From: a virus
Lineage: Duplodnaviria; Heunggongvirae; Uroviricota; Caudoviricetes
Virus record (IMG/VR): IMGVR_UViG_3300021962_009794
Strand: one strand, 5' to 3'
Length of the DNA: 64,000 bases
Shown: positions 1 through 64,000 of the stretch, one piece after another
Layout: the number at the start of each line of letters is the position of its first letter
How positions within the stretch are numbered: position 1 is the stretch's first letter
Program-made: the position numbers and the translations under genes
The notes under the pieces: model-generated
What the model was told of the DNA's origin: nothing
What the model saw: only the letters and a program-made list of their open reading frames with translations
The model's database searches: none

Positions 1-271
1 AGATAGATCCGTAATAAGCTCTGATTGCGTCTTCTGCAAGTTTTTCTAGTTCTTTCTCTTTTCCTGCTTGGATTTGTCTTGCTCTAGAAACCAATGACAT
101 GAATCTAGGGATATCAGCTCCGTGTCTTCTTTGAAGTGCATCTAATCTTTCTTTGGCTCTACCTTCAACTTTTGAAAGGTAATCTCCTTCGCTTCCGCCT
201 TCCCCAGGTATCCCTGGATTATCTCTTAAAGAAGCCTCGTCTACTAATTGTGTGAATGACTTAAGATTCAT
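1..271 (-). CDS. hypothetical protein, 3' end beyond window (starts MNLKSFTQLVDEASLRDNPG...)
   Basis: Open frame on minus strand from ATG (complement of 269-271) to the window edge; coding-like composition; not in ORF track because it is truncated. Confidence 0.4.
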   Translation of the reverse strand, partial: MNLKSFTQLVDEASLRDNPGIPGEGGSEGDYLSKVEGRAKERLDALQRRHGADIPRFMSLVSRARQIQAGKEKELEKLAEDAIRAYYGSI

Positions 272-527
272 ATCTGTCTTTTAATTTTGAAATGTCGAAT
301 TTTATAGGTGCTTTAGACTTCTTAAGCTCTCTCATAAATCTATCAACAACGTTAGCTGCTTTAGCTTTAGGAGCTGGATCAACAGCTGGTTTGTCCCTTC
401 TGATTGGGCTTGGCCTTGAAGGAGTAGGTCTAGTTCCAGGATCAACCCCAGGCTTGGTAGTTGGCTGGCTAGGAGCAGTTTGGGGCTTAGCTGCCAAAAA
501 CTCGTCTATTTTGGTGAAAACTTTCAT
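261..527 (-). CDS. hypothetical Pro/Thr-rich small protein
   Basis: 88-aa ORF; TATATATC promoter motif at 547-554 about 20 nt upstream of its start. Confidence 0.4.
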   Translation of the reverse strand: MKVFTKIDEFLAAKPQTAPSQPTTKPGVDPGTRPTPSRPSPIRRDKPAVDPAPKAKAANVVDRFMRELKKSKAPIKFDISKLKDRYES

Positions 528-546
528 AGTTGGTTTTTAATTTGAA

Positions 547-554
547 TATATATC
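547..554 (-). promoter_or_regulatory. GATATATA-type promoter-like motif (minus orientation)
   Basis: tatatatc about 20 nt upstream of the minus-strand start at 527; member of a motif recurring upstream of many start codons. Confidence 0.35.
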
Positions 555-557
555 ATC

Positions 558-566
558 GATATAAAT
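558..566 (+). promoter_or_regulatory. GATATAAAT promoter-like motif
   Basis: 10 nt upstream of the ATG at 576; variant of the recurring GATATATA(A/G) element. Confidence 0.3.
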
Positions 567-575
567 TTATACCTT

Positions 576-2120
576 ATGATGAAATATAGTTTCCCAACAT
601 TTTCTGAGAAGCAAGCCCTGATGGAAAACGTCCAGGCTGCTAAGGACTATCTTTTAAAGAGATATGCTTTAGCAAAGAAGATAAAAACCTCCGAGATCGA
701 CGAAGAAACCAAAAAAAAGATACTAGACGATCCTAAATTTAAGGAAATTAAGGACTTAACTGCAAAATTTCCGGGGTACACACCAATGTTCGTGAGATTT
801 AGATTCGATCAAAAAGCTCACATGGAGGAACTAAAAGAGATTTTTGATAATCTAATGAAATATAGACAAACTCTAGGACAGGATTTGTCTATGAACATTA
901 ATGATTATGCTAAAATAGAGCCTACTGAAGATGATATCCGTCCAGGATATGAGGTTTTGGGAGACGACCTTAGAAACATTGAGAGAAAAAGAAAACTAAG
1001 AAAGTTTTACTCTGAACTAACAGGTAAAATGAGAAAGGTTTTTGCAAAAGCAACAGACAAACAAATTGACGACCTTACAGAAATCTCCAACCAATTAGAA
1101 CAGTTGAAAGACAAAGACGGAAAAAATGCTTGGAAAGAATTCACCAAAGGTCTAAAGAAATACGAAGACACCAGAACTTATCCTGAGTATAAGGATGAAA
1201 AGGTGGCTTTCTCGGATATTATTAAAGATGCCTTAGAATTTGTAGAAGGATGGGACCAAGATGAATCTGGATTACTTAAGAAACTTAAGGATCTAGGTCC
1301 AATGGCTGGTATTCTTTATTCTAAAGACGGTTACATCGTGGAATCTGCAAGAACACCGGAAGCTCAAAGAGCAATATGCTCAGACACAACATGGTGTATC
1401 AGAAATGATTCAACATTCTGGACATATGGTGGCGGCAGAGTACAGATTAATATCTATAACGGAAACGTTCCAGTTACCGATATCCATAGCTTAGTTGGAA
1501 TCACAGTTAACCAAGACGGATCGATTCACACTGATGCAACAAGACCTAATAACAGATTAAAAGACAAAAACGGTAACAATTTCAGAACATTAAAAGATGC
1601 GCTAGAAGGACTTGGTTATCCCAAGGATCTAGTTGATACCGTTATGTCTAAGTTCAAAATGGAGTGTGACATTAAGATCGCTCTTGAAAGATACTACAAA
1701 GACGGATCAGGTCTTACTGTTAGAAACATCATCGAATCACTTATCGCAACTTCAAAAGGTTTCTTAGCTGGTGCTATGCCACAGGAAGACTGGGAAAAAA
1801 TCTCTGGATTGGTCGCTCAGATCATCTTCGATGTTAAAGGTCTTAAGAAAAGTGACTTTATGAAAGAGTTTAAACAATACGGTATCTTTAGTGAAGCAAC
1901 ACTAAACGTATTCAACAGACTTATAGGCGACGATTACACCAAAGATGATATCGAGGAGATATTAAAAGCAACCGAAAAAGGAATCGAGGAGATTAAGTAT
2001 GTTTTGGAACTCAATGCAGAAGGAAGCCTACCATTAAAATCCGCCCAAATTGAGAGCATGAAAAATGTGATTAAGGAGGAGGAAAACATAGCCAAAAGAA
2101 TTAAATCTAAATTAAAATGA
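576..2120 (+). CDS. hypothetical protein, tandem paralog A (514 aa)
   Basis: Long ORF sharing two blocks with the next gene: GILYS.DGY.V.S.RT.EAQ...CS...WCI and a C-terminal IIESLI..SK...E.WE.ISG.VA.II...K.DFMKEFK..GIF...NVF...IG.DYTK.DIE.IL block. Confidence 0.8.
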   Translation: MMKYSFPTFSEKQALMENVQAAKDYLLKRYALAKKIKTSEIDEETKKKILDDPKFKEIKDLTAKFPGYTPMFVRFRFDQKAHMEELKEIFDNLMKYRQTLGQDLSMNINDYAKIEPTEDDIRPGYEVLGDDLRNIERKRKLRKFYSELTGKMRKVFAKATDKQIDDLTEISNQLEQLKDKDGKNAWKEFTKGLKKYEDTRTYPEYKDEKVAFSDIIKDALEFVEGWDQDESGLLKKLKDLGPMAGILYSKDGYIVESARTPEAQRAICSDTTWCIRNDSTFWTYGGGRVQINIYNGNVPVTDIHSLVGITVNQDGSIHTDATRPNNRLKDKNGNNFRTLKDALEGLGYPKDLVDTVMSKFKMECDIKIALERYYKDGSGLTVRNIIESLIATSKGFLAGAMPQEDWEKISGLVAQIIFDVKGLKKSDFMKEFKQYGIFSEATLNVFNRLIGDDYTKDDIEEILKATEKGIEEIKYVLELNAEGSLPLKSAQIESMKNVIKEEENIAKRIKSKLK

Positions 2121-3583
2121 GAATAGTACTAGAATCTTTCAGAGTTTGGCTAGATATTCAAAGAATTGACGAAAACATCTCTGCTACTAAAGGTTTTATG
2201 CAGAGTAGATATGCCGAGCAACTTAATAAGAGAGCAAATGAACTAACTCCGGAAGAGAGAGAAGAAGCATTAAGAGACGAGGGCTATTTAAAGATCGTTG
2301 ATCTAACTAAGGGTTACCCCGGATATGCAATGCCATTCATTAAGTTCTATTTTGAACAAGGTGTAACATTAGAACAGCTAGGGGAAATCCTAAACATAGC
2401 AAGGAACGAAAAGCACATACTCCAGCAGTTAAGTAAACCAATAGATCAGTGGGCAAACACTGCAGAAGTGGATGGGCTTACTGGATTCGCTCAATTGACC
2501 AATGAGATTAGTGCTATAAGAAGAGCCAAAGAAGCTAAATGGTTTGTTGATGATATGCCTAGAGAATTAAGAGACAGGTATCGTTCAGCAAGTAAGGATA
2601 AACAGGAAGCATTGAATGATCTAGCTATCGAATTAAAAAAATTGGACGGTAGAATAGTAAAACGCTTAATTGCTAAAATTAAATCCCTGTCAACTTGGCC
2701 TATAGAGGACGTAACTTCTTATGTAGCCAGCTACGTTAAAGGCTACCAAAATTTAGGACTCCAGAAGAAAATGGAGGAATTAGAAAACATCGCTCCGCAA
2801 GCTGGTATTCTTTATTCTGATAGTGGTTATCTGGTAATGAGTATGCGTACCGAGAAAGCACAAAAAGAATTATGCTCTGTTGGAGTTTGGTGTATTAACA
2901 AAGGAAGTTTTTACAACTATGCTGATAAGGGACTTCAGATTAACATTTTCAATTTTTCTTTAGAATCAACCGATCGAATGTATCTCGTCGGAACAACTAT
3001 AACATTCGATGGAAAAGTTACCAATTGTCACGATATAAATAACACCTCGATTCTTAGATCTACCGATCCTAGAAAAAACTATGAAATGCTAGGATATCCG
3101 GAGGATTTGATAGAAGAAGTAATGAACAAATTCGACAGAGAATGCAACATTAAAAAGGCAGTCGATATGTTCTATAAAAGATCAAACGATCTTACTGTTC
3201 AGAAAATAATCGAATCCCTGATAATATCATCTAAAGCTCTAATAGAAGGAACCATTACGGAAAAAGAATGGGAAAATATCTCCGGAATTGTTGCAGAAAT
3301 AATTGCTGAACAGAAGAAGATAACCAAAAATGATTTCATGAAAGAATTCAAAGAAATGGGAATATTCAACCAGGCAGGTTTAAATGTTTTTGATGCTATC
3401 ATCGGAAACGATTACACTAAATCGGACATAGAGGATATATTAGCAAGTACTGAATTTGTCATCGCAGAAATAGAAAATATTCTTAATAGTGGAGGTGGAC
3501 GAAATCAAAAGGATCTCGAAAAGTTCCAAACCGTACTAAAAAACAAAGATGAAATAATAGAAAAAATCAAAGCTAAATTATAA
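2117..3583 (+). CDS. hypothetical protein, tandem paralog B (488 aa)
   Basis: Overlaps the previous stop by 4 nt (ATGA); same conserved blocks as paralog A. Confidence 0.8.
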   Translation: MRIVLESFRVWLDIQRIDENISATKGFMQSRYAEQLNKRANELTPEEREEALRDEGYLKIVDLTKGYPGYAMPFIKFYFEQGVTLEQLGEILNIARNEKHILQQLSKPIDQWANTAEVDGLTGFAQLTNEISAIRRAKEAKWFVDDMPRELRDRYRSASKDKQEALNDLAIELKKLDGRIVKRLIAKIKSLSTWPIEDVTSYVASYVKGYQNLGLQKKMEELENIAPQAGILYSDSGYLVMSMRTEKAQKELCSVGVWCINKGSFYNYADKGLQINIFNFSLESTDRMYLVGTTITFDGKVTNCHDINNTSILRSTDPRKNYEMLGYPEDLIEEVMNKFDRECNIKKAVDMFYKRSNDLTVQKIIESLIISSKALIEGTITEKEWENISGIVAEIIAEQKKITKNDFMKEFKEMGIFNQAGLNVFDAIIGNDYTKSDIEDILASTEFVIAEIENILNSGGGRNQKDLEKFQTVLKNKDEIIEKIKAKL

Positions 3584-3584
3584 T

Positions 3585-4829
3585 ATGGAAAAAGTTTCAA
3601 AATACGACGAATTCATAGGAGAAGCTTATTGGAGCAAATCTTGGTTAAATCCTCCAGGAAGAGATCTAATAGATTCATTCGATGGCAATCTTCCGTCAGC
3701 AAGAGACCTTAAAAGAGGACTTGGGGTAACTGTTCAAAGATTAGATGATCAAAAAATAAGACTCCATATAGCTGGAAGCTCAATGCCTAAAACTGCTATG
3801 TGGGTTAATGAGGACGGAAACTACTGTTCAGAACACTACTCAAGCAAACCTGGATTAGAAACTTACGGTTTTGCCAGCTTTGATACTCCACAAGAACTAT
3901 TCAGACACATCTGGCTTAGAATCGTTAAGAACGGTATACCAGCTTCACTCATAAGTAAGAGAGATGTTAACGAGAAGGTTAATTTTGATGAGATGTATCC
4001 TGCAGGTGAAGAGCTTGATCTTGACGAAATCAGGGAAAGATTAAAACCACTGATGGGTGGGGATCAATTAGCACATCCTTCCAATTCGGAGCTTCTAGAA
4101 CTTGCAACAATGCAAAGATTGATTGAGCTCGACTTCGTGGGAAAAATGGACAGATATTCAGGAAATAAGAGCGTTAGCTTAGTAAGAGACATTTCCAAAG
4201 GCGGTAAAGTTAAATACTACTTCTACCTAAGAGCATTAGAAAGAGCTAAACAGCTTTATGGTGATCTAATTAAAGATCTAGTGGGTGGAGACGCTCACGG
4301 ACAAATGATTCAGAAAACCGACTACGAAACATGGACTGTTACAAACACCCAAAGAATGCCGATCAACTCAGTTAACTTCAGAACAGGCGAAAACACACTA
4401 AGATGTAGATTGGAAGACGTTGAGATGTTTAACGCGATTTTCATTGCTATTGCAAAAAGAACTTTTAAAAGAGCTAAAGGTAGAAAGCTAGACGAGAAAT
4501 TAGTTATACCCGGATGGAGAGCGTCAGCTGATGATAAACAAACAATGGAAGAGCTAAATGATCTTCTAGCAGACTATTTCCATGATGCAGCTGCAGAAGT
4601 GAGCCAAACAGTTTTCTTTGACAAAGAACACGACTCAACAGCAGTACACGAGAATGCTAAAGCAATTCTAATCAAGTACCTTTTAAAAGAAGGGTCAATG
4701 TCAGTTAAGAGCCTAATCACAGGAAACGATAAAATGACTCAGTATGTTGATATGGCAACTAAGATTGAAGACATCGACGGATTAACTAAGAGATTGATCA
4801 ACGTTTCTAGAGCATTAAGATACGTATAA
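3585..4829 (+). CDS. hypothetical protein (414 aa)
   Basis: Uninterrupted ORF tightly packed after the paralog pair. Confidence 0.7.
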   Translation: MEKVSKYDEFIGEAYWSKSWLNPPGRDLIDSFDGNLPSARDLKRGLGVTVQRLDDQKIRLHIAGSSMPKTAMWVNEDGNYCSEHYSSKPGLETYGFASFDTPQELFRHIWLRIVKNGIPASLISKRDVNEKVNFDEMYPAGEELDLDEIRERLKPLMGGDQLAHPSNSELLELATMQRLIELDFVGKMDRYSGNKSVSLVRDISKGGKVKYYFYLRALERAKQLYGDLIKDLVGGDAHGQMIQKTDYETWTVTNTQRMPINSVNFRTGENTLRCRLEDVEMFNAIFIAIAKRTFKRAKGRKLDEKLVIPGWRASADDKQTMEELNDLLADYFHDAAAEVSQTVFFDKEHDSTAVHENAKAILIKYLLKEGSMSVKSLITGNDKMTQYVDMATKIEDIDGLTKRLINVSRALRYV

Positions 4830-4830
4830 T

Positions 4831-5826
4831 ATGAAAGAATTAAAACCGATATCTAATTTTCTATCAGAAAGAAGAAGACAAGACATCTGTTCGGGGTGTG
4901 GAAAAAGTATAGAGGATCAAGAAAAAGAGTGTCCAACATGTGGAGCATTTCCCCATAAAGCATATCACGAAAGAGCAGCAGCCAAAACTTTAGGTATTTC
5001 TAAATGGCTTCAGAATGCTCCCGTTATGCAACCAAATCAAAAATTAAGCGAAAATATAACAAAACCAGAAAATATGAACAACATAATTAAATTCGGTGAA
5101 TTTGTAGAATCAAGAATTCACGAAAGCGAAACAGAATGGGATTTCCTAGACCAAGCTTGCTTAGAAGAAGGTTTAGACGAAATGATAGATGAAATCTTAA
5201 ACGAAGGATTACTTTCCAACCCTTCTGAATTGGCAGGAAAATTAACCTCTATAATGACATCTTCCACTAGCAAGGTATCCAAAGGTATGGGACAAGAATC
5301 GGTAGACCCTAAGTTAGAAGGAATATTAAAAGGATTGAGTAAAGGTATAGCAGAAACAATGTCAAAAGCTGGAGGCAATCCGGGTGAATTCAGAAAGGCA
5401 CTTGCAGGAAACAAAGAAATGAAGAAGATCTCCGACATTTTCACGAACTCTTTGAAAAAGTTAATCGATTCGGCTAAGTCAGATCCCACTGTTTTATTCT
5501 CTAAACAATTCGGTCAAACTCTTGCAGGTCTATACATAGTTCGTAAAGTAGCTAAGGGAGCAATAGCTAAGCAAAATAAGGATTTTGCAGACTCATTTAA
5601 CATGTCGTTATCTAAAGCTGTGAATATGAAATCCGCTACTCCAATGAACATGAAGCCTAAAAAATCATCTACTGCTAAACCTGGTGCTAAACCAGCTGAG
5701 ACTAAAACTGCTGATGCAAAACCGGCTGAGACTAAACCGGAAGCAGCACCACAACCAGCTTCATCGACTTCTTCTACTAGCACAGAAACAACTACAACTA
5801 CCCCAGAGGATAAGAAGACAGCATAA
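4831..5826 (+). CDS. hypothetical protein with N-terminal CxxC...CPxC zinc ribbon and C-terminal AKPAETK / S-T-rich low-complexity tail
   Basis: CSGCGKS...CPTCG motif; KPAETK repeats and STSSTSTETTTTTP tail visible in the translation. Confidence 0.65.
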   Translation: MKELKPISNFLSERRRQDICSGCGKSIEDQEKECPTCGAFPHKAYHERAAAKTLGISKWLQNAPVMQPNQKLSENITKPENMNNIIKFGEFVESRIHESETEWDFLDQACLEEGLDEMIDEILNEGLLSNPSELAGKLTSIMTSSTSKVSKGMGQESVDPKLEGILKGLSKGIAETMSKAGGNPGEFRKALAGNKEMKKISDIFTNSLKKLIDSAKSDPTVLFSKQFGQTLAGLYIVRKVAKGAIAKQNKDFADSFNMSLSKAVNMKSATPMNMKPKKSSTAKPGAKPAETKTADAKPAETKPEAAPQPASSTSSTSTETTTTTPEDKKTA

Positions 5827-5848
5827 GAATCCTCTTATAATTTTAAAA

Positions 5849-5876
5849 ATCCAGCTCAAAAGGCTGGATTTTTTGT
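5849..5876 (+). terminator. rho-independent terminator
   Basis: tccagc-tcaaaag-gctgga hairpin followed by TTTTTT, directly after the stop at 5826. Confidence 0.6.
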
Positions 5877-5935
5877 GAAAATATTTTTTTTATCCGCGCT
5901 ACCATATTACTTTTGCTTCAAAGAAGCTATGTATT

Positions 5936-6160
5936 ATGGACATAAAAATATGGGACGCTAGAAACCGTCAATGGCTTGAGCCGATGTCAATTTATTTTGG
6001 CAAGGGAAACACAATCTGGAAAATCAATGCAGTTAAAGTAGGCGAGGATCCGCTTTCTGACGGATGGTATGACATCCAGGGCGAAGATCTGAAGAAGGTA
6101 GCTGTTATTGGAGACATTAAGCACAACGTCCACCTTGTGGAAAAAGAAAAGAAAAAATAG
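5936..6160 (+). CDS. hypothetical small protein (74 aa)
   Basis: ORF with ATG start after the terminator. Confidence 0.45.
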   Translation: MDIKIWDARNRQWLEPMSIYFGKGNTIWKINAVKVGEDPLSDGWYDIQGEDLKKVAVIGDIKHNVHLVEKEKKK

Positions 6161-6161
6161 A

Positions 6162-6764
6162 ATGAATAATTTTGATCTAATAAGAAAAATGCTGAGCTTT
6201 CCTGACGAGAATGCTTTTTACTTCCTTCAGATACTTAAAAGAAGAAAGGATAATCCAGATCTCAGAAAGGATATGGTTCTGCTTTCTGATTATTACATTT
6301 ATAGTCTGGAGCAGTTTGATGACCTAAAGCAGAGAATTATAGATCAATGTGACACAGAGAATGCTAGGGCATACTTTAGACTTAATCGTAGGGACGCTAA
6401 GAAGGTCGCTATGCAAGTTTTAAAAAGAACGGTAGATCATATTATGTCTGAAAATTATCGTGCAGTTAAGAACGCCTTTGCGTCCTGTGCGGGTGAATAT
6501 CATTCAGATCCAGATAAGAAGTGGATTGTCGATATAGACTGTGTTAGCATAGACACGTTTAATCACGCAGAAGTTTACAATGAAGTCAGAAATTTGATAT
6601 TGGATCTACAATCAGAGGCAGGAAAAGAACCGATGCTAAATCTTATAAGAAGCAAAAGCGGTGTTCATATTGTGACACGACCATTTAATCTAAATAAATT
6701 CAAATCCAGATTCCCCGATATTGATGTCCATAAGGACAACATGGTTATATTATACTGTAAATAA
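6162..6764 (+). CDS. hypothetical protein (start MNNFDLIRKML)
   Basis: ORF-track ORF 6108..6764 trimmed to the first ATG (6162) that does not overlap the previous gene. Confidence 0.6.
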   Translation: MNNFDLIRKMLSFPDENAFYFLQILKRRKDNPDLRKDMVLLSDYYIYSLEQFDDLKQRIIDQCDTENARAYFRLNRRDAKKVAMQVLKRTVDHIMSENYRAVKNAFASCAGEYHSDPDKKWIVDIDCVSIDTFNHAEVYNEVRNLILDLQSEAGKEPMLNLIRSKSGVHIVTRPFNLNKFKSRFPDIDVHKDNMVILYCK

Positions 6765-6781
6765 TTATCCTTATGAACATT

Positions 6782-6790
6782 GATATATAA
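6782..6790 (+). promoter_or_regulatory. GATATATAA promoter-like motif
   Basis: 19 nt upstream of the ATG at 6809. Confidence 0.35.
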
Positions 6791-6808
6791 TAAAAAAAAT
6801 ACCAATCA

Positions 6809-7510
6809 ATGTATCATTATGTTTATAAATTGGAGCATTTGGAAACGTCAGAATTTTACATAGGAAGCAGAAGCTGTAAATGCCACCCAACGATGGATAA
6901 TTATAAGGGATCTATGCTGACATGGAAACCAGATAAGAGTATGCTAAAAAAAATTATTTTAGATGATAGTTTTAAAAACAGGGAGGAAGCAATCCTATTT
7001 GAGGCAGAGATGATTATTAAAAGTATAAATGATCCTCTTAATATGAATTTTTCAATTCCAGGAAAGTTCTTCCATACAGTAGGTATGGTAACTGTGATAG
7101 ACAAAGATGAAAATATATTTTTAGTAAGCAAAAATGATAAAAGAATAGAGAGTGGAGAACTTGTATACTTATGGAAAGGTAAAACCCACACGGATAAAGC
7201 TAAAGAAAAAATGTCGGATTCCGCTAAAAATAGAAAAATCACCGAAGAGATGGAAAAATTCAGAAGAGATGAAATATCTAAAACTCTTAAGGGTATTCCT
7301 AAAAGTAAAGAGTTTTGTGAAAATATGTCGCAAACAAGAAAGGGTGGGAACAATCCATATTCTAAATATCTAAGAGACAATAACATAGAGCATCACTCAA
7401 AGGGTAAAATATATGAAAAAGCGTTATGCCCTCATTGTAACAGAATGATATCAACTACGATTATACACGTTGCACACTTGGACAATTGTAAATCTAGAAA
7501 TAATATATGA
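6809..7510 (+). CDS. GIY-YIG family homing-endonuclease-like protein
   Basis: N-terminal HYVYKLEHLETSEFYIGSRS (GIY...YIG spacing); C-terminal CPHCN...HLDNC zinc-finger-like segment. Confidence 0.55.
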   Translation: MYHYVYKLEHLETSEFYIGSRSCKCHPTMDNYKGSMLTWKPDKSMLKKIILDDSFKNREEAILFEAEMIIKSINDPLNMNFSIPGKFFHTVGMVTVIDKDENIFLVSKNDKRIESGELVYLWKGKTHTDKAKEKMSDSAKNRKITEEMEKFRRDEISKTLKGIPKSKEFCENMSQTRKGGNNPYSKYLRDNNIEHHSKGKIYEKALCPHCNRMISTTIIHVAHLDNCKSRNNI

Positions 7511-8955
7511 CAGCAAAGAAAAAAAGAAAACCAATAATAGATTTAGAATCTCTTAACTCAGATCAGAAGACAGCTTTTGAGGATTTAAGAGATTTCATCT
7601 GTGATAAGGGAGATGATAGCGTCTATGTTTTAAAAGGTTGGGCGGGTACAGGAAAGACCTATTGTGTGAGCGTTCTTGTTAGATACGTTCTCGAGGTCAT
7701 ACACCCAACTCATAATTGGTATAAGATTGGAGTTACTGGGCCTACAAATAAATCCGTGAGAGTTATTAAGAAAACAAGCGGACTTAGAAATTCAAGGGTT
7801 ACATTTCAAACTATCCACAAACTTCTTGGTCTAACAGAAAGGATAACCAAAGACGGCCAACAGGAGTTCGTCAATCAAGGTGATTTCCAGCCAAAGATCA
7901 AGACTGTAAAGCTCCTGATCATCGATGAGGTTTCGATGTTGAACGACGATCTATTTCAGGCTATCCTAAAATACCGGGACAAGATAAAGGTTATCTGCAT
8001 GGGAGATCCTGCTCAGATTCCTCCGGTGGGAAGACCTGATTGTATTCCGTTTAGGGAAGAACTTGCTGAAAGTTACAGAATCAAGACTCTAGATCTAAAA
8101 CAGATCATGCGTCAGAAATCAGATAATGCTATTATCGAATCTTCTGTGGCTATACGTTCCGATTTAGGTAAGGCAAAAAATCCGGTTGAACCTGTCACCA
8201 AACTAAATGCTAAAGGTGAGGGTATAGAATTTTTGAACCTGAACGATCCTGATATAAGAAAAGGATTCTCCGAAAGACTGAAAGGATATTTCGTAACTGA
8301 GGATTTCAAAAAAGATTCGGAGTACGCCAAGATTATTGCATGGAGAAATAAAACAGTTGCAACCATGAATGACGTTATCCGCAGGGTTATCTACGGAGAC
8401 GAGGCTTTGGGTTCTAAGATATTAGTTGGCGAGAAGCTCATTGCTAATAGCCCGATTATTCAGGGGGAGAGCATAGTGCTAAATACCAACGAAGAGTTCA
8501 CAGTGGAAAGCTTCGAGATCAAAAACGACGATCTACGATATAAGATTTCAGATCACCCTGATGCAGATCCATTAGCAGTAACTCTCAAATATTACAGTGC
8601 GACTGTTTCCTATCTTGACGACGAGGAAGATCTTATTAAAGTAAACATAGAAATCCTTCATGAGGATAGCGAGGATGAATTTAAAAAATTAGCGAACATC
8701 TTTAAATTAAGGGCTATTGAAAAGAAGGGTAAAGATAAGAGCTGGATTATCTACTACAACTTCCTCCGAAAGTACGCTGATGTGAATTACGGATATTGTA
8801 TAACCGCACACAAAGCGCAGGGAAGCACCTATAACACCACGTTTGTGCTTGAAGACGATATTGACATGAATTGGGATATCGTCGAGAGAAACAGAATCAA
8901 GTACACAGCTTACACCAGATCTAGTAAAAAACTATACGTTCTAAAAAGATTCTAA
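7507..8955 (+). CDS. dda: Dda/RecD-like superfamily 1 DNA helicase
   Basis: Walker A VLKGWAGTGKTY; Walker B LLIIDEVSML; C-terminal CITAHKAQGSTY and AYTRSSKKLYV motifs typical of the Dda/RecD2 family. Confidence 0.85.
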   Translation: MTAKKKRKPIIDLESLNSDQKTAFEDLRDFICDKGDDSVYVLKGWAGTGKTYCVSVLVRYVLEVIHPTHNWYKIGVTGPTNKSVRVIKKTSGLRNSRVTFQTIHKLLGLTERITKDGQQEFVNQGDFQPKIKTVKLLIIDEVSMLNDDLFQAILKYRDKIKVICMGDPAQIPPVGRPDCIPFREELAESYRIKTLDLKQIMRQKSDNAIIESSVAIRSDLGKAKNPVEPVTKLNAKGEGIEFLNLNDPDIRKGFSERLKGYFVTEDFKKDSEYAKIIAWRNKTVATMNDVIRRVIYGDEALGSKILVGEKLIANSPIIQGESIVLNTNEEFTVESFEIKNDDLRYKISDHPDADPLAVTLKYYSATVSYLDDEEDLIKVNIEILHEDSEDEFKKLANIFKLRAIEKKGKDKSWIIYYNFLRKYADVNYGYCITAHKAQGSTYNTTFVLEDDIDMNWDIVERNRIKYTAYTRSSKKLYVLKRF

Positions 8956-9017
8956 TAATTATTTTTTTACCCCGAAAGATTTACTTATCATTGTGGTAAA
9001 ATAATTAAAAGAGAATT

Positions 9018-9497
9018 ATGTTAGTAGACTTATCTAAGGGGGAAGAAGAGGTTCTTTCGGGAATAAGAAAGGATAGGAGATACAATGAGGGCAACTTCGA
9101 AATCAAGTACATCGAGCTTTCAGCGGAGATTCGTTCTGTTGTAGAGGCAGCAAAGATCTACATTCTTGACAACTATAAGAAGGTGAAAGATTACAAAGAT
9201 CTCCATCTCATGTTGAGATGTGCCAATCACGACGGAACTCAATACTTTGGACCAAAGAGCAAAAAACCTAAGAAAGATCAGGGGATAATTAGCAAAACAT
9301 TAGAGAATGCCATAAAGCGTCTTGACAAGCAGACAATCCAGATCAAGAAATTCGATGAAGCTGTTTATGATTGGACTGACGGAGACTTCTCTGTTGTTTT
9401 CAACGGAGTTAATTACAATTGGATTGACGGCAATTCGATAGTGGACATAGCATCTTATATAGAGAGAAAAATTGAGGAAGGTAATAAGGTTTTATAG
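9018..9497 (+). CDS. hypothetical protein (159 aa)
   Basis: ORF ending at TAG 9495-9497. Confidence 0.55.
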   Translation: MLVDLSKGEEEVLSGIRKDRRYNEGNFEIKYIELSAEIRSVVEAAKIYILDNYKKVKDYKDLHLMLRCANHDGTQYFGPKSKKPKKDQGIISKTLENAIKRLDKQTIQIKKFDEAVYDWTDGDFSVVFNGVNYNWIDGNSIVDIASYIERKIEEGNKVL

Positions 9498-9822
9498 AGA
9501 CGAGAACAAAAGATGGTACGCAGATCTACCTGAGTACATTGCACAAGGAGGAACTGTGGAAGAGTGCGAGATGGTTTCCGGTGCCGATGATTGGCTAGAC
9601 TACATCTCGGGAAACCGAGATGCCGTTGTTTTAACTTTATCTGATCAGAATTCGCTATCCGAGAAAATGCTTTTATATGAGAGCGACGAATACGGTGCTA
9701 CTTATATAGCACACACCTACAAGGAAGAAGACGTTAACCAAGTACTTTGGCTTTGTCCAGTTACTGTTTTTGTATTCGGTAACTATCCAAGCACAATTTA
9801 CTATCACGTAATAAAGGAATGA
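9472..9822 (+). CDS. hypothetical protein (no ATG start; TTG at 9472 or internal ATG)
   Basis: ORF in the +1 frame overlapping the previous gene's end; start uncertain. Confidence 0.4.
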   Translation: MRKVIRFYRDENKRWYADLPEYIAQGGTVEECEMVSGADDWLDYISGNRDAVVLTLSDQNSLSEKMLLYESDEYGATYIAHTYKEEDVNQVLWLCPVTVFVFGNYPSTIYYHVIKE

Positions 9823-10958
9823 AATACGATTTAAACATATTAAACGAATACATTGAGCGTGGACTTCTGATAAAGAATCCGCATCCAACTTTGCCTCTGG
9901 ATATCTATAACTATTCAAGAGATTGCCAGTTTAGTGAATCTTGGGATGAGATCACGTTAAATATGAGAGGTACTGTTCTGGATCGTGAAGGCAACATCGT
10001 GGCTAGGGTTTTTCCTAAGTTCTTTAACATGGAAGAACATAAGTCAGGAGAAATACCAAATGAGGATTTTGAGGTGTTTGAAAAGATGGACGGATCCCTA
10101 GGAATTCTTTTTCACTACGAAGGGGAATGGCATTTAGCTACCCGTGGATCCTTTGCCTCAGACCAAGCAATAAAGGGTAAAGAGATTCTGAGCAGATACA
10201 GGTACGAAAAGTTGATCCCAGGATACACTTACCTTTTTGAAATCATCTATCCAGAAAACAGAATCGTTTGTGACTACGGGTACGAAGATTTAGTTATGCT
10301 TGCTGTTATCGATAACAAGGACGGATACGAGCTTAGAATCCACGACAACGACATACATCTTGAAGGTATTAGATTCGCGAATCTCTACAACAATCTAGGA
10401 TTCAAGATTGTTAAGAAGTACGACGGGGTTCAAGATTATAAGCAACTGAAATCGATGATCAAGAACAATGCTGAAGGATTTGTAATCAAATTCAAATCTG
10501 GATTCAGAATGAAGATCAAAGGGGAGGAGTACGTTAGGTTGCATAGGTTGCTAACCAACTTCTCAAACGTTGATATCTGGGAGCTGTTAAAAGACGGTAG
10601 AGATCTTGATGAATTTCTAGACAGAGTTCCTGATGAGTTTGACAAATGGGTTAAGAAAACTATTCGGGATTTACAATATCATAAATACGCAATCGAGGAG
10701 AGAGCAGGTAAGACCCACGATTATTTTAGATATGGTAAGTATAACGATCGTGAAACTGAACCTACTAAGAAAGAGTTTGCTGAGCATCTAGAATTTTGTA
10801 AGGTTGAACCAAGCATAAGATCTATATGTTTTGCAATATGGGACGGAAAGAACTACGATCACATCACCTGGAAGATAATAAAACCAAAATATCAAAAACC
10901 ATTTTGGAATAAAGAGGAAGAAATTCCAGCGGATTCAAAATGGCTTAAAAAAGATTAA
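9819..10958 (+). CDS. ATP-dependent RNA ligase, T4 Rnl1-like
   Basis: Nucleotidyltransferase motif I EKMDGSL (T4 Rnl1 has KEDGSL); KFFN segment upstream; motif IV/V EGFVIKFKSGFRMKIKGEEY (T4 Rnl1 has EGYV...FKIK...Y). Confidence 0.75.
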   Translation: MKYDLNILNEYIERGLLIKNPHPTLPLDIYNYSRDCQFSESWDEITLNMRGTVLDREGNIVARVFPKFFNMEEHKSGEIPNEDFEVFEKMDGSLGILFHYEGEWHLATRGSFASDQAIKGKEILSRYRYEKLIPGYTYLFEIIYPENRIVCDYGYEDLVMLAVIDNKDGYELRIHDNDIHLEGIRFANLYNNLGFKIVKKYDGVQDYKQLKSMIKNNAEGFVIKFKSGFRMKIKGEEYVRLHRLLTNFSNVDIWELLKDGRDLDEFLDRVPDEFDKWVKKTIRDLQYHKYAIEERAGKTHDYFRYGKYNDRETEPTKKEFAEHLEFCKVEPSIRSICFAIWDGKNYDHITWKIIKPKYQKPFWNKEEEIPADSKWLKKD

Positions 10959-10961
10959 GAA

Positions 10962-11603
10962 ATGAAAATTATATTAGAAAAAAATCAGAACATATTTTTT
11001 ACGAGTGACACTCATTACAATCACTCAAATATTTGCCGCGCCACTTCTAATTGGCCGGGAGGAAGAGGCACACGAGACTTTCACTCTTTGGGTGAAATGA
11101 ACGATGCTATTGTAAGCGGTATTAACTCAGTTGTTGGACCGGACGATTACCTAGTTCATCTAGGTGATTGGAGCTTTGGTGGATTTGAATCCATTGCGGA
11201 GTTCAGAAAGAAAATAGCTTGCAAGAACGTGATACTATTTTTAGGCAACCACGATCACCACATCCGAAATAACAAGGAGGGCGTACAAGGCCATTTCAAG
11301 CAAGTTTCAAGCTACGATATTATAGATATCCGTAGGCCAGAAGGCAAGGAGATGGGTAAATACCAATTCGTATGCTGTCATTTTCCGATAGCAAGTTGGG
11401 ATGGTATGAATAAGAACGTTCCGCATTTACATGGGCACGTTCATTTACCACCTAAATTAAAAATCCACGAAGGACAGGCAATGGATGTGGGAGTAGATGG
11501 AAACAATCTCGAGCCTTACAGCTTAAATGAGATACTAAAGATTATGAAGGGAAGGCCAGTTAGGCACCTGGTATTACCCCAAGATCATCACTCGGAAGAA
11601 TAA
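10962..11603 (+). CDS. calcineurin-like metallophosphoesterase
   Basis: TSDTHYNH, HLGDW, GNHDHH and GHVH metal-binding motifs in canonical order. Confidence 0.7.
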   Translation: MKIILEKNQNIFFTSDTHYNHSNICRATSNWPGGRGTRDFHSLGEMNDAIVSGINSVVGPDDYLVHLGDWSFGGFESIAEFRKKIACKNVILFLGNHDHHIRNNKEGVQGHFKQVSSYDIIDIRRPEGKEMGKYQFVCCHFPIASWDGMNKNVPHLHGHVHLPPKLKIHEGQAMDVGVDGNNLEPYSLNEILKIMKGRPVRHLVLPQDHHSEE

Positions 11604-11613
11604 AAACAGAAAA

Positions 11614-11787
11614 ATGGTAACGCAAGAAATTTTAGACACATTCGTCTTCACCACAATCGGGGGAGAAAAATTTGGAGTTAATGATCCGACAGCTCACGAT
11701 GAGATTATTGGATATTACCCAACAAGACAAGAAGCTGAGAATGCTTTTAAGGAGTATATTGAAAAAGAAGGGATAATTTTCGAATAA
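11614..11787 (+). CDS. hypothetical small protein (57 aa, MVTQEILDTFVFTTIGGEKFG...)
   Basis: ORF below the track's 60-aa cut-off that fills the gap between two genes; its stop overlaps the next ATG (TAATG). Confidence 0.4.
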   Translation: MVTQEILDTFVFTTIGGEKFGVNDPTAHDEIIGYYPTRQEAENAFKEYIEKEGIIFE

Positions 11788-12236
11788 TGGAAAATGTAAG
11801 AAACGAAGAATACAGCACTTTGAATCCAACACTATTTCTTGTAAGAGGAATACCAGGATCAGGTAAGTCTACTTTCGCAAAGCACATCTGGAACGAGTAT
11901 GCAGTTTGTGAGGCTGATAAGTTTTTTCACAACAAAGAGACTGGTGAATACAACTTTGACGCATCAAGATTGAAAGAAGCTCATGAATGGTGCAGAAACG
12001 AGGTTGAGACTAGAATGAAAGATCACCAGGTTAATCCTCAGTATTATCCAGAGATCGTGGTTTCAAATACATTCACACAAGAATGGGAAATGCAGGCTTA
12101 TATCGATCTTGCCAAAAAATACGGTTATCAAGTCACAACATTAATCGTAGAGAACCGACACGGTAACTCAAATGTCCACAACGTTCCCGAGGAAACGCTG
12201 GATCGTATGAGACAAAGATTCGATGTAAAACTTTAA
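11787..12236 (+). CDS. P-loop polynucleotide-kinase-like kinase
   Basis: LFLVRGIPGSGKSTFAK Walker A at the N-terminus; size and layout like the T4 Pnk kinase domain. Confidence 0.6.
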   Translation: MENVRNEEYSTLNPTLFLVRGIPGSGKSTFAKHIWNEYAVCEADKFFHNKETGEYNFDASRLKEAHEWCRNEVETRMKDHQVNPQYYPEIVVSNTFTQEWEMQAYIDLAKKYGYQVTTLIVENRHGNSNVHNVPEETLDRMRQRFDVKL

Positions 12237-12239
12237 GAA

Positions 12240-13004
12240 ATGGAGGAGAACGAAAAAGTGATACCCATGACACTATCCCAAGCAAGGGAGAAGTTCGGGA
12301 AGGCAAGAAAGGCATTTGAAATCATGATTGATGATACGCCATACGTGGTTTATGATATCGATGGTTATGAGCATCAGAATGGAAAATGGAATGGTACGCC
12401 TGCCACATGGTGGCTTGATTTCTCCTCTCCCGCAGTTAAAGGAGAGATCACTCCGGAGAGGAATTTGGTTCCTTACGTCGATATAGGTGTTAATAGAATT
12501 TGCTGGGAAGTTAGATTCAAGCAAAGTAATTACGCAAAACATAAGTGGGACGAGTGGGACATAAGAAGCTCCGGCCAATGTCAGATTTATGCAAACGGTA
12601 AACTTATATACAGTTTTGGATCACGTGACGTTGCCTATGCCTTAAGCAAAGCACAATATCTGATGGTTAACCTGATGGAGCATCCGTATAACTTTCTAAA
12701 TCCAGAGGGGGAAAGAGGGAGGAAGATATGGTATTATGGTCTTCCTGCCACAGTAGAACCCTCGCATTGTCACGGCGAGATAAGGGTTGCACCTGACTAC
12801 ACCCAAATGGAGCAGGAAAGATGGTGGAAGGAATATAGTATAAGGAAAAAACCTATTGATCTCCCCAAAGAAGGTGAAGAATGGGAAACCGAAAGACAGG
12901 ACAGAGAGATGGAAGAGGAGCGTTTTAGAGAGACCAAAGATTATGGCTTCATTAATCACGGTGATGCACTCTGGGACGGCATGATAAACTGGTTTAGAAG
13001 ATAA
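12240..13004 (+). CDS. hypothetical protein (254 aa)
   Basis: ORF. Confidence 0.55.
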   Translation: MEENEKVIPMTLSQAREKFGKARKAFEIMIDDTPYVVYDIDGYEHQNGKWNGTPATWWLDFSSPAVKGEITPERNLVPYVDIGVNRICWEVRFKQSNYAKHKWDEWDIRSSGQCQIYANGKLIYSFGSRDVAYALSKAQYLMVNLMEHPYNFLNPEGERGRKIWYYGLPATVEPSHCHGEIRVAPDYTQMEQERWWKEYSIRKKPIDLPKEGEEWETERQDREMEEERFRETKDYGFINHGDALWDGMINWFRR

Positions 13005-13005
13005 A

Positions 13006-13449
13006 ATGAAAAAAATGAAAACATATAATTTATTCTTGGACGACTACAGACTTCCTGTTGATTGCTCAAGGTACATGCCCAATCCGGGATTATATAATCT
13101 TAATCAATGGGTTATAGCTAGAAACTACGACGAGTTTGTTAGCTTCATCGAGAAGAATGGTTTACCTGACATGATCTCTTTTGATCACGATCTAGCAGAC
13201 GAGCACTACTCAAATGACATGTATGCAGGTAACGAGGTTTACGATAAGAACTACGAGAAGTTCACAGAGAAAACCGGTTATGATTGCGCTAAGTGGTTGG
13301 TTGACTACTGTATGGATAAAGATCAAGATCTTCCCGAATACATAGTTCATTCAATGAATCCAGCAGGCGGGAAAAATATCTGGCAATATTTAGAGAATTA
13401 TCGAAAATTCAGGGAAGAAGAAGAGTATAAAAAGTATCACGGAGGATAA
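13006..13449 (+). CDS. hypothetical protein (147 aa)
   Basis: ORF. Confidence 0.55.
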   Translation: MKKMKTYNLFLDDYRLPVDCSRYMPNPGLYNLNQWVIARNYDEFVSFIEKNGLPDMISFDHDLADEHYSNDMYAGNEVYDKNYEKFTEKTGYDCAKWLVDYCMDKDQDLPEYIVHSMNPAGGKNIWQYLENYRKFREEEEYKKYHGG

Positions 13450-13452
13450 ATA

Positions 13453-13665
13453 ATGGCGGAACCAAGGAAAACAGTGATCCATGAGGAGCTCAACGAGAAA
13501 CAACAGAAAATGTACGATGAATGGTTATCCCACATCAAAGCAATCTACGGTGAGTATGGATTATTCACTTGGAAGATATCGCCAACCGGTATCGGAAGTG
13601 GAATCGTGGTTTATAGCCACCAAACAAAAACTGAATTAGATTTAACCGATGTCGATAGCTGGTAA
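13453..13665 (+). CDS. hypothetical small protein
   Basis: ORF. Confidence 0.45.
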   Translation: MAEPRKTVIHEELNEKQQKMYDEWLSHIKAIYGEYGLFTWKISPTGIGSGIVVYSHQTKTELDLTDVDSW

Positions 13666-13972
13666 AGATTTATGTGATTGTGGTAAAGTAGCAGTTTGGT
13701 GCTATATGCCAGGTTACTCTGACGGTAATCCGGATCATTGTGACGAATGCGTTCCTAGGGGATGCGATTGTAACCACAATTACGTCGATCCTAATTCATA
13801 CCATCCGGCACTTAATGAGCCTTACTTACCTGAAGGCGAGGAAGGAAAAGACTGGATGTGGATAGAGAAAGACGTTATGTGGACTACTCTAGATGACAAA
13901 GGAAGAGAATATCCATGCTGCGAGTACATGTACTCAGAAAACGGCTGGGACAAAGAAGAACATGAAGAATAA
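13649..13972 (+). CDS. hypothetical Cys-rich small protein
   Basis: CDCGKVAVWCY...HCDECVPRGCDCNH metal-binding-like cysteine pattern. Confidence 0.45.
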   Translation: MSIAGKDLCDCGKVAVWCYMPGYSDGNPDHCDECVPRGCDCNHNYVDPNSYHPALNEPYLPEGEEGKDWMWIEKDVMWTTLDDKGREYPCCEYMYSENGWDKEEHEE

Positions 13973-14195
13973 AATATATTTTTACGTAGGCATCATCTCA
14001 TCAGATGAGAGGGATTTGAAAGAATTCATTAACAACATGATCGAAGACAGCGATCAAAAGTATTTTGTTGAAGTCATTGATCAATATGACGATCCGTATG
14101 GATATTACACTTACCAGCTAAGAGGGTCTTGGGATGCTTATAAATGTTTCCTAGACAGACCTTTTGTTAGATCATTAACCCACCATGAAGAATAA
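13962..14195 (+). CDS. hypothetical small protein (start MKNKIYFYVG)
   Basis: ORF 13893..14195 trimmed to the ATG at 13962 that overlaps the upstream stop. Confidence 0.45.
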   Translation: MKNKIYFYVGIISSDERDLKEFINNMIEDSDQKYFVEVIDQYDDPYGYYTYQLRGSWDAYKCFLDRPFVRSLTHHEE

Positions 14196-14460
14196 CCCAC
14201 CAGAAATTTTTATTTGCGAGTGCCACTCCACCGAGCATCAGATGGTCTTTTTATATGGAGAAGACGATGATTTCCCTATGTTGTATGCCCACGTGCACCT
14301 CAATAAAAAATCCTTTTTCCAGAGACTCAAATATGCGGTTCAATATCTATTAGGTAGACAATCAAGATTTGGTGCTTTTGAAGAATTTATATTTAATCCG
14401 GATGATGCAGAGAGACTGCAGAAAGCGGTAGATTACCTAAAACAATCCAATGAAGTTTGA
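14185..14460 (+). CDS. hypothetical small protein
   Basis: ORF. Confidence 0.45.
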   Translation: MKNNPPEIFICECHSTEHQMVFLYGEDDDFPMLYAHVHLNKKSFFQRLKYAVQYLLGRQSRFGAFEEFIFNPDDAERLQKAVDYLKQSNEV

Positions 14461-15511
14461 CTTTGATGACATACTTATCCAGCCAGCTGAGATAAGCCAA
14501 ATAGAATCCAGAAAACAGGTAAATGTTTTCTGTGAGGATAATTACCTTCCTCTATTTACCGCTCCGATGGATACAGTGGTCAGCGATGATAATTATAGCT
14601 TCTTCCAGAATTCAGGTATAAGAGTCATAAGGCCAAGAAAAGCACCATCATTTGGTGTTAAGCTTGACAGTGACTTCAACGACTTTTTATCTTTTGGAAA
14701 GGATGAGTTTAAACAAATATTTTTGGATAGTGGAAAAATATCAGTAGCCGAAAAATATTACATTCTCATAGACATTGCAAATGGACACATGCAAAGTTTG
14801 CTAGACATGACTGCAGAGGCTAAATCTCTTTACGGTAACGATCTTATCTTAATGGTCGGCAATGTTGCAAATCCGGAAACTTATAAGCTTTTTTCCGATG
14901 CAGGTGCAGACTACGTTAGAATAGGTATAGGTAACGGAGGTGGATGTTTAACCACAGTACAAACAGGGGTTGGATATCCTATGGCATCTTTGGTGCATGA
15001 GTGCTATCAAATAAGCTGTGAATTAGCATCGCCGGCTAAAATCGTTGCCGACGGGGGATTTAAAAGTTACGCAGACATCATTAAGGCGCTCGCTTTGGGC
15101 GCAGATTATGTTATGCTTGGTTCAATATTGAATAAAGCTTTGGAGAGCGCAGGCGACACCTATTTAGCTAATACGAAGGGGGAAGGCTGGACCGAACCTG
15201 GTGAGAAGATCAATCAATATGCTATGGAGACTGAGAAGCTATTCAAATACGGAACTAAGATGTTTAAGAAGTTCAGAGGTATGAGCACCAAAGAGGCTCA
15301 GAAGTCTATGGGTAAGACTGAGTTAAAGACAAGCGAGGGTGTTAGTCGAATGCAACCGGTTGAATATACATTAGTAGGATGGAGAGATAATTTTGTAAGC
15401 TATCTTAGCTCTGCAATGAGTTACAGTAATGCCTCCTCGCTGAAAGAATTTATAGGAAATGCTAAATGGAACATCATTTCACAGAACTCTCTAAACAGAT
15501 TTAAGAAGTGA
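14450..15511 (+). CDS. IMPDH/GMP-reductase family protein (GMP-reductase-like, no CBS insert)
   Basis: N-terminal FDDILIQPA...LPLFTAPMDTV; GADYVRIGIGNGGGCLTTVQTGVGYP; ADGGFKSYADIIKALALGADYVMLGS. Confidence 0.65.
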   Translation: MKFDFDDILIQPAEISQIESRKQVNVFCEDNYLPLFTAPMDTVVSDDNYSFFQNSGIRVIRPRKAPSFGVKLDSDFNDFLSFGKDEFKQIFLDSGKISVAEKYYILIDIANGHMQSLLDMTAEAKSLYGNDLILMVGNVANPETYKLFSDAGADYVRIGIGNGGGCLTTVQTGVGYPMASLVHECYQISCELASPAKIVADGGFKSYADIIKALALGADYVMLGSILNKALESAGDTYLANTKGEGWTEPGEKINQYAMETEKLFKYGTKMFKKFRGMSTKEAQKSMGKTELKTSEGVSRMQPVEYTLVGWRDNFVSYLSSAMSYSNASSLKEFIGNAKWNIISQNSLNRFKK

Positions 15512-16233
15512 GACCAAGAATAAAGATCTGTCACTTACTACTGGATCCAAACCAGCCACAGGATATTCCCTCCGATAAATGGAATTCTGTTATGGCTAAA
15601 CAGAGAGCTTCTGTTTCCGCGTTTGAAAAAATATCAAGTAACTTTGCTTGCTATTCCCAAATGTATTCAGTTGTTAATAGAACTGAATTACCTTCTGAAA
15701 ACTGTGCTCAACCAGAAATAATAGACCGATCAAAAGATTTCATCAACAACCCACCAGTACTTTCTTATGGTCACTACGGTGCTTATGTTGCCCACAGATC
15801 AGCTGTGGAAGATTTCGGAAACTACGATGCTTTGATCGTTGTTGAAAGCGACGTTGTGTATGACCTAAGTCCAGAAGAATTCACTCAGAAGATATACGAT
15901 GCTTATGAATTTGGATTAGCCAGATCTGGTGCTATGTTTACTTTCGGTGCTGTTAGCTATGGTACAGCATCAAGAGCTTCGGTTAGTGACACTGCAATCT
16001 ATATGGGTGACTACAAACAGATAGATCATTTCCTGTGTGCTCACTGTTATATGATATTTGAATCAGAAAAAGAAAGCATTCAGAGCAAATTAGCCAATAG
16101 TGGATGGCATGCATGGGATATTTGGCTCTATTGGAATTACGATACTCGAGTTCCTATATTTTCTACTTTAGAGCCAATTGTTCATGAGCCGGAGGGTTAT
16201 TCTGTTATAGATTACCAGAAAAAAATATTATAA
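15508..16233 (+). CDS. hypothetical protein, possible GT25-like glycosyltransferase
   Basis: LSYGHYGAYVAHRSAVEDF...ALIVVESDVVYD loosely matches the GT25 core; weak. Confidence 0.5.
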   Translation: MRPRIKICHLLLDPNQPQDIPSDKWNSVMAKQRASVSAFEKISSNFACYSQMYSVVNRTELPSENCAQPEIIDRSKDFINNPPVLSYGHYGAYVAHRSAVEDFGNYDALIVVESDVVYDLSPEEFTQKIYDAYEFGLARSGAMFTFGAVSYGTASRASVSDTAIYMGDYKQIDHFLCAHCYMIFESEKESIQSKLANSGWHAWDIWLYWNYDTRVPIFSTLEPIVHEPEGYSVIDYQKKIL

Positions 16234-16502
16234 TGGCTCTATACAATCCAAAACCAAAACCGATCTTTGTAATTAGAATGCCTAGACAGTCTTCGTCAGA
16301 AGCAATGACGATCATGGCAGAGAACGTTGGGAAAAATATGGCTGACTACCATGTTCTGGTTGTTAAAGATATGTGGAGCAGTGAATCCAATGTTAGATTT
16401 GAGGTGTTCAACTCAGACTCCTTTCAGCAGATAGAATTCGAAAAGCTACAAAAAAGGTTGCTAACTTTAGCAACCGATACAATGAAATACGAGAAATTTT
16501 AG
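16233..16502 (+). CDS. hypothetical small protein
   Basis: ORF. Confidence 0.4.
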   Translation: MALYNPKPKPIFVIRMPRQSSSEAMTIMAENVGKNMADYHVLVVKDMWSSESNVRFEVFNSDSFQQIEFEKLQKRLLTLATDTMKYEKF

Positions 16503-17077
16503 TGATCTTTTAAATTAGCCTTAGCTCTCTTATAAAGAGCTTTATCACCCATCTTTGTAGTTTTACCGCCAGTAAGAAAAGAATTTACTCTAGCCATTGC
16601 CCATTGTTGAGGAGTAGTTCCTGGGATATGTCCAACTTTCCAAGCAGCATATCCTCTAGACCAAACTTGCTTTAGTATGCCTAAAGGAAATCCTGTTTTA
16701 TCTGATTTCTTTTTTAAAGCTTTGTAAACAGGACTGTTCTTACCCATTTTAGAAGCCTCTTCTAACATTTCAGCTGTTATGCTTTCGTCCTCTAAAACTA
16801 TCTCTTCGAAGATGTTCTCTGGCTCTTCATAAGAATCGTAGCTAATCACGTTGTTTGCCTCGTATTCTTCGCCCTCTCCAAACATCTCTTTATACTTCTT
16901 GGTGTATTTGCTAGTTTTAGTCGGAACTGGTTTACCCTTTCCTGCTTTGCCACTTTTATAATCAGCATCCCAAGGTCCGTATGCTGAACTGTCATCATCG
17001 GCCTTATCTCCATGCTTTTTAATCTCCCTTTTCATAATATTGGGATTTGTAGTTAGATATTTCTTAGGATATTTCAT
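16499..17077 (-). CDS. hypothetical Lys-rich protein (isolated minus-strand gene)
   Basis: 192-aa ORF; TATATATC motif at 17082-17089 just upstream of its start. Confidence 0.55.
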   Translation of the reverse strand: MKYPKKYLTTNPNIMKREIKKHGDKADDDSSAYGPWDADYKSGKAGKGKPVPTKTSKYTKKYKEMFGEGEEYEANNVISYDSYEEPENIFEEIVLEDESITAEMLEEASKMGKNSPVYKALKKKSDKTGFPLGILKQVWSRGYAAWKVGHIPGTTPQQWAMARVNSFLTGGKTTKMGDKALYKRAKANLKDH

Positions 17078-17081
17078 GCAT

Positions 17082-17089
17082 TATATATC
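17082..17089 (-). promoter_or_regulatory. GATATATA-type promoter-like motif (minus orientation)
   Basis: 5 nt upstream of the minus-strand start at 17077. Confidence 0.35.
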
Positions 17090-17153
17090 AAAAAAACAGC
17101 AGTAAAATTTTTTTATACCGATCATATATCATACTTTTGAGAAAAACAAGAAT

Positions 17154-18008
17154 ATGAGTCATTTCACAGTTATGGTTATCGGGGAGAATCCAGAAGAGCA
17201 ACTAGCTCCCTACCAAGAAAACAACATGGGCGACTGTCCGGAAGAATACATGGAATTTGTGGACGAGACCGAATCTCTCAAACAAAGTTGGGAAGATCTA
17301 ACGGAAGACGAGAAATCCGAATTCAAATCATTCGAGGATTTCGCAGAGAATGAGGGATACAAAGAGAATGAAGGTAAATTCGGCTACTGGGAAAATCCCA
17401 ATGCCAAATGGGACTGGTATGTTCTAGGAGGAAGATGGTCAGGATTTCTTAAGCTTAAAGAAGGGGCTGATGGAGAAGTCGGGAGTGCAGGGTTATTCAG
17501 TTCTCCTGCGGAGGAAGGAACAGCAGACTCTGCGTTCAAGAAAGACATAGACTTCTTTAACATGAGAAAGGATGCAGCCGAGAAAGCTGGAGAACTTTGG
17601 GACAAGGTGAAGAAGATCGTAAAAGGATGCCCAGAACCATTAGAATGGAAGCACGTAAGGGAAAACATGTTTCCTGGAGATATTGATGGTGCTAGGGAAT
17701 ATTACAGAAATCAGGAAGCTGTTCTAAAATTAGACGAATGGAACAAGGAGAATAGTCATGAGTTATTCGGTATTAATCTTGAAGATTTCAACTGCACCAG
17801 AGAAGATTACTGCATCGATGCAGCAAATGGTTCATTCGTAACATTTGCAGTTCTCAAAGATGGCAAATGGTATGAACGAGGTGAAATGGGCTGGTGGGCA
17901 AGCATAAGCAACGAAAAGTACAGGGACGAGTGGAATTCGGAGGTTGCCAAGATGATCGACGAATTACCAGATGACACACAAATCTCAATCTACGATTGTC
18001 ACATTTAA
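17154..18008 (+). CDS. hypothetical acidic protein (284 aa)
   Basis: ORF. Confidence 0.55.
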   Translation: MSHFTVMVIGENPEEQLAPYQENNMGDCPEEYMEFVDETESLKQSWEDLTEDEKSEFKSFEDFAENEGYKENEGKFGYWENPNAKWDWYVLGGRWSGFLKLKEGADGEVGSAGLFSSPAEEGTADSAFKKDIDFFNMRKDAAEKAGELWDKVKKIVKGCPEPLEWKHVRENMFPGDIDGAREYYRNQEAVLKLDEWNKENSHELFGINLEDFNCTREDYCIDAANGSFVTFAVLKDGKWYERGEMGWWASISNEKYRDEWNSEVAKMIDELPDDTQISIYDCHI

Positions 18009-18468
18009 TATGATCAAGAACAACGAAAATACATCACTATGCTCCGGCTGTGGTCAATGCTGCAAAAGGCTACCTGGAATAGTTTCTCCTTCGGATTTGG
18101 AAGAGGTAACTGTCGATTCACTTATCTCTCTTTTTAAAGCCGGATACCAGTTCGATTACTGGGAGGGAGATCTTACAGGTAAATCTGAGCATTCGGACAT
18201 GACGTTCTACTATCTAAGACCTCAGACTAAAAAATCAGCAGGTAGAATAGTAGATGGATCTTGGGGAGGTGAATGTGTTTTCTTGACAGAATCAGGTTGT
18301 TCTAAGTCTTTCGAGGAAAGACCCGCTCAATGCAGAGCTTTGATTCCAGTGGAAAATCACGGATGCCATGTTCCGATCCCTTATGAGAAGAAAACAATGA
18401 TTCAAGAATGGATACCGTATAATGGAATAATTTCTCAAACCATCGATAAAATATACGAAGAACAATAA
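17971..18468 (+). CDS. CxxCxxCC cysteine-cluster protein (YkgJ/UPF0153-like)
   Basis: CSGCGQCCKRLPG motif near the N-terminus. Confidence 0.5.
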   Translation: MTHKSQSTIVTFNMIKNNENTSLCSGCGQCCKRLPGIVSPSDLEEVTVDSLISLFKAGYQFDYWEGDLTGKSEHSDMTFYYLRPQTKKSAGRIVDGSWGGECVFLTESGCSKSFEERPAQCRALIPVENHGCHVPIPYEKKTMIQEWIPYNGIISQTIDKIYEEQ

Positions 18469-18469
18469 A

Positions 18470-18679
18470 ATGGAAACCGATTTAAGAACTTACAAGAACT
18501 CTACCAGAAGAGCATCCGAAGTAATAACAGTTGAAGATTTTAACATCGCAGTTAGTAACAAAGAGCTAACTAAGTGGGATGGTCACGGATACTGGGTAAA
18601 AGATGGATTGGAATCAGAAGACATGGTTTTCTCTGATCCCCAGCTAGATGCAACCCACGTTTCATGGTACAACAAATAA
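18470..18679 (+). CDS. hypothetical small protein
   Basis: ORF. Confidence 0.4.
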   Translation: METDLRTYKNSTRRASEVITVEDFNIAVSNKELTKWDGHGYWVKDGLESEDMVFSDPQLDATHVSWYNK

Positions 18680-18689
18680 AATAGGAAAT

Positions 18690-19307
18690 ATGCCAACAGG
18701 ATACACAGCAGGAGTGGTTGACGGAACCACCAAAACATTCAAAGATTTTGCAAAGATTTGCATGAGAGCTTTCGGGGCAGCGATTCATATGAGAGACGAA
18801 CCTCTGAGCAAGAAATATGAACACAGGGTTCCAGACGATTTCTATTACGAAAGAATTGAGGAAGCAAAGAAAAATCTTGCAGAACTCGATACGCTACCTG
18901 ACGAGCACTTCATTAAAGAGGAGCACGAGAAAATAAAGGATGATATCAGATACTACTCCGAAAAAATGAGAAAGGTTAAAGAAGCTAGAGAGAGATTAGA
19001 TTCCTTGCTGGAAGAAACATCTGAGTGGGAACCACCAACCACAGATCATGTGGAATTTAAGAATTTTATGATTCAACAACTCACCGAAACAATAAAATAT
19101 GATGGTGACGTTGAATATTATGAAGGAGAAATTGAGCGTCTTTATAAAAAATTAGATACCCCTATTGATCTGGACTCTGTTAAGAAAGATCTCAGAGAAT
19201 CTTACGAAGCTAATCTAAATAGGAGTCAAAAAAGTCTTGATGAAGAAATCGAAAGATGTAAAAAATCCCACGATTGGGCGGATCAATTATTAAAATCAAT
19301 AGAATAA
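18690..19307 (+). CDS. hypothetical coiled-coil protein
   Basis: ORF-track ORF 18648..19307 trimmed to the ATG at 18690 after the upstream stop. Confidence 0.5.
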   Translation: MPTGYTAGVVDGTTKTFKDFAKICMRAFGAAIHMRDEPLSKKYEHRVPDDFYYERIEEAKKNLAELDTLPDEHFIKEEHEKIKDDIRYYSEKMRKVKEARERLDSLLEETSEWEPPTTDHVEFKNFMIQQLTETIKYDGDVEYYEGEIERLYKKLDTPIDLDSVKKDLRESYEANLNRSQKSLDEEIERCKKSHDWADQLLKSIE

Positions 19308-19309
19308 GA

Positions 19310-20398
19310 ATGGAAAGGAAATTAGCATCCATACAAAGAATCGGAAACATACTTCCCATCGAGGGAGCAGACGCAATAGAAATCGTAACTGTTAACTCTT
19401 GGAAGGTTGTTTCTAAGAAGGGAGAATTTAATGAAGGGGATCTTTGTGTTTATTTCGAAATTGATTCGTTCTTACCTGTGAGAGAAGAATTCGAATTTCT
19501 TAGAAAATCATCTTATAAAAAGATGGGTGATGTCGAAGGATTCAGATTAAAGACAATCAAATTAAGAGGCCAGGTTTCTCAAGGACTTTGTCTTCCACTC
19601 AATATATTGGAAGGTCCAGATGAATTCGTAATCGGTGTCAGCAAGCAGCCTTGGGGAGATCAGCTTCAGATTGGACCTTATGATGACGCTTTTGTTATCG
19701 AGGAAGGTGCTGATGTAACAGAATACCTAGGTGTTCTTAAGTACGAGCCACCAGTTCCAGCAGAACTTGCAGGAAAGGTTAAAGGTCTATTCCCAGGTTT
19801 CATTAGAAAAACGGACGAGGAGAGAATCCAGAACATGACTAAGGAATACGACAGCATGCTTGATAAGCACTATTACGTAACAGAAAAACTCGACGGAAGT
19901 TCAGCTACATATTATTTCAAGGATGGTGTATTTGGCGTGTGTTCAAGAAATTTGGAGCTATTAGAAACAGAGGGAAATACTTTCTGGAAGGTTGCTAGAG
20001 AATTGCTTATCGAAGAGAAATTAAGAAACATAGGGGAGAATTACTCTATCCAAGGTGAGCTTATCGGAGAAGGCGTTCAGGGTAACCCCTACAAAATTAA
20101 AGGTCAAACTGTATTGATCTTTAACATTTTCAACATCGACAAGCAAGAGTATCTTAGTCTTGATGACATGGTTCATTTTCTACACAAAATAAATGTAGAC
20201 GATAAGCCTTTGGAGCTTGTGCCTGTCGTTAATTACGATTACAAATTACCTCCAACAATCGAGGAGATCATCAGATATGCTGACGGTAAATCAAGATTGA
20301 ATGAGGGAACAGATAGAGAGGGTATAGTTATCAGAAATAGAGACAAGAGTATTTCTTTTAAAGCTATATCAAATACGTTTTTATTAAAAGAGAAGTAA
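19310..20398 (+). CDS. second ATP-dependent RNA-ligase-like nucleotidyltransferase
   Basis: Motif I EKLDGSS with no Arg, which points to RNA rather than DNA ligase or capping enzyme; EGIVIRN and SFKAIS motif IV/V-like; N-terminal OB-like domain. Confidence 0.55.
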   Translation: MERKLASIQRIGNILPIEGADAIEIVTVNSWKVVSKKGEFNEGDLCVYFEIDSFLPVREEFEFLRKSSYKKMGDVEGFRLKTIKLRGQVSQGLCLPLNILEGPDEFVIGVSKQPWGDQLQIGPYDDAFVIEEGADVTEYLGVLKYEPPVPAELAGKVKGLFPGFIRKTDEERIQNMTKEYDSMLDKHYYVTEKLDGSSATYYFKDGVFGVCSRNLELLETEGNTFWKVARELLIEEKLRNIGENYSIQGELIGEGVQGNPYKIKGQTVLIFNIFNIDKQEYLSLDDMVHFLHKINVDDKPLELVPVVNYDYKLPPTIEEIIRYADGKSRLNEGTDREGIVIRNRDKSISFKAISNTFLLKEK

Positions 20399-20399
20399 C

Positions 20400-20534
20400 A
20401 TGAAAGGAATTAGTGAGGTTTTTACAACAACGGAGATTACATTATTCTTCGGAGGATTATTTTTAGGTATTTCAATTGGAATGTTTATTGGATACAAGTG
20501 TGCAAAATACTTAGTGGAGAAAGAAGATGAATAA
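20400..20534 (+). CDS. hypothetical small single-TM protein (44 aa)
   Basis: MKGISEVFTTTEITLFFGGLFLGISIGMFIGYKCAKYLVEKEDE fills the gap; below the ORF-track cut-off. Confidence 0.35.
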   Translation: MKGISEVFTTTEITLFFGGLFLGISIGMFIGYKCAKYLVEKEDE

Positions 20535-21087
20535 GAACCTAAAAGATATAAGCGATTGGTTCGAAAGTGAGGAAGGTAAAGCTTCATTGGAGAAGTACGC
20601 GGAAAAACTCAGAAACGATATGAACCATAAAATGGTTTGGATTGATAGGTTTAAGAAGTGGGCTGAACCCGATATGGATGCAGCAATCGAAAAACTTTGT
20701 GCATGGTATGAATCTGACAAGTATCGGGACAGGGAGTATAAGAGAGGATACGAGCCAAGAGAACGACTTCTGTGGTTAGCATTCAACTATGCGGAGGAGC
20801 ATTGCAAAGAGTGTGACGACGAAGAGTATTTGAATGACTTCACAGGTCAAGCATACTACATCGGATCATACGTTATCCAGGTGATGCACGGACAAGGTTC
20901 AGTATTAAGAGTCGATAAACTTAAAGGACCAATCAAACCGAGCAGAAAGGAAAGAATCGCATTAATGATCGAGAGCCGAATAAAATCAGAGTACACTAAG
21001 CATTCAAAGAGTTTACCTGATGATTGGGCTAAGATCGCATCTCACAAAATCTTAGCCTCTTTGGAGGATCTGGAAAACAGTATATGA
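20527..21087 (+). CDS. hypothetical protein (186 aa)
   Basis: ORF. Confidence 0.55.
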   Translation: MNKNLKDISDWFESEEGKASLEKYAEKLRNDMNHKMVWIDRFKKWAEPDMDAAIEKLCAWYESDKYRDREYKRGYEPRERLLWLAFNYAEEHCKECDDEEYLNDFTGQAYYIGSYVIQVMHGQGSVLRVDKLKGPIKPSRKERIALMIESRIKSEYTKHSKSLPDDWAKIASHKILASLEDLENSI

Positions 21088-22118
21088 AAATAATAATCAC
21101 AGGAGGAGCCGGATACATCGGTTCACATACGGCGGTTGAAGCTATCAGAGCAGGACACGAGGTAATTATAATCGATGACCTTTCCAATTCTTCGAGAGAT
21201 TCTATTAATAACATATATAAGGCTTCCGGAAAGATACCTTTATTCTATGAGGCATCGATGTTAAAGAATCCATTAGACATCTACGACCAGATTGGTGAGC
21301 ACGCAAGACATGCAGATGCACTTATACATTTTGCAGCTTTCAAATCTTCACCAGAATCAAAAGAGAATCCGCTTTCTTATTACAGAAACAATGTTGATTC
21401 TCTGATGACTGCGATCAGGCTTTGCGAAATCTTCAGCATAAAGAATTTCATCTTTTCTAGCTCTGCGACAGTTTACGGACATCCTAACTATTTACCGATC
21501 AATGAAGTCCATCCGATATTAAAGGGATCTACTCCTTACGGTTGTTCAAAGATTATGGGAGAATGGATACTGGAAGACTGCACAGCAGTAAAAAATCTAA
21601 AATCTGTAGCTCTAAGATATTTTAATCCAGCAGGAGCAGATCACACATATCTGTTAGGGGAAAGTCCAAAAGGAAAGCCAGGTAATTTGGTACCGATCAT
21701 CACACAGGCAGCTGCTGGGGTTTATGAACAGCCAATCAAAGTTACAGGGGTTGATTACCCAACACCAGATGGATCTGCTATTAGAGATTACATCCACGTA
21801 ACAGATCTAGCCCAAGCACATTTGGCCGCACTGGAGTGGCTAGATAAGCAGGAAATTCACACCTTTGAGACATTCAATATAGGAACAGGTAAAGGCACAT
21901 CTGTTTATGAAATGATAGAAACTTTCGTCATGGACGTTGAGCCAGATCTTATTGTCTGTGAAAAAGCAGATAGAAGACCTGGGGATCCAGCTGAAGTTTG
22001 GTGTGATCCTTCGAAAGCTAAAGAAATTCTAGGATGGGAGGCTAAGCTAACCACCCTTGACATTCTTAAAAGTGCATGGGAATGGGAGAAGAGAGTTGGG
22101 GGTGGCTGGGATATATAA
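21084..22118 (+). CDS. galE: UDP-glucose 4-epimerase / NAD-dependent epimerase
   Basis: MKIIITGGAGYIGSH Rossmann motif; YGCSK catalytic YxxxK; size typical of GalE. Confidence 0.85.
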   Translation: MKIIITGGAGYIGSHTAVEAIRAGHEVIIIDDLSNSSRDSINNIYKASGKIPLFYEASMLKNPLDIYDQIGEHARHADALIHFAAFKSSPESKENPLSYYRNNVDSLMTAIRLCEIFSIKNFIFSSSATVYGHPNYLPINEVHPILKGSTPYGCSKIMGEWILEDCTAVKNLKSVALRYFNPAGADHTYLLGESPKGKPGNLVPIITQAAAGVYEQPIKVTGVDYPTPDGSAIRDYIHVTDLAQAHLAALEWLDKQEIHTFETFNIGTGKGTSVYEMIETFVMDVEPDLIVCEKADRRPGDPAEVWCDPSKAKEILGWEAKLTTLDILKSAWEWEKRVGGGWDI

Positions 22119-22121
22119 TCC

Positions 22122-22763
22122 ATGCAAAATCTTAAACTGTACGAAGAATTTAGCCACCCAAAGGAGGAGGATCTAGCTCTGGAGATTGCTGAATTTTTCG
22201 ATGCGGTAGATATCTTCAAAAGGAGAAGGTATGGTCAAAAATTCAAAGCAAAGCTTGGAAAAAATTACACCCCTGAAAAAATCATAAGTCTAATCGGATC
22301 TTTAAAAGAAAAGAATTACGAGATTGAGTTATATCCTAATATGGACGAAAGAGCTTTAAGAGCTCTTATATCAGCTAGTAATATAGACTATTCAAATCCA
22401 ATAGAAAATCTAGAATATGGCTTAACCATTATAATAGTATCCAACTTCATGAGATACAAATCCTGTATTAATATACACAACGGGATAGTTTCTTATGACG
22501 TTCTGAATAAATCAAGCATGCAAGAAATTGCTCTTAATGAGTTTAATGAGAATAACATCGAAATGTTATTCTGGAATGGTAAGAATATGGTTAATGGAAA
22601 ATTCGAACAGACCGAGATATTCCGCGAAGACGGGATGACAACTCTGATCTTCGAAAGTTACGAAACTTCTGACGGCGAAGAATATGTTATGTCTGTTAGC
22701 GCTACCGGAAGTTTTAATGCTGGATACGATCTGGAGGATATTGAGGACATAGATTTCCTTTAG
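22122..22763 (+). CDS. hypothetical protein with MQNLKLYEEF propeptide-like N-terminus
   Basis: Member of the M-x-x-[IL]-K-L-[FY]-E N-terminal motif family. Confidence 0.55.
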   Translation: MQNLKLYEEFSHPKEEDLALEIAEFFDAVDIFKRRRYGQKFKAKLGKNYTPEKIISLIGSLKEKNYEIELYPNMDERALRALISASNIDYSNPIENLEYGLTIIIVSNFMRYKSCINIHNGIVSYDVLNKSSMQEIALNEFNENNIEMLFWNGKNMVNGKFEQTEIFREDGMTTLIFESYETSDGEEYVMSVSATGSFNAGYDLEDIEDIDFL

Positions 22764-23217
22764 CCTTCATTATAACTATCTGATTCTCTGCGTGTTTTAT
22801 TAGATATTCATTAACACCAGGTACTTTCAATAAATAAGCCCTTTCATAAGCATAACAAAGTGCTTCCTCATCATTACCGTCCATCTCTACCCCATCCATT
22901 AATAATTTTAGATGAAGCGACTCATGTACAATGACCGCACAAATGTCATCTATATCATTAGATCTCATATCTTTAGATGAGATGATGATAGTTCCTTTTT
23001 TTCCGTATCCGCCATAGCAGCTAGAAAAGTTTCCGCCCCAGAATGAAATTGTGTCACAAACTTCCAGAATGTGACTATAATAAGCAGAGTCGACCATTTT
23101 TATTTTATTTAAGGCTGAATCAACTTTAAGATCCCAGAAATCTCCAGCCTTGTCTACTTTGATTTGAGCAGAAGAAACTAAAGGGATAAATAGTAGGAAA
23201 CAAATTAAGTAACGCAT
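22714..23217 (-). CDS. secreted HExxH-motif protein (isolated minus-strand gene)
   Basis: Signal peptide MRYLICFLLFIPLVSSAQ; VIVHESLH motif. Confidence 0.5.
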   Translation of the reverse strand: MRYLICFLLFIPLVSSAQIKVDKAGDFWDLKVDSALNKIKMVDSAYYSHILEVCDTISFWGGNFSSCYGGYGKKGTIIISSKDMRSNDIDDICAVIVHESLHLKLLMDGVEMDGNDEEALCYAYERAYLLKVPGVNEYLIKHAENQIVIMKAKGNLCPQYPPDRIQH

Positions 23218-23226
23218 CTTTTATAT

Positions 23227-23724
23227 ATGGAAAGAAAAAACAATAAACCGAAGAGAAACCAAGTAAAACCGAAAATAGAGCAAAAAAATGACCAAGAGGT
23301 CAGTGATTTAGAGGTAGCTAAAAAGATGCTAAAGATCTACCAAAGTGCAGCAGATAGAAAATTAGAATTTAATTTATCATTTGAATCAGTTAAAAAACTA
23401 CTAAGCTACCAAACCTGCTATTACACCAATAAAAAATTCGAGGAGGAAGGCAACTATTCCAGAAGCTTTGATCGGGTTGACTCGGCTAAAGGCTATGTAG
23501 AAGGAAATGTCGTTGCTTGCACAGTTGATATAAACGGTAAGAAGAGCAACCTATCATTTGAGGAAATAGAGTGCATTTATAAGAAAATATCTCCATTTAA
23601 AGAGAAATCAGCAAAACCAGCAAAAATAGAGGAGTCTTCCGAGGTTACTGAGGTAACCATTATCCCACAAGAAGAGGTCTCCGAGGGATATATAGAGAAT
23701 GCAGAATCACCTACTGAAATATAA
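23227..23724 (+). CDS. hypothetical protein (165 aa)
   Basis: ORF. Confidence 0.5.
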   Translation: MERKNNKPKRNQVKPKIEQKNDQEVSDLEVAKKMLKIYQSAADRKLEFNLSFESVKKLLSYQTCYYTNKKFEEEGNYSRSFDRVDSAKGYVEGNVVACTVDINGKKSNLSFEEIECIYKKISPFKEKSAKPAKIEESSEVTEVTIIPQEEVSEGYIENAESPTEI

Positions 23725-24496
23725 GAATTGGCTGGCAGAGTCAGAAACTCCGGAGACTTATAACTTAACTCAGGAGGACATCGACTATATTCAGAATAAC
23801 TGTAAAGTATTAAGTGTTCTTAAAAAATCAGGATTATCGGAAGGAATATTCAAACACTTAAATAGTCGCGATTATTTCTATGCGAAGATATCCACAAAAG
23901 ATCTTGAGAAATATATTAAGCTTCTAGAGAAGACAGAGATAGAGTTTGTTCCAAGCTACTTTGAAGAGACAAACAATATCATAATACATTTTACCAGAGA
24001 TCGCAAGCTGGAAATAGGAAAGCACACCTCAGACATATTAGACTCCGGATCATTATCCCACAGAGGAAATACTAGGGAATTTAAAGTAAAATGGAGTGCT
24101 GATAGCAGAGATCAGGTTCTAGAGGTAGTAAATCAATCTATCGAAGAGATCATAAAGGAAATCAAGAAGGTTAGAGTCATGATCCAGGTGGGTAAAAAAA
24201 ATATTCCGGATTCTCTAAAACCAACGATTAAAAAGAGAATATTGGAAAATTATAGAAGTGTGGTTGACTCTTTCTTTTATGAAGGAAAATTACCCGAATT
24301 GGAGGAAACAAATATTGGATGGGTCATAGCGGAAATCTACTCATCAGATAAAACTATACTAAATACAATTTCTGATATAGAGGACAGGGAAACCCTTGAT
24401 TCCATCCTAAGATCGCTAGAAAAGATGGAGGAAACGGATATCGTTAAGATCGTGAAAGCATACGTTAGATCATCCAGAATATTAAAGCATCTCTAA
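23699..24496 (+). CDS. hypothetical protein (265 aa)
   Basis: ORF overlapping the previous gene by 26 nt. Confidence 0.5.
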   Translation: MQNHLLKYKNWLAESETPETYNLTQEDIDYIQNNCKVLSVLKKSGLSEGIFKHLNSRDYFYAKISTKDLEKYIKLLEKTEIEFVPSYFEETNNIIIHFTRDRKLEIGKHTSDILDSGSLSHRGNTREFKVKWSADSRDQVLEVVNQSIEEIIKEIKKVRVMIQVGKKNIPDSLKPTIKKRILENYRSVVDSFFYEGKLPELEETNIGWVIAEIYSSDKTILNTISDIEDRETLDSILRSLEKMEETDIVKIVKAYVRSSRILKHL

Positions 24497-24873
24497 TGAG
24501 GAACATTAAACTATATGAGCTTTGGGATAAGAAGGAAGATGATGGGGTGGAGATGCTGGTTAAAATTCTAGATGATCTAAAACCCACAATAATATCTCAC
24601 TTCAATGCAAGAACGATGGATGTGGATTTCGTTGAGGTTTCTGATCCCCAGCAATTTGTTCTTGAGTATTGGCCTAAATCATTCGACAACAGAATACCAC
24701 AAAGAATCTCATACTACATAGACGATATTGCGGAAACCCTTTCAGAAGAAATTGGGACTAAAATAGATTGGCAGTTCTCACCTAATGGTAACGTTCAAAG
24801 ATTGGAATTCAACCTTGAGAATGAAATTGATCCTAAATACTTCAGCGCCAAAGACCGCATGAGGTTCTCTTAA
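24496..24873 (+). CDS. hypothetical protein with MRNIKLYELW propeptide-like N-terminus
   Basis: Member of the N-terminal motif family. Confidence 0.55.
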   Translation: MRNIKLYELWDKKEDDGVEMLVKILDDLKPTIISHFNARTMDVDFVEVSDPQQFVLEYWPKSFDNRIPQRISYYIDDIAETLSEEIGTKIDWQFSPNGNVQRLEFNLENEIDPKYFSAKDRMRFS

Positions 24874-24943
24874 TCTCAAACAAATCCTCCGATTTATTTT
24901 TTTACCTCGGAATCATTCCTTATTTTTGTCTAAAATATAAGGT

Positions 24944-25309
24944 ATGAGATTCCTATTATCAATTTTTCTTATCACAATCATTGGCTGCACCAAGGCAGCA
25001 ACAACCCACAATGTAAGGGTTATAACATTTGCAGTAGATCAGTCTGGAGACTACGTAAAGCCATCCAACACTGCAATGTATTTAAACAAGACACAATGCG
25101 TTTGTTTTAGCGACTCCGTGTATGGCTACAACACAAATCCAACATTTACTCTCGAAAACGTAAATGACGGAGACGAACTACACATCATTTCCTTCGTTAA
25201 CGCTGGAGAAGAGATTCAATATAAGACTGTAGTTGTCTACGTCGACAATAAAATGATATTGAACATTTCCAATTCTCAGAACATAAACCAAAAAATTAAG
25301 TTAAGATGA
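24944..25309 (+). CDS. putative lipoprotein
   Basis: MRFLLSIFLITIIGC signal peptide plus lipobox. Confidence 0.55.
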   Translation: MRFLLSIFLITIIGCTKAATTHNVRVITFAVDQSGDYVKPSNTAMYLNKTQCVCFSDSVYGYNTNPTFTLENVNDGDELHIISFVNAGEEIQYKTVVVYVDNKMILNISNSQNINQKIKLR

Positions 25310-25899
25310 ACATGCAACAATGGTGCGTAGATCAGCACGCTAAAACAAATCATTGGTACGATACCTATCTGCCATACGAATTCCATCTAAGAATGGTCGC
25401 AAATGTCGCAAAAGATTTTCAACATCTTCTTGACAATGAAGTAGATTATTACACGGGAAAACAAGAAATTGACAAAGGCCAAGATCTAACCTTAACCTTA
25501 CGAACTGCTTGTTTACGAGCTGCTTGGGGTCACGATTTAATTGAAGACACTCGCAATTCTTATAACGATGTTAAGGAAATACTTGGACAAGAAGCTGCAG
25601 ATATTATCTATGCTGTTTCAAACGAGAAAGGAAAGAATCGTAAAGAAAGAGCAAACGACAAATACTACGAGGGAATCCGTAACACTCCAGGTGCGGTCTT
25701 TGTAAAGATGTGTGATCGTATTGCCAACGTCCAGTACTCAAAGATGACCAAGAGTCGTATGTTTGAGATGTATAAGAAAGAAAATACAGAGTTCACAAGA
25801 TCATTGGGTTTCATAGGTGGTGATTCTATTACAGTTGAGTACCCAGGTCACGAATATTACAAAATGTACAAATATCTTATTAACCTTTTTGAAAAATAA
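25306..25899 (+). CDS. HD-domain phosphohydrolase, small-alarmone-hydrolase-like
   Basis: RAAWGHDLIEDT (RelA/SpoT-type HD motif); downstream MCDRIANV. Confidence 0.55.
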   Translation: MNMQQWCVDQHAKTNHWYDTYLPYEFHLRMVANVAKDFQHLLDNEVDYYTGKQEIDKGQDLTLTLRTACLRAAWGHDLIEDTRNSYNDVKEILGQEAADIIYAVSNEKGKNRKERANDKYYEGIRNTPGAVFVKMCDRIANVQYSKMTKSRMFEMYKKENTEFTRSLGFIGGDSITVEYPGHEYYKMYKYLINLFEK

Positions 25900-25901
25900 T
25901 T

Positions 25902-26378
25902 ATGAGCCAACCGTGGTTAAGAGCTAGCATTAAAATAACAAAGCCTATCGTTCTAATAGATATGGATGGGGTTATCTGTGACTTTGACAAAAGAGCAAAG
26001 GAATTAGAAGCACAGGGTATAAAGGGACATAGCCTATTTAAGCACCCGACTGCATACAAAGATCTCGAGCCTATTGAAGGTGCAATAAGTGCATGGGATG
26101 CTTTGCAGGACAAGTACGAGACCTACATTTTAAGTACACCACCTTGGAGCAATCCTGATGCATGGGCAGAGAAAAGAGTTTGGGTAGAAACACATTTAGG
26201 TAAATCTGCCAATAAGAAGCTTATCCTTTGCCATCACAAGGGATTGGTTAAGGGTGATTTTCTTATCGACGACAGAATTGCCAATGGTGTAGCTGATTTC
26301 GAGGGAGAACATATTCATTTCGGAACCGATCAATTTCCGGGATGGAAATCGGTATTGACTTACTTAGGTATAAAATAA
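25902..26378 (+). CDS. HAD-superfamily 5'(3')-deoxyribonucleotidase-like
   Basis: LIDMDGVICDF motif I at the N-terminus, as in NT5C-type deoxynucleotidases. Confidence 0.6.
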   Translation: MSQPWLRASIKITKPIVLIDMDGVICDFDKRAKELEAQGIKGHSLFKHPTAYKDLEPIEGAISAWDALQDKYETYILSTPPWSNPDAWAEKRVWVETHLGKSANKKLILCHHKGLVKGDFLIDDRIANGVADFEGEHIHFGTDQFPGWKSVLTYLGIK

Positions 26379-26379
26379 A

Positions 26380-27114
26380 ATGAGTGATCGATCCATCCAT
26401 TGTCCAGTCTGCAAATCCAAACTAGAGGTAACCCACAGAGACCGTTACGAAGATATGAGCGAACACGTATCAAATCCAAACGGAACACCTTCTATGAAAG
26501 ACGGTTACCAGTGCACTAACGTAGACTGGTGCGAAGCTTCGTATCTGAACTTCACATGGATAAAAGACGGAGATTGCTACACTAATCCTCCGGAGGGTGT
26601 TAGCTGGTCTGAAGCCAATCGACGTTTGGAGAAAGCGAGCGCCTCTGGTATGATGTTCGCTCTCAATTCATGGAACCATTATTACAATCTAGGAAAGAAA
26701 AAGATAGAAGAAAGGAAAATGTCATTTCGTATAGGAAAATATAAGATCGACATAAAGCCTAAAGAGAAGGGCTACAAATATCCTGAGCATAAGCAATATA
26801 TGCCAAGCACATTTCGATGGGGATATGAGATATGGAAAGAGTCAGAGAATAGCAATGGCTTTTATACTTCGGTCATTCCGACACACAGAATGGTACTTCA
26901 CTGCATCGGATCTTTCAAAAGATCATATAAATCTGCTATTTATAATCCAGAGAAAAATAAGAGCTCTATAAAGGATTGCATGGATAGAATAAATTGTACT
27001 CATTGGGGAACTAAGGACGATCGTACATTTGCTAAGATATCTTCATTTCTGATAAGGGTAATGTATCCTAGAAAATGTAAAAAAATTAAAGCAATTTCAA
27101 TAAATTTAAAATAA
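26380..27114 (+). CDS. hypothetical protein with N-terminal Cys cluster
   Basis: ORF; CPVCKS...H motif. Confidence 0.5.
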   Translation: MSDRSIHCPVCKSKLEVTHRDRYEDMSEHVSNPNGTPSMKDGYQCTNVDWCEASYLNFTWIKDGDCYTNPPEGVSWSEANRRLEKASASGMMFALNSWNHYYNLGKKKIEERKMSFRIGKYKIDIKPKEKGYKYPEHKQYMPSTFRWGYEIWKESENSNGFYTSVIPTHRMVLHCIGSFKRSYKSAIYNPEKNKSSIKDCMDRINCTHWGTKDDRTFAKISSFLIRVMYPRKCKKIKAISINLK

Positions 27115-27116
27115 TT

Positions 27117-27485
27117 ATGGGACCAAAAGGAAACGTCTGGATAAAGACAACATTCGAGGCCACTAAGATTTGGCCAAATCCCCAGTTCAATTTTTTGACA
27201 GGTGAGGAAATCAATCTGGAAAAAGAATACAAAGAGGCATTGGCCGGAAAGATGGTCACTGTTATGGACATTGCTAATGATGACAGTGGTTATTTAGTTC
27301 TGGGAAAGACCAAGGACGGCGGGGATTTTCTTTGGATGATCGAAAAGGAAGATACGAGAGGATTTATTCCGATCATCAAAAAGAATGGCATTCTAATGCC
27401 AGCTGATTTGAGTCCGATTGAAGAGTTTAAATACATGGCGGAACATTACTCCAGAATGAGTGAAAACTTTAAAACAGAAGAATGA
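27117..27485 (+). CDS. hypothetical protein (122 aa)
   Basis: ORF. Confidence 0.5.
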   Translation: MGPKGNVWIKTTFEATKIWPNPQFNFLTGEEINLEKEYKEALAGKMVTVMDIANDDSGYLVLGKTKDGGDFLWMIEKEDTRGFIPIIKKNGILMPADLSPIEEFKYMAEHYSRMSENFKTEE

Positions 27486-27491
27486 TACCGG

Positions 27492-28070
27492 ATGAAACTA
27501 ATATTCTTAGATATAGACGGAGTTCTTAATTGCGAGAACGCTTACCGAAGAGGTGAGTGCCAATACCAGGAATGGATTTGGGAAGACGGTCGCAAGGATC
27601 ACTATCAGCGATTTTGTAAACGCAGCAAAGATCTGCTAAATCAACTCATTGATGCAACTGAAGCGAAAATCGTTATCTCATCTAGTTGGAGAACAAGTGG
27701 TATTGAATTTATGAAGAAAGTTTGGGAGCTTGAAGATATGCACGGTGAAATAATAGGGATCACCCCGTCAATGAGAACTTCGGGAATAAGTATTCCACGA
27801 GGAATGGAAATTCATTACTACTTAGAGCATGACTTGGGGTTCCGTCATATCAACTGGTCAGCTGACGAGCAACAAAAACTAATGGACAAGTCGGGCGTAG
27901 AAAACTACATTATCATTGATGATGACAGTGACATGCTATACGGGCAGCGTAATCACTTCGTCCACGTTCTACCTTCACCCAGAAACAAAGAAGGATTTAA
28001 CCAGAAGTATTACAAAGAAGCTTTATCTAAATTAAGTAAAACAGTAACGGATCTAAATTATAAAAAATGA
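27492..28070 (+). CDS. HAD-superfamily hydrolase/phosphatase
   Basis: MKLIFLDIDGVLN motif I; IIIDDDSD aspartate motif. Confidence 0.55.
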   Translation: MKLIFLDIDGVLNCENAYRRGECQYQEWIWEDGRKDHYQRFCKRSKDLLNQLIDATEAKIVISSSWRTSGIEFMKKVWELEDMHGEIIGITPSMRTSGISIPRGMEIHYYLEHDLGFRHINWSADEQQKLMDKSGVENYIIIDDDSDMLYGQRNHFVHVLPSPRNKEGFNQKYYKEALSKLSKTVTDLNYKK

Positions 28071-28915
28071 AAGACGCACTAGGCGATAGAATGAAAGATT
28101 TCTACGAAGACAGGACAAGAACAAAACTTCCGAGAAGAAGTTACACAATAATCAGAATCGACGGAAAGGCTTTCCATACTTACACAAGAGGTTTAGAAAG
28201 ACCTTTTGATATGTGGCTCATGGAAGACATGGACGCAACTGCAGCTTACCTCTGTAAGAATATTCAGGGTGCTAAATTTGCATACGTTCAGTCAGATGAG
28301 ATCTCAATTCTAATTACAGATTTTGATGATCTAGGAACACACGCTTGGTTTGATAACAATCTACAAAAGATGGCTTCAGTTTCTGCTTCAATGGCAACTG
28401 CCAGATTCAACCAACTTAGATTAATTAGAGAAGCTAAGAACGGGGGAGACTTAGTTAAATCACAGATCTCACAATTTCCGATGGCTATGTTTGACGCCAG
28501 GGTATTTCAAATTCCATTTGCAGCTGAGGTTGAAAACTATTTCATCTGGAGACAGCAAGACGCTACAAGAAACTCTATCAGTTCAGCTGCACAAAGTGTT
28601 TATAGCTCTAAAGAATTACACGGGGTTAAGAGTGACGGTATGCAGGAAATGCTCTTCCAAAAGGGGATCAACTGGAACGATTACAGTCCAAGAGAGAAAA
28701 GAGGATCTGTTATCAGAAAGGTAGAGAAACAATTTGTGAGGAGAGAAACAATGGCAGAGGTAACCGATACTACAGTAGTCATTCCTGAATCTGCTACCTA
28801 TAAAAGAAATGTTTGGGAAGCAGATCCAGAAACACCAATCTTTACACAGAACAGGGAATATCTAAGATCTCTCTTTCCTAATTACGAACAACAAAAAGAG
28901 GAAGAAAATGTTTAG
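28067..28915 (+). CDS. Thg1-like protein (tRNA-His guanylyltransferase family 3'-5' nucleotidyltransferase)
   Basis: RMKDFYEDRTRTKLPRRSYTIIRIDGKAFHTYTRGLERPFD and AYVQSDEISIL follow the Thg1 N-terminal signature. Confidence 0.75.
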   Translation: MKDALGDRMKDFYEDRTRTKLPRRSYTIIRIDGKAFHTYTRGLERPFDMWLMEDMDATAAYLCKNIQGAKFAYVQSDEISILITDFDDLGTHAWFDNNLQKMASVSASMATARFNQLRLIREAKNGGDLVKSQISQFPMAMFDARVFQIPFAAEVENYFIWRQQDATRNSISSAAQSVYSSKELHGVKSDGMQEMLFQKGINWNDYSPREKRGSVIRKVEKQFVRRETMAEVTDTTVVIPESATYKRNVWEADPETPIFTQNREYLRSLFPNYEQQKEEENV

Positions 28916-29165
28916 AGCAAAGTATGTAATAGTTGGAGGAAGCGCAATTGTTTTCTCAGCAGCGATCCAGCATAGCGAAATGGTTGGGTACAATCAAAAA
29001 TGTGATGGAGCAGGCTTTGTTACGTTCTTCACCAAGGTGGATTCGTATGGGGATACTATCATCGCTGCCGATGCTTACGGAGAATCTGTTTCACTGGGTA
29101 TAAAATCCAGAGGAGAAGAAGACTCTATAATTATCACAAGACAAATCTCAAATCCATTCGGATAA
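28908..29165 (+). CDS. hypothetical small protein
   Basis: ORF. Confidence 0.4.
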   Translation: MFRAKYVIVGGSAIVFSAAIQHSEMVGYNQKCDGAGFVTFFTKVDSYGDTIIAADAYGESVSLGIKSRGEEDSIIITRQISNPFG

Positions 29166-29620
29166 TGCTTAAGATAAAGGATGCAAAATCGATAATTAGA
29201 GAAGTACCTATACTTGAGATAGGTGTTCCTAATAGTGTAGGAAACATTTATACCGAAAAATCAGTTACATCCATATTTAAGATTCTCGAAGAGAGAGAAT
29301 ACTTCTGCGGAGAATTAGTTGACTCGATGGAGCAATCTGGCGAGTACACTACCAGACTAGAAGAGGCTTCACATACAGTTCCCCACATGTTTATAGATGA
29401 TAATTTTCTTGTTGCTGTTGTCAAATTCAGAATGACAAAAAACGGAAAGATCGCTTTAAAAATGTTCGAAGAGGGAATGGTAACAATTAGGCCCACTTTA
29501 AGGGGAAAGATTGACGAAGAAACAAAGGAGATTATTGTTAACGATGTTTTAGGCCTAGATCTCCTTCCTATTAACGACAAACTGCTGCAGAAAGAAATAT
29601 CTTGGATTAACGTGAAATAA
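29165..29620 (+). CDS. hypothetical protein (151 aa)
   Basis: ORF. Confidence 0.5.
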   Translation: MLKIKDAKSIIREVPILEIGVPNSVGNIYTEKSVTSIFKILEEREYFCGELVDSMEQSGEYTTRLEEASHTVPHMFIDDNFLVAVVKFRMTKNGKIALKMFEEGMVTIRPTLRGKIDEETKEIIVNDVLGLDLLPINDKLLQKEISWINVK

Positions 29621-29667
29621 ATTTTTTATTTTCGCATATCCCTCTTACTTTTACAAAAAATAATTCG

Positions 29668-30435
29668 ATGACAAAAGAAGAACTATTCAATAAAGGTCTA
29701 CCAAAATGGCCAGCACTAGTGGTAAAGGGTAAACCTGTTACCGAAGATCAGGCTAAAGAAATCATTATCAGAACAGATAGTTTCTACTTTGGATGCAATG
29801 ACAGAGCATGGGAAGCAGAGATCAACTCAATGGTCTATGGTGATGGTGCTGGTAATGCTAGAAATGTCAATGATCTTGATGACTATCTCAGAAAAAAACA
29901 CAATATCGATGAGAAGAACTGGACAGCATATTATGAAGCAAAAGATTCATACTCTAAAAAATATGGTGTATTAGAAGATCTTAATCTACTTCATAATAGT
30001 AGAATTGCTTCTTCTTGGATCGGCGGACCTCACGGTTGGTGTGCTTGGAACGGTAGAATTGGTTGTTCGAATTACAACATCGGTAAATGGCCTTCGGTAG
30101 AGTGTGTTTACAACGAATGGGTTATTATAGCGGAAGCTTTTCCTTTCCTGGAACTTAAGTGTCAGCTTATGGATAGTGAGGCAGGGGAGAACGAAGAACC
30201 TAAACCTGTAGTTGAATATGAAATCAAAAACGGTAAGGTTAAGATCTACGAACCAAAAGATATTCTAGATTACCCTGTATTCGGAAGTGAAGATATGATC
30301 AGAAGATTCGCGGATCCACATGCAGAAAGAGGATGCAGTTCAAAAACCCTTAAGGAAGCTTTTGAGTTCGTAGAGAAAAAAATGGAAATTGACAAACAAA
30401 TCGAAAAGAAAGAAATATGGAAAGAGGTAAAATAA
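29668..30435 (+). CDS. hypothetical protein (255 aa)
   Basis: ORF. Confidence 0.55.
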   Translation: MTKEELFNKGLPKWPALVVKGKPVTEDQAKEIIIRTDSFYFGCNDRAWEAEINSMVYGDGAGNARNVNDLDDYLRKKHNIDEKNWTAYYEAKDSYSKKYGVLEDLNLLHNSRIASSWIGGPHGWCAWNGRIGCSNYNIGKWPSVECVYNEWVIIAEAFPFLELKCQLMDSEAGENEEPKPVVEYEIKNGKVKIYEPKDILDYPVFGSEDMIRRFADPHAERGCSSKTLKEAFEFVEKKMEIDKQIEKKEIWKEVK

Positions 30436-30680
30436 TGGAAGATAGCTTAACCTACGAAGAGATCAGAGAACTCACCAATCCTATAATGGAGATGTGTGAG
30501 ATCTATCAAAGAAGATCTCATAAGTTGGAAATGCTAGTTATCGATTACATCAAATGTAGTTGGTGGAATTTTCGTGCTAAGGTGAATTTAGAGAAAGAGA
30601 TACTGAAAGCAATAACGGAAGCCAATCAAGATTCTAGATTGGATGGGATATTCGAAAAATTCGGACAAAAAATAAAGTAA
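30435..30680 (+). CDS. hypothetical small protein (start MEDSLTYEE)
   Basis: ORF 30417..30680 trimmed to the ATG that overlaps the upstream stop (TAATG). Confidence 0.45.
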   Translation: MEDSLTYEEIRELTNPIMEMCEIYQRRSHKLEMLVIDYIKCSWWNFRAKVNLEKEILKAITEANQDSRLDGIFEKFGQKIK

Positions 30681-30706
30681 CTGGAGTAATCTACAAAAAG
30701 GATTAA

Positions 30707-30997
30707 GTGAACTGGAAAGACGAGAAAATGATGGACGGTGCAATAGTATTTATTTACTATTGCAATAAACTTCGGGAAGGTAAATTTCTTGAGGGTGGAC
30801 CTGTCATAACTCTATCCGCTTTTGATAGAGCAGTAGATCTGGTAGATTCGGGATTTAAAATAGGTGATGATTTTTGCATCGAATGTTGTATAGCACTTGA
30901 GATGGACGTCAGAATAGGCGAGTTGGTTATGAGCATGCAAGAATTAGGATTACCTGAGATGTTAAGAATATCAAAAGAAATTGAAGATAATAAATAA
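30707..30997 (+). CDS. hypothetical small protein
   Basis: ORF. Confidence 0.45.
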   Translation: MNWKDEKMMDGAIVFIYYCNKLREGKFLEGGPVITLSAFDRAVDLVDSGFKIGDDFCIECCIALEMDVRIGELVMSMQELGLPEMLRISKEIEDNK

Positions 30998-31067
30998 AAA
31001 TCTCGTTGACACAGGTACGAGAAAAAGAAAATCCTGTAAAAAAACAATAATCTAAAAAAAAAGAAAA

Positions 31068-32948
31068 ATGGCAGACAAAATGCAAATGTTACTTTCCTAT
31101 TCGTGGATGGTTATCCCAATCTTAGGAATTCTATTCTACAAATTCACTTTACGATTCTTCTTCGGAATGGTAATCATTCCAGAAGACAAGATCGGTTTAG
31201 TAACCAAAAAATTTGTTCTCTTCGGAGCAAACAAATCTCTACCTGACGGAAAAATCATCGCTCTAAACGGAGAGCCTGGTTTCCAAGCAGATACTCTAGC
31301 CCCTGGTTTATATTGGGGATATTGGGTTTGGCAGTATTCAATTGGACAAGCTGAACTAACTATAATTCCTAAAGGTAAAATTGGTTTACTCTCGGCTAAA
31401 GACGGTAAGCAATTGCCAACCGGTGCGATCTTAGCACGTCACGTAGAATGCGACAACTATCAAGATACTAGAGCATTCTTAACAAACGGAGGTCAAAGAG
31501 GTAAGCAAGTTGGATATCTTAATAACGGGGTTTATCGTATTAATCCTTACTTATTCGATTTAGCAATCTCTGACATCACCTACATTGAAGATGGTATGGT
31601 CGGCGTGGTAACCTCATTGGACGGTATTCCGTTAGACCAAGGTAACATCGCAGGTAATGCTATCGAGGGTCACAATAATTATCAGGACTTCGACAAATTT
31701 TTAGCTAACGGAGGGCAACGTGGTCTTCAAATCCAAGTCATTCAAGCTGGTAACTACTCATTAAACCCTTGGGCGGTTGAGATTGAGAAAGTTGAAATGA
31801 CTAAAATTCCAATCGGTCACGTAGGTGTAATCATCTCTTTCGTAGGTAAGGAAGGACAAGACGTAACTGGAGACGGATTCAAACACGGAAATATCGTAAA
31901 GAAAGGAGAAAAAGGTGTTTGTATCACTCCGCTGGATCCAGGTAAATACGCAATCAATCCTTATACTCATAAGATTGAGGTTGTACCAACAACAAACCTT
32001 GTATTGAACTGGGCAAATGCTCGCACAGAATCACACAACCTTGATAAAGGACTAAGCACGATCACTGTACGTTCTAAAGACGGTTTCCCATTCAACTTAG
32101 ACGTATCACAAATCATTCACATTCCTGCACCAGAGGCACCTAAAGTAATTGCCCGATTTGGTTCAATGCAGAATCTTGTATCGCAAGTTCTTGAGCCTAC
32201 TATCGGTAACTACTTCCGTAACTCTGCTCAGGATTCAGATGTTATCTCGTTCTTGTCTACACGTCAAAAACGTCAGGATGCTGCAAAAGAATCTATCTCT
32301 AAAGTTCTTGAGATGTACAACGTTCACGCAGTTGACACATTGATTGGAGACATCACTCCTCCTGAGTCTTTAATGAAAACATTAACCGATCGTAAGATCG
32401 CTCAAGAGGAAGAGGTTACATTTGAAACCCAACGTAAAGCTCAAGACCAACGTAAGACTTTAGAGTCTGCTAAGGCGCTGGCTGATATGCAAGGTCAAAT
32501 GGTATCTGCACAACAATCGGTAGAGATTTCACAACGTGAAGCTGAGGCGGCAGTTAAGAGATCGGAAGGTGAGGCTAAGGCTATGGAACTTAAAGCTGGA
32601 GCTCAGGCAAAAGCTAAGAAGTTAATGGCTGAGGCAGATGCTGCTCAGATCAAATTAACAGGGGACGCAGAAGCATCTAAGATTGCTGCTATCGGTAAAT
32701 CCACAGCAGAAGCTTACGAGCAACAGGTTAAAGCAATGGGAGCTGATAACTTCGGTAAATTAAAAGTTACTGAGATGATTGGTACAAACGGAATCAAAAT
32801 CATTCCTGAAGTACTTATCTCAGGTAACGACGGAGGAAATGGTCCAATCAGCGGATTACTTGGTATGGAATTACTGAAACAAATTCAAGAGAAGTCTGAT
32901 ACAAAGGACGTAAAAACAAATATAAAAGATGCAGGAGATCAAAAATAG
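31068..32948 (+). CDS. SPFH/band-7 flotillin-like membrane protein with internal duplication
   Basis: N-terminal TM helix; Ala/Glu/Lys-rich flotillin-like C-terminal coiled coil; internal repeats FLTNGGQRGKQVGYLNNGVYRINPY and FLANGGQRGLQIQVIQAGNYSLNPW. Confidence 0.55.
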   Translation: MADKMQMLLSYSWMVIPILGILFYKFTLRFFFGMVIIPEDKIGLVTKKFVLFGANKSLPDGKIIALNGEPGFQADTLAPGLYWGYWVWQYSIGQAELTIIPKGKIGLLSAKDGKQLPTGAILARHVECDNYQDTRAFLTNGGQRGKQVGYLNNGVYRINPYLFDLAISDITYIEDGMVGVVTSLDGIPLDQGNIAGNAIEGHNNYQDFDKFLANGGQRGLQIQVIQAGNYSLNPWAVEIEKVEMTKIPIGHVGVIISFVGKEGQDVTGDGFKHGNIVKKGEKGVCITPLDPGKYAINPYTHKIEVVPTTNLVLNWANARTESHNLDKGLSTITVRSKDGFPFNLDVSQIIHIPAPEAPKVIARFGSMQNLVSQVLEPTIGNYFRNSAQDSDVISFLSTRQKRQDAAKESISKVLEMYNVHAVDTLIGDITPPESLMKTLTDRKIAQEEEVTFETQRKAQDQRKTLESAKALADMQGQMVSAQQSVEISQREAEAAVKRSEGEAKAMELKAGAQAKAKKLMAEADAAQIKLTGDAEASKIAAIGKSTAEAYEQQVKAMGADNFGKLKVTEMIGTNGIKIIPEVLISGNDGGNGPISGLLGMELLKQIQEKSDTKDVKTNIKDAGDQK

Positions 32949-33819
32949 GATCTGTTGGAATAAGACAGATAAAGGTTCAGGTGAGATATTCTATTTAGCA
33001 ATGGAGTACACCGGAAAGGATCGGGACGGAAATGATACTGTTTCGATGAAGACTCTGAGAAAATTCTTTGAGTTAGAAACTTACATGATTAAATCAAAGG
33101 TTTCTAAAGAGCAGATAGCAGATCTGGAAAAGCTACATTCGGTAGATCCCAAAGCTATGCTAATCTCTACTATGGAAGAGGAGGATAAAAGAGGTCAGGA
33201 TAAGCTTATCTATAACATGATTAAGTATGCCGGAACTGTTAACGAAAAGATTGGATGGTCAACCATAGTTTTTAAAGCTAACGAATGGTTTGGATATCAG
33301 CCTAAGTTCAGGGTAAAAGAGGACTCGGACATATTCAGAAAGATAGTTTCCGTTTCTAATTTAATCCATAGGACAACGAGAAGATCAGATGCTGATTTTA
33401 TTATAGTAGGACCTGCTATGGGAGCTAGAATAATGAATCTACCGCAATTCGTTTACAACGACCCAAATCAGCCAGATCTAGATCGTAGTACAGGACTTAT
33501 ACATAAAGTTGGTAATCTCGGAAACAAATTCTCTGTAATAATCAATCCAATACTACATTGGAATGACGAGTCTATAGTTATAGGATCTAATACCTTTGAA
33601 GGACAGGAAGGAGTTTATCAGTATGAGATGGAACCAGAGGTAATTGAGACCGAGGGGATAAGTCCAACGAATTTTATGTCTGAGGTCATTCTCCACTACA
33701 AAAAAAGAATGGCTTTGGTAGCAACAGAAAATGCCCACTTAAAATACTATACTCTTAATACAACTACTAAAAGGCATAACATAGTAACTCATCTTATAGA
33801 TAAGATCTTTAAGAAATAA
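32929..33819 (+). CDS. hypothetical protein (296 aa)
   Basis: ORF. Confidence 0.55.
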   Translation: MQEIKNRICWNKTDKGSGEIFYLAMEYTGKDRDGNDTVSMKTLRKFFELETYMIKSKVSKEQIADLEKLHSVDPKAMLISTMEEEDKRGQDKLIYNMIKYAGTVNEKIGWSTIVFKANEWFGYQPKFRVKEDSDIFRKIVSVSNLIHRTTRRSDADFIIVGPAMGARIMNLPQFVYNDPNQPDLDRSTGLIHKVGNLGNKFSVIINPILHWNDESIVIGSNTFEGQEGVYQYEMEPEVIETEGISPTNFMSEVILHYKKRMALVATENAHLKYYTLNTTTKRHNIVTHLIDKIFKK

Positions 33820-33826
33820 ATTAAAA

Positions 33827-33864
33827 TGGGAGAACATAAAAAGTTTTCCCATTTTTGTTTTTTT
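33827..33864 (+). terminator. putative rho-independent terminator
   Basis: tggga...tccca stem followed by TTTTTGTTTTTTT, right after the stop at 33819. Confidence 0.45.
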
Positions 33865-33903
33865 CTTCCGGAGTTATTTATTAATATTGTAGAAATTACC
33901 TAT

Positions 33904-34251
33904 ATGAAAGTAATAATAGCAGGTAGCAGAGGATTCTCAGATTTCCAACTTCTTTACGCAAAGTGTGAGGAAGTACTGGCAAATGTCAGCGAAGCTGAGA
34001 TTGTAAGCGGAACTGCTAGAGGAGCGGACAAGTTAGGTGAGCACTACGCCAGTTTAAAAGGCCATAGCGTGCGTCAATTCCCTGCTGACTGGGATAAACA
34101 TGGTAAAGCAGCAGGATACATTAGAAACAAAGAAATGGCCGATTACGCAGATTGTCTAATAGCATTCTGGGACGGCGAATCAAGAGGTACAAAACATATG
34201 ATAGATCTTGCAACGGAAAGAGGTCTATCGGTTCACATAATAAACTATTAA
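33904..34251 (+). CDS. DUF2493/SLOG-like phage protein
   Basis: MKVIIAGSRGF...IVSGTARGADKLGEHYA...GYIRNKEMADYADCLIAFWDGESRGTKHMIDLA pattern; start moved past the terminator. Confidence 0.5.
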   Translation: MKVIIAGSRGFSDFQLLYAKCEEVLANVSEAEIVSGTARGADKLGEHYASLKGHSVRQFPADWDKHGKAAGYIRNKEMADYADCLIAFWDGESRGTKHMIDLATERGLSVHIINY

Positions 34252-34254
34252 AAA

Positions 34255-34476
34255 ATGAGTCATTTCATAGAACTTAAAAACGCATTCGGATCGGATAGAA
34301 CAGTGGAGATTAACTCCATGTTCATAGAAAGCATGTGCCCGATGCAAAGAGGAGATAATTTTTTCACCCAAGTAACCACTTTCAGTGGTTCTAGATTTGA
34401 GGTCACTGAAACTCCTAAGGAAATCAAAAAATTGATGGAGACTAAAAAAATCAACTACTTCAATCAACAACCATGA
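34255..34476 (+). CDS. hypothetical small protein
   Basis: ORF. Confidence 0.45.
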   Translation: MSHFIELKNAFGSDRTVEINSMFIESMCPMQRGDNFFTQVTTFSGSRFEVTETPKEIKKLMETKKINYFNQQP

Positions 34477-34712
34477 GCAGATACACAATCAGAAAAGAAA
34501 ACAAACAACTAACGTACGGTCATGACCATGCGTTAGGATATTTCTACGACATCACAGATCTAAACGAGCCAGAGGATTCACGAAATTATCTCATTGAAGA
34601 GAAAAGCTATTTTCTAAATGGACTAACCAGAAATGAATTTGCTTCGATCCTAAAAGAATGGGGAGCAAGAGAAACCCACATGATGGCATTAGCACTCGAT
34701 CAACCATTTTAA
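34473..34712 (+). CDS. hypothetical small protein
   Basis: ORF. Confidence 0.45.
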   Translation: MSRYTIRKENKQLTYGHDHALGYFYDITDLNEPEDSRNYLIEEKSYFLNGLTRNEFASILKEWGARETHMMALALDQPF

Positions 34713-34724
34713 AATACAACAGAC

Positions 34725-35210
34725 ATGGGACTAGATATTTCAGCTTACAGCAAAATCACCAAGACAACTAATCTCGACGAAGCAACTATTTTCGTTTACC
34801 GTGGAGAATATTACAACGACCAGGCTAAAGACATCGAGCAAGGAACTTACGTAGAATGTAGCGAATCTGAGAATATTGGATTTAGAGCAGGATCGTATTC
34901 GGGTTACAGCGTTTTTAGAAATCACTTAAGCGAAATGATACTAGGAGCAGATGCAAGAACAGTTTGGGCTGAAGAGGAGAAATATGTAGGAAAGCCTTTC
35001 TATGAGCTGATTAATTTCTCAGATTGTGAAGGTAACTTTGGTCCACAAGTTTCCGCTAAGCTCCATAAGGACTTTGTAGATCACAGAGAAGTTTTCCACG
35101 AAAAGATTAAAAATAAAAATCTGTATGAAGGCTATTATGAAAGTGTTTATGATAACTTCATGAAGGGATTTGAATTAGCTTCACGAGGAGGAATTCTTTC
35201 TTTCCATTAA
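34725..35210 (+). CDS. hypothetical protein (161 aa)
   Basis: ORF. Confidence 0.5.
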   Translation: MGLDISAYSKITKTTNLDEATIFVYRGEYYNDQAKDIEQGTYVECSESENIGFRAGSYSGYSVFRNHLSEMILGADARTVWAEEEKYVGKPFYELINFSDCEGNFGPQVSAKLHKDFVDHREVFHEKIKNKNLYEGYYESVYDNFMKGFELASRGGILSFH

Positions 35211-35249
35211 ACCGAAACGAATTATAAATTTCAGCATAAAATATAATCA

Positions 35250-35558
35250 ATGAAGAACACAATCTTTTTTACCGTAATTTTTTTATGCCTTTTAGCAACT
35301 TCCTGCGTATCAGAAACAGGAAAGGCAATAGATAAGGCTGTCGACGGGGATGTTATAGTTTCAGGTAACGACACTTTTGACATAAAGGTTGACACTCATA
35401 CAGTGATTAGCTCAGAGAGATTACCACCAAGAAATGTTATGGAAGAGGCATCTCCGGTTTGGCTAAACACTACAGATCTGGACAGCACATTCAAATCAAG
35501 AACCTACATACCTATCGGATCTACACAGGTATATAAAACAGCTAAAAGAAGAAAATAG
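35250..35558 (+). CDS. putative lipoprotein
   Basis: MKNTIFFTVIFLCLLATSC signal peptide plus lipobox. Confidence 0.5.
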   Translation: MKNTIFFTVIFLCLLATSCVSETGKAIDKAVDGDVIVSGNDTFDIKVDTHTVISSERLPPRNVMEEASPVWLNTTDLDSTFKSRTYIPIGSTQVYKTAKRRK

Positions 35559-35561
35559 ATT

Positions 35562-35819
35562 ATGGATTTTAAATTTGTAACAGTCTCTCTTGAAACAATT
35601 CTAGGCGAAAACGATGAGTTCGACAAATCTTTTTTTGCCTATCTTGAAGAATATTCTATATCACATAAAATCATAGACGAATCTGCAACCGAATGGCCTA
35701 CGGTAGAATACACAGGCGGTCCTATATCAATAACAAACATGTTAAAGGAAAGGTTTGGAATGTCACAGGAAGAGATTGACGAATTATACCCAGAAATCAA
35801 CAACACACAAAATGTATAA
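35562..35819 (+). CDS. hypothetical small protein
   Basis: ORF. Confidence 0.45.
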   Translation: MDFKFVTVSLETILGENDEFDKSFFAYLEEYSISHKIIDESATEWPTVEYTGGPISITNMLKERFGMSQEEIDELYPEINNTQNV

Positions 35820-36006
35820 ATCTAAGAAAGAAAAACCGATAGTATTAGAAGTTGATCAGATTTACCAGATCGACGGAAAGAAATATCTAGTTGATGAGAC
35901 AACATTCAACAAAACGTACGTATGGATGCTAGATGAAAAAGGTGAACCCTACGGCAGAAGACGTATAATAGGTGGATTAAAGAGCAAAGAAATAATTAAG
36001 CTCTGA
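35812..36006 (+). CDS. hypothetical small protein (start MYKSKKEK)
   Basis: ORF 35755..36006 trimmed to the ATG overlapping the previous stop. Confidence 0.4.
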   Translation: MYKSKKEKPIVLEVDQIYQIDGKKYLVDETTFNKTYVWMLDEKGEPYGRRRIIGGLKSKEIIKL

Positions 36007-36007
36007 T

Positions 36008-36817
36008 CTATCTAAGCTTGTCCATCTGGGCCTGTAGCTCGTCAGGCTGAGCAAGTTTACCTGTGGCTGTAGAGTGGGCGCCAGCTAATATACGAGCCAT
36101 AAATCCTGCAGGTTTTGCTTTAAGATTTCCCAGTTCTTCTTCGTATCCGCTAACAACCTGATCCGAAGGAGAAGAATTTAGGGGAGATAAAGGTATTTTA
36201 GATTTATCGATAGCGGCAGCAAATTCTCTTTCGAACTCAGGAGTTCTATCATTTTTGAAATAATCTATAAATCCAACTAGCTCAGCGCTATCAATTTTTC
36301 TTCTATTAACACCTACCCTATCACCCTCTCCAGATTTCTGGTCATTGGTATTACCCTCGACAGTTACAAATTCTCTTCTGGCAACATCTACGCTTAATAC
36401 TATACCGGTGTGACCCAATCCTTTACCTTTTCGAGTCATTATAAATATTTGTCCAGGTTTTATTAAACTTGGATTTGCTTTCGCATTTTTTATATCTATT
36501 TTTGCGGTACGGTCTGAAGAATCCCACATGTTCATAACACCACCAGTCTTAGGAAGTGGGTTAGCTATGTGAAGCCTTTTTGTTGCTTGATCGAATATGT
36601 AATAAACGAAAGCTGCACACCAGGGTAGGCCTGGTTTAAGACCAACTGAAGAAAGATATTGATTTACCATTCTTCCAGTGTTGGAACCTTTAGGCTCTTC
36701 TTTTATATCTTTATTTCCTGCTATTACTCCAGCAAAAACGTCACCTGCTTGGCCTGGATCTGTGAGATCTATTTGTGCTTCCTTTATGAAGTCTTCGAAT
36801 AATTTAATTCTTTTCAT
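36008..36817 (-). CDS. CHAP-domain peptidoglycan hydrolase with MKRIKLFEDF propeptide-like N-terminus
   Basis: PGLPWCAAFVYYIF (CHAP catalytic Cys context) and GLGHTGIVL (His); N-terminal motif-family member. Confidence 0.65.
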   Translation of the reverse strand: MKRIKLFEDFIKEAQIDLTDPGQAGDVFAGVIAGNKDIKEEPKGSNTGRMVNQYLSSVGLKPGLPWCAAFVYYIFDQATKRLHIANPLPKTGGVMNMWDSSDRTAKIDIKNAKANPSLIKPGQIFIMTRKGKGLGHTGIVLSVDVARREFVTVEGNTNDQKSGEGDRVGVNRRKIDSAELVGFIDYFKNDRTPEFEREFAAAIDKSKIPLSPLNSSPSDQVVSGYEEELGNLKAKPAGFMARILAGAHSTATGKLAQPDELQAQMDKLR

Positions 36818-36825
36818 GGCGTTTT

Positions 36826-37395
36826 TTATGAGAAATCTATTCTACTGGCTACAGTTTTATAGAGTTCTGTTATTATTCTTTCTAATATCTCTTCTTTATC
36901 TATCTCAGCATCAGAAACATCCAATGAATCTTCAAACAACTTTCCAGTAACAGTGAGTTCTGTTGAATATCTATCTTCATTCACCTCTAAAGTGGTATCA
37001 ACACTATTGATATTGATCTTGATGTTTTCTGCAAAAACGTCAAATCTATTATGGGAAGAATCTATTGCTCTTTCTACTTCCTCTTTAGAAAATCTGGGTC
37101 CTTTAGATTCCGGATCTTGCTCCAAATTTCTTACTAACAATCTAGAGAATCCTGAAACATCAAAATTAAATTCAACGTGATCCAAGGAAGATTCTATGTC
37201 CAGAGATCCATATTTTAATGTCCACTCCAGTGTTACCTTTACATTGTCTTCGTCTACAGAATAATAATCAGATAGATCGTCTTCAACAGCTCGAAATGCG
37301 TTTTCCACATCATCCTTAGTGTATCCTTTGAGGTTAACCGCAGTTTCCTCATTAAGTCTACTCCTAAAATTATTAAATGATGTTACGCTTCCCAT
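36826..37395 (-). CDS. hypothetical protein (189 aa)
   Basis: ORF in the minus-strand operon. Confidence 0.5.
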   Translation of the reverse strand: MGSVTSFNNFRSRLNEETAVNLKGYTKDDVENAFRAVEDDLSDYYSVDEDNVKVTLEWTLKYGSLDIESSLDHVEFNFDVSGFSRLLVRNLEQDPESKGPRFSKEEVERAIDSSHNRFDVFAENIKININSVDTTLEVNEDRYSTELTVTGKLFEDSLDVSDAEIDKEEILERIITELYKTVASRIDFS

Positions 37396-37400
37396 ACTAA

Positions 37401-37868
37401 TTATGCTCCTTGGTTATCGGAGAAAAATCCGCTAAGTTTAGTTAAGAAAGAAGATTTAGAAGTATCAGGCTTTAATTCGTTTGCTTCCACATCTTTATCT
37501 GTTAAACTACCAAGTAATCCAGGAATAGATTGAACCATCATCTTAGCAATGTTTGATGATTGCGACTTCATAGATTGAATAAATGTGGGATTTAATCCAG
37601 GTACGCTCGCCAATATTCCTTCTATTTTCTTCTGTAGGTAAGATGCTGCTGAATTGGGGTCAGTGTCTGACATTCTAGTTATTCTCTCGGCTTCACCTGA
37701 TGCTAATACTGACTGAGCCATAAGACCTGCTATAAGCTTCATAGCATCGTCAGATACCCCTGACATGCTAAAATCTATTGTACCGAAAACTGGGGGAGCT
37801 ACTTCTTCTCCTGCTGGTGCCGCTCCTGGCTGTGGGTTAAATAAGTTAAATTCTAATAAATGTTCCAT
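37401..37868 (-). CDS. hypothetical protein (155 aa)
   Basis: ORF; TATATATC motif at 37873-37880 upstream. Confidence 0.5.
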   Translation of the reverse strand: MEHLLEFNLFNPQPGAAPAGEEVAPPVFGTIDFSMSGVSDDAMKLIAGLMAQSVLASGEAERITRMSDTDPNSAASYLQKKIEGILASVPGLNPTFIQSMKSQSSNIAKMMVQSIPGLLGSLTDKDVEANELKPDTSKSSFLTKLSGFFSDNQGA

Positions 37869-37871
37869 GTT

Positions 37872-38132
37872 TTATATATCTGTTTTTTTAGTGTCCTCAG
37901 ATTTTCCGGTCTTTTTAGCCGAGAATATCTTTTCGATAACGGTTAACCCTAATCCTCCTCCAGCAATTAGCGCTAAAGAATCGTACATAAATTCAGGTGT
38001 AACGAAGTCTTTAGCTTTGAAAGTAGCCACCCATGTTATAGCTATAATGTTAAAAAGGGTAAATAGGGCAGCAAATCTTTTGCTTGATGTGTCGCTTTGT
38101 CCTGAAAGAAGATCCATAAAGAATTTTTTCAT
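37872..38132 (-). CDS. small two-TM membrane protein (holin candidate)
   Basis: MKKFFMDLL... with two hydrophobic helices; start moved to the ATG 21 nt downstream of the promoter motif at 38153-38160. Confidence 0.4.
   Translation of the reverse strand: MKKFFMDLLSGQSDTSSKRFAALFTLFNIIAITWVATFKAKDFVTPEFMYDSLALIAGGGLGLTVIEKIFSAKKTGKSEDTKKTDI
37873..37880 (-). promoter_or_regulatory. GATATATA-type promoter-like motif (minus orientation)
   Basis: 5 nt upstream of the start at 37868; overlaps the stop of the upstream gene. Confidence 0.3.
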
Positions 38133-38152
38133 AGTTGTTTTGGTTTTTCTTC

Positions 38153-38160
38153 TATATATC
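38153..38160 (-). promoter_or_regulatory. GATATATA-type promoter-like motif (minus orientation)
   Basis: 21 nt upstream of the minus-strand ATG at 38132. Confidence 0.35.
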
Positions 38161-38186
38161 CTAGGGGGTTTGGGTAAAGAAGGGTG

Positions 38187-38195
38187 GATATATAA
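38187..38195 (+). promoter_or_regulatory. GATATATAA promoter-like motif
   Basis: 4 nt upstream of the ATG at 38199; divergent from the minus-strand motif 30 nt away. Confidence 0.35.
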
Positions 38196-38198
38196 AGC

Positions 38199-38633
38199 AT
38201 GAATCACATTTTAGAATACGAAATGCTCACGGAAGCATTAGACTGGAGGCAAAATGGGTGGGTTCTCATCAAGGGGGTTCCTCAAAATGATGGCAAATGC
38301 TACATTTTTGCTGCACAGATAAAGGAAATTCAGAACTTAGCCAGAACTAAAGTTGACGGAACACCTGGCATACCTGTTTGGATGTGCACTCTGTACCCTA
38401 AATTCTACGGTATAGGTCTAAGATCCGGTAAATTAGCTGCAAAAGAACTTTCTGCAGTTTCCGACGTTTATATGCAAAAATGGATCGGGTTAAACAATTA
38501 CAGAGTTGGTTTAAATCACCACAAAACGATAGGATGGAGGGAAACTATTAAAGACACCTCTTTAGCAAATGTGTTATCAAACCAGGAATGGATAGCCAAA
38601 ACAGATTGGGCTAAGTTTCCTGAATTACAATAA
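38199..38633 (+). CDS. hypothetical protein (144 aa)
   Basis: ORF. Confidence 0.5.
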   Translation: MNHILEYEMLTEALDWRQNGWVLIKGVPQNDGKCYIFAAQIKEIQNLARTKVDGTPGIPVWMCTLYPKFYGIGLRSGKLAAKELSAVSDVYMQKWIGLNNYRVGLNHHKTIGWRETIKDTSLANVLSNQEWIAKTDWAKFPELQ

Positions 38634-39218
38634 TTACTTTTTAGGCTTAGTGAGGTCTGCAAGGATCCAACGATCTCTATCTTCTAAAGGGATTTCGGAA
38701 AGATCAGTATAAGGAATTCTTTCCAGCTCCAGATAATTCTTTATTATCCCGTCCAATTTCATAATCTCCTCTTTGTTGTGGTATCTTATACCATCGTTCT
38801 GATCATCTTCCTCGAGGAAGGGTGGAACGTAGTAGATCTTATGCCACTGGTTTAGAGACTTAAGTATTTCCTTCTGAAGATGATTTATTGTTGCGATATC
38901 CTTCAGACTTAGATTGTGACTGAATAAAGATCTGAAGTAAAAGTAGTTTAGGATAGAACTAGAATCACAGATGATGAATTCTTTAGACCCAACATACATT
39001 CTTTCTCTTCCCAGTTGCTGGTAGAATATTATGATCTGATCAGTAGGAGTATTAGGTATTCCCCACTCTGCAATGTAGTCTGTTGCTGCTTCACCAACAA
39101 ATATAGAGTTTCTCTTTGATATCTTTAAGCTGTGATGAACTGAGGCTGCTAAAGTGCTTTTGCCTGATGATGGTGCTCCTATTATCGAAACTAAACGTGA
39201 CTCCTGATTCTCCTTCAT
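38634..39218 (-). CDS. P-loop NTPase/kinase (AAA_28-like)
   Basis: LVSIIGAPSSGKSTLA Walker A at the N-terminus. Confidence 0.5.
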   Translation of the reverse strand: MKENQESRLVSIIGAPSSGKSTLAASVHHSLKISKRNSIFVGEAATDYIAEWGIPNTPTDQIIIFYQQLGRERMYVGSKEFIICDSSSILNYFYFRSLFSHNLSLKDIATINHLQKEILKSLNQWHKIYYVPPFLEEDDQNDGIRYHNKEEIMKLDGIIKNYLELERIPYTDLSEIPLEDRDRWILADLTKPKK

Positions 39219-39340
39219 ATCATTGATTTATATTTGTTGTATCCAAAATTCTATAAAATGATCCAATAAAAGGTGGAAATTTATTTTTTTGTATCGGGAT
39301 TATTACTTAGGTTTGCGTCTATAAAATATAAAAAGAAAAA

Positions 39341-39895
39341 ATGGAAACAGGAAAAATCATTAAGTACTCGATTATTGCATTAGTTGCAATCGTGTTTGTT
39401 GGAATATTCTCCAGCGTAATCTCTACCTCGAATGAAGAAGTAGATTTAAGAAATCGATTCAAACAAAAAATGGATGAGCGTACAGCTTTCTATGACAAGA
39501 TGTGGAAGACGATTTCTCAAAAATCTCAAATCGCAATCAAGAACGATAGCTCATTCACTAACAACATTAATATCATCATGGCAGGGCGTAAGGATGCACA
39601 GGGGGTATTCATGAAGTGGGTTCAGGAGAGCAATCCTAATGCTAACTACGAAGCAGTTTCAGCTTTATATGCGGACTTAAGTCGTGCAGTAGAAGGCCAA
39701 CGGGACGGATTCTTCATGGAAGAAAAAATGATACAAGGAATCGTTTTAGAGCACGATAATATAATGTCAAAGTTCCCTTCAGGATTTATTCTATCAATGT
39801 TCGGAAGGAGCAAATTGGTTTACAAGCCAATCACCTCAGATAGAACTGACGGTGTTATCCAATCAGGTAAAGATAACGACGTAAACGTATTTTAA
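39341..39895 (+). CDS. membrane-anchored hypothetical protein
   Basis: N-terminal TM helix IIKYSIIALVAIVFVGIFSSVI. Confidence 0.5.
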   Translation: METGKIIKYSIIALVAIVFVGIFSSVISTSNEEVDLRNRFKQKMDERTAFYDKMWKTISQKSQIAIKNDSSFTNNINIIMAGRKDAQGVFMKWVQESNPNANYEAVSALYADLSRAVEGQRDGFFMEEKMIQGIVLEHDNIMSKFPSGFILSMFGRSKLVYKPITSDRTDGVIQSGKDNDVNVF

Positions 39896-39957
39896 TTACA
39901 CACAAAAATCGGGATCGATCCTAACGGGTTGATCCCTTTTTTATAAAAGAAAGAAAC

Positions 39958-41178
39958 ATGTCAATTTGGTTTTGTCTATTGATCCCCATTGTAGCAGCAT
40001 TAGTAATGCTCAAATGGTTCCCTAAGTATATGGCCTGGTGGGAGGGCGTCATTCCTTTAATTGTGTGTTTCGTTTTCATCGGTATATTTAAGTTCACCGT
40101 AGAAAAGGTAAGAGTAAATGATACAGAATATCACGGAGCTCTTATTGTAGAAGCAAGGTATTACGAGTATTGGGAAACGTATGTCCATAGGACCTGTACA
40201 AGAACAGTAAGCTGCGGTAAAAACTGCACAACAACAATATCGTATGACTGTTCGTATTGCGACGAAAATCCAGAACACTGGACGGTAGTAAACTCTCTAG
40301 GGAACGAATATGAAATATCTAAAGAGTTCTATGACTTTCTAGTAAAGAAATGGAAGGACACACCAGAATTCGTCGAGCTAAACAGAGATATCGACGACGG
40401 TGGATTTGGTTGCGGTAAAGATGGAGACATGTACAGGGTAAACTGGAATAAAGACCCAATGACAGCAGAAGCAACCACAACCGATCACTGGTACGAAAAC
40501 AGGGTTCAAGCTGCACACACAGCATTCGATTATCCGGAAGTTACCGAAGATGATGTTAAGAGCTATGGGTTATTCGATTACCCTGAACTAAAAGATCATC
40601 AACAAGAAACCGTATTAGGATTAGACAAAGTTAAATGGATGTCCAGACGCGAGTCAGATACAATGAAGCAATGGGCTAAATTTTTAAACGGGCATCTAGG
40701 AGTAAAGAAACATGCAAGGATCTATTTTCTATTCTTCACAGATAAGCCATCCTTATCGGCTAACATGCAGGAGGCTTATTGGGACGGAGGGAATGACAAT
40801 GAACTTGTAGTCTGTGTGGGATTAAGTAGCAAGACAAAGGAACTCCAATGGGTTCGTCCTTTTACTTGGTCGCCAGAAAGACGAATCATTCCAGACGTAA
40901 GAGAAATGATTATGGACCACAAGAAATTCAAACCTGACTATATCGCAGAATCTGTTTGGACAAATGTGGAAAAAGAATATAAAAGGAAGGACTTTAAAGA
41001 ATTTTCTTACATCACAGTAGAACCTCCAACTTGGGCTAAATGGACAACGTTCTTTATAACGTTAATCATAACAGGATTGGTGTGCTGGTGGGCGATCGCA
41101 AATGAAATTGATTCTGAATATGATCCAATAAAAGAATATTTTGTAAATAGAAGAAATAGAAATAACCATGGATATTAA
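39958..41178 (+). CDS. Cys-rich membrane protein (N- and C-terminal TM helices)
   Basis: TM helices at both ends; multiple Cys in the middle (CTRTVSCGKNCTT...CSYCDE). Confidence 0.55.
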   Translation: MSIWFCLLIPIVAALVMLKWFPKYMAWWEGVIPLIVCFVFIGIFKFTVEKVRVNDTEYHGALIVEARYYEYWETYVHRTCTRTVSCGKNCTTTISYDCSYCDENPEHWTVVNSLGNEYEISKEFYDFLVKKWKDTPEFVELNRDIDDGGFGCGKDGDMYRVNWNKDPMTAEATTTDHWYENRVQAAHTAFDYPEVTEDDVKSYGLFDYPELKDHQQETVLGLDKVKWMSRRESDTMKQWAKFLNGHLGVKKHARIYFLFFTDKPSLSANMQEAYWDGGNDNELVVCVGLSSKTKELQWVRPFTWSPERRIIPDVREMIMDHKKFKPDYIAESVWTNVEKEYKRKDFKEFSYITVEPPTWAKWTTFFITLIITGLVCWWAIANEIDSEYDPIKEYFVNRRNRNNHGY

Positions 41179-41590
41179 AAAATCAAGCCACCTAAATCGT
41201 CATTCAGATACGATAGTAGTTGAAAGAATATCGTTGACTGAATTTATAATGTCAGGATACTCTGATTTTTATCGGACTTCTCATACCGATGACAATAAGC
41301 TTATAATGTTTGATCCTCCAGGAGGACCTTACACCACAGCCAAACACGGAAATCAACCAGGAGCTGATATGGGTTACTATGAGGAAGAATGGAAAGGTCT
41401 TGTAGTGGAAACAATGAATTTTGTGGAGGATGGAATTAAATTAACCTGTTTCTATGAAACAAAAGTGGACTGGATTGACATAAAAGACAAGGGGGAATTT
41501 GACGAGGATCATGCTTTAAGCGAAGTTCTAAATGACATGATCAAAGATATAGACGTCGATGAACTATTAGATAACAAAGAAAATCAATAA
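41168..41590 (+). CDS. hypothetical acidic protein (140 aa)
   Basis: ORF. Confidence 0.5.
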   Translation: MDIKKSSHLNRHSDTIVVERISLTEFIMSGYSDFYRTSHTDDNKLIMFDPPGGPYTTAKHGNQPGADMGYYEEEWKGLVVETMNFVEDGIKLTCFYETKVDWIDIKDKGEFDEDHALSEVLNDMIKDIDVDELLDNKENQ

Positions 41591-41602
41591 CAAGTAAATA
41601 AT

Positions 41603-42286
41603 ATGAACTACAGATCAGAATTTGAAAAGTACGCTAGAAGCGAACACGGAATCTCCTCACTGAGATTGGATTACTTCGATAAAAGAATCCAATCGTCAAT
41701 GACGCCTTATATCTTAGAGGAAAGAGAAATGAGAGTTACTCAGATGGATATCTTCTCACGTTTAATGAGAGATCGCATTCTTTGGGTTGCTGGAGGAGTT
41801 GATGATGACATGTCGACTGTGGTTCAGGCTCAGCTGATGTTTTTAGATTCTGTTGACGACAGAGACATCACTATGCACATCGATTCACCAGGTGGATCTG
41901 TTAAGTCCGGTCTATCTATGATTGATGTTATGGAATACATCGCATGTGACATCAGAACAGTAAATACCGGAATGGCAGCATCAATGGGATCTGTTTTATT
42001 GGGAGCAGGTACTAAAGGTAAAAGAAGCTCTTTGAGATTCAGTAAGGTGATGCTTCACCAATCAAGCGGAGGATTTAGAGGAAATATCCAGGATGCAAAG
42101 ATTGATATGCAAGAGTGGGAAGAGGTTAACAAGATTCTTTTCGATCTTCTTGGAAGTTACTGCGGTAAGAAACCAGAGCAGGTCATGAAAGATGCAACTA
42201 GAGATTTCTGGTTAAGTGCAGAAGAGGCAGTAAAATACGGAATCATTGATGAAGTAGTTCTCAAGAAGGAGAAAAAAAGAAAATAA
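41603..42286 (+). CDS. clpP: ATP-dependent Clp protease proteolytic subunit ClpP
   Basis: Canonical ClpP blocks: RDRILWVAGGVDD, AQLMFLDS, IDSPGGSV, GMAASMGS (catalytic Ser), MLHQSSGG (His). Confidence 0.85.
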   Translation: MNYRSEFEKYARSEHGISSLRLDYFDKRIQSSMTPYILEEREMRVTQMDIFSRLMRDRILWVAGGVDDDMSTVVQAQLMFLDSVDDRDITMHIDSPGGSVKSGLSMIDVMEYIACDIRTVNTGMAASMGSVLLGAGTKGKRSSLRFSKVMLHQSSGGFRGNIQDAKIDMQEWEEVNKILFDLLGSYCGKKPEQVMKDATRDFWLSAEEAVKYGIIDEVVLKKEKKRK

Positions 42287-42711
42287 TGCAATCCATAGTT
42301 AACCGTAAGGCCAGATTTGAATACACGTTTATTGACACCTACACTGCGGGGATATGCCTAATTGGCTCCGAAGTTAAGGCTATCAAAGACGGCAGGGCTT
42401 CTATGGTTGACACATATTGCATTTTTAATAAAGAAGAACTTTGGGTTAAGGGACTAGGGATAACTCCTGGTCCTGGCTCATTTCAGCACGAAGCACTCAG
42501 GGACAAGAAACTTCTACTGAGAAAGAAAGAGCTAAAAAAGCTGAGATCGTCTTTGGATAAAGGTCTTACGATAATACCTGTTAAGATATTCGTAAACGAA
42601 AAGAATAGGTTAAAGATGGAAATAGCTTTAGCTAGAGGTAAGAAGCTTTATGACAAAAGGGAATCTATTAAGGAAAGGGATATAGAGAGGGACATGAGAA
42701 GGAACGATTAA
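42286..42711 (+). CDS. smpB: SsrA-binding protein SmpB
   Basis: NRKARFEYTFIDTYTAGICLIGSEVKA...KLLLRKKEL...KIALARGKKLYDKRESIKERD aligns with bacterial SmpB along its whole length. Confidence 0.85.
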   Translation: MQSIVNRKARFEYTFIDTYTAGICLIGSEVKAIKDGRASMVDTYCIFNKEELWVKGLGITPGPGSFQHEALRDKKLLLRKKELKKLRSSLDKGLTIIPVKIFVNEKNRLKMEIALARGKKLYDKRESIKERDIERDMRRND

Positions 42712-43286
42712 GTCCATCTCATAATATCGGTTGCTCTATTATAAAGGCTAACCAATTTATTTAGATCCTGTTCAGTCTTACCAATTTTCTTCAAGAATGA
42801 CTCTTTGGATTTTAAATCCAGATCTTTATAGATACCCATAAAGATTTCGACATCTTCTTTATAGATAGATTCCAGATAATTTTCTATATTAGGGATTTTA
42901 GATAGGTCAAACGGTATGCCTTGTTTATTATATCTTTTTCTAGCCCAGTTAACAAGATATGCAAATCGGGCATTCCAATCTGCCAAAGATACGATATTTG
43001 AATTAAAATTCTTTAATATGTGAGGTGCACCCTTTCCAAACATGCCTTTAATAGTTTTTCTAACCGGACCGTTACCATAGATAGTTATACATTCAGATGG
43101 ATCACTCATATAAAGAACATCATTATAGATTCTCATATTACCATGTCTCCATATTGTAGATGAAGTGCTATCATAAAATCCAAGCTTTTCTAACAACTTA
43201 AATAGTGGCAACCTTTTAACATCATCAATCGTATAATTATACGAAGAAGACTCAAATAAGGCAAAAGTTTGGAGATTTTTCATCAC
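42708..43286 (-). CDS. hypothetical protein with MMKNLQTFALFES propeptide-like N-terminus
   Basis: ORF; TATATATC motif at 43290-43297 just upstream. Confidence 0.5.
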   Translation of the reverse strand: MMKNLQTFALFESSSYNYTIDDVKRLPLFKLLEKLGFYDSTSSTIWRHGNMRIYNDVLYMSDPSECITIYGNGPVRKTIKGMFGKGAPHILKNFNSNIVSLADWNARFAYLVNWARKRYNKQGIPFDLSKIPNIENYLESIYKEDVEIFMGIYKDLDLKSKESFLKKIGKTEQDLNKLVSLYNRATDIMRWT

Positions 43287-43289
43287 AGT

Positions 43290-43297
43290 TATATATC
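43290..43297 (-). promoter_or_regulatory. GATATATA-type promoter-like motif (minus orientation)
   Basis: 4 nt upstream of the minus-strand start at 43286. Confidence 0.3.
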
Positions 43298-43420
43298 ATT
43301 AAAATAATAGAATGGAATACTTTGACCTCATATGCAATATAATAGTAGCAATACTAGGAATTTTTGGCTTATCACTATTCCTGTTTGTTATCATAAGAGA
43401 TAATTTTTTTAAAAACAACA

Positions 43421-43603
43421 ATGAAAGCAAAAGTAATAACATCGAAGACGGTTCAGGAAGCGATGAATACCTATGGTGAAGAATCGGTAAAAACCATCTT
43501 CGATCTCATCCAAAACAAGTCTCCGAGAGCGGTAATGGACGATTTAGAGGATGAAAATTTGAAAAAATGCCTTCTTTTTTTACTAAATAACGATATCGAT
43601 TGA
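43421..43603 (+). CDS. hypothetical small protein (60 aa)
   Basis: ORF; an alternative overlapping 55-aa TM ORF at 43312..43479 cannot be excluded. Confidence 0.3.
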   Translation: MKAKVITSKTVQEAMNTYGEESVKTIFDLIQNKSPRAVMDDLEDENLKKCLLFLLNNDID

Positions 43604-43700
43604 CAAAAAAGATGAAACATTATTAATTTGACCTGGTATAACGAACGTAACCCTATCGAGGTTGATCATAGATCTTTTTAGGTGTTTGTTTTGGTTCACG

Positions 43701-43732
43701 CCTCCAGGATTGGTTTCCTGGAGGTTTTTTTT
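43701..43732 (+). terminator. rho-independent terminator
   Basis: cctccagga-ttggttt-cctggagg hairpin followed by TTTTTTTT. Confidence 0.65.
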
Positions 43733-43762
43733 GATATATAGTAAACAAATAATTCAATATAA

Positions 43763-44140
43763 ATGAGACATCTAAAAGAATTCGGAAAATTAAATGAAGG
43801 CATGGCTAGAAACACCATGGTGGATTTTGAAGGCGAGGAATTTAATCTCAAAGGATTTAACTTCATAGTGGATTTTCAAGCTGAGGGTACAACCTATTTT
43901 GAGGCTCCAGAAAAGGAGGAAGGACACGGATTTCATGATGTAGGGGGTGGAGTTATCGTAGAGGACATAGGAATAACCATAAATAATCTCGAAGTTGATG
44001 TACTAGATACCTACATACCAGTTAAAGATCCATCAGTAATGGGTGTAATAGAAAGATATCTAGCAAACGAAGATTTCGTTTATGATGCTTTATCAGAAGC
44101 TCATGACGGAGAAGAAGAACCGGACTATCCCGAAGAATAA
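43763..44140 (+). CDS. hypothetical acidic protein (125 aa)
   Basis: ORF. Confidence 0.55.
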   Translation: MRHLKEFGKLNEGMARNTMVDFEGEEFNLKGFNFIVDFQAEGTTYFEAPEKEEGHGFHDVGGGVIVEDIGITINNLEVDVLDTYIPVKDPSVMGVIERYLANEDFVYDALSEAHDGEEEPDYPEE

Positions 44141-44167
44141 GGTGTAACCAAATCAAACACCGAGATA

Positions 44168-44203
44168 GGGATTAGCTTTAGTTAGCTGATCCCTTTTCTT
44201 TTT
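44168..44203 (+). terminator. putative rho-independent terminator
   Basis: gggattagc...gctgatccc stem followed by TTTTCTTTTT after the stop at 44140. Confidence 0.5.
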
Positions 44204-44567
44204 CAATTTTTGCAAGCAAGAAATACAGAACAAAGAAGGAGGCAGAAGCCATATAGAATAAGATGTCTGTGATTAAATACGAACCCGTCCACTTGGTAAC
44301 GATCGCAAAGAGTGCGTCGAATCCCAAGGGATTGAAAAACGTCGCCAGTATGAGTGCTATTGTTTTTAGTCTCTTTAATTTCATTAGTCGTTTTACTGCT
44401 GGGATCGTCCATAGTGGAAAATATTTTAACGTTTTAGCTCCTTAGTGGAAAAAATTCGCGGGATTCGAGTTATCCAATCCTATATATTGGAAAAGTTTAT
44501 CTTTTTTTGGAGAAAAATTTTTTTAAACCGAAACGGTTTGTTAAATTTGAGTATAATTAATAACAAA

Positions 44568-44642
44568 GGTCCCTTAGCTCAGTTGGTCAGTAGCGGCGGC
44601 CTCATAAGCCGAAGGTCACAGGTTCAAGTCCTGTAGGGACCA
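44568..44642 (+). tRNA. tRNA-Met (anticodon CAU; could be elongator Met or a lysidine-modified Ile2)
   Basis: Hand fold: acceptor GGTCCCT/AGGGACC; anticodon stem GCGGC/GCCGA with loop CTCATAA; T-arm ACAGG-TTCAAGT-CCTGT; discriminator A; no encoded CCA. Confidence 0.65.
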
Positions 44643-44725
44643 CAAAGTGTTGTCACCTTGAGAAAGTGATGTTATATAGTGGCTTTGACTGAGTGCCAAC
44701 AACACTAAGGGGTTCTCTCCCTTAA

Positions 44726-44802
44726 TACTCGGGTATCTCCTCATGCTTATACCATGTAGAAAGAGTAATTGGTTACATAAGGGTTCAAGTCCCTTCCCGA
44801 GT
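44726..44802 (+). tRNA. tRNA-like element (canonical acceptor and T arm, unresolved core)
   Basis: ACTCGGG/CCCGAGT acceptor, AAGGG-TTCAAGT-CCCTT T-arm, discriminator A. The 45-nt core does not fold into canonical D and anticodon arms by hand, and is preceded by a structured 85-nt spacer with nested hairpins. Confidence 0.35.
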
Positions 44803-44826
44803 ACAAAAACAAATTAAAAAAATAAT

Positions 44827-45144
44827 ATGCCAGAGTTTAGCACAGATGTGGACATAGATCCAAGTGAATTCGTAAGCGAATGCGGTAGAGCAGAAAAAAT
44901 TGAATTGATCGATCTAGTAGTCGAGGAATGTGCAGACGACACAGGGCTTAAGAAAGAGCTGATCAAGAGCATCAGAGAATACTTCCCGCAAAGTGCTCGG
45001 GAAATAATAGATCCAGCTACATCTTCTAAGAATACATTCATGCACGATGAGTTTTTAGGCAGTTTAAATAAGCTTAGCGAAGCTTATTACCGTTTATCTA
45101 ATGAAGATATTGAAAAGATAAACGAGCTCGCTAAACGCTTTTAA
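44827..45144 (+). CDS. hypothetical protein (105 aa)
   Basis: ORF. Confidence 0.5.
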   Translation: MPEFSTDVDIDPSEFVSECGRAEKIELIDLVVEECADDTGLKKELIKSIREYFPQSAREIIDPATSSKNTFMHDEFLGSLNKLSEAYYRLSNEDIEKINELAKRF

Positions 45145-45170
45145 ACGAGCTTTATCCGATATATAGGATT

Positions 45171-45851
45171 ATGAATGTCCTTAACTACAATCAATTCTCA
45201 AATCTCTCCGAATCGGACGGAGGGAAATCTTATACATTTGACGAACTATCACCCGAGGCTAAAAAAAATGCCATAGAGAAGAACCGTGATTATGACATCG
45301 AATCTTACGATTGGTGGGAACCTATCATCGAAGGATTTACTGGGGATCTGGAGGAGATCGGCATGATCAATGTGGACTGCCAGTTTTCTGGATTCTATTC
45401 ACAGGGTGACGGCGCATCTTTCACCGGAAGGGTATCGGACAATAGAAAATTTCTTAAATCTGTAGGGGTTACACCAGAGCTGGTTGGACTTGGTAGCAAA
45501 ATTTCAAGCAAATTTGAAAATGTACTAAACGAGATCTCGGATAACCTATACATCACAATACAGAGAGAAAGCAATAGACACTACCACAGCAAAACCGTTT
45601 CAGCTTTAGTTGAAGTTGACGGGGAAGATGAGATTGAGCTTGATCTTGGTCTGGGTATGATAATAGAGATAGATCTTAACGACGTTTGCGAAAAAATAGA
45701 GCCCGTAATTACAGATTGGGCTCAGAAAAAAAGTGACGATCTATACACAAAACTAGAGAGTCATTATGAGGAATTAATGTCAGACGAAAATATAGAATCC
45801 AATTTGAGATCAGGTGGTCATGAATTTGATGAAGAAGGAAACATGATATAA
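45171..45851 (+). CDS. hypothetical protein (226 aa)
   Basis: ORF. Confidence 0.55.
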   Translation: MNVLNYNQFSNLSESDGGKSYTFDELSPEAKKNAIEKNRDYDIESYDWWEPIIEGFTGDLEEIGMINVDCQFSGFYSQGDGASFTGRVSDNRKFLKSVGVTPELVGLGSKISSKFENVLNEISDNLYITIQRESNRHYHSKTVSALVEVDGEDEIELDLGLGMIIEIDLNDVCEKIEPVITDWAQKKSDDLYTKLESHYEELMSDENIESNLRSGGHEFDEEGNMI

Positions 45852-45900
45852 AAGAAGAAACAAAAAGATAATTCTAAGTATAAACCTAAAATCCACCCAC

Positions 45901-46086
45901 ATGGCAAGACAAAAGAAAAAACCCGAAGTCGAATTAAACGACGACATTAATTGGGATTATGATTCTTATCAGGGGAGATCTAGAAGACAAGTTGTCAATA
46001 ACGAAAACGTTGCCTACTATGTAATATTAGCTACGGTAGGATTCGGTATTGGGATTCTTTTCTATTGGATCGTTTCTAGTATTTAA
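45901..46086 (+). CDS. small C-terminal-TM protein
   Basis: 61-aa ORF with hydrophobic tail VAYYVILATVGFGIGILFYWIV. Confidence 0.45.
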   Translation: MARQKKKPEVELNDDINWDYDSYQGRSRRQVVNNENVAYYVILATVGFGIGILFYWIVSSI

Positions 46087-46103
46087 TCTTCTCCAATTAA
46101 TTA

Positions 46104-46128
46104 AAAGCACTCATTGAGTGCTTTTTTT
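46104..46128 (+). terminator. rho-independent terminator
   Basis: gcactc-att-gagtgc hairpin followed by TTTTTTT. Confidence 0.7.
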
Positions 46129-46187
46129 GTGGGTTTTATTTTTTTATCCCGTGAATTTAGATTATCTTTGGTAAAATTAAACACAAA

Positions 46188-46604
46188 ATGGTAGAAGAAA
46201 CTTTTGACATAAACGAGATCATAGGTATAAAACTGACCGAAGAAAGTGAAGTAGGGCGCTACAAATGGGTAGATGCCATACCAGAAAAGAGAATATTTTT
46301 CGGACTGATTAAAACCCAATCAGCAGTTCCCGCAGGATTCTTGGATCTGCACTCATGGGAAGGTGAAATATACACTGTGGAAGAGCTAGAAGAATATGGC
46401 TACAAAGTTTACATCATGGACGAAAGAATCATTAGCAAACTTTTACCCCAAGAACCTATGGTTTTTCGCAAACCCCACGTAAAAATTTATCTATCTCACG
46501 AACTTACCGTAGCGAAAGTATTCGAAACCAATAGGGAAGCTCGGTCTTGGGTAGACCAATTGAAATTAAAATCTGGAAAAACATTTGAAACAGTAGTCCG
46601 CTAA
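46188..46604 (+). CDS. hypothetical protein (138 aa)
   Basis: ORF. Confidence 0.55.
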   Translation: MVEETFDINEIIGIKLTEESEVGRYKWVDAIPEKRIFFGLIKTQSAVPAGFLDLHSWEGEIYTVEELEEYGYKVYIMDERIISKLLPQEPMVFRKPHVKIYLSHELTVAKVFETNREARSWVDQLKLKSGKTFETVVR

Positions 46605-46613
46605 AAAAACAAC

Positions 46614-47663
46614 ATGGAAAAGAAAAATATTTGGAATCAGGACGGTAACACATTTACCCTCGGAGAAACAACTAAGCACATCAAAACTCTCCCAGCAGGA
46701 GTGTATGTGTTGAATAAAAGCATGTTCGGATTTTATCTCGATAGGATAGAAGGGAAGTTCGAGTTTGGCCACAAACTATACGGCTTGGAAACAGCTCTTA
46801 TTGATCGTGTTATCAAAACATGGAACTCGACCAATAAGAATTTGGGTGTGCTTCTAAACGGTCTCAAAGGAACCGGTAAGACGGTAACTGCTAAAGTGAT
46901 CTGCAACAAACTAAATCTACCGGTTATTCTGATCAATGAAAATCCAGAAGGAGGAGGGATTCCCGATTTCCTAAACGAAATCGAACAAGATGTGATCGTG
47001 ATGATGGACGAGTACGAAAAAGTATTTGGCGAGGATGCAGAACTTTTGACTGTGATGGATGGAGTATTAACATCGACTTCCAGAAAGCTATTCATGCTTA
47101 CCACAAACAACACCTACATCAACGAAAACCTTTTACAAAGACCTAGCAGGATCCGATACCAAAAAACTTTCAAAGATCTTTCGCCAGAGGTCATTGAAGA
47201 GATTGTGGACGATCTTCTTAAGTACAAGAAGCACAAGGGAGAGCTAATCTCTTCAATATCTAATCTTGAGGTGATCACAATCGATGTTGTCAAATCTATT
47301 ATCGAGGAGATCAACATTCATAACGAGCCACCTTCAGTTTTCATGGACGTCTTTAACGTTAAAAAGATCACTGGGAAGTACACAGTGACCAAATTAACCG
47401 AAATGAAAGGCGGAGAGATTATAGAAGAGATCTTACACAAAGGTGTTAGGATCTATCCTAGAGAATTCGACGAGGATTACGTTGGAAGATACTTCGAAAT
47501 AGACGGGGATTATATAGGACAGATAACAAAGGTTCTGGACACGGATGTGATCGCAATCAAACCGAACAAAAGGGGAGCTAAAGAAATTATACTAAAGATT
47601 TCAGACTACAACTCCATCCACAAGAATTTCAAGTACAAAAATTTCGAACATCTCGTTTTCTAA
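46614..47663 (+). CDS. AAA+ family ATPase
   Basis: Walker A LNGLKGTGKTVTAK; Walker B VIVMMDEYEK. Confidence 0.6.
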   Translation: MEKKNIWNQDGNTFTLGETTKHIKTLPAGVYVLNKSMFGFYLDRIEGKFEFGHKLYGLETALIDRVIKTWNSTNKNLGVLLNGLKGTGKTVTAKVICNKLNLPVILINENPEGGGIPDFLNEIEQDVIVMMDEYEKVFGEDAELLTVMDGVLTSTSRKLFMLTTNNTYINENLLQRPSRIRYQKTFKDLSPEVIEEIVDDLLKYKKHKGELISSISNLEVITIDVVKSIIEEINIHNEPPSVFMDVFNVKKITGKYTVTKLTEMKGGEIIEEILHKGVRIYPREFDEDYVGRYFEIDGDYIGQITKVLDTDVIAIKPNKRGAKEIILKISDYNSIHKNFKYKNFEHLVF

Positions 47664-47672
47664 ATTATTAAT

Positions 47673-47954
47673 ATGTCTAGACTATTCAACTACTCAGGAG
47701 ATATTCAGGTCATCGGAGATGTTATCTCCGTTACGGATAACTCAGGGGACAATCATGTTATATCACAAATCTCTTCAAGAGATAGGATGAACGATATTGA
47801 GAATGAAATCAGCCAAATGCACCTTCTTCTCAATAAACTATGTCCTGGCACCTACGGAGCTATCGGATTAGGTCCAACTGTAGCGGAGAGGTTTGAAGAG
47901 TTTCTGAAAACAGGTCCTGAGTGGGTAAGCGTGAAAAAGGAAGAAAATAAATAG
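47673..47954 (+). CDS. hypothetical small protein
   Basis: ORF. Confidence 0.45.
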   Translation: MSRLFNYSGDIQVIGDVISVTDNSGDNHVISQISSRDRMNDIENEISQMHLLLNKLCPGTYGAIGLGPTVAERFEEFLKTGPEWVSVKKEENK

Positions 47955-48008
47955 ATTTACATTTTTTTAATACGAAATCAATGATTATATTTGTAATGTA
48001 AATCAAAT

Positions 48009-48088
48009 GGTCCTAGAGCTTAAACCGGCGTGGAAGTCGAGTCTGCCTCTAAAACAGATAGCATCGGGTTCAAATCCTGCTAGGATCA
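48009..48088 (+). tRNA. tRNA-like element with CUA triplet in an anticodon-loop-like context (possible amber-reading suppressor; non-canonical fold)
   Basis: Acceptor GGTCCTA/TAGGATC (one G-T wobble); T-loop TTCAAAT; internal stem GTCTG/CAGAT closing a C-T-CTA-A-A loop (positions 48047-48053, CTA at 48049-48051); the D-arm is overlong. Confidence 0.35.
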
Positions 48089-48111
48089 CGAAAAAGTTCT
48101 TTGAAAAATAT

Positions 48112-48182
48112 AGTCAGGTGGCGGAATTGGTAGACGCTAGTTATTTATACGAAAGTTACAGGTTCGAATCCTGTCCTGACTA
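48112..48182 (+). tRNA. tRNA-like element (Leu-type D arm, aberrant anticodon region)
   Basis: Acceptor AGTCAGG/CCTGACT; D-arm GCGG-AATTGGTAGA-CGC identical to a bacterial tRNA-Leu; T-arm ACAGG-TTCGAAT-CCTGT; region between D and T arms is only about 20 nt and has no 5-bp anticodon stem (only a small AC-GAAA-GT hairpin). Confidence 0.4.
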
Positions 48183-48422
48183 CACGGTTCGGTTCATCTC
48201 CGAATAGTATGCCCAATACGATGAGAAGTAGGATGATTACCTACATGGGACTTCTGATAGGGAAACGCTCTATCTGGTTTGACTAACCACGGAGAAGATC
48301 AAAGAGGCGTAAGAACAACGTACGTTTCATAAGTCTATTTCTAACTTTACAATAACCACTTACCAGTGGGAGTAAAGGACAGCCACGACACCTGCAAGTT
48401 GAATAAATTAGGGTGTTAATAC

Positions 48423-48506
48423 AGTCAGGTAGCGCACGGGTTAGCGCGTTGGTGAGCAATAAAAAGCAAAAGACAAAGGTAACAGGTTCGAGTCCTGTCC
48501 TGGCTA
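48423..48506 (+). tRNA. tRNA-like element (paralog of 48112..48182 with aberrant, extended anticodon region)
   Basis: Acceptor AGTCAGG/CCTGGCT; D-arm GCGC-ACGGGTTA-GCGC; T-arm ACAGG-TTCGAGT-CCTGT; a 33-nt A-rich stretch sits where the anticodon and variable arms should be. Confidence 0.4.
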
Positions 48507-48519
48507 CAAAAATAAAATT

Positions 48520-48984
48520 ATGAGGCAGTTAAAAATAGAATTGGAAGACATTTCACACATCACAGGATCGATATCTGACTATCAGTACTTACCTAACATT
48601 TTCACCCAACTAACAAGTGGAGAAGAAAGAGAAGGGTTAGTAAAATTTTGGAATGAGAAGGTGGTTAAAAGAGAAAAAGATACTTGGCTGAACCGACAAG
48701 AAATTAACTTTTGGCATGAAATCAATCTTCATGTGGTTAAACAAACTTGGGGTAATACCTCAGGAGGATGGCAAGGTATAGGAGGATCTGCAATGACTTC
48801 TACATATACCGTTATCATAGAGAATGATTGGTATGATTTTGCCTGCATTTATTATAATGGAAAGCTGGCTTACGTTTGTGAAATGGACGACAAATACAAA
48901 GAACATGTGACAAATGGATATAGAACTTTGCCAGGTTGCGGTAGCTGCAGAGAAAAATTGACAGTACTTTACAAGTCAAGATAA
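48520..48984 (+). CDS. hypothetical protein (154 aa; weak C-type-lectin-like WQGIGG...NGKLAYVCE pattern)
   Basis: ORF. Confidence 0.5.
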   Translation: MRQLKIELEDISHITGSISDYQYLPNIFTQLTSGEEREGLVKFWNEKVVKREKDTWLNRQEINFWHEINLHVVKQTWGNTSGGWQGIGGSAMTSTYTVIIENDWYDFACIYYNGKLAYVCEMDDKYKEHVTNGYRTLPGCGSCREKLTVLYKSR

Positions 48985-49034
48985 GAAGGAAATGAAACAT
49001 TTTTAAAAACAAATATATAATAAGCATGAACTAG

Positions 49035-49397
49035 ATTAAATTTCAACAACCGAAACTTGTCATCGTAACAAGACAAGACATCAACCCAGGTTACCAAGTG
49101 GTTCAGTCCACGCATTCAATCGCCGACTTTGCTTACGAGCATCCAGAAATATTCGGCAAATGGAAAGAAGAGTCAAACTCTATAATTTGTCTTTCCGCAA
49201 AATCACAAGAACACTTATTAAAACTTCATGAGAAATATTCTCATCTAACAGAGGCATCATTGTTTTTTGAGCCTGACGTAGACGAGTATACATCATTGTG
49301 CCTTTATGGATCGCCAGAGATTCGTAAAGGCCTTTCTCATTTGCCCCTATGTAATCCTAAAAATCAAATAAAAAAAGAAAGCTATGAAAACAAGTGA
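49035..49397 (+). CDS. PTH2-family peptidyl-tRNA hydrolase with uncertain start
   Basis: KLVIVTRQDINPGYQVVQSTHS...IICLSAKSQEHLLKL...SLCLYGSP aligns with the Pth2 fold. The first canonical start is a GTG at 49098, inside the conserved N-terminal strand. The in-frame ATG at 49026 is followed two codons later by an in-frame TAG (49032). Confidence 0.5.
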   Translation: MKFQQPKLVIVTRQDINPGYQVVQSTHSIADFAYEHPEIFGKWKEESNSIICLSAKSQEHLLKLHEKYSHLTEASLFFEPDVDEYTSLCLYGSPEIRKGLSHLPLCNPKNQIKKESYENK

Positions 49398-50013
49398 ATT
49401 TATTAAAATGCTACAAGAAGCAGATCCGAGTGGAGAAGCACACATCAGAATGGAAGGAGGTGTTCCCTTTGCAGCAGAACTCAAACCAGGATACTGGGAT
49501 GGCCCTTACAGTTACATCGACGAAGATGGAAATTGGAACTACAGCACACAGGGTAACAAAGTAGACATCCACTGCAAAGACGTTTATGATATGGTTTACG
49601 ATATGGTAGACGCCTATCGAATTCCTGAGTGGAAAGATGTTGAAGCAAAATTCAAATTCAGTCTGGGATATTCCATAGAATCACAGAGAAAGGAAAGAGA
49701 AAATGGGGTACTCAAAGAGGCTAAGGAAGCTTATGAATCTGCGGTTTCAAACGAAAGAAGATTTGAGACCGATGGCGAGGAGAGAGCTTCGACTAACTCA
49801 GATAAAGGATGGACATGGTTCCAAAATAAACTAGTAGATGACCCAGAGCTCAGACCGAACATGCACCATTATTATACCTGGAAAGTCTATGACGAGAATG
49901 GAAAGGATCAAGGGTCTAATCCACACAATGTCCAATCAGTTTACAAATCAGGACTTTTCGAAAAACACGACAATGGACTAATGGAAGGTTACTACCAATG
50001 GATTAAAAAATAA
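49384..50013 (+). CDS. hypothetical protein (209 aa)
   Basis: ORF. Confidence 0.55.
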   Translation: MKTSEFIKMLQEADPSGEAHIRMEGGVPFAAELKPGYWDGPYSYIDEDGNWNYSTQGNKVDIHCKDVYDMVYDMVDAYRIPEWKDVEAKFKFSLGYSIESQRKERENGVLKEAKEAYESAVSNERRFETDGEERASTNSDKGWTWFQNKLVDDPELRPNMHHYYTWKVYDENGKDQGSNPHNVQSVYKSGLFEKHDNGLMEGYYQWIKK

Positions 50014-50038
50014 TTAACAATAAAAATAAATAAAAATC

Positions 50039-50404
50039 ATGAAAACAAAAGAACAAATCAAACAAGAAATCGTTAACTATCTAACGAAAACATCAGAACA
50101 CACTTTCATTAAGCCGAAAGCAACTACCAAATGGATTAAAGAAGGTGTTTACTGTGAGTACGACTACAACGAGTTTAGTTACTTCAAAGTGATGGTACAG
50201 GATGGAGAATTTTTCTATCTAGAAAAGAGGGATAGGAATGACTACAAGCTGTATCCAATTAATATAGACAGCTCCATTAATTACTATGGTAACAATGCTA
50301 AGTGTGTCATTAGTCACAATCTTTTCTTAGATAAGAAAATGAAAAGTGTTAAGAGCAACTCATATCATCTAGGAGAAATAGAAAAGATAATGGAAGGCAT
50401 TTAA
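50039..50404 (+). CDS. hypothetical protein (121 aa)
   Basis: ORF. Confidence 0.5.
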   Translation: MKTKEQIKQEIVNYLTKTSEHTFIKPKATTKWIKEGVYCEYDYNEFSYFKVMVQDGEFFYLEKRDRNDYKLYPINIDSSINYYGNNAKCVISHNLFLDKKMKSVKSNSYHLGEIEKIMEGI

Positions 50405-50456
50405 AAAGCCTTCCTTTTATCCAGTTATCTCCGGGTCTATTCTTTATATTTGCCGA

Positions 50457-50993
50457 ATGAATAGGGCAGATAAAATAACGGATCTAATGTACGGATGCAA
50501 AGCTAATGATCCAAAAGCCCAAAGAGAACTATACGATCTACTTAGCCGAAAAATGGCAGCATACATTTCAAGATATGTAGATTCAAAAGAAGATGCTGAA
50601 GAAATAGTTAATACGGGATTCTGTAGGGTTTTTCGGAAAATACATCTTTATAGCGGAATAGGGGATTTCGAAGGATGGATTTCTGTTATAATAAAAAGAG
50701 CAGCCATAGATCATCTAAAGCGTAAACTGAAAGCAAGAGAATCGATGAATGTAGTGGAGTTAAAAGAATATGAAAACTTTAAGCATCCAGAAATCGGAGA
50801 TAGCGTGGATTACATCTATAAGAGTATGGAAGGACTACCCAAGAAAACAAAAAGAGTAATGGATCTTTTTATTAGAGGATTTAAGCACAGTGAGATTGGA
50901 GATATAATAGGGATTAGCGAGGGAACATCTAAGTGGCACGTTCACGAGGCCAAAAAGATTATGCTAGGTAGGATAACAAAAAAGGCGGGATAA
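50457..50993 (+). CDS. sigma-70-family (ECF-like) RNA polymerase sigma factor
   Basis: Region 2-like GFCRVFRKIHLY...GWISVIIKRAAIDHLKRK; region 4 HTH GFKHSEIGDIIGISEGTSKWHVHEAKKIM. Confidence 0.65.
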   Translation: MNRADKITDLMYGCKANDPKAQRELYDLLSRKMAAYISRYVDSKEDAEEIVNTGFCRVFRKIHLYSGIGDFEGWISVIIKRAAIDHLKRKLKARESMNVVELKEYENFKHPEIGDSVDYIYKSMEGLPKKTKRVMDLFIRGFKHSEIGDIIGISEGTSKWHVHEAKKIMLGRITKKAG

Positions 50994-51008
50994 CCCGCCT
51001 TTTTTTTA
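50984..51008. terminator. bidirectional rho-independent terminator
   Basis: ggcggg-ataa-cccgcc hairpin flanked by an A-run upstream and TTTTTTTTT downstream, between convergent genes. Confidence 0.7.
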
Positions 51009-51111
51009 GTTTTTACGTGACTTGATGAAGTCTAGTATAAAGAATACTGTTGCTGTCCAGCCCCAGACTATTGCAGGAGCCATTAGGATCGTTAAAAAAA
51101 TAGTGCTCATC

Positions 51112-52548
51112 TTACTTTTGATAATCTCTGATTACCACTTTGTTTACCTTCAAGTTAGGCGTTTGAATTCCGCCACTCTTATAAACAACAACATCATATT
51201 TGTCTGAAGTGTTAATCTCGTATTTGAAAACAGTCATTAGCTTACCGTCTTCGCTAACTGGATTACAACATCCTTTAAGACATGTTTTGTTTCTAGGGTC
51301 ACTATGGTTAGCACCAAAGAATGTCATAACACCTACGAAAGATTCGCTCTGCATGTCATATGGTTTACCTTCAGCGTGATTAACATAAACTTCATAGAAT
51401 CCGGTAGGATCTGTGTCGAATGTTGTGTAGATCTCTAAAAGAGTTTTTTGATGATTATACTTAGCAGGCTTATTTAAAGTGGCTACGTGAGTAGCAGCTT
51501 CTTTTAGAATTTTATTAGATGACTCAGAACCTATAATTTGTTTTGGTCCTATGTTAGCATCAGAAGCTTTTAAATTCTCCTTAACCTTTACGTCATCATA
51601 ATCATAGTCCATGTTGTAAACGATGGCTAATACCTCCTCCGGAGTGTAAACAACAGATTTACCATTCTCGTCGAAGAATTGATATTTCCATGGGTTGTCT
51701 TTTAACTGCTGTAGAGTAATCTTTTTACCGTTTGGAGAGTTTAACCATTGCTGAAACACTCTATCAATATTAGCGTGGTGAGCCCAGAAAATAGGATCGA
51801 AAGCTGCACTCGGTACTTCTGACATCATACCAAAATGAGAATTACGTTGATAGATCTTGTTGTAGTACCAAACAGATCCTGGATTGTTACCAGATCCGAT
51901 ATAGTTGTGCATTTGTCCGTGAATGTTCTGATCAAAGTAAGAATTGAATGTTTGGTAGTCAGTGATCTGCATCATCTTAGGATAAGTGCTCTGAATAACT
52001 CTTAATGTTCCGCCGCTGATTGGGTGACCGTTATTTAAAGAATCAAGTCTTGCTTCCTCGTATAAAGAACTGTTAACATCTCTCCATTTCTTAGGCATGA
52101 TCTTATCTCTCTTGTCGTAGTTAGTGTAACCCCAATAAGGTAATGCGAAATCAGATTTACCTGAAAGTTTTCTTACGATCTTTTCAAAATGCCAGATGTA
52201 TAATCTGTGCCAGATAAGGAAATTGATTTCTTCAGCACCACTGTGAGAGTGCGTGCACTCATCCCAAGCCATTTTTAATTCTGTCCAGTCGCTATATGAT
52301 TCACATAACTTATTAGAGTCGATATGTGAAGGAACCCAGTGAATAGCAGCTTGATAGTACCAGCTGGTTGGATCGTCACATCCTTTTAGTTTCATAACAG
52401 TCATTGCGCTATCAAGAGCTTCGATGTCAGCCAAAGCCTCAGACGAGTTGGCATTTTTTCTCACATATCTTAAATCGTTTTCGCTAGTAGTACACGAAGA
52501 TATGGCCGTGACTAATAGGGCAAATAGAATTACAATTTTTGTTTTCAT
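51112..52548 (-). CDS. secreted tyrosinase (type-3 copper polyphenol oxidase) lipoprotein
   Basis: Signal peptide plus lipobox MKTKIVILFALLVTAISSC; CuA site H...FLIWHRLYIWHFE; CuB site HGQMHNYIG...DPIFWAHHANIDR. Confidence 0.7.
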   Translation of the reverse strand: MKTKIVILFALLVTAISSCTTSENDLRYVRKNANSSEALADIEALDSAMTVMKLKGCDDPTSWYYQAAIHWVPSHIDSNKLCESYSDWTELKMAWDECTHSHSGAEEINFLIWHRLYIWHFEKIVRKLSGKSDFALPYWGYTNYDKRDKIMPKKWRDVNSSLYEEARLDSLNNGHPISGGTLRVIQSTYPKMMQITDYQTFNSYFDQNIHGQMHNYIGSGNNPGSVWYYNKIYQRNSHFGMMSEVPSAAFDPIFWAHHANIDRVFQQWLNSPNGKKITLQQLKDNPWKYQFFDENGKSVVYTPEEVLAIVYNMDYDYDDVKVKENLKASDANIGPKQIIGSESSNKILKEAATHVATLNKPAKYNHQKTLLEIYTTFDTDPTGFYEVYVNHAEGKPYDMQSESFVGVMTFFGANHSDPRNKTCLKGCCNPVSEDGKLMTVFKYEINTSDKYDVVVYKSGGIQTPNLKVNKVVIRDYQK

Positions 52549-52561
52549 TTTTTTGTTTTAT

Positions 52562-52960
52562 TTAGATTATTATTTTATCGTTTGTGGTCATAAAGTCCCT
52601 CTTTCTCATTATAGTCTTAAGGACCAGATCTAGTTCCCCGTTTCTGGGATCAAATTCAATAACGAAGGGAGTATTAAGATCAGTTCTCATATCCTGAAGT
52701 ACTGCCTCAGCATTTGGTGGCATTTGAGATATTCTTTTACCTGACTTCTCGTAAGCTCTTTTGAATAGGCCAATAAGCTCTTGCGGGGTAATTGGTTGTC
52801 TATTTCTTGGATCATTAACTCTTTCCCTGAAATGCTTACTAAATTCAACATCCAGTCCAAGCTCTTTGAATAGCCTATCTGCATAATCCTCTAAAATATC
52901 AAGCTCACTAGAAGTGATAGCCTCATTTAGTGAATTCCATTCGTTCCAATTGTGTATCAT
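52562..52960 (-). CDS. hypothetical protein (132 aa)
   Basis: ORF; TATATATC motif at 52977-52984 upstream. Confidence 0.55.
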   Translation of the reverse strand: MIHNWNEWNSLNEAITSSELDILEDYADRLFKELGLDVEFSKHFRERVNDPRNRQPITPQELIGLFKRAYEKSGKRISQMPPNAEAVLQDMRTDLNTPFVIEFDPRNGELDLVLKTIMRKRDFMTTNDKIII

Positions 52961-52976
52961 TAGATTTCTTTTTTTC

Positions 52977-52984
52977 TATATATC
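52977..52984 (-). promoter_or_regulatory. GATATATA-type promoter-like motif (minus orientation)
   Basis: 17 nt upstream of the minus-strand start at 52960. Confidence 0.35.
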
Positions 52985-53061
52985 ATGAAAAAATACCCCT
53001 TAAAATTTTTTTATCCCGTAATGTGATCGTATATTTGCATCATAATTTTAAATAATTAATT

Positions 53062-53469
53062 ATGTCTTACACAAAAAAGCCGGTTAACCCGAAAGCTCCG
53101 TCCAACAACGCTTTATGGACAAAGAAAGACGATGCAATTCTAAAAGAAATGGCATCCAACAAATCAACCACTGCTCAAATTGCAATTGCTTTAGGTCGAA
53201 CTAAGGCATCTGTTTGGGGACGTAAAAGTATGTTAGGAATCAAAGGTCGTTTGGCTTCTTCAAAAGGTCAAACCGTTGTTGCTCCTACCACTTTGACCTC
53301 AAACACTCGTAGAAGCCAAGAGGCAATGGTTAAGGTGAAGAATCCGAAACAAGTTAAGAGTGTTTCTGAACCTCGAGTAATCGATCAGAAGAGCATCTCA
53401 GCTGATTTTGCTACGTTGTCAGCATTAGCTAAACAAACAGGAGCTAAAATCGTTATCACTTTCGAATAA
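53062..53469 (+). CDS. GcrA-like HTH DNA-binding protein
   Basis: ALWTKKDDAILKEMASNKSTTAQIAIALGRTKASVWGRKSMLGI resembles the GcrA N-terminal domain. Confidence 0.45.
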   Translation: MSYTKKPVNPKAPSNNALWTKKDDAILKEMASNKSTTAQIAIALGRTKASVWGRKSMLGIKGRLASSKGQTVVAPTTLTSNTRRSQEAMVKVKNPKQVKSVSEPRVIDQKSISADFATLSALAKQTGAKIVITFE

Positions 53470-53494
53470 GGGATAACCACTAAAAATAAAAAAA

Positions 53495-53519
53495 GGCCTG
53501 ATCCCTCAGGCCTTTTTTT
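53495..53519. terminator. bidirectional rho-independent terminator
   Basis: A-run, ggcctga-tccc-tcaggcc hairpin, TTTTTTT; between convergent genes. Confidence 0.75.
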
Positions 53520-53535
53520 ATATGATCAAATTGTA

Positions 53536-54159
53536 TTATTGAAATTTGGTTGCTAGGTTAACTAGATTCTGAAAGTATCCCTTCCACTGAGGATCTAAGG
53601 CAACTAATTCTTGCATAGTAAATTTCTCAGGATTTCCTTTTAGATCAAGATCTTTACCGATTCTTTTATGAACGTTAAGGTAGCAATAATATCCAGATAG
53701 TGCCGGTGTAATAGTTTTCTTTGGCCCATTAACTTCGGCATTAAAATCCATATCAGCAAATGACTTATCCTTGGTAACATATCCAGCTATGAAAGCAGTT
53801 GGGAAATATCCAGTTTCTAATTGGGATTCTTCTTTTCTAACCGCGTTATTCCAAACACCTGCTCCTTTAGCCATACTCATGATCGAAAAGCAGCAATCAG
53901 CAAATCCCTCAAATTTAAAAGTTGATTTAGGAACCATACCGTAGTTAGGAACCTTCAAAGATTTACCAGCAAAGCTGGCTGCGAATTGTTTACAAGCTGC
54001 AAAATACTCAGAGTTCTTATCTCTATCGCTAGCTTCTTCGCCTTTAACCTTGGCTAAATAATCCTCAACCTCTACGCCTTTAGTTGCTTCGGGAGACTCT
54101 AGAGTCTCTGCGTTTGCGGCCTCGAAAATGTAGGATTCGAATAATTTAATACGTTTCAT
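53536..54159 (-). CDS. hypothetical protein with MKRIKLFESY propeptide-like N-terminus
   Basis: ORF 53536..54198 trimmed to the ATG that sits 19 nt downstream of the promoter motif at 54178-54185. Confidence 0.55.
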   Translation of the reverse strand: MKRIKLFESYIFEAANAETLESPEATKGVEVEDYLAKVKGEEASDRDKNSEYFAACKQFAASFAGKSLKVPNYGMVPKSTFKFEGFADCCFSIMSMAKGAGVWNNAVRKEESQLETGYFPTAFIAGYVTKDKSFADMDFNAEVNGPKKTITPALSGYYCYLNVHKRIGKDLDLKGNPEKFTMQELVALDPQWKGYFQNLVNLATKFQ

Positions 54160-54177
54160 TTTAATATGTTTTTTGTT

Positions 54178-54185
54178 TATATATC
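54178..54185 (-). promoter_or_regulatory. GATATATA-type promoter-like motif (minus orientation)
   Basis: 19 nt upstream of the minus-strand ATG at 54159. Confidence 0.35.
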
Positions 54186-55268
54186 TTAGTTGAACCATCC
54201 ACCTTGTAGACCCCTAGCCAGCTTGGAGAGATCTCTAATTCCAGTTCTTTTCAGTACGCCCTCTTTAGTATCAGGGTAAGCATCAAGTATGGTTATTTTA
54301 AGTGGATTGCTTTTAAAGTATGAATCAAGGATCTCGTTGCTCAATATTGTTGTGACCAAAGACCTCGCTTTATCATCATACCCCGGCTTAGCATCGTGAT
54401 TGGGTAATATGTTATATCCTCCGCCTACTTTGTAATATGTTTTGACACTACCTAATTCCAATACTTTAAGACATGTCTCAACATCAAAAGGTTTAATGTC
54501 AAAAAATCTTGTCATTAAATATTCAGCGCCGAAAGATAAATTCAGATCCTTTAAACTTTCCAATTCTGCGGTGCCTATATTAATCCCACCTTTAATACCT
54601 GCGGGGAATCCTTTTGTTGACTTTATACCTCCCCACACACTAATTTTTTTAACACTCGAAGGTGCAAAATCCTCTATGGAATAAATATCCCTCCCTATCA
54701 CATCAATGCTAAATTCTCCCTTTATTTTACCAAACTTGAATCCGATAGGATTATTGTCATTGTTGTAAATGTCTAGTTTAACCGCACCTTCGACGTCAAC
54801 TGAATTTGTATTGGGATTCCATTTCCAAGGGGCTTTAGTTGATTTGTTTATTAGGAGTATATCTTCTTTTGTCAAAGTTCCAGTTGCTTCTGGATTCATC
54901 CTCTTCATTTCCTTTGACCATCTATCCTTTAAATAATTAAAAAGATCCTCAAGGGTAAATGCGGTCTTATATTGCTTAATAAATCCAGAGCTTACACCCT
55001 TGTCCCTGATGTAACCCGACGATTGTAAAACAACTCCGCTTGGATACATGTATGGAACTTCTCTATTAACCACCATGATGGTACCATTTTTAGCCTGGAT
55101 AGGTGTGGTAACGTCTTCGAATCCCATTTCCTCGAGTTCTTTCCATAAATCCATCTCTTTCCAGTTTGTAGGCCATTTTGGATTTCCCTCCGCTTTAAAT
55201 TCTTCAGACAGAAGAATTCTCCTGTCAGAGGAATTTTGATATAGATCGTACTCAAGTATTCTTCTCAT
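54186..55268 (-). CDS. hypothetical protein (360 aa) with MRRILEYDLY propeptide-like N-terminus
   Basis: ORF. Confidence 0.55.
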   Translation of the reverse strand: MRRILEYDLYQNSSDRRILLSEEFKAEGNPKWPTNWKEMDLWKELEEMGFEDVTTPIQAKNGTIMVVNREVPYMYPSGVVLQSSGYIRDKGVSSGFIKQYKTAFTLEDLFNYLKDRWSKEMKRMNPEATGTLTKEDILLINKSTKAPWKWNPNTNSVDVEGAVKLDIYNNDNNPIGFKFGKIKGEFSIDVIGRDIYSIEDFAPSSVKKISVWGGIKSTKGFPAGIKGGINIGTAELESLKDLNLSFGAEYLMTRFFDIKPFDVETCLKVLELGSVKTYYKVGGGYNILPNHDAKPGYDDKARSLVTTILSNEILDSYFKSNPLKITILDAYPDTKEGVLKRTGIRDLSKLARGLQGGWFN

Positions 55269-56098
55269 TATAAATTGTTTCTGAATTCTTTAAATGTTCT
55301 GAAAGATTCTGATTCATTTGGCTTCTCGTCGGTGCTTAATTCTGTACCTTTCTCTTTCTCCCAATGGAATAGTGGTGTGTTCCAAGCAATCTCGAAAGTA
55401 TCCACTGCGTCTCTATATGATTCAGGGGATTCTTCGTTAGCGTCTCTTGTGTACTGCCAGCCCATGAAAAGCTCTTCAGGTACTTGGAATCCAAAGAATT
55501 CCAAAACCTTTCTTTGTGTGGTTAAGCTCTGATCAACCTGCCAGTTTTGACCTATCACAACCAAACCCGCCATTATATTCTCAACTGTGCTTTTCTCACC
55601 GAGTGTTGTGTGCATGTTTTCTATCCAGTCAAGTCTTTCTATGACCTTCTGGTAAATTGCATTAACGCTTCCCCATCTTTGTGATCCGAAGAATATGACT
55701 GCCTGGCTATCATAGATTGCGTTTGCTATCTTATAGAGTTCATCATCTTCGAAGTCATGTGAAGCCCAGCATCTAAGATGCCCGTGTGGGTTCTTTACAT
55801 CGTCTTTAACAGCAGATTCTTTAACGCCGCAGTTATTACCATGTACCTCACTAACACATCCTAAACAATTATGTATATTCAGTTTAGCAGCATCTATAAT
55901 CTCAACCTTAATATCACGTTGTTTTAGCTTATCTGCTAAGTTTCTAGCAAGCTGTGATGATTTTGGGCTCTCGCCAAATTTCTCGACGTAAGGGCTTCTG
56001 CTGGAGGTTGTAATAAAAGTCACCTTCTTGCATGGAGTAAGTTTCTCAATGAACCTCCTTACATCCTCTATCTCAAATCCGTATTTTACGTCTATCAT
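55268..56098 (-). CDS. hypothetical protein, possibly flavodoxin-fold
   Basis: VTFITTSSRSP...IIDAAKLNIHNCLGC resembles NAD(P)H-dependent FMN-reductase/flavodoxin-like proteins; weak. Confidence 0.5.
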   Translation of the reverse strand: MIDVKYGFEIEDVRRFIEKLTPCKKVTFITTSSRSPYVEKFGESPKSSQLARNLADKLKQRDIKVEIIDAAKLNIHNCLGCVSEVHGNNCGVKESAVKDDVKNPHGHLRCWASHDFEDDELYKIANAIYDSQAVIFFGSQRWGSVNAIYQKVIERLDWIENMHTTLGEKSTVENIMAGLVVIGQNWQVDQSLTTQRKVLEFFGFQVPEELFMGWQYTRDANEESPESYRDAVDTFEIAWNTPLFHWEKEKGTELSTDEKPNESESFRTFKEFRNNL

Positions 56099-56100
56099 AA

Positions 56101-56451
56101 TTAATATCTAGTTGGCATTCTATCGTTTCCGCCTCTTCCTTCTTGCATCTTAGCCATTACAAGACCAAATAAGAATGCGTTAAAAGCTTCGTAATGATCC
56201 GAAGCATAAATTACATTGTTATCTATTGCTACACCTGATTGTCCGTCTGGAGTGTGTCTAATTGATAAATTAGGGTACATTCTTTTAACATCAGCTTCAA
56301 GTCTTGCTCTCATAGCTTCCTGTTCTCTTGTTACTGGCTGCTCTTCATTAGATGGAACTGAAACATCAGATGTTTGTGTTCTCAATTGTGGAACGTTAGG
56401 CATCTCAGGAGATTCGTTTACAAAGCTTTCATACATTTTTATATTCAGCAT
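56101..56451 (-). CDS. hypothetical protein with MLNIKMYESF propeptide-like N-terminus
   Basis: ORF; promoter motif at 56472-56479. Confidence 0.5.
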   Translation of the reverse strand: MLNIKMYESFVNESPEMPNVPQLRTQTSDVSVPSNEEQPVTREQEAMRARLEADVKRMYPNLSIRHTPDGQSGVAIDNNVIYASDHYEAFNAFLFGLVMAKMQEGRGGNDRMPTRY

Positions 56452-56471
56452 GGTTATTCTTTTATTTGCTC

Positions 56472-56479
56472 TATATATC
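56472..56479 (-). promoter_or_regulatory. GATATATA-type promoter-like motif (minus orientation)
   Basis: 21 nt upstream of the minus-strand start at 56451. Confidence 0.35.
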
Positions 56480-56593
56480 TAAAAAAGAAAGACGAGAGTA
56501 GCGAATTCCCGTCTTTCAGTGATCGTAACCACTCCGGTCCTAAAATGGGGGATTAAACCCGCCGGATACTGTATATATGATACTAACGGAGGG

Positions 56594-56601
56594 GATATAT
56601 A
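56594..56601 (+). promoter_or_regulatory. GATATATAG promoter-like motif
   Basis: 5 nt upstream of the ATG at 56606. Confidence 0.35.
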
Positions 56602-56605
56602 GAGT

Positions 56606-57061
56606 ATGATGAAATTTATCAGAACCTTTGATGATTACGAGAATCAAATGGTTCCAACCAGTTTTAAAGTTACCGAGCCAGGAGTCAAAAATATTGCGGA
56701 CCAATTTCTAAGGGATCTTGGAAAGGATTACGATCTAAGGGTTGGCAAAGAGTTTGATCCGAAGAAAGGTAACTGTGCTTGGTATGTCCAAGAATTTTAT
56801 CAATGGGCGGAGAATAATAGAACACCAGTTAGAATAGTTTACTTTCCGGAGACAGAGAAAGCTAAAGATGCTCACATAGCAATTTTAATTGACGATTTAG
56901 TGCTCGATTTCGCTCATAAACAGTTTTCTAAAGACAAGAAAGAGAAATACGCTATATTGCCTTTAAAAGCTTATAAAAAGTACGGTTATTCGGATAAGAT
57001 GGAACTTTTGGACGAGGTTCCTAGCTGGATCGAAGACATTTACCCTTTAGACGAGAAATAG
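56606..57061 (+). CDS. hypothetical protein (151 aa)
   Basis: ORF. Confidence 0.5.
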   Translation: MMKFIRTFDDYENQMVPTSFKVTEPGVKNIADQFLRDLGKDYDLRVGKEFDPKKGNCAWYVQEFYQWAENNRTPVRIVYFPETEKAKDAHIAILIDDLVLDFAHKQFSKDKKEKYAILPLKAYKKYGYSDKMELLDEVPSWIEDIYPLDEK

Positions 57062-57062
57062 T

Positions 57063-57545
57063 TTAATTCTTCTTAATTTCTTTCTTCATCTTGTCAATCT
57101 TTTTAAGAATTGGCGAGATATCAGGTTTAGACTCGGGCCTCGGAGCTTGTTCCATTCTCATCATCATTGGTTCTTCTCCATCTGATCCATTACTTCTCAT
57201 AAGAACCTTAGGACGTTCTTCAAGGGTTTTACACTTGAAAGCTTCCGATCGTATCTCATCAAGCATCTTTATAAACTCACTTTCCCTTTGAAAGAGTTCT
57301 TGAGTACAAGATCTTTGACCTTCTCTAAGTCTTTGATCTAATGTGTCTATCTGGGTCTCAAGAGAGTTTATCCTTTCAGTTTGCTTTTCTATCTGATCTT
57401 CCAATTCCTTTCTGTCTGTAGTTATGGATGAAATGAAGCTAGGGGCAATGGTAATTATGGTGATAGTGGTTAGAACCATCAACAACGCCATTATTCTTTG
57501 TGTTCTGGTGAACTGTGCTAGTATTTCTGAGATGTACTTGAACAT
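57063..57545 (-). CDS. membrane-anchored coiled-coil protein
   Basis: N-terminal TM helix MALLMVLTTITIITIAPSFI followed by a coiled-coil segment. Confidence 0.45.
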   Translation of the reverse strand: MFKYISEILAQFTRTQRIMALLMVLTTITIITIAPSFISSITTDRKELEDQIEKQTERINSLETQIDTLDQRLREGQRSCTQELFQRESEFIKMLDEIRSEAFKCKTLEERPKVLMRSNGSDGEEPMMMRMEQAPRPESKPDISPILKKIDKMKKEIKKN

Positions 57546-57560
57546 TATCCTTGTTTTATT

Positions 57561-59246
57561 TTATATTCCATAGAAGCTTCTGGTTGCCTCGAAGTTCTGA
57601 GATATTTGAGAAGCGGTTAGGGCTGAGTTATACATCCTTACAACACCAAACTTACCATTGAACCATTGTCCGAATGTTGCACCCCCGTCGAAAGATCCCA
57701 TATATAACGAATGTGTTGTGTTTTTAATACTGGCAAAGGAGTGACTGTTACTTCCTTGGCTAACCCCATTAACATAAAGAGCAATTGAGTTTGAAGCAAC
57801 ATTAGTCCAGACTCCTACAATCTGATACCAAGTATTCGTTGACAATGTATAAGAAGGTGAAGTAATCGAAGTGGTGCCGTTACCAACCTCCATGTATGTT
57901 GAGCCTGAAGAATTTGTTCTAATACCATACCCCCAATCAGCTGCGTTACCTCCGTCAGTCTTACCTATCACGCATCTACTAGATCCAGCTATAACGGAGT
58001 GATTGATCCAAATCTCTACGGTCCAATCACCAGATCCTGGTTCTAATGTTGCGCTATCTGCTGTCGATGCAGTTGCATTTGTACCGTTGTAATTTAAGTA
58101 TGGATTGGTAAAGGTAACGTTGGTTAGTGTACTGGTCAAGGAGTTACCTGACATGTCACTTAATGATGTTCCCGATCCGGAATAACTATATAAATCTCCA
58201 GGATTATAGTAGAGAACTAGATTCTGAAGTACTGGAGAAAGGTATTTAGATGCGCCAGTATTATAGATTGACTGAACGCTAGAGAAATTTAGACCAGTAT
58301 TATAAACAAGAACCTCTGCTATCTTACCCGGGAAATATTCTGAGCCGTTTGTAACCCCTATAGTTAAGTTATTAGCATTCGGAACCGCATGACCTGATCC
58401 TGGGGTGTCTGAAGCTGCAGTGGCCCCATTTACCCAAATTGTTCTAGTTGTCCCGTTGAATGCTGCAACCACGTTAAACCATTGGAGAGATCTAAATCCG
58501 GAAGGATAAACCGCTAGATCGTTATTCCACCAATAGTTAACCAATCCATTAGTAGCAAGTATTCTGAAAGCATTCACCTGATTGTTTGAACCGTAATTAC
58601 CCCATCCGATCAATCCATATGCTCCAGCCATAGAATTGGCATTAATCCATAGACTAATAGTATATTGATCATTCTGTGTCGGAATAAGACTGGTTGAAGA
58701 GAAACTTACGTAAGATAAAGATCCGGTAAAATACATGTTATCTGGACCATTTGAACTATAAGTGACTGAGTTAAGAGTTCCGTTATTTCCGTTACCTGAG
58801 AGATCATACCAAGTTGATCCGCTTCCCGAATATGATGATGGATTCGAAGCATCCAGATATAAAACCATTCCGGAAGGTATAGTTGTAAACGAAGTCCAGT
58901 ACCCGTTGGTGTTTAGCCATGTTTTAGCGGCACTTCCTGTTGAAAAAGGTCCTCCACCAGAGAGTCTAGCAACAACATTAGAAATCGATATGAAAGACGA
59001 TTCGGTTAGATCAGTAGACCTATAAAATCCAACAGATCCAGAAACACCAGTTATTGGAGTTGGTTGGGTGTCACCAGGAACAGGTTCTGCGATAACATAT
59101 CCAGTATCCTCGTCTGGTCCATTCCACCACTCAAGACCCGTAGCAGAAAATCCTGCTGTGGGATAGCCTACAGCTAAACTACCAACCTGTTCAGTTCCCG
59201 CTATAGCTGATCCTGTATTGTATGAAAAGGGTCTTGCTGTTGCCAT
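57561..59246 (-). CDS. LamG/concanavalin-A-like double-domain protein (virion or fibre protein candidate)
   Basis: Two blocks with the LamG pattern (W.N....G..GL.G.....N..R.....G...W.N.......W.....NG; TVEIWINHS...YQIVGVWTN...LYVNG); rich in S/T/N/G. Confidence 0.55.
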   Translation of the reverse strand: MATARPFSYNTGSAIAGTEQVGSLAVGYPTAGFSATGLEWWNGPDEDTGYVIAEPVPGDTQPTPITGVSGSVGFYRSTDLTESSFISISNVVARLSGGGPFSTGSAAKTWLNTNGYWTSFTTIPSGMVLYLDASNPSSYSGSGSTWYDLSGNGNNGTLNSVTYSSNGPDNMYFTGSLSYVSFSSTSLIPTQNDQYTISLWINANSMAGAYGLIGWGNYGSNNQVNAFRILATNGLVNYWWNNDLAVYPSGFRSLQWFNVVAAFNGTTRTIWVNGATAASDTPGSGHAVPNANNLTIGVTNGSEYFPGKIAEVLVYNTGLNFSSVQSIYNTGASKYLSPVLQNLVLYYNPGDLYSYSGSGTSLSDMSGNSLTSTLTNVTFTNPYLNYNGTNATASTADSATLEPGSGDWTVEIWINHSVIAGSSRCVIGKTDGGNAADWGYGIRTNSSGSTYMEVGNGTTSITSPSYTLSTNTWYQIVGVWTNVASNSIALYVNGVSQGSNSHSFASIKNTTHSLYMGSFDGGATFGQWFNGKFGVVRMYNSALTASQISQNFEATRSFYGI

Positions 59247-59252
59247 GTTAAT

Positions 59253-59260
59253 TATATATC
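59253..59260 (-). promoter_or_regulatory. GATATATA-type promoter-like motif (minus orientation)
   Basis: 7 nt upstream of the minus-strand start at 59246. Confidence 0.35.
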
Positions 59261-59261
59261 A

Positions 59262-59286
59262 CAAAAAAAGCAGGGATGAACCTGCT
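59262..59286 (-). terminator. rho-independent terminator (minus strand)
   Basis: gcagg-gatgaa-cctgc hairpin with the T-run on the minus strand (plus-strand A-run 59263-59269); follows minus gene 59309..59899. Confidence 0.65.
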
Positions 59287-59308
59287 CTTTCTATTATGTA
59301 ATTGGGAT

Positions 59309-59899
59309 TTAAAATTTCACTCCAAATTTCTTAACAATGCCATTAAGTTTTGCAAGTTCTTCCTCGTTTAATTCCTCTTTCAACCAATAAGAGAGTTTTG
59401 TTAATCTTAGATTCGGATTCTTCTTATAGAATTCTTCTCTTGCTTTCCAATAAGCCTCTACGTTTCCTGTACCGCCATCTTTTTTCCAGAAATTCATGCT
59501 TGATATAACGTCCTTCATCATAGCAGGAAATATGTTCCATCTATTAGAAACCTGCTTACTGAATGCGTCTACTTTACCTGAGATCAATTCACCAAAGAAA
59601 GCTAAACCAGACCCACCGCCTGAAGAGTAGTTAAAATCAAACAGATCCCAAAGTGCCATAAGCTGAATTAGTTCTGCCTTGGTCTTAATCTTAGAAAAGA
59701 CGGAGAATATTGCATCCTCATCAGTTCCTGTACCTTGCATTGCTTTCCATAAAGTTTTACAGTTTTCTGCTGCCTGCTTTGCCGCCGGATTATCTTTAAT
59801 GTACTTAGCAATAACAGCCACCTTGTTTCTGTTATAAGCATCCTCTAGGATTGGCTCTGAAGAAGAATCGAATGTTTCGTATAATTTAATGTACTTCAT
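59309..59899 (-). CDS. hypothetical protein with MKYIKLYETF propeptide-like N-terminus
   Basis: ORF. Confidence 0.55.
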   Translation of the reverse strand: MKYIKLYETFDSSSEPILEDAYNRNKVAVIAKYIKDNPAAKQAAENCKTLWKAMQGTGTDEDAIFSVFSKIKTKAELIQLMALWDLFDFNYSSGGGSGLAFFGELISGKVDAFSKQVSNRWNIFPAMMKDVISSMNFWKKDGGTGNVEAYWKAREEFYKKNPNLRLTKLSYWLKEELNEEELAKLNGIVKKFGVKF

Positions 59900-59929
59900 T
59901 ATGGTAATTTTTTTATATCCTTATATATT

Positions 59930-60829
59930 TTAAATCATGCCTTTAATTTTGGTATATGTTGATAAAGCTTTGTACTTTCTGATCTCCTCTTGACTTAAAG
60001 CAGGATTGTCCTTGTACATCAGAATTCTATCCTCATCTGGCATGTCAGGCCAAAATTCTTCTAGTGCTTCCGTATATGTTCTTCTTCGACTTCCCCCTCC
60101 TTGATTCATTATCTCTATAATATTTTTTAGAGTGCCTGGAGAAACTGGGTTGTCCCGGCAGAAAATCCCGTTAGTCTTTGGTGCACCTTCTAGAGACACG
60201 ATAAGATTTCTACTACAGTAGATATCCTTCACTACCTCTGGTGCTCCTACTAATGAGGTGAGCTTATTGTCGCTACAGTTCAATGAGCTTAATAGTTCCC
60301 TAGGTGATCCTTCTAAAGTTGTGAGCTTGTTTTCAGATGCGTGAAGAGTATAGTAGACATTCTGGGGTGCTCCTACTAGTGAGGTGAGTTTGTTATTAGA
60401 GCAATCAAAAACTCTAGCAACCTTTTCTGGTGCGCCCTCTAAAGTTTCCAATATATTCACACTGCAATCAAAATCTCCACCAACTTCCCTCGGAGATCCT
60501 ATTAGGTTCTTAAGGGAGTTCTGTGCGCAGATAAAATTCGCACCAACAAAAACGGGTGAGCCAACTAAGGAGGTGAGAGCGTTGGAGCTGCAATCGAAAC
60601 TGCCCTTAATCTCTCCGAATTCTATTCCTTTAAAGTCTCGTAATTTTTGTCCCTGACAGACGAATTTCCCGTAAACATCAACCTTACCTGTTGAAGGATT
60701 ATACTCCCATGATCCATACGCTCCACCCAACACGCCCTTATCAAGCCATCTCATCTGTTCTTTAGTGAACACCTTTCTGATTGGCTCTGATTCGGATTCA
60801 AATACGTGGTATGGTGTAACGTGCTTCAT
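59930..60829 (-). CDS. repeat protein (about 23-aa LTSLEGAP-type leucine-rich-like repeats) with MKHVTPYHVFES N-terminus and conserved C-terminal module
   Basis: Repeats G.P..V.G.F.CS.N.LTSL.GAP; the C-terminal W..MPDEDRILMY...EE.RKYKAL..Y.KIK module is shared with 62015..62554 and 62583..63194. Confidence 0.55.
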   Translation of the reverse strand: MKHVTPYHVFESESEPIRKVFTKEQMRWLDKGVLGGAYGSWEYNPSTGKVDVYGKFVCQGQKLRDFKGIEFGEIKGSFDCSSNALTSLVGSPVFVGANFICAQNSLKNLIGSPREVGGDFDCSVNILETLEGAPEKVARVFDCSNNKLTSLVGAPQNVYYTLHASENKLTTLEGSPRELLSSLNCSDNKLTSLVGAPEVVKDIYCSRNLIVSLEGAPKTNGIFCRDNPVSPGTLKNIIEIMNQGGGSRRRTYTEALEEFWPDMPDEDRILMYKDNPALSQEEIRKYKALSTYTKIKGMI

Positions 60830-60833
60830 AATT

Positions 60834-60841
60834 TATATATC
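60834..60841 (-). promoter_or_regulatory. GATATATA-type promoter-like motif (minus orientation)
   Basis: 5 nt upstream of the minus-strand start at 60829. Confidence 0.35.
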
Positions 60842-60843
60842 CG

Positions 60844-60873
60844 CAAAAAAAGCAGACAAAAGCCTGCTTTTTA
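60844..60873. terminator. bidirectional-looking rho-independent terminator
   Basis: A-run, agcag...ctgct hairpin, TTTTT; follows minus gene 60891..61250. Confidence 0.6.
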
Positions 60874-60890
60874 GATTATGTAATTGATTC

Positions 60891-61250
60891 TTATGCTCTG
60901 TTCTTGATTCTTACAAGCTTATCATAAAGGAATCCTGCCTCGTCTTCAACATTTTGTAGATCTAAAGTCTTACCCTTATAAATAATCTCTGGAGTGTTCT
61001 TGTCGACAAGAAAAGAGTTGTCATTTATCCAAGCAACAATCACACCTGGTTTAATCTCTCTTACGTTACTTACCCAATCCTGCTGGCGAGCAGCTGAGGT
61101 AGCATTATGCAATGTTTCCAAAGATTTTCTGTCTTCTTTATTCTCGAATCCTAGTGCTTTCTTAGCACCGCTAGCAATTCTAGAAAAGAACCCTGCGGGT
61201 TTTTCCATTGGGCCTTCTTTGAAATCTTCGAATAGTTGGAGGTTTTTCAT
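60891..61250 (-). CDS. hypothetical protein with MKNLQLFEDF propeptide-like N-terminus
   Basis: ORF. Confidence 0.5.
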   Translation of the reverse strand: MKNLQLFEDFKEGPMEKPAGFFSRIASGAKKALGFENKEDRKSLETLHNATSAARQQDWVSNVREIKPGVIVAWINDNSFLVDKNTPEIIYKGKTLDLQNVEDEAGFLYDKLVRIKNRA

Positions 61251-61291
61251 TCAGTTCGTAATTTTTTATTCTTTATATATTCCGAACCAGA

Positions 61292-61978
61292 CTATTTCTT
61301 CTCAGTCATAGTAGGAATTGGAGTTCCAACAGGGTAAGGGAATCCTTGTTTAGCTGCTGTTACTGAAGTCTGCCCATTTTTAACAGGAACTGCTATACGT
61401 AAAGGAACTGCAGCTTCATTAAGTGGTCCGTAAACTTTAGCTAACACTATGCCAGTCTCTGTAGTGTCGAAGATCACACCAGGCATGGCAAACATGTTGC
61501 TCTCAGATGTAGCTGGATCTTCCATGTTGATCGTGAATGCTCTGTTCACTGGACTCATCATCTCCCATTGCTTATTTGCAGGGTTGAACTGAGGAATAGT
61601 TGTTGTGGTGTCGAAGTACCAGAATAAACTCCAAACTGTCTTATCACTTCCGTCTGGGGTTTGGAAGGCGGTAGCCACGTTGAAATCTCCCCAAGTACCA
61701 CCACTTCCATACATGGCTAGATTAGAGATAGAAGGTCCGTCAAGTACAGGACAGATAGCGCATCCCTCTTTATATTCAACACCTTGGATAACAATTGTCT
61801 TGCCGGTAGGTACTGCAGCAGATGCTCCACAGAAAGCAAATTTGCCTTTGTGAATTCTAAGCACACCAGCTTCATTCTCTTGTGCAACTTCTATTTGGGT
61901 CTCATGCTTCTTCTCTGAGCATGCTGTAAAGGCAAGCATTGCGGCTGCCATTAGTAATAGTTTTGTTGTTTTCATCAT
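61292..61978 (-). CDS. putative lipoprotein (228 aa)
   Basis: MMKTTKLLLMAAAMLAFTAC signal peptide plus lipobox; promoter motif at 61999-62006. Confidence 0.55.
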   Translation of the reverse strand: MMKTTKLLLMAAAMLAFTACSEKKHETQIEVAQENEAGVLRIHKGKFAFCGASAAVPTGKTIVIQGVEYKEGCAICPVLDGPSISNLAMYGSGGTWGDFNVATAFQTPDGSDKTVWSLFWYFDTTTTIPQFNPANKQWEMMSPVNRAFTINMEDPATSESNMFAMPGVIFDTTETGIVLAKVYGPLNEAAVPLRIAVPVKNGQTSVTAAKQGFPYPVGTPIPTMTEKK

Positions 61979-61998
61979 GGTTTATTATTTTATTACCC

Positions 61999-62006
61999 TA
62001 TATATC
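61999..62006 (-). promoter_or_regulatory. GATATATA-type promoter-like motif (minus orientation)
   Basis: 21 nt upstream of the minus-strand start at 61978. Confidence 0.35.
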
Positions 62007-62014
62007 GGGTGAAA

Positions 62015-62554
62015 TTAGATCACGTCTTTTATTCTATTGTAGAGTTTAAAAGCTTTCAGCTTTCTCTCCTCTTCGGGACTCACCCATTTTAAATCTGGTG
62101 TATATAAAGCTGCCTTGGTGTTGTCGCTAAGTGATGGCCACACCATCTCCAATGATTTTGGGTCCAGATTTTTCTCAATAGCCTCCATAGCTTCCGCTCT
62201 TTCCTCTTTGAAGTATTCTCTGTTCTCCTCCCATATATCATCCTCTGTTACTTCCTCTCCCGGAGATAAGCCATCACCATGTTCAATCGCATCGCCTATT
62301 AGAACCCCTCTGTTTAGCCACACATCGGTATATCCTGGTCCCTCTTTTGTCAGATCAACGAGTATAGAGAGGTCGGTATTCAAAGTTTCGGCAAATTCAT
62401 CAAGTTCATCGAGAAGATCCTCCGGCGGATCATCACCTTCAATAAACCAGCTCTCCCCTGATAGGGCTTTGATCTTATAGAATATTATAAGATCTTCTTT
62501 ATTAAATTTATCAAATTCGGATTCAAAAACTGTATATGGTGTGACGTGCTTCAT
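62015..62554 (-). CDS. hypothetical acidic protein with MKHVTPYTVFES N-terminus and shared C-terminal module
   Basis: ORF 62015..62650 trimmed to the ATG 6 nt downstream of the promoter motif at 62560-62567; C-terminal W...DLKWVSPEEERKLKAFKLYNRIKDVI. Confidence 0.5.
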   Translation of the reverse strand: MKHVTPYTVFESEFDKFNKEDLIIFYKIKALSGESWFIEGDDPPEDLLDELDEFAETLNTDLSILVDLTKEGPGYTDVWLNRGVLIGDAIEHGDGLSPGEEVTEDDIWEENREYFKEERAEAMEAIEKNLDPKSLEMVWPSLSDNTKAALYTPDLKWVSPEEERKLKAFKLYNRIKDVI

Positions 62555-62559
62555 AGAAC

Positions 62560-62567
62560 TATATATC
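62560..62567 (-). promoter_or_regulatory. GATATATA-type promoter-like motif (minus orientation)
   Basis: 6 nt upstream of the ATG at 62554. Confidence 0.35.
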
Positions 62568-62582
62568 CATGGATAAGGTGCG

Positions 62583-63194
62583 TCATAGCATGTTCTTGAT
62601 GTTGCTATAAAACAGAAAGGCCTCAATCTTTCTTTTCTCCTCGGAACCAATCCAATAAAAATTTGGTCTGTATAAAAGAACCTGATCCTCTATAGGAATC
62701 TCGCTCCATAGAAGTTCAACTGAATCCAGGTAGTTCTGATATAAAAGTCCTCCCATGAGGTGGGCTATTTTGTGAAGAACCTCTTCAGAAACTGGATTCG
62801 TTGAGACCCATAGCGCGCCACCGATCTTCCTGGGTAATCCCTCCAGACTGGTGAGCTGGTTTTTATTAAGGGTTAGATGTCCACCAACCTCACTAGGTGC
62901 GTTCTTCAGAGAGGTGAGGGGGTTGCTGGTGAGATACAGGTGACTCAAGATCTCCCTAGGGAATCCATCCAGAGTGGTGAACAGGTTGTCATCGGCGTTG
63001 AAGTACCCTGTGACCGTTCCAAACCTCACGCCCTTCAGATCTCTCAGACCCTGACGGCTGCAATCGAAATTACCCTTCACGCTCACCAGCCCAGTCGAGG
63101 CATCGTGGCTCAGATTGCCGCTGGTGCAGGAGGAGAGCCAATCAATTTGCTCTCTGCTTAGGACTGGGAGTTGTGGATTAGGAACAGTTCTCAT
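62583..63194 (-). CDS. GC-rich paralog of the 59930..60829 repeat protein, lacking the N-terminal propeptide motif
   Basis: STGLVSVKGNFDCSRQGLRDLKGVRFG, LTSLEG repeats and C-terminal W.EIPIEDQVLLY...EEKRKIEAF.FYSNIKNML match the paralog; start set at M55 of the track ORF; codon usage visibly GC-richer than neighbours. Confidence 0.45.
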   Translation of the reverse strand: MRTVPNPQLPVLSREQIDWLSSCTSGNLSHDASTGLVSVKGNFDCSRQGLRDLKGVRFGTVTGYFNADDNLFTTLDGFPREILSHLYLTSNPLTSLKNAPSEVGGHLTLNKNQLTSLEGLPRKIGGALWVSTNPVSEEVLHKIAHLMGGLLYQNYLDSVELLWSEIPIEDQVLLYRPNFYWIGSEEKRKIEAFLFYSNIKNML

Positions 63195-63346
63195 TGTACA
63201 GCAAATGTAAGAACTGTTTACGGGCGGAAAAAATGAAACCGGGCCTTTTCGGCCCTTTTCCCCAGATGGGCCCGGCCTCCAAATAGATATAGCATATATT
63301 CCGTCTCTTATAGAGCTAGATAGATAGAGAGATACTAAAGAACAGC

Positions 63347-63730
63347 ATGAGCACACAATCGCATATAGACAAGGTAAGCATGAAACCTAATCTACTACCA
63401 TACCCACACCATGTAGCAGCACCTAAGATAGAAGCACTAGATCTATCAACGTTCAATAAGCTACAGGCGCACAAGGTCACTAAGTCGCTACAGAAGAGAG
63501 CAGATGAGATAGCGAGCTTAATGAAGTCCTTACAAGAAGACTATGAGCTCAACCTACAGCTCTACTCGGCAACCAGATCTTTCGAGCCTGTACTAGGGGA
63601 GGTGTATCATCTATATGAGAAGCCAGATGGCACCCAGTTCTTAAGCCTTATAGCTCCCACCGAATGGAAGCAGAAGTACCTGTACTCTGGCACACTTAAC
63701 TCAGATGGCACCTGGAGCAGGGTACAGTAG
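63347..63730 (+). CDS. hypothetical protein (127 aa, GC-richer segment)
   Basis: ORF. Confidence 0.4.
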   Translation: MSTQSHIDKVSMKPNLLPYPHHVAAPKIEALDLSTFNKLQAHKVTKSLQKRADEIASLMKSLQEDYELNLQLYSATRSFEPVLGEVYHLYEKPDGTQFLSLIAPTEWKQKYLYSGTLNSDGTWSRVQ

Positions 63731-63735
63731 TCAAA

Positions 63736-63744
63736 GATATATAG
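63736..63744 (+). promoter_or_regulatory. GATATATAG promoter-like motif
   Basis: 5 nt upstream of the ATG at 63749; shows the phage motif persists in the GC-richer segment. Confidence 0.35.
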
Positions 63745-63748
63745 AGGC

Positions 63749-64000
63749 ATGAGACACCTACAGAAATACAGAGGATTTGGGATCAAAGAGAACATCACCC
63801 AAACAGAAGGCTGGGAGATTAGCGACAACTCCCTCTATAAGAAATACGTGTTCGAAGACTTCAATGTTGCCATGGAGTTTATGAACGAAGTAGCAGAGGT
63901 GTGTAACCAAATGAATCACCATCCCAAGTGGACCAACATCTATAAGACAGTAGAGTGCTGGCTCAGAACCCACGACGTGGAAGCCATCACGGATAATGAC
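63749..64000 (+). CDS. pterin-4a-carbinolamine dehydratase (PCD/DCoH), 3' end beyond window
   Basis: EVCNQMNHHPKWTNIYKTVECWLRTHDVEAITDND matches the PCD signature ([EDKH]-x-H-[HN]-P-x...-H-D); open to the window end. Confidence 0.55.
   Translation, partial: MRHLQKYRGFGIKENITQTEGWEISDNSLYKKYVFEDFNVAMEFMNEVAEVCNQMNHHPKWTNIYKTVECWLRTHDVEAITDND

What the first reader, a model, noticed from the sequence alone, without database searches (positions are those of the whole stretch)
49026..49397. PTH2-type peptidyl-tRNA hydrolase whose conserved N-terminus lies upstream of any canonical start; in-frame ATG-AAC-TAG precedes it
The Pth2-like alignment clearly begins at KLVIVTRQD (49053 onward), but the first ATG/GTG/TTG in that frame is the GTG at 49098, inside the first conserved strand. 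Upstream in the same frame is ATG(49026)-AAC-TAG(49032)-ATT-AAA-TTT-CAA-CAA-CCG-AAA-CTT-GTC. Three explanations fit. One is non-canonical AUU initiation at 49035. Another is amber read-through or suppression from the ATG at 49026. The third is a recently inactivated gene. Given a nearby tRNA-like element displaying a CUA anticodon-like loop, programmed amber suppression is worth testing. Against that, TAG is used as a normal stop elsewhere in the window. A PTH2 enzyme, an archaeal/eukaryotic type that releases peptides from peptidyl-tRNA, in a phage of a bacterium is itself unusual. It also fits the ribosome-rescue theme.
Basis: partly seen in the sequence, partly recalled or inferred. Interest (0 to 1): 0.6.

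Follow-up and report, generated by a model that had tools for sequence, protein, structure and literature searches.

The report
Stop-codon-gated phage Pth2 gene with suppressor tRNA
This phage's peptidyl-tRNA-hydrolase-like gene really does begin ATG-AAC-TAG, and the same early stop codon, matched by a phage suppressor tRNA nearby, recurs in dozens of large phages, so it looks like a built-in translational switch, not an error or a dead gene.

Summary
In detail: ATG 49026, AAC, TAG 49032-34, ATT 49035. The PTH2-like homology starts upstream of the first canonical in-frame start, GTG 49098.

The TAG is not an error or a pseudogene lesion.
- Nearly every homologue I read at the DNA level begins ATG-(0-3 codons)-TAG just before the first conserved strand. 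These share 34-94% identity and include cultured phages of Tenacibaculum, Acinetobacter and Cronobacter. Mycobacterium phages Bxz1 and Myrna have ATG/GTG-TAG directly before their annotated GTG start.
- A tRNA with anticodon CUA lies on the same strand within 5 kb in 36 of 53 headed genes and in 0 of 9 head-less ones.
- In the window it is a non-canonical, covariation-supported tRNA at 48009-48088.
- The stop co-varies with the tRNA: a TAA head has a UUA tRNA (L057), and a TGA head in Atu_ph07 has a UCA tRNA.
- The window is otherwise standard-code. TAG ends 12 of 91 ORFs and no other gene carries an in-frame TAG.

Best reading: translation starts at ATG 49026 and needs the phage's own amber suppressor, which gates Pth2-like synthesis. 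The purpose of the gate is unknown. PTH2 in jumbo phages is already known. I found no paper describing the gate.

The parts
49026..49397 (+). Full pth2-like coding sequence as proposed: ATG, AAC, TAG (decoded), then 120 sense codons, stop TGA 49395-97. This gives 123 codons including the amber.
   Evidence: Sequence and translation. Pfam PTH2 23.9 bits. Profile against PDB Pth2 chains, E = 1e-4. AF2 model plus Foldseek, top hit 2zv3 Pth2. Homologues start at the same ATG-x-TAG.
49026..49034 (+). Conserved 'head': start codon, one sense codon, amber codon (ATG AAC TAG). The amber itself is 49032-49034 and is followed by ATT (purine at +4).
   Evidence: Identical in L001-L005. ATG-(1-3 codons)-TAG in 47 of 62 distinct IMG/VR homologues, always followed by a purine. 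Also present in pT24, ME3, GAP32, Bxz1 and Myrna.
49035..49097 (+). N-terminal coding stretch between the amber and the first canonical start. It includes the first beta-strand (KLVIVTR).
   Evidence: Substitutions against 8 relatives fall 12/3/35 on codon positions 1/2/3; 27 synonymous and 17 non-synonymous codon changes. The AF2 model places a strand at residues 8-11 of the ATT-started numbering.
48009..48088 (+). Non-canonical tRNA with anticodon CUA (reads UAG). It has an 8-bp acceptor stem, an 8-nt linker, a 5-bp D stem, a 5-bp anticodon stem with loop CUCUAAA, and a 4-bp T stem.
   Evidence: Rfam tRNA 26.5 bits. Nine family members in relatives. RNAalifold cloverleaf with compensatory changes in 16 of 22 pairs. 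99% of cells paired; 0 of 500 shuffles reach the observed value on four of the five measures (1 of 500 on the fifth); slid controls reach 34-47%. The G1-C72 pair is invariant, so it is elongator-type.
49012..49021 (+). AATATATAA / TATAAT-like motif ending 5-6 nt before ATG 49026. This is the phage's usual context for gene starts.
   Evidence: ATATATA occurs 29 times in the window. 22 copies lie within 60 nt upstream of an ORF start, 13 of them 4-6 nt before the ATG. A promoter-like ATGAAA-18-TATAAT spans 48992-49021. The motif is conserved upstream of the ATG in relatives.
49384..50013 (+). Downstream 209-aa gene overlapping the pth2-like stop by 14 nt. It is syntenic with pth2-like in relatives. 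Function unknown.
   Evidence: ORF list. 72-77% identity next to pth2-like in L007, L008 and L014 and in L001-L005. No Pfam or PHROG family.

Best explanation
The gene is a divergent PTH2-fold protein, a putative peptidyl-tRNA hydrolase. Its translation starts at ATG 49026. Codon 3 is a UAG that must be decoded as a sense codon by the phage's own amber-suppressor tRNA (anticodon CUA, 48009-48088, same strand, about 1 kb upstream).

Without that tRNA the ribosome makes only Met-Asn and stops. With it, the full 123-codon protein is made, including the first beta-strand. The early stop is therefore a translational gate. It ties synthesis of the Pth2-like protein to the presence and activity of the suppressor tRNA, in competition with release factor 1.

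This is not general genetic-code reassignment, because elsewhere in the window TAG behaves as an ordinary terminator.

Shown:
- the stop is conserved at this position;
- the sequence upstream of GTG 49098 is under coding selection;
- a cognate suppressor tRNA is linked to the gene and on the same strand;
- stop-codon identity co-varies with the tRNA anticodon.

Inferred:
- that read-through actually happens;
- the inserted residue. Gln is likely, because bacterial GlnRS is known to recognise CUA anticodons, and the source pipelines used code 15;
- that placing the stop at codons 2-5 favours the tRNA over RF1 and wastes little synthesis;
- the purpose of the gate. Candidates are timing, or dose-matching the clean-up enzyme to the amount of nonsense suppression.
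For: 1. Head conservation.
- ATG AAC TAG ATT is identical in five independent contigs, while downstream codons carry substitutions.
- ATG-x-TAG-ATT in L006, L008-L015 and L017-L020.
- It is also found in 460-735 kb megaphages and in cultured phages pT24, ME3 and GAP32.
- Bxz1 and Myrna have ATG/GTG-TAG directly before the annotated GTG.
- Survey: 47 of 62 distinct IMG/VR homologues have ATG-(1-3 codons)-TAG, and 3 more have the TAG 8-18 codons in.

2. All other Gln codons of the gene are CAA or CAG. Only this position is TAG.

3. Downstream initiation cannot explain the family.
- The codon after TAG is GTA or GTT in 15 of 47 heads.
- In many heads it lies one codon before K-L-V-T-V-T-R.
- 49035-49097 evolves as coding sequence, 12/3/35.

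4. ATG 49026 has the phage's normal start context, ATATATA 4-6 nt upstream, as at 13 other genes.

5. Suppressor linkage.
- A CUA tRNA lies within 5 kb in 36 of 53 headed genes against 0 of 9 head-less ones, Fisher p = 1.5e-4.
- All 51 such tRNAs are on the gene's strand, and 7 lie within 200 nt upstream.
- pT24 has an annotated tRNA-Sup 2.6 kb upstream.
- ME3 has an annotated CTA tRNA 0.44 kb upstream.
- Bxz1 and Myrna have a CUA tRNA just downstream.

6. Covariation of stop and anticodon.
- L057 has ATG ACT TAA ATT and a UUA tRNA 0.8 kb upstream.
- Atu_ph07 Pth2 has ...CAC TTT TGA ATT, and its only suppressor tRNA is UCA (PMC6102473).

7. The window's CUA RNA is a real structured tRNA.

8. 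The window is not recoded.
- Coding coverage is 0.91 under both code 11 and code 15.
- TAG ends 12 of 91 ORFs.
- There is no other amber-headed ORF.
Against: - There is no direct evidence of read-through: no proteomics and no ribosome profiling.
- In this window alone, AUU at 49035 could serve as a weak start.
- In Bxz1 and Myrna the Shine-Dalgarno spacing fits the GTG after the TAG better than the ATG or GTG before it. There the TAG may lie just outside the translated frame, and a start-stop element remains possible.
- 17 headed genes show no CUA tRNA within the DNA available, though many of these sit on contigs under 1.5 kb.
- XacN1 has two CUA tRNAs but neither of its Pth2-type genes has a head.
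- The window tRNA scores below Rfam's gathering threshold and ARAGORN misses it. Its aminoacylation is unproven.
- The canonical catalytic Lys of Pth2 is replaced by Tyr, so the enzymatic activity is itself an inference.
- TAG-terminated genes in the window show no adaptation to a suppressor. Back-up stops are no closer than after other stops, p = 0.98.
Confidence: 0.72

Rival explanations
1. Ordinary genome-wide stop-codon reassignment (genetic code 15, TAG = Gln), as in Lak, Agate or crAss-like phages. On this reading the TAG at codon 3 is just one recoded Gln codon with no special role.
For: The closest phage-database relatives are 460-735 kb uncultured megaphages. One of them, L023, has a second in-frame TAG inside the gene. 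The source pipelines translated these genes with code 15. TAG recoding with suppressor tRNAs is established in phages of Bacteroidota (bioRxiv 10.1101/2021.08.26.457843).
Against: In 64 kb the only in-frame TAG is this one. TAG ends 12 of 91 ORFs, and code-11 and code-15 coding coverage are equal. All other Gln codons in the gene are CAA or CAG, while this one position is TAG in lineages down to 34% identity, including cultured phages annotated with the standard code. The same position holds TAA or TGA where the phage's suppressor is UUA or UCA.
Confidence: 0.1
2. A two-codon mini-ORF (AUG-AAC-UAG) ends normally, and the Pth2-like protein is started separately at the adjacent AUU by termination-reinitiation or weak non-canonical initiation. 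The mini-ORF would act as a uORF-type regulator, perhaps sensing peptidyl-tRNA drop-off in the way lambda bar minigenes cause it. No suppression is involved.
For: The codon after the stop is a near-cognate or cognate start in most heads: ATT 21, ATA 4, ATG 1, ATC 1, and GTG in Bxz1 and Myrna, where SD spacing favours it. Two-codon minigenes are known to produce peptidyl-tRNA, the substrate of Pth (established knowledge of lambda bar minigenes).
Against: GTA or GTT (not start codons) follow the stop in 15 of 47 heads, and AAC, AGC or ACA in 4 more. The conserved first strand often begins one codon later. This model does not explain why a cognate suppressor tRNA sits beside the gene, or why the stop codon changes with the tRNA anticodon.
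Confidence: 0.1
3. The gene is a pseudogene, or is expressed only as the truncated 99-aa product from GTG 49098, or the TAG is an assembly or sequencing error.
For: Standard-code gene callers report the 99-aa ORF (P0001 and P0003).
Against: The head is identical in independent assemblies and is conserved across more than 60 loci. The stretch upstream of the GTG is under purifying selection in frame. The truncated product would lack the first strand and the R-x-D segment that align with Pth2.
Confidence: 0.03

Closest known systems
Stop-codon recoding in phages (TAG read by phage suppressor tRNAs; Lak, Agate, crAss-like; Borges et al., bioRxiv 10.1101/2021.08.26.457843)
   Same: A phage-encoded CUA tRNA is required to translate phage genes that carry in-frame TAG. 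In the proposed role, genes with in-frame stops cannot be expressed until the suppressor is active.
   Different: There, 26-71% of genes carry in-frame stops, concentrated in structural and lysis modules. Here a single codon at the very start of one gene (two gene families in relatives) is affected, and the genome region otherwise uses TAG as a terminator. The paper does not mention a hydrolase or pth gene (0 occurrences).
prfB (release factor 2) autoregulation through an in-frame UGA near the 5' end
   Same: A conserved, early in-frame stop codon in a gene of the termination and peptidyl-tRNA-hydrolysis machinery. Expression depends on competition at that stop codon.
   Different: prfB bypasses the stop by +1 frameshifting and senses its own product. 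Here the frame is unchanged, a dedicated trans-acting suppressor tRNA is encoded next to the gene, and no feedback by the product has been shown.
PTH2 peptidyl-tRNA hydrolases of jumbo phages (Iyer et al. 2021, PMC7824862)
   Same: The same protein family and the same genomic company: tRNA arrays, RNA ligase and Pnk, tmRNA. The proposed role is releasing peptides from peptidyl-tRNA during ribosome rescue.
   Different: That work treats them as ordinary genes. The conserved head stop codon and its pairing with suppressor tRNAs are not described, and several GenBank annotations are truncated because of it.
Orphan suppressor tRNAs of standard-code jumbo phages (XacN1, PMC5852040; Atu_ph07, PMC6102473)
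   Same: Phages that otherwise use the standard code carry a CUA or UCA suppressor tRNA.
   Different: [quoted passage not shown] Here a specific target is proposed. It holds for Atu_ph07 (a TGA head in its Pth2) but not for XacN1.

Membership tests
PTH2 peptidyl-tRNA hydrolase (Pfam PF01981) | Sequence match to the family model above the curated threshold | tested here: met
   23.9 bits against a cut-off of 23, E = 5e-5, covering only profile positions 2-71 of 115. A profile of 28 homologues hits Pth2 chains 24bt, 2zv3, 1wn2 and 1rzw at E = 1e-4 to 9e-3. The match is marginal.
PTH2 peptidyl-tRNA hydrolase (Pfam PF01981) | Pth2 alpha/beta fold | tested here: inconclusive
   AF2 model pLDDT 72, pTM 0.61. 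The only Foldseek hits with probability above 0.25 are M. jannaschii Pth2 2zv3 chains (probability 0.92-0.99), but TM is only 0.39-0.50 and E about 6e-3.
PTH2 peptidyl-tRNA hydrolase (Pfam PF01981) | Catalytic Lys of the G-K motif and catalytic Asp (K18 and D86 in Sulfolobus Pth2, recalled from the literature) | tested here: not met
   The Lys position aligns with Tyr (GYQ). It is GQQ or GQA in other members. An invariant F-E-P-D may supply the Asp, but this part lies outside the HMM alignment. The canonical-type phage Pth2 of Atu_ph07 and Phosso keeps G-K and also carries a head stop.
PTH2 peptidyl-tRNA hydrolase (Pfam PF01981) | Hydrolysis of peptidyl-tRNA | not testable with these tools
   No biochemical data are available.
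Genome-wide TAG-recoded phage (genetic code 15) | Phage-encoded suppressor tRNA with anticodon CUA | tested here: met
   48009-48088.
Genome-wide TAG-recoded phage (genetic code 15) | Many genes with in-frame TAG; coding density rises under code 15 | tested here: not met
   Coverage is 0.91 under both codes. The pth2-like gene is the only convincing in-frame TAG. This applies to the 64-kb window only; the rest of the genome is unseen.
Genome-wide TAG-recoded phage (genetic code 15) | TAG not used as a terminator | tested here: not met
   12 of 91 ORFs end in TAG, with no excess of nearby back-up stops.
Canonical bacterial/phage tRNA (Rfam RF00005) | Score above gathering threshold; detection by ARAGORN; 7-bp acceptor stem, 2-nt linker, 5-bp T stem | tested here: not met
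   26.5 bits against 29. ARAGORN does not find it. The consensus has an 8-bp acceptor stem, an 8-nt linker and a 4-bp T stem.
Canonical bacterial/phage tRNA (Rfam RF00005) | Cloverleaf supported by covariation, 7-nt anticodon loop with U33, T-loop GTTCRAnTC | tested here: met
   16 of 22 pairs show compensatory changes and 99% of cells are paired; controls reach 34-47%. The loop is CUCUAAA.
uORF with termination-reinitiation | A start-competent codon at or next to the uORF stop in all members | tested here: not met
   GTA, GTT, AAC, AGC or ACA follow the stop in 19 of 47 heads.

The most novel reading that the evidence does not exclude
The 'orphan' suppressor tRNAs of large standard-code phages may be dedicated translational switches. 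Each would pair with a small set of genes for tRNA-end enzymes: Pth2 or Pth2-like, and an HD-domain protein that is fused to Pth2-like in pT24. Each of these genes carries the cognate stop codon at codons 2-5. Their synthesis would then report the balance between suppressor tRNA and release factor in the infected cell. This tRNA-gene pair could also be the ambiguous intermediate from which whole-genome TAG recoding evolved in Lak-type megaphages.
Probability: 0.35. Interest if true: 0.88.

Novelty: new variant of a known kind. Interest (0 to 1): 0.8.

Why it matters
- It gives a concrete, testable target for phage suppressor tRNAs in genomes that are not recoded. At least one paper states this as unresolved (XacN1).
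- It shows that a translation-quality-control enzyme is placed under the control of a virus-encoded tRNA. This would be a natural tRNA-dependent genetic switch.
- It may represent the first step toward stop-codon reassignment in phages.
- It occurs in cultured, genetically tractable systems: Bxz1 and Myrna in M. smegmatis, ME3 in A. baumannii, GAP32 in Cronobacter, pT24 in Tenacibaculum, and Atu_ph07 in Agrobacterium.
- In practice, it exposes systematic N-terminal mis-annotation of these genes, and a tRNA family that standard tRNA finders miss.

Tried and rejected
- DNA-level search of the region in the phage collection found nothing.
- I first took the 'Q' at position 3 of database homologues (P0005, P0026, P0088, P0050, P0007) as independent evidence for TAG = Gln. 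It is not. Those Q's are TAG translated under code 15 by the source pipelines (translates_to_query = no).
- Other candidate in-frame TAGs in the window are upstream stops, adjacent genes (TAG ATT ATG) or antisense shadows: 35250-35819, 13674-14195, 18603-19307, 20413-21087, 44263-44526.
- I considered the idea that the CUA tRNA is an initiator reading UAG as a start and dropped it. The G1-C72 pair is invariant, there is no run of three G-C pairs in the window tRNA's anticodon stem, and the ATG before the stop is conserved.
- XacN1 was checked as a test case. Neither its Pth2-like ORF364 (an N-terminal fusion) nor its canonical Pth2 ORF295 has a head stop.
- Stenotrophomonas CM1, Aeromonas ZPAH1 and the Lak-A1/B8 paralogue also lack a head stop.
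- A test for back-up stops after TAG terminators was negative.
- My regex survey misses some members (L057, Bxz1, Myrna, GAP32), so its counts are a sample.

Full report
**1. The observation**

The sequence reads ATG (49026) AAC TAG (49032-34) ATT AAA TTT CAA CAA CCG AAA CTT GTC ATC GTA ACA AGA.
- The only canonical start in this frame after the TAG is GTG 49098. It gives a 99-aa ORF ending at TGA 49395-97.
- Translated from ATT, the product matches Pfam PTH2 at the threshold: 23.9 bits against 23, E = 5e-5, residues 7-70.
- ARAGORN finds only a tRNA-Met at 44568.
- Rfam finds three tRNA-like elements upstream of the gene. One of them, 48009-48088 (26.5 bits, below the gathering score), has the anticodon loop CUCUAAA, that is anticodon CUA.

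**2. Not an error, not a dead gene**

- Five independent metagenome contigs at 94% protein identity carry exactly ATG AAC TAG ATT, while downstream codons differ.
- In the 63 nt between the amber and the GTG, substitutions against eight relatives fall 12/3/35 on codon positions 1/2/3. There are 27 synonymous and 17 non-synonymous codon changes. This stretch is therefore translated and under purifying selection.
- In the AF2 model (pLDDT 72) it contains the first strand of the sheet. In the alignment to archaeal Pth2 it contains the K-x-V-I-V-x-R-x-D segment.
- ATG 49026 also has the phage's normal start context. ATATATA occurs 29 times in the window, and 22 copies lie within 60 nt upstream of an ORF start. 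13 of those lie 4-6 nt before the ATG, as here. A TATAAT-like hexamer ends 5 nt before the ATG.

**3. The stop codon is a conserved feature of the gene family**

- Database proteins that show 'Q' at position 3 (MNQIK..., MKQIN...) turned out to be TAG translated with code 15 by the source pipelines. They are not evidence for Gln. They do show that the TAG is conserved.
- ATG-x-TAG-ATT is present in IMG/VR contigs of 90-373 kb at 65-93% identity.
- It is present in 460-735 kb uncultured megaphages at 38-61% identity.
- It is present in the cultured Tenacibaculum phage pT24 as ATG AAA TAG ATA, at 34% identity.
- A survey of 80 IMG/VR loci (62 non-duplicate, down to 38% identity) gave the following:
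  - 47 have ATG-(1-3 sense codons)-TAG immediately before the conserved strand;
  - 3 more have the TAG 8-18 codons in;
  - 12 lack it, most of them from high-GC contigs.
- The codon before the TAG varies freely.
- The codon after it is ATT 21, GTA 10, GTT 5, ATA 4, and others 7. It always starts with a purine.
- GTA and GTT are not start codons. In many members the conserved K-L-V-T-V-T-R begins one codon later. Initiation after the stop therefore cannot explain the family.
- Further cultured phages:
  - Acinetobacter ME3 has ATG ACT TAG ATT and Cronobacter GAP32 has ATG GCA CAA TAG AAT.
  - Mycobacterium phages Bxz1 and Myrna have ATG TAG GTG and GTG TAG GTG, with GenBank starting the gene at the second GTG.
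- The same device occurs on canonical-type Pth2 genes, which keep the G-K motif. Agrobacterium phage Atu_ph07 has ATG ATT GGC GAA CAC TTT TGA ATT. Sinorhizobium phage Phosso has ATG AAG TAT TAG GTT.

**4. A cognate suppressor tRNA travels with the gene**

- ARAGORN finds a CUA-anticodon tRNA within 4 kb of most amber-headed genes.
- Where it finds none, a non-canonical 80-81-nt CUA tRNA is usually present. This holds for the window, L002, L008-L010, L017, L018, L033, L041 and L045. In several of these it lies 35-140 nt upstream of the ATG.
- That family folds into a cloverleaf with an 8-bp acceptor stem, an 8-nt linker, a 5-bp D stem, a 5-bp anticodon stem and a 4-bp T stem.
  - 16 of 22 pairs show compensatory changes and 99% of cells are paired.
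  - 0 of 500 shuffles reach the observed value on four of the five measures, and 1 of 500 on the fifth.
  - Slid controls reach 34-47%.
- In a regex sample of 62 distinct genes:
  - 36 of 53 headed genes have a CUA tRNA within 5 kb, against 0 of 9 head-less ones (Fisher p = 1.5e-4);
  - many of the 17 headed genes without one sit on contigs under 1.5 kb;
  - all 51 cognate tRNAs are on the gene's strand.
- pT24 has an annotated tRNA-Sup 2.6 kb upstream. ME3 has an annotated CTA tRNA 0.44 kb upstream. Bxz1 and Myrna have one just downstream.
- The stop and the anticodon co-vary.
  - L057 has ATG ACT TAA ATT and a UUA tRNA 0.8 kb upstream.
  - Atu_ph07 has a TGA head, and its only suppressor tRNA has anticodon UCA (PMC6102473).

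**5. Not general recoding**

- In the window, coding coverage is 0.91 under both code 11 and code 15.
- TAG ends 12 of 91 ORFs, with no excess of back-up stops.
- Every other candidate in-frame TAG dissolves on inspection.
- pT24's 50-kb region behaves the same way.
- Some megaphage relatives are recoded; L023 has a second TAG in the gene. The head may therefore predate full reassignment.

**6. A second gated gene**

- In 19 relatives an HD-domain protein of about 190 aa (phrog_14850, E = 7e-63; Pfam HD just below threshold) sits next to the pth2-like gene. It has its own ATG-(0-3 codons)-TAG-ATT head.
- In pT24 the Pth2-like and HD parts are fused behind a single head.
- The window has no HD homologue.

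**7. Mechanism**

- Most likely, translation starts at ATG 49026 and the UAG is read by the phage tRNA(CUA). Synthesis of the Pth2-like protein is therefore gated by suppressor activity in competition with RF1.
- The inserted residue is probably Gln, because bacterial GlnRS is known to recognise CUA anticodons. This is unproven.
- That termination on di- or tripeptidyl ribosomes is inefficient, so an early stop favours the tRNA, is an inference from minigene biology.
- The purpose is open. Possibilities are delaying the enzyme until the tRNA set is mature, or matching a peptidyl-tRNA clean-up enzyme to the level of nonsense suppression. tmRNA genes lie beside the module in L079, L088 and L095.
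- Caveats:
  - there are no expression data;
  - in Bxz1 and Myrna the SD spacing favours the GTG after the TAG;
  - XacN1 has CUA tRNAs but no headed Pth2 gene;
  - the catalytic Lys of Pth2 is Tyr here, and the fold match is modest.

**8. Comparison with what is known**

- PTH2 in jumbo phages is known (PMC7824862).
- TAG recoding with suppressor tRNAs is known.
- Orphan suppressor tRNAs in standard-code jumbo phages are reported with no identified target (PMC5852040).
- Six full-text searches found no paper that links a head stop codon in Pth2 genes to suppressor tRNAs. The library is incomplete, so prior description cannot be excluded.
- I class this as a new variant of a known kind: programmed stop-codon read-through through a virus-encoded suppressor tRNA, acting on a specific conserved site.

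Noticed in passing
window 48112-48182 and 48423-48506 (also L010 9002-9131, 9277-9363, 9483-9552; pT24 L025 27033-27111, 27400-27478): These are tRNA-like RNAs (Rfam tRNA 43 and 42 bits) with intact acceptor, D and T arms but no anticodon stem-loop. pT24's two 'tRNA-Undet' genes instead have a stem of about 10 bp capped by a UAU triloop. They sit between the CUA tRNA and the pth2-like gene. Their role is unknown.
   Followed up: partly
window-wide, e.g. 22111, 23688, 38188, 45159, 56595 (+) and 17088, 23228, 37879, 43296, 59259, 60840, 62566 (-): ATATATA lies 4-6 nt or 19-23 nt upstream of 22 ORF starts. It is probably a phage promoter or start signal, and it may give leaderless or very short-leader mRNAs.
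   Followed up: partly
window 50457-50993 (+): A phage-encoded ECF-like sigma-70 factor (Sigma70_r2 and r4_2) lies two genes downstream of the pth2-like gene.
   Followed up: no
L009 10348, L010 10771, L014 10335, L021 3995, L032 5300; pT24 L025 29084-30037: A second gene family, an HD-domain protein of about 190 aa, has the same ATG-x-TAG-ATT head in 19 loci. In pT24 it is fused to the Pth2-like domain. It is absent from the window.
   Followed up: partly
GenBank records LC168164 (BPT24_235), JN882285 (GAP32_397), KU935715 (ME3_195), MF403008 (AUZ95035.1), PV764938 (XYS97424.1), NC_011273 (MYRNA_86): The annotated CDSs start at internal codons because of the head stop, so they are N-terminally truncated. 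Myrna_86 is annotated tRNA-Ser, but ARAGORN reads its anticodon as CUA.
   Followed up: partly
L079 2287-2643, L088 331-694, L095 2359-2708: Phage tmRNA genes lie within about 2-4 kb of amber-headed pth2-like genes, alongside tRNA-Thr arrays and CUA tRNAs.
   Followed up: no
L087 5741-5899, L089 5300-5373, L093 4332-4407, L097 5306-5458: High-GC pth2-like loci without a head stop carry tRNAs with abnormal anticodon loops. ARAGORN reports them as '???' with 'tc', 'ta' or 'ttca'.
   Followed up: no
L110 3233-3305 (Lak-A1), L111 3356-3428 (Lak-B8): A tRNA with anticodon UUA (reads UAA) lies 0.7 kb upstream of a distant, head-less pth2-like gene in TAG-recoded Lak phages.
   Followed up: no
window 48520-48984 (+): A 154-aa ORF with no family lies between the tRNA cluster and the pth2-like gene. 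It is absent in the closest relatives L001-L003, where a tRNA 3' end abuts the head.
   Followed up: no
pT24 L025 44192-45244: The polynucleotide kinase gene is preceded in frame by ATG CTT TAG AAC TTA ATG. This could be coincidence or another gated tRNA-repair gene.
   Followed up: no
L118 (Sinorhizobium phage Phosso) versus L115 (Atu_ph07): These two Pth2 genes are 72% identical yet use different head stops, TAG and TGA. Whether Phosso carries a CUA tRNA was not checked. It would be a sharp covariation test.
   Followed up: no

What the first reader, a model, noticed from the sequence alone, without database searches (positions are those of the whole stretch)
51112..52548. Secreted tyrosinase (type-3 copper) lipoprotein encoded by the phage, with a pterin-4a-carbinolamine dehydratase at 63749
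Both copper sites are intact (H...F.IWHR.YIWHFE; DPIFWAHHANIDR) behind a lipoprotein signal peptide. Tyrosinases make quinones and melanin. A phage-borne copy could modify the host envelope or protect cells from UV or oxidants during infection, or act on phenolic host defences. The PCD/DCoH homolog at the window end functions in phenylalanine-to-tyrosine hydroxylation cycles, so the two genes are plausibly linked through tyrosine metabolism. Few phages are known to carry tyrosinases.
Basis: partly seen in the sequence, partly recalled or inferred. Interest (0 to 1): 0.65.

Follow-up and report, generated by a model that had tools for sequence, protein, structure and literature searches.

The report
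Phage-borne membrane-anchored pro-tyrosinase
A large phage, probably infecting Flavobacterium-like bacteria, carries an intact, exported copper enzyme of the tyrosinase family; the same gene recurs in many uncultivated large phages but was found in no deposited phage genome, and its proposed link to a nearby pterin dehydratase gene is not supported.

Summary
ORF 51112-52548 (minus strand, 478 aa) is a type-3 copper tyrosinase (Pfam PF00264, 100.5 bits). All six copper histidines are invariant in 113 relatives, and it has a lipoprotein signal (…AISS-C19). The window is a phage, with a T4-type capsid protein, Dda-like helicase, RNA ligases and a 99% identical IMG/VR contig. Its nearest capsid relatives are Flavobacterium myoviruses.

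New findings:
- It is a two-domain latent pro-tyrosinase. The AF2 model (pLDDT 88) matches Hahella HcTyr1 (8B74) and latent plant PPOs over both domains.
- The gene family is widespread in uncultivated large and jumbo phages. It occurs on 21 IMG/VR contigs of up to 476 kb, and all 120 top database clusters are nearest to phage-context copies. It was absent from 50,697 GenBank phage records, PHROGs and BFVD.
- The gene has the phage's composition and is under purifying selection (31 synonymous versus 5 non-synonymous codon differences).
- Phage copies carry a C-x3-C-C loop in the lid (113/113). Bacterial copies have His/Met-rich loops there (none of 79 has two or more Cys).

The PCD gene at 63749 is real, but the link to the tyrosinase is unsupported. 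It lies 11 kb away on the opposite strand, has atypical composition, and no pterin-dependent hydroxylase was found. The physiological role of the tyrosinase remains inferred.

The parts
51112..52548 (-). Complete pro-tyrosinase gene (478 aa plus stop codon)
   Evidence: ORF list. Pfam PF00264, 100.5 bits. AF2 model with pLDDT 88 and pTM 0.89. Foldseek matches to latent tyrosinases/PPOs over both domains.
52492..52548 (-). Lipoprotein-type signal peptide (aa 1-18) and lipobox Cys19
   Evidence: Sequence MKTKIVILFALLVTAISS-C. A lipobox is present in 7/7 tier-1 phage copies and in the bacterial sister clade.
51589..52470 (-). Helical catalytic domain (aa 27-320). CuA ligands are H70, H100 and H114; CuB ligands are H210, H214 and H258. 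It also holds the C98-x-H100 motif.
   Evidence: Invariant columns in A1 and A2 and in every clade. Codon coordinates checked. The CuB signature DPIFWAHHANID matches.
51115..51537 (-). C-terminal beta-rich lid (shielding) domain, aa 338-478
   Evidence: Beta strands in the AF2 model. Foldseek aligns about 510 columns to latent two-domain enzymes 8B74, 6HQJ, 4Z11-14, 6ELS and 7XIO. Weak sequence match to the apple PPO C-domain 6ELT.
51313..51321 (-). Invariant F410-F411-G412 just after strand 404-409; candidate active-site placeholder
   Evidence: Conserved in all clades. The position is analogous to Phe454 of abPPO4, which sits just after beta11 (PMC4157443), and to Phe397 of HcTyr1 (PMC11609597). 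This is an inference, because no model coordinates were available.
51265..51282 (-). Phage-specific Cys loop C423-L-K-G-C427-C428 in the lid; candidate copper-loading loop
   Evidence: C-x3-C-C is present in 113/113 phage-clade sequences. None of 79 bacterial copies has two or more Cys there; they are His/Met-rich instead. Giant-virus copies have C-x-x-C. The fungal CXXC motif is described as a copper-incorporation motif (PMC4157443).
52562..52960 (-). Upstream 132-aa ORF, separated from the tyrosinase start by a 13-nt gap and probably co-transcribed
   Evidence: ORF list and sequence. No Pfam hit. No relatives in other tyrosinase loci.
52961..53061 (.). Divergent intergenic region; presumed promoter region of the two-gene tyrosinase unit
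   Evidence: Gene layout. The upstream minus-strand block is closed by a terminator at 53486-53521. The promoter itself is not identified.
50978..51005 (.). Bidirectional intrinsic terminator shared by the tyrosinase and the convergent sigma-factor gene
   Evidence: 12-bp stem GGCGGG/CCCGCC flanked by A and T runs.
63749..64000 (+). PCD/DCoH gene, 5' 84 codons of 99. It is real, but it is not shown to be part of the tyrosinase function.
   Evidence: Pfam Pterin_4a, 77.6 bits. Full gene in L095. GC3 z = +4.9.
32929..33819 (+). T4-type (Gp23) major capsid protein; it marks the window as a phage and points to the host group
   Evidence: Pfam PF07068, 37.4 bits against a cutoff of 24.4. Its only GenBank phage relatives are Flavobacterium phage vB_FspM_immuto capsid proteins and a 484 kb uncultured phage.

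Best explanation
The gene encodes a functional latent (pro-form) type-3 copper phenol oxidase of the tyrosinase/catechol-oxidase family. It was acquired long ago from a Bacteroidota lineage and is now kept as an auxiliary gene by a group of large and jumbo phages.

Proposed mechanism:
1. In the infected cell it is made from a small two-gene unit.
2. It is exported through the Sec/lipoprotein pathway and tethered by its N-terminal lipid anchor to the cell envelope, facing the periplasm or the surface.
3. It is loaded with two copper ions, possibly helped by the Cys-rich lid loop.
4. It stays inactive while the C-terminal lid blocks the active site, probably with F410 or F411.
5. After the lid is removed or displaced, it uses O2 to oxidise phenolic substrates to o-quinones. 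Candidate substrates are free tyrosine or catechols, plant- or humic-derived phenolics, or exposed protein tyrosines.
6. The quinones then polymerise or cross-link at or around the infected cell.

Shown here: the family, the ligands, the fold, the lid, the signal peptide, the phage location, purifying selection and the wide occurrence in phages. Inferred: export, copper loading, lid removal, catalytic activity, the substrate and the benefit to the phage.
For: - Family and ligands: Pfam PF00264 at 100.5 bits. H70, H100, H114, H210, H214, H258, C98, E122 and D262 are invariant across 113 relatives and across every clade. The CuB signature matches.
- Fold: the AF2 model (pLDDT 88, pTM 0.89) matches, over both domains, enzymes with measured activity. 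These are HcTyr1 8B74 (E 4e-20), latent tomato and apple PPOs, aurone synthase and Ralstonia TYR. HcTyr1 has the same Cys-x-His motif and a Phe placeholder, and it oxidises L-tyrosine and L-DOPA (PMC11609597).
- Export: a lipobox or an N-terminal anchor is present in all phage copies examined.
- Phage location: a Gp23 capsid protein and phage genes on both sides. The source contigs continue as phage beyond the window. IMG/VR holds a 99% identical copy.
- Long-term maintenance: GC, GC3 and codon usage are typical of the phage. There are 31 synonymous against 5 non-synonymous codon differences to L013. Two phage clades have bootstrap support of 100% and 98%. There are 21 IMG/VR contigs of up to 476 kb. 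All 120 top database clusters are nearest to phage copies. Five of five inspected relatives' contexts look like phage.
- Origin: the phage clades plus 11 chromosomal Bacteroidota copies form a super-clade with 94% bootstrap.
Against: - No activity, copper content, localisation or expression timing was measured.
- The six histidines are also conserved in non-enzymatic hemocyanins, so they do not prove catalysis.
- The HisA2 loop is 5 residues longer than canonical, so the strict PROSITE CuA pattern fails. This region of the model has lower confidence (pLDDT 66-77).
- HB1+1 is Gly rather than the Asn proposed to favour monophenolase activity. That rule has exceptions (PMC5562730), so tyrosinase versus catechol oxidase cannot be decided.
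- No conserved neighbouring gene in the phages points to a substrate.
Confidence: 0.72

Rival explanations
1. The tyrosinase and PCD genes form one tyrosine-metabolism module. PCD would recycle the pterin for a phenylalanine hydroxylase that makes tyrosine, and the tyrosinase would then convert that tyrosine to melanin.
For: Both genes are real. They also co-occur within about 7 kb in one other phage, L014.
Against: - L014 is syntenic with the window in this region, so the co-occurrence is inherited, not independent.
- No Biopterin_H hydroxylase was found in the window.
- PCD has an atypical GC3 (z = +4.9), whereas the tyrosinase is typical.
- The genes lie 11 kb apart on opposite strands, with terminators between them.
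- PCD lacks a signal peptide, while the tyrosinase is exported.
- No PCD lies near the tyrosinase in 79 bacterial loci or about 20 other phage loci.
- An 80% identical PCD is on a 349 kb phage contig that is absent from the tyrosinase scan.
- Tyrosinase itself uses no pterin (established biochemistry).
Confidence: 0.06
2. The enzyme is active, but its target is protein. It would oxidise tyrosines of envelope proteins to cross-link or mask receptors. This would give superinfection exclusion, or stop progeny adsorbing to cell debris, as other phage lipoproteins do by receptor blocking.
For: - Membrane tethering is conserved in all phage copies, by lipobox or signal anchor.
- Another lipoprotein gene (61292-61978) is directly upstream of the tyrosinase in L014 and L055.
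- Tyrosinases are known to cross-link proteins through quinones (general knowledge; quinone reactivity is reviewed in PMC7504153, title seen).
Against: There is no direct evidence. The lipoprotein signal is inherited from the bacterial sister clade, so it is not a phage innovation. The lid implies regulated activity rather than constitutive activity.
Confidence: 0.12
3. The protein is a non-catalytic, hemocyanin-like oxygen- or copper-binding protein with a permanently closed lid. It would act, for example, as a copper sink or an O2 buffer.
For: By summed phmmer score the top PDB hits are mollusc hemocyanins. All copies keep the lid. The lid carries a thiol-rich loop that could bind metal.
Against: The hemocyanin scores are sums over 8-11 functional units, with the best single unit at 31 bits. 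The single-domain match to the enzyme HcTyr1 is 81 bits. Foldseek ranks latent enzymes first. The architecture is one unit of 478 aa, not a multi-unit hemocyanin.
Confidence: 0.05
4. The gene is not really a phage gene. It would be bacterial DNA in a mis-assembled or mis-binned contig, or a recent passenger with no role for the phage.
For: Related genes sit in Bacteroidota chromosomes. Two IMG/VR contigs (L118, L119) carry copies without the phage-type Cys loop.
Against: - The exact protein was found on 17 contigs from several samples, flanked by the same phage genes where flanks are present.
- Its composition and codon usage match the phage.
- It is under purifying selection.
- The phage clades are distinct from bacterial copies, and all 113 sequences share a derived loop.
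Confidence: 0.02

Closest known systems
HcTyr1, tyrosinase of Hahella sp. CCB MM4 (PDB 8B74; PMC11609597)
   Same: It is the best structural match (Foldseek E 4e-20, TM 0.61/0.67 over both domains) and the best single-domain sequence match in the PDB (81 bits). It has the same plan: a helical copper domain with six His, a Cys-x-His motif, a C-terminal lid with an aromatic placeholder, and a similar size (466 aa against 478 aa).
   Different: Only about 19% identity. HcTyr1 is a chromosomal gene of a gammaproteobacterium; the paper text does not mention a signal peptide, and its sequence was not examined here. Its HisA2-HisA3 spacing is 9 residues, against 14 here. Whether its lid has a Cys loop was not examined here. 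Its activity has been measured; here it has not.
Latent plant polyphenol oxidases (apple MdPPO1 6ELS/6ELT, tomato 6HQI/6HQJ, aurone synthase 4Z11-4Z14)
   Same: They share the two-domain latent fold (Foldseek E about 1e-17, TM about 0.63). The C-terminal motif fYEVYVN…sFvGv aligns with KFDVYVN…EFAGSF. There is a weak PPO1_DWL hit at residues 289-322.
   Different: These are eukaryotic enzymes targeted to plastids. Their thioether Cys lies 4 residues after HisA1 rather than in a Cys-x-His motif (my own knowledge, not tested here). They have no lipid anchor.
Fungal pro-tyrosinases (Agaricus abPPO4 4OUA/5M6B, Aspergillus MelB 3W6W)
   Same: They have a Cys-x-His thioether motif at HisA2, a beta-barrel lid with a Phe placeholder just after a strand, and then a disordered Cys-containing loop implicated in copper incorporation (PMC4157443). 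The order of elements is the same here: strand 404-409, FFG 410-412, then the Cys loop 423-428.
   Different: The structural match is weaker (TM 0.4-0.5). Their motif is C-x-x-C and here it is C-x3-C-C. The fungal proteins are larger.
Chromosomal tyrosinases of Bacteroidota (Mucilaginibacter, Emticicia, Telluribacter, Flavobacterium)
   Same: They are the closest cellular relatives, at 35-48% identity and full length, with the same lid. The sister clade also has lipoprotein signals. They form a super-clade with the phage copies at 94% bootstrap.
   Different: Their lid loop is His/Met-rich and has no Cys. In the main Flavobacterium clade the gene is the third of an operon, after a multicopper-oxidase-domain protein and a small secreted protein. 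The phage copies stand alone.
Streptomyces MelC2 tyrosinase with the MelC1 caddie
   Same: The copper site is the same, and there is a CuB-region match.
   Different: NCBIfam MelC2 scores 33.6 bits against a cutoff of 450. MelC2 has no lid domain and depends on a separate caddie protein. No caddie-like partner is conserved here.

Membership tests
Type-3 copper tyrosinase / polyphenol oxidase (Pfam PF00264) | Profile match above the curated threshold | tested here: met
   100.5 bits against a cutoff of 22.6, E 2.2e-28.
Type-3 copper tyrosinase / polyphenol oxidase (Pfam PF00264) | Six copper-ligand histidines (3 CuA, 3 CuB) | tested here: met
   H70, H100, H114, H210, H214 and H258 are invariant in 113 sequences and in all clades, including the giant-virus outgroup.
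Type-3 copper tyrosinase / polyphenol oxidase (Pfam PF00264) | PROSITE-type CuB signature D-P-x-F-[LIVMFYW]-x2-H-x3-D (pattern recalled from memory) | tested here: met
   DPIFWAHHANID at residues 251-262.
Type-3 copper tyrosinase / polyphenol oxidase (Pfam PF00264) | PROSITE-type CuA signature H-x(4,5)-F-x-x-[FW]-H-R… (pattern recalled from memory) | tested here: not met
   The spacer is 9 residues, not 4-5. A relaxed pattern matches HSHSGAEEINFLIWHRLYIWHFE. The longer loop is shared by the whole family and H100 is invariant, so this is a variant of the CuA loop and not a loss of a ligand.
Type-3 copper tyrosinase / polyphenol oxidase (Pfam PF00264) | Four-helix-bundle copper-domain fold | tested here: met
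   The AF2 model (pLDDT 88) matches solved tyrosinases and PPOs with probability 1.00.
Type-3 copper tyrosinase / polyphenol oxidase (Pfam PF00264) | Copper binding and phenol/catechol oxidase activity | not testable with these tools
   This needs purified protein and assays.
Latent (lid-bearing) pro-tyrosinases | C-terminal beta-rich domain that packs on the catalytic domain | tested here: met
   Strands at 338-475. About 510 aligned columns to latent two-domain structures. Weak match to the apple PPO C-domain.
Latent (lid-bearing) pro-tyrosinases | Placeholder residue inserted over the copper site | tested here: inconclusive
   The invariant F410/F411 just after strand 404-409 is the candidate, by analogy with Phe454 of abPPO4 and Phe397 of HcTyr1.
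Latent (lid-bearing) pro-tyrosinases | Cys-x-His at HisA2 (thioether in fungal enzymes) | tested here: met
   C98-T99-H100 is invariant. Formation of the covalent bond itself cannot be tested here. It was not seen in apo HcTyr1.
Bacterial lipoproteins (signal peptidase II substrates) | Basic n-region, hydrophobic core, and lipobox [LVI][ASTVI][GAS]-C | tested here: met
   MKTK / IVILFALLVTA / I-S-S-C19. It is conserved in 7/7 tier-1 copies. No LipoP or SignalP run was possible.
Streptomyces MelC2-type tyrosinase | Equivalog score, and a caddie (MelC1) partner | tested here: not met
   33.6 bits against a cutoff of 450. The upstream ORF132 has no family hit and is not conserved with the gene.
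Mollusc hemocyanin | Chain of several functional units, with a non-enzymatic O2-carrier role | tested here: not met
   This is a single 478-aa unit. The hemocyanin scores are sums over many units, with the best unit at 31 bits.
Phage auxiliary (host-derived) gene | Sits inside a viral genome between viral genes, and has cellular homologs | tested here: met
   Phage genes lie on both sides and beyond the window. IMG/VR contigs carry it. There are Bacteroidota chromosomal homologs.
Pterin-4a-carbinolamine dehydratase (PF01329), for the ORF at 63749 | Profile match, and the H-H-P catalytic motif | tested here: met
   77.6 bits against a cutoff of 26. NHHPKW…Y…H…D is present in the sequence. The motif itself was recalled from memory.
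Pterin-4a-carbinolamine dehydratase (PF01329), for the ORF at 63749 | Partner pterin-dependent aromatic amino-acid hydroxylase | tested here: not met
   No Biopterin_H was found in the Pfam scans of the window. The rest of the phage genome, which is at least 137 kb, was not visible.

The most novel reading that the evidence does not exclude
A large lineage of big and jumbo phages of Bacteroidota has long kept its own envelope-anchored tyrosinase, remodelled for self-sufficient copper loading (a Cys loop in place of the bacterial His/Met loop). Infected cells would then oxidise environmental phenolics or melanise themselves. Phage infection would become an unrecognised driver of phenol oxidation and of the 'enzyme latch' on carbon turnover in lakes and wetlands, and possibly a sunscreen or anti-superinfection device for the phage.
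Probability: 0.3. Interest if true: 0.75.

Novelty: new variant of a known kind. Interest (0 to 1): 0.6.

Why it matters
[quoted passage not shown] I found no report of phage-encoded tyrosinases in the searchable literature. None was found in 50,697 deposited phage genomes, PHROGs or BFVD.

If active, this gene would be a new class of phage auxiliary function that works outside the cytoplasm. It would also be a ready source of compact, self-contained pro-tyrosinases for biocatalysis. The C-x3-C-C lid loop cleanly separates viral from cellular copies, so it could serve as a marker to quantify phage-borne phenol oxidases in metagenomes.

Tried and rejected
- Megablast of 45-60 kb against GenBank phages found no match.
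- PHROGs gave no family for the tyrosinase or for the four large ORFs at 576-5826.
- BFVD had no viral structure with this fold.
- I first assumed the tyrosinase closed the long minus-strand block that holds the Laminin_G_3 virion protein, which would suggest late expression. A strong terminator at 53486-53521 and a divergent intergenic region show it is a separate two-gene unit, so I dropped that.
- The upstream ORF132 is not a caddie or chaperone candidate. It has no signal peptide, no family hit and no relatives beside other tyrosinases.
- DUF2452 is not a conserved partner that explains PCD. The adjacency holds only in close relatives, and the downstream ORFs in L138 and L139 are unrelated to PCD.
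- An FMN_red-like flavoprotein at 55268-56098 could be a quinone-detoxifying partner, but its score is borderline and it is absent from other tyrosinase loci. I kept it only as a note.
- No neighbour is conserved across the phage clades.
- Copper-site geometry could not be measured, because model coordinates are not exposed.
- The afdb50 fold library was unavailable.
- The sampling environments of the metagenomes could not be looked up.
Full report
**1. The observation**

Both quoted motifs are present. Pfam Tyrosinase (PF00264) matches at 100.5 bits, E 2.2e-28, against a curated cutoff of 22.6. The N-terminus MKTKIVILFALLVTAISS-C19 has the three parts of a lipoprotein signal, with the lipobox I-S-S-C. 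The truncated ORF at 63749 is a pterin-4a-carbinolamine dehydratase (Pterin_4a, 77.6 bits against a cutoff of 26). The complete gene in the source phage is 99 aa.

**2. The window is a phage, probably of Bacteroidota**

- The window encodes a Gp23-type major capsid protein at 32929-33819 (37.4 bits against a cutoff of 24.4).
- It also encodes a Dda-like helicase, a T4-type RNA ligase and a protein matching a PHROG annotated as virion structural protein.
- Other features are a CHAP-domain protein, ClpP, SmpB and an ECF sigma factor, an RNA-repair gene set and one tRNA.
- The exact tyrosinase protein was found on 17 metagenomic contigs, flanked by the same phage genes where flanks are present.
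- Beyond the window end, the source contig continues with more than 25 small ORFs that have no family.
- An identical DUF2452 protein sits on a 136,960 bp contig, so the genome is at least about 137 kb.
- IMG/VR holds a 99% identical copy.
- The capsid protein's only relatives among 50,697 GenBank phage records are the capsid proteins of 160 kb Flavobacterium myoviruses and a 484 kb uncultured phage.
- Together with the Bacteroidota affinity of the tyrosinase and a GC content of 38%, this points to a Flavobacterium-like host. That is an inference.

**3. What the protein is**

All six copper ligands (H70, H100, H114 for CuA; H210, H214, H258 for CuB) are invariant in 113 aligned relatives, in every bacterial clade and in the giant-virus outgroup. 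C98 (a Cys-x-His motif at HisA2), E122 and D262 are also invariant. The CuB signature matches exactly. The strict CuA pattern fails only because the HisA2 loop is 5 residues longer, and this is a family-wide trait.

An AlphaFold2 model built on the 113-sequence alignment is confident (pLDDT 88, pTM 0.89). It shows a helical core (about residues 36-310) followed by a beta-rich domain (338-475). Foldseek aligns both domains, about 510 columns, to latent pro-enzymes:
- Hahella HcTyr1 (8B74, E 4e-20)
- latent tomato and apple PPOs
- latent aurone synthase
- Ralstonia TYR

HcTyr1 has the same Cys-x-His motif, a lid with a Phe397 placeholder, a self-processing lid, and measured mono- and diphenolase activity (PMC11609597). 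The C-terminal domain alone weakly matches the isolated apple PPO C-domain. That match aligns fYEVYVN…sFvGv with KFDVYVN…EFAGSF.

The high phmmer scores to mollusc hemocyanins are sums over many functional units. The best single unit scores 31 bits, against 81 bits for HcTyr1. The protein is therefore a lid-bearing pro-tyrosinase, not a hemocyanin-like protein or a Streptomyces MelC2-type enzyme (33.6 bits against a cutoff of 450).

HB1+1 is an invariant Gly and HB2+1 is Asn or Asp. The proposed Asn rule for monophenolase activity has known exceptions (PMC5562730). Tyrosinase versus catechol oxidase therefore cannot be decided from sequence.

**4. A phage-specific feature**

An invariant F410-F411-G412 follows strand 404-409. 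After it comes a low-confidence loop carrying C423-x3-C427-C428. All 113 sequences of the phage clades have C-x3-C-C there. None of the 79 bacterial copies has two or more Cys in that loop, and 70 of them have three or more His+Met. Examples are QHTGHQHHA and HSGMDDMKMDGM. All 13 giant-virus copies have C-x-x-C.

In mushroom abPPO4 the placeholder Phe454 sits just after a strand. It is followed by a disordered loop with a CXXC motif, which is described as responsible for copper incorporation (PMC4157443). By analogy, F410/F411 is the likely placeholder and the Cys loop a copper-loading element.

**5. Distribution and origin**

- No relative exists in 50,697 GenBank phage records, PHROGs or BFVD.
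- I found no paper on phage tyrosinases.
- The 5.8-billion-protein database holds 691 relatives.
- The contexts of five relatives I inspected are all phage-like contigs of 64-347 kb.
- IMG/VR has 21 contigs with the family, including contigs of 154, 253, 281, 299 and 476 kb.
- All 120 top clusters are closest to phage-context copies: 20 in tier 1 and 100 in tier 2.
- These phages also share other genes with the window.
- Cellular relatives at 32-48% identity are mostly chromosomal genes of Bacteroidota.
- In a neighbour-joining tree with 200 bootstraps, the two phage clades get 100% and 98% support. A clade of 11 chromosomal copies (Mucilaginibacter, Emticicia, Telluribacter and two Flavobacterium) gets 91%. 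All three together get 94%, and all-phage monophyly gets only 23%.
- The shared Cys loop argues for one acquisition, so the point is unresolved.
- The gene has the phage's GC, GC3 and codon usage. It differs from the 99% identical copy by 31 synonymous and 5 non-synonymous codons. It is therefore old in the phage and under purifying selection.

**6. Gene unit and neighbours**

A bidirectional terminator at 53486-53521 closes the upstream block. The tyrosinase forms a two-gene unit with a 132-aa ORF that has no family. The unit starts in the divergent region 52961-53061 and ends at the bidirectional terminator 50978-51005, which it shares with the convergent sigma-factor gene.

No neighbour is conserved across the phage clades. 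In the main Flavobacterium clade, by contrast, the gene follows a multicopper-oxidase-domain protein and a small secreted protein. All phage copies keep an N-terminal lipobox or an uncleaved anchor, so membrane tethering is a conserved trait.

**7. The PCD link**

PCD is genuine, but nothing ties it to the tyrosinase:
- It lies 11 kb away on the other strand, with terminators in between.
- It has a GC3 z-score of +4.9.
- It has no signal peptide.
- The Pfam scans of the window found no pterin-dependent hydroxylase.
- PCD occurs near the tyrosinase only in L014, which is syntenic with the window.
- It is absent from 79 bacterial tyrosinase loci and the other phage loci.
- An 80% identical copy lies on a 349 kb phage contig that the tyrosinase scan did not find.
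- Its neighbour DUF2452 is a common small gene of these phages, and PCD follows it only in close relatives.

PCD therefore looks like a separate, lineage-restricted insertion.

**8. Verdict**

The molecular identity is well supported. It is an exported, lipid-anchored, latent type-3 copper phenol oxidase, derived from a host and kept by phages. The catalytic activity, the activation step, the substrate and the benefit to the phage are inferred. I rate the finding a new variant of a known kind and set interest at 0.6. It would be the first description of a tyrosinase as a recurrent phage gene, with a clear viral signature in the lid. The enzyme family itself is well known, and no function has been shown.

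Noticed in passing
window 41603-42711: The phage encodes ClpP (188.7 bits), immediately followed by SmpB (153 bits), the tmRNA-binding protein. A phage-borne trans-translation factor next to a protease is unusual.
   Followed up: no
window 9819-12236, 13006-13449, 19274-20398, 27492-28915: There is an extensive RNA-repair gene set: two RNA ligases (one with a PHA02142 OB fold), Metallophos plus an AAA_33 kinase-like protein, cREC_REC, HAD_SAK_2 and a Thg1 tRNA-His guanylyltransferase. This suggests a counter-defence against tRNA-cleaving host systems.
   Followed up: no
window 576-3583: Two tandem paralogous ORFs (514 and 488 aa; 36% identity, E 3e-95) have no Pfam or PHROG family. The two following large ORFs (3585-5826) also have no family.
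   Followed up: partly
window 62583-64000: The last 1.4 kb (a repeat protein, DUF2452 and PCD) is compositionally atypical, with GC 0.45-0.47 and GC3 z-scores of +2.7 to +4.9, against a window mean GC of 0.386. It may be a more recent insertion.
   Followed up: partly
window 55268-56098 (-): A borderline FMN_red (NAD(P)H-dependent FMN/quinone-reductase-like) flavoprotein (24.9 bits against a cutoff of 24) lies 2.7 kb from the tyrosinase. It could detoxify quinones, but it is absent from other tyrosinase loci.
   Followed up: partly
window 61292-61978 (-); L014:9179-9871; L055:405-1301: A second lipoprotein (228 aa, no family) is 9 kb from the tyrosinase here. It sits directly upstream of the tyrosinase in L014 (70% identity) and L055 (66%).
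   Followed up: partly
window 59930-60829 (-) and 62583-63356 (-): Two paralogous proteins have leucine-rich-repeat-like units (…N.LTSL.G.P…). They have relatives in L014 and next to PCD in the 349 kb phage contig L137.
   Followed up: partly
window 31068-32948: A 626-aa SPFH/Band-7 protein (91.8 bits) is 82% identical to a gene in the tyrosinase loci L108 (299 kb contig) and L110 (71 kb contig).
   Followed up: no
window 50457-50993: An ECF-type sigma factor (Sigma70_r2 plus r4_2) is convergent with the tyrosinase and shares its terminator.
   Followed up: no
L002:6577-9363: In a 214-304 kb phage, a short bacteriorhodopsin-like protein (195 aa, 50.9 bits), a PAS histidine kinase and a response regulator lie just upstream of the tyrosinase. 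These are light-related genes beside a pigment-forming enzyme.
   Followed up: partly
L006:8090-13107: In a 64.7 kb phage contig the tyrosinase is flanked by an HSP70 gene directly upstream and a ferritin gene two genes downstream.
   Followed up: no
L122-L136 (IMG/VR GVMAG contigs): Giant-virus contigs encode distant tyrosinases (22-27% identity) with Asn at HB1+1 and a fungal-type C-x-x-C in the lid loop. I found no paper on these.
   Followed up: partly
L032-L085 (Flavobacterium and relatives): There is a conserved chromosomal operon: a Cu-oxidase_3 domain protein (about 318 aa), a secreted 142-aa protein with no family, and the tyrosinase. It occurs in 32-34 of 79 loci.
   Followed up: partly
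window 52189-52191 (H120): H120, six residues after the CuA3 ligand, is invariant in the phage clades and nearly so in the sister clade (10 of 11). It is Tyr in about half of the other bacterial copies and Gln or Glu in giant viruses. Its role is unknown.
   Followed up: no
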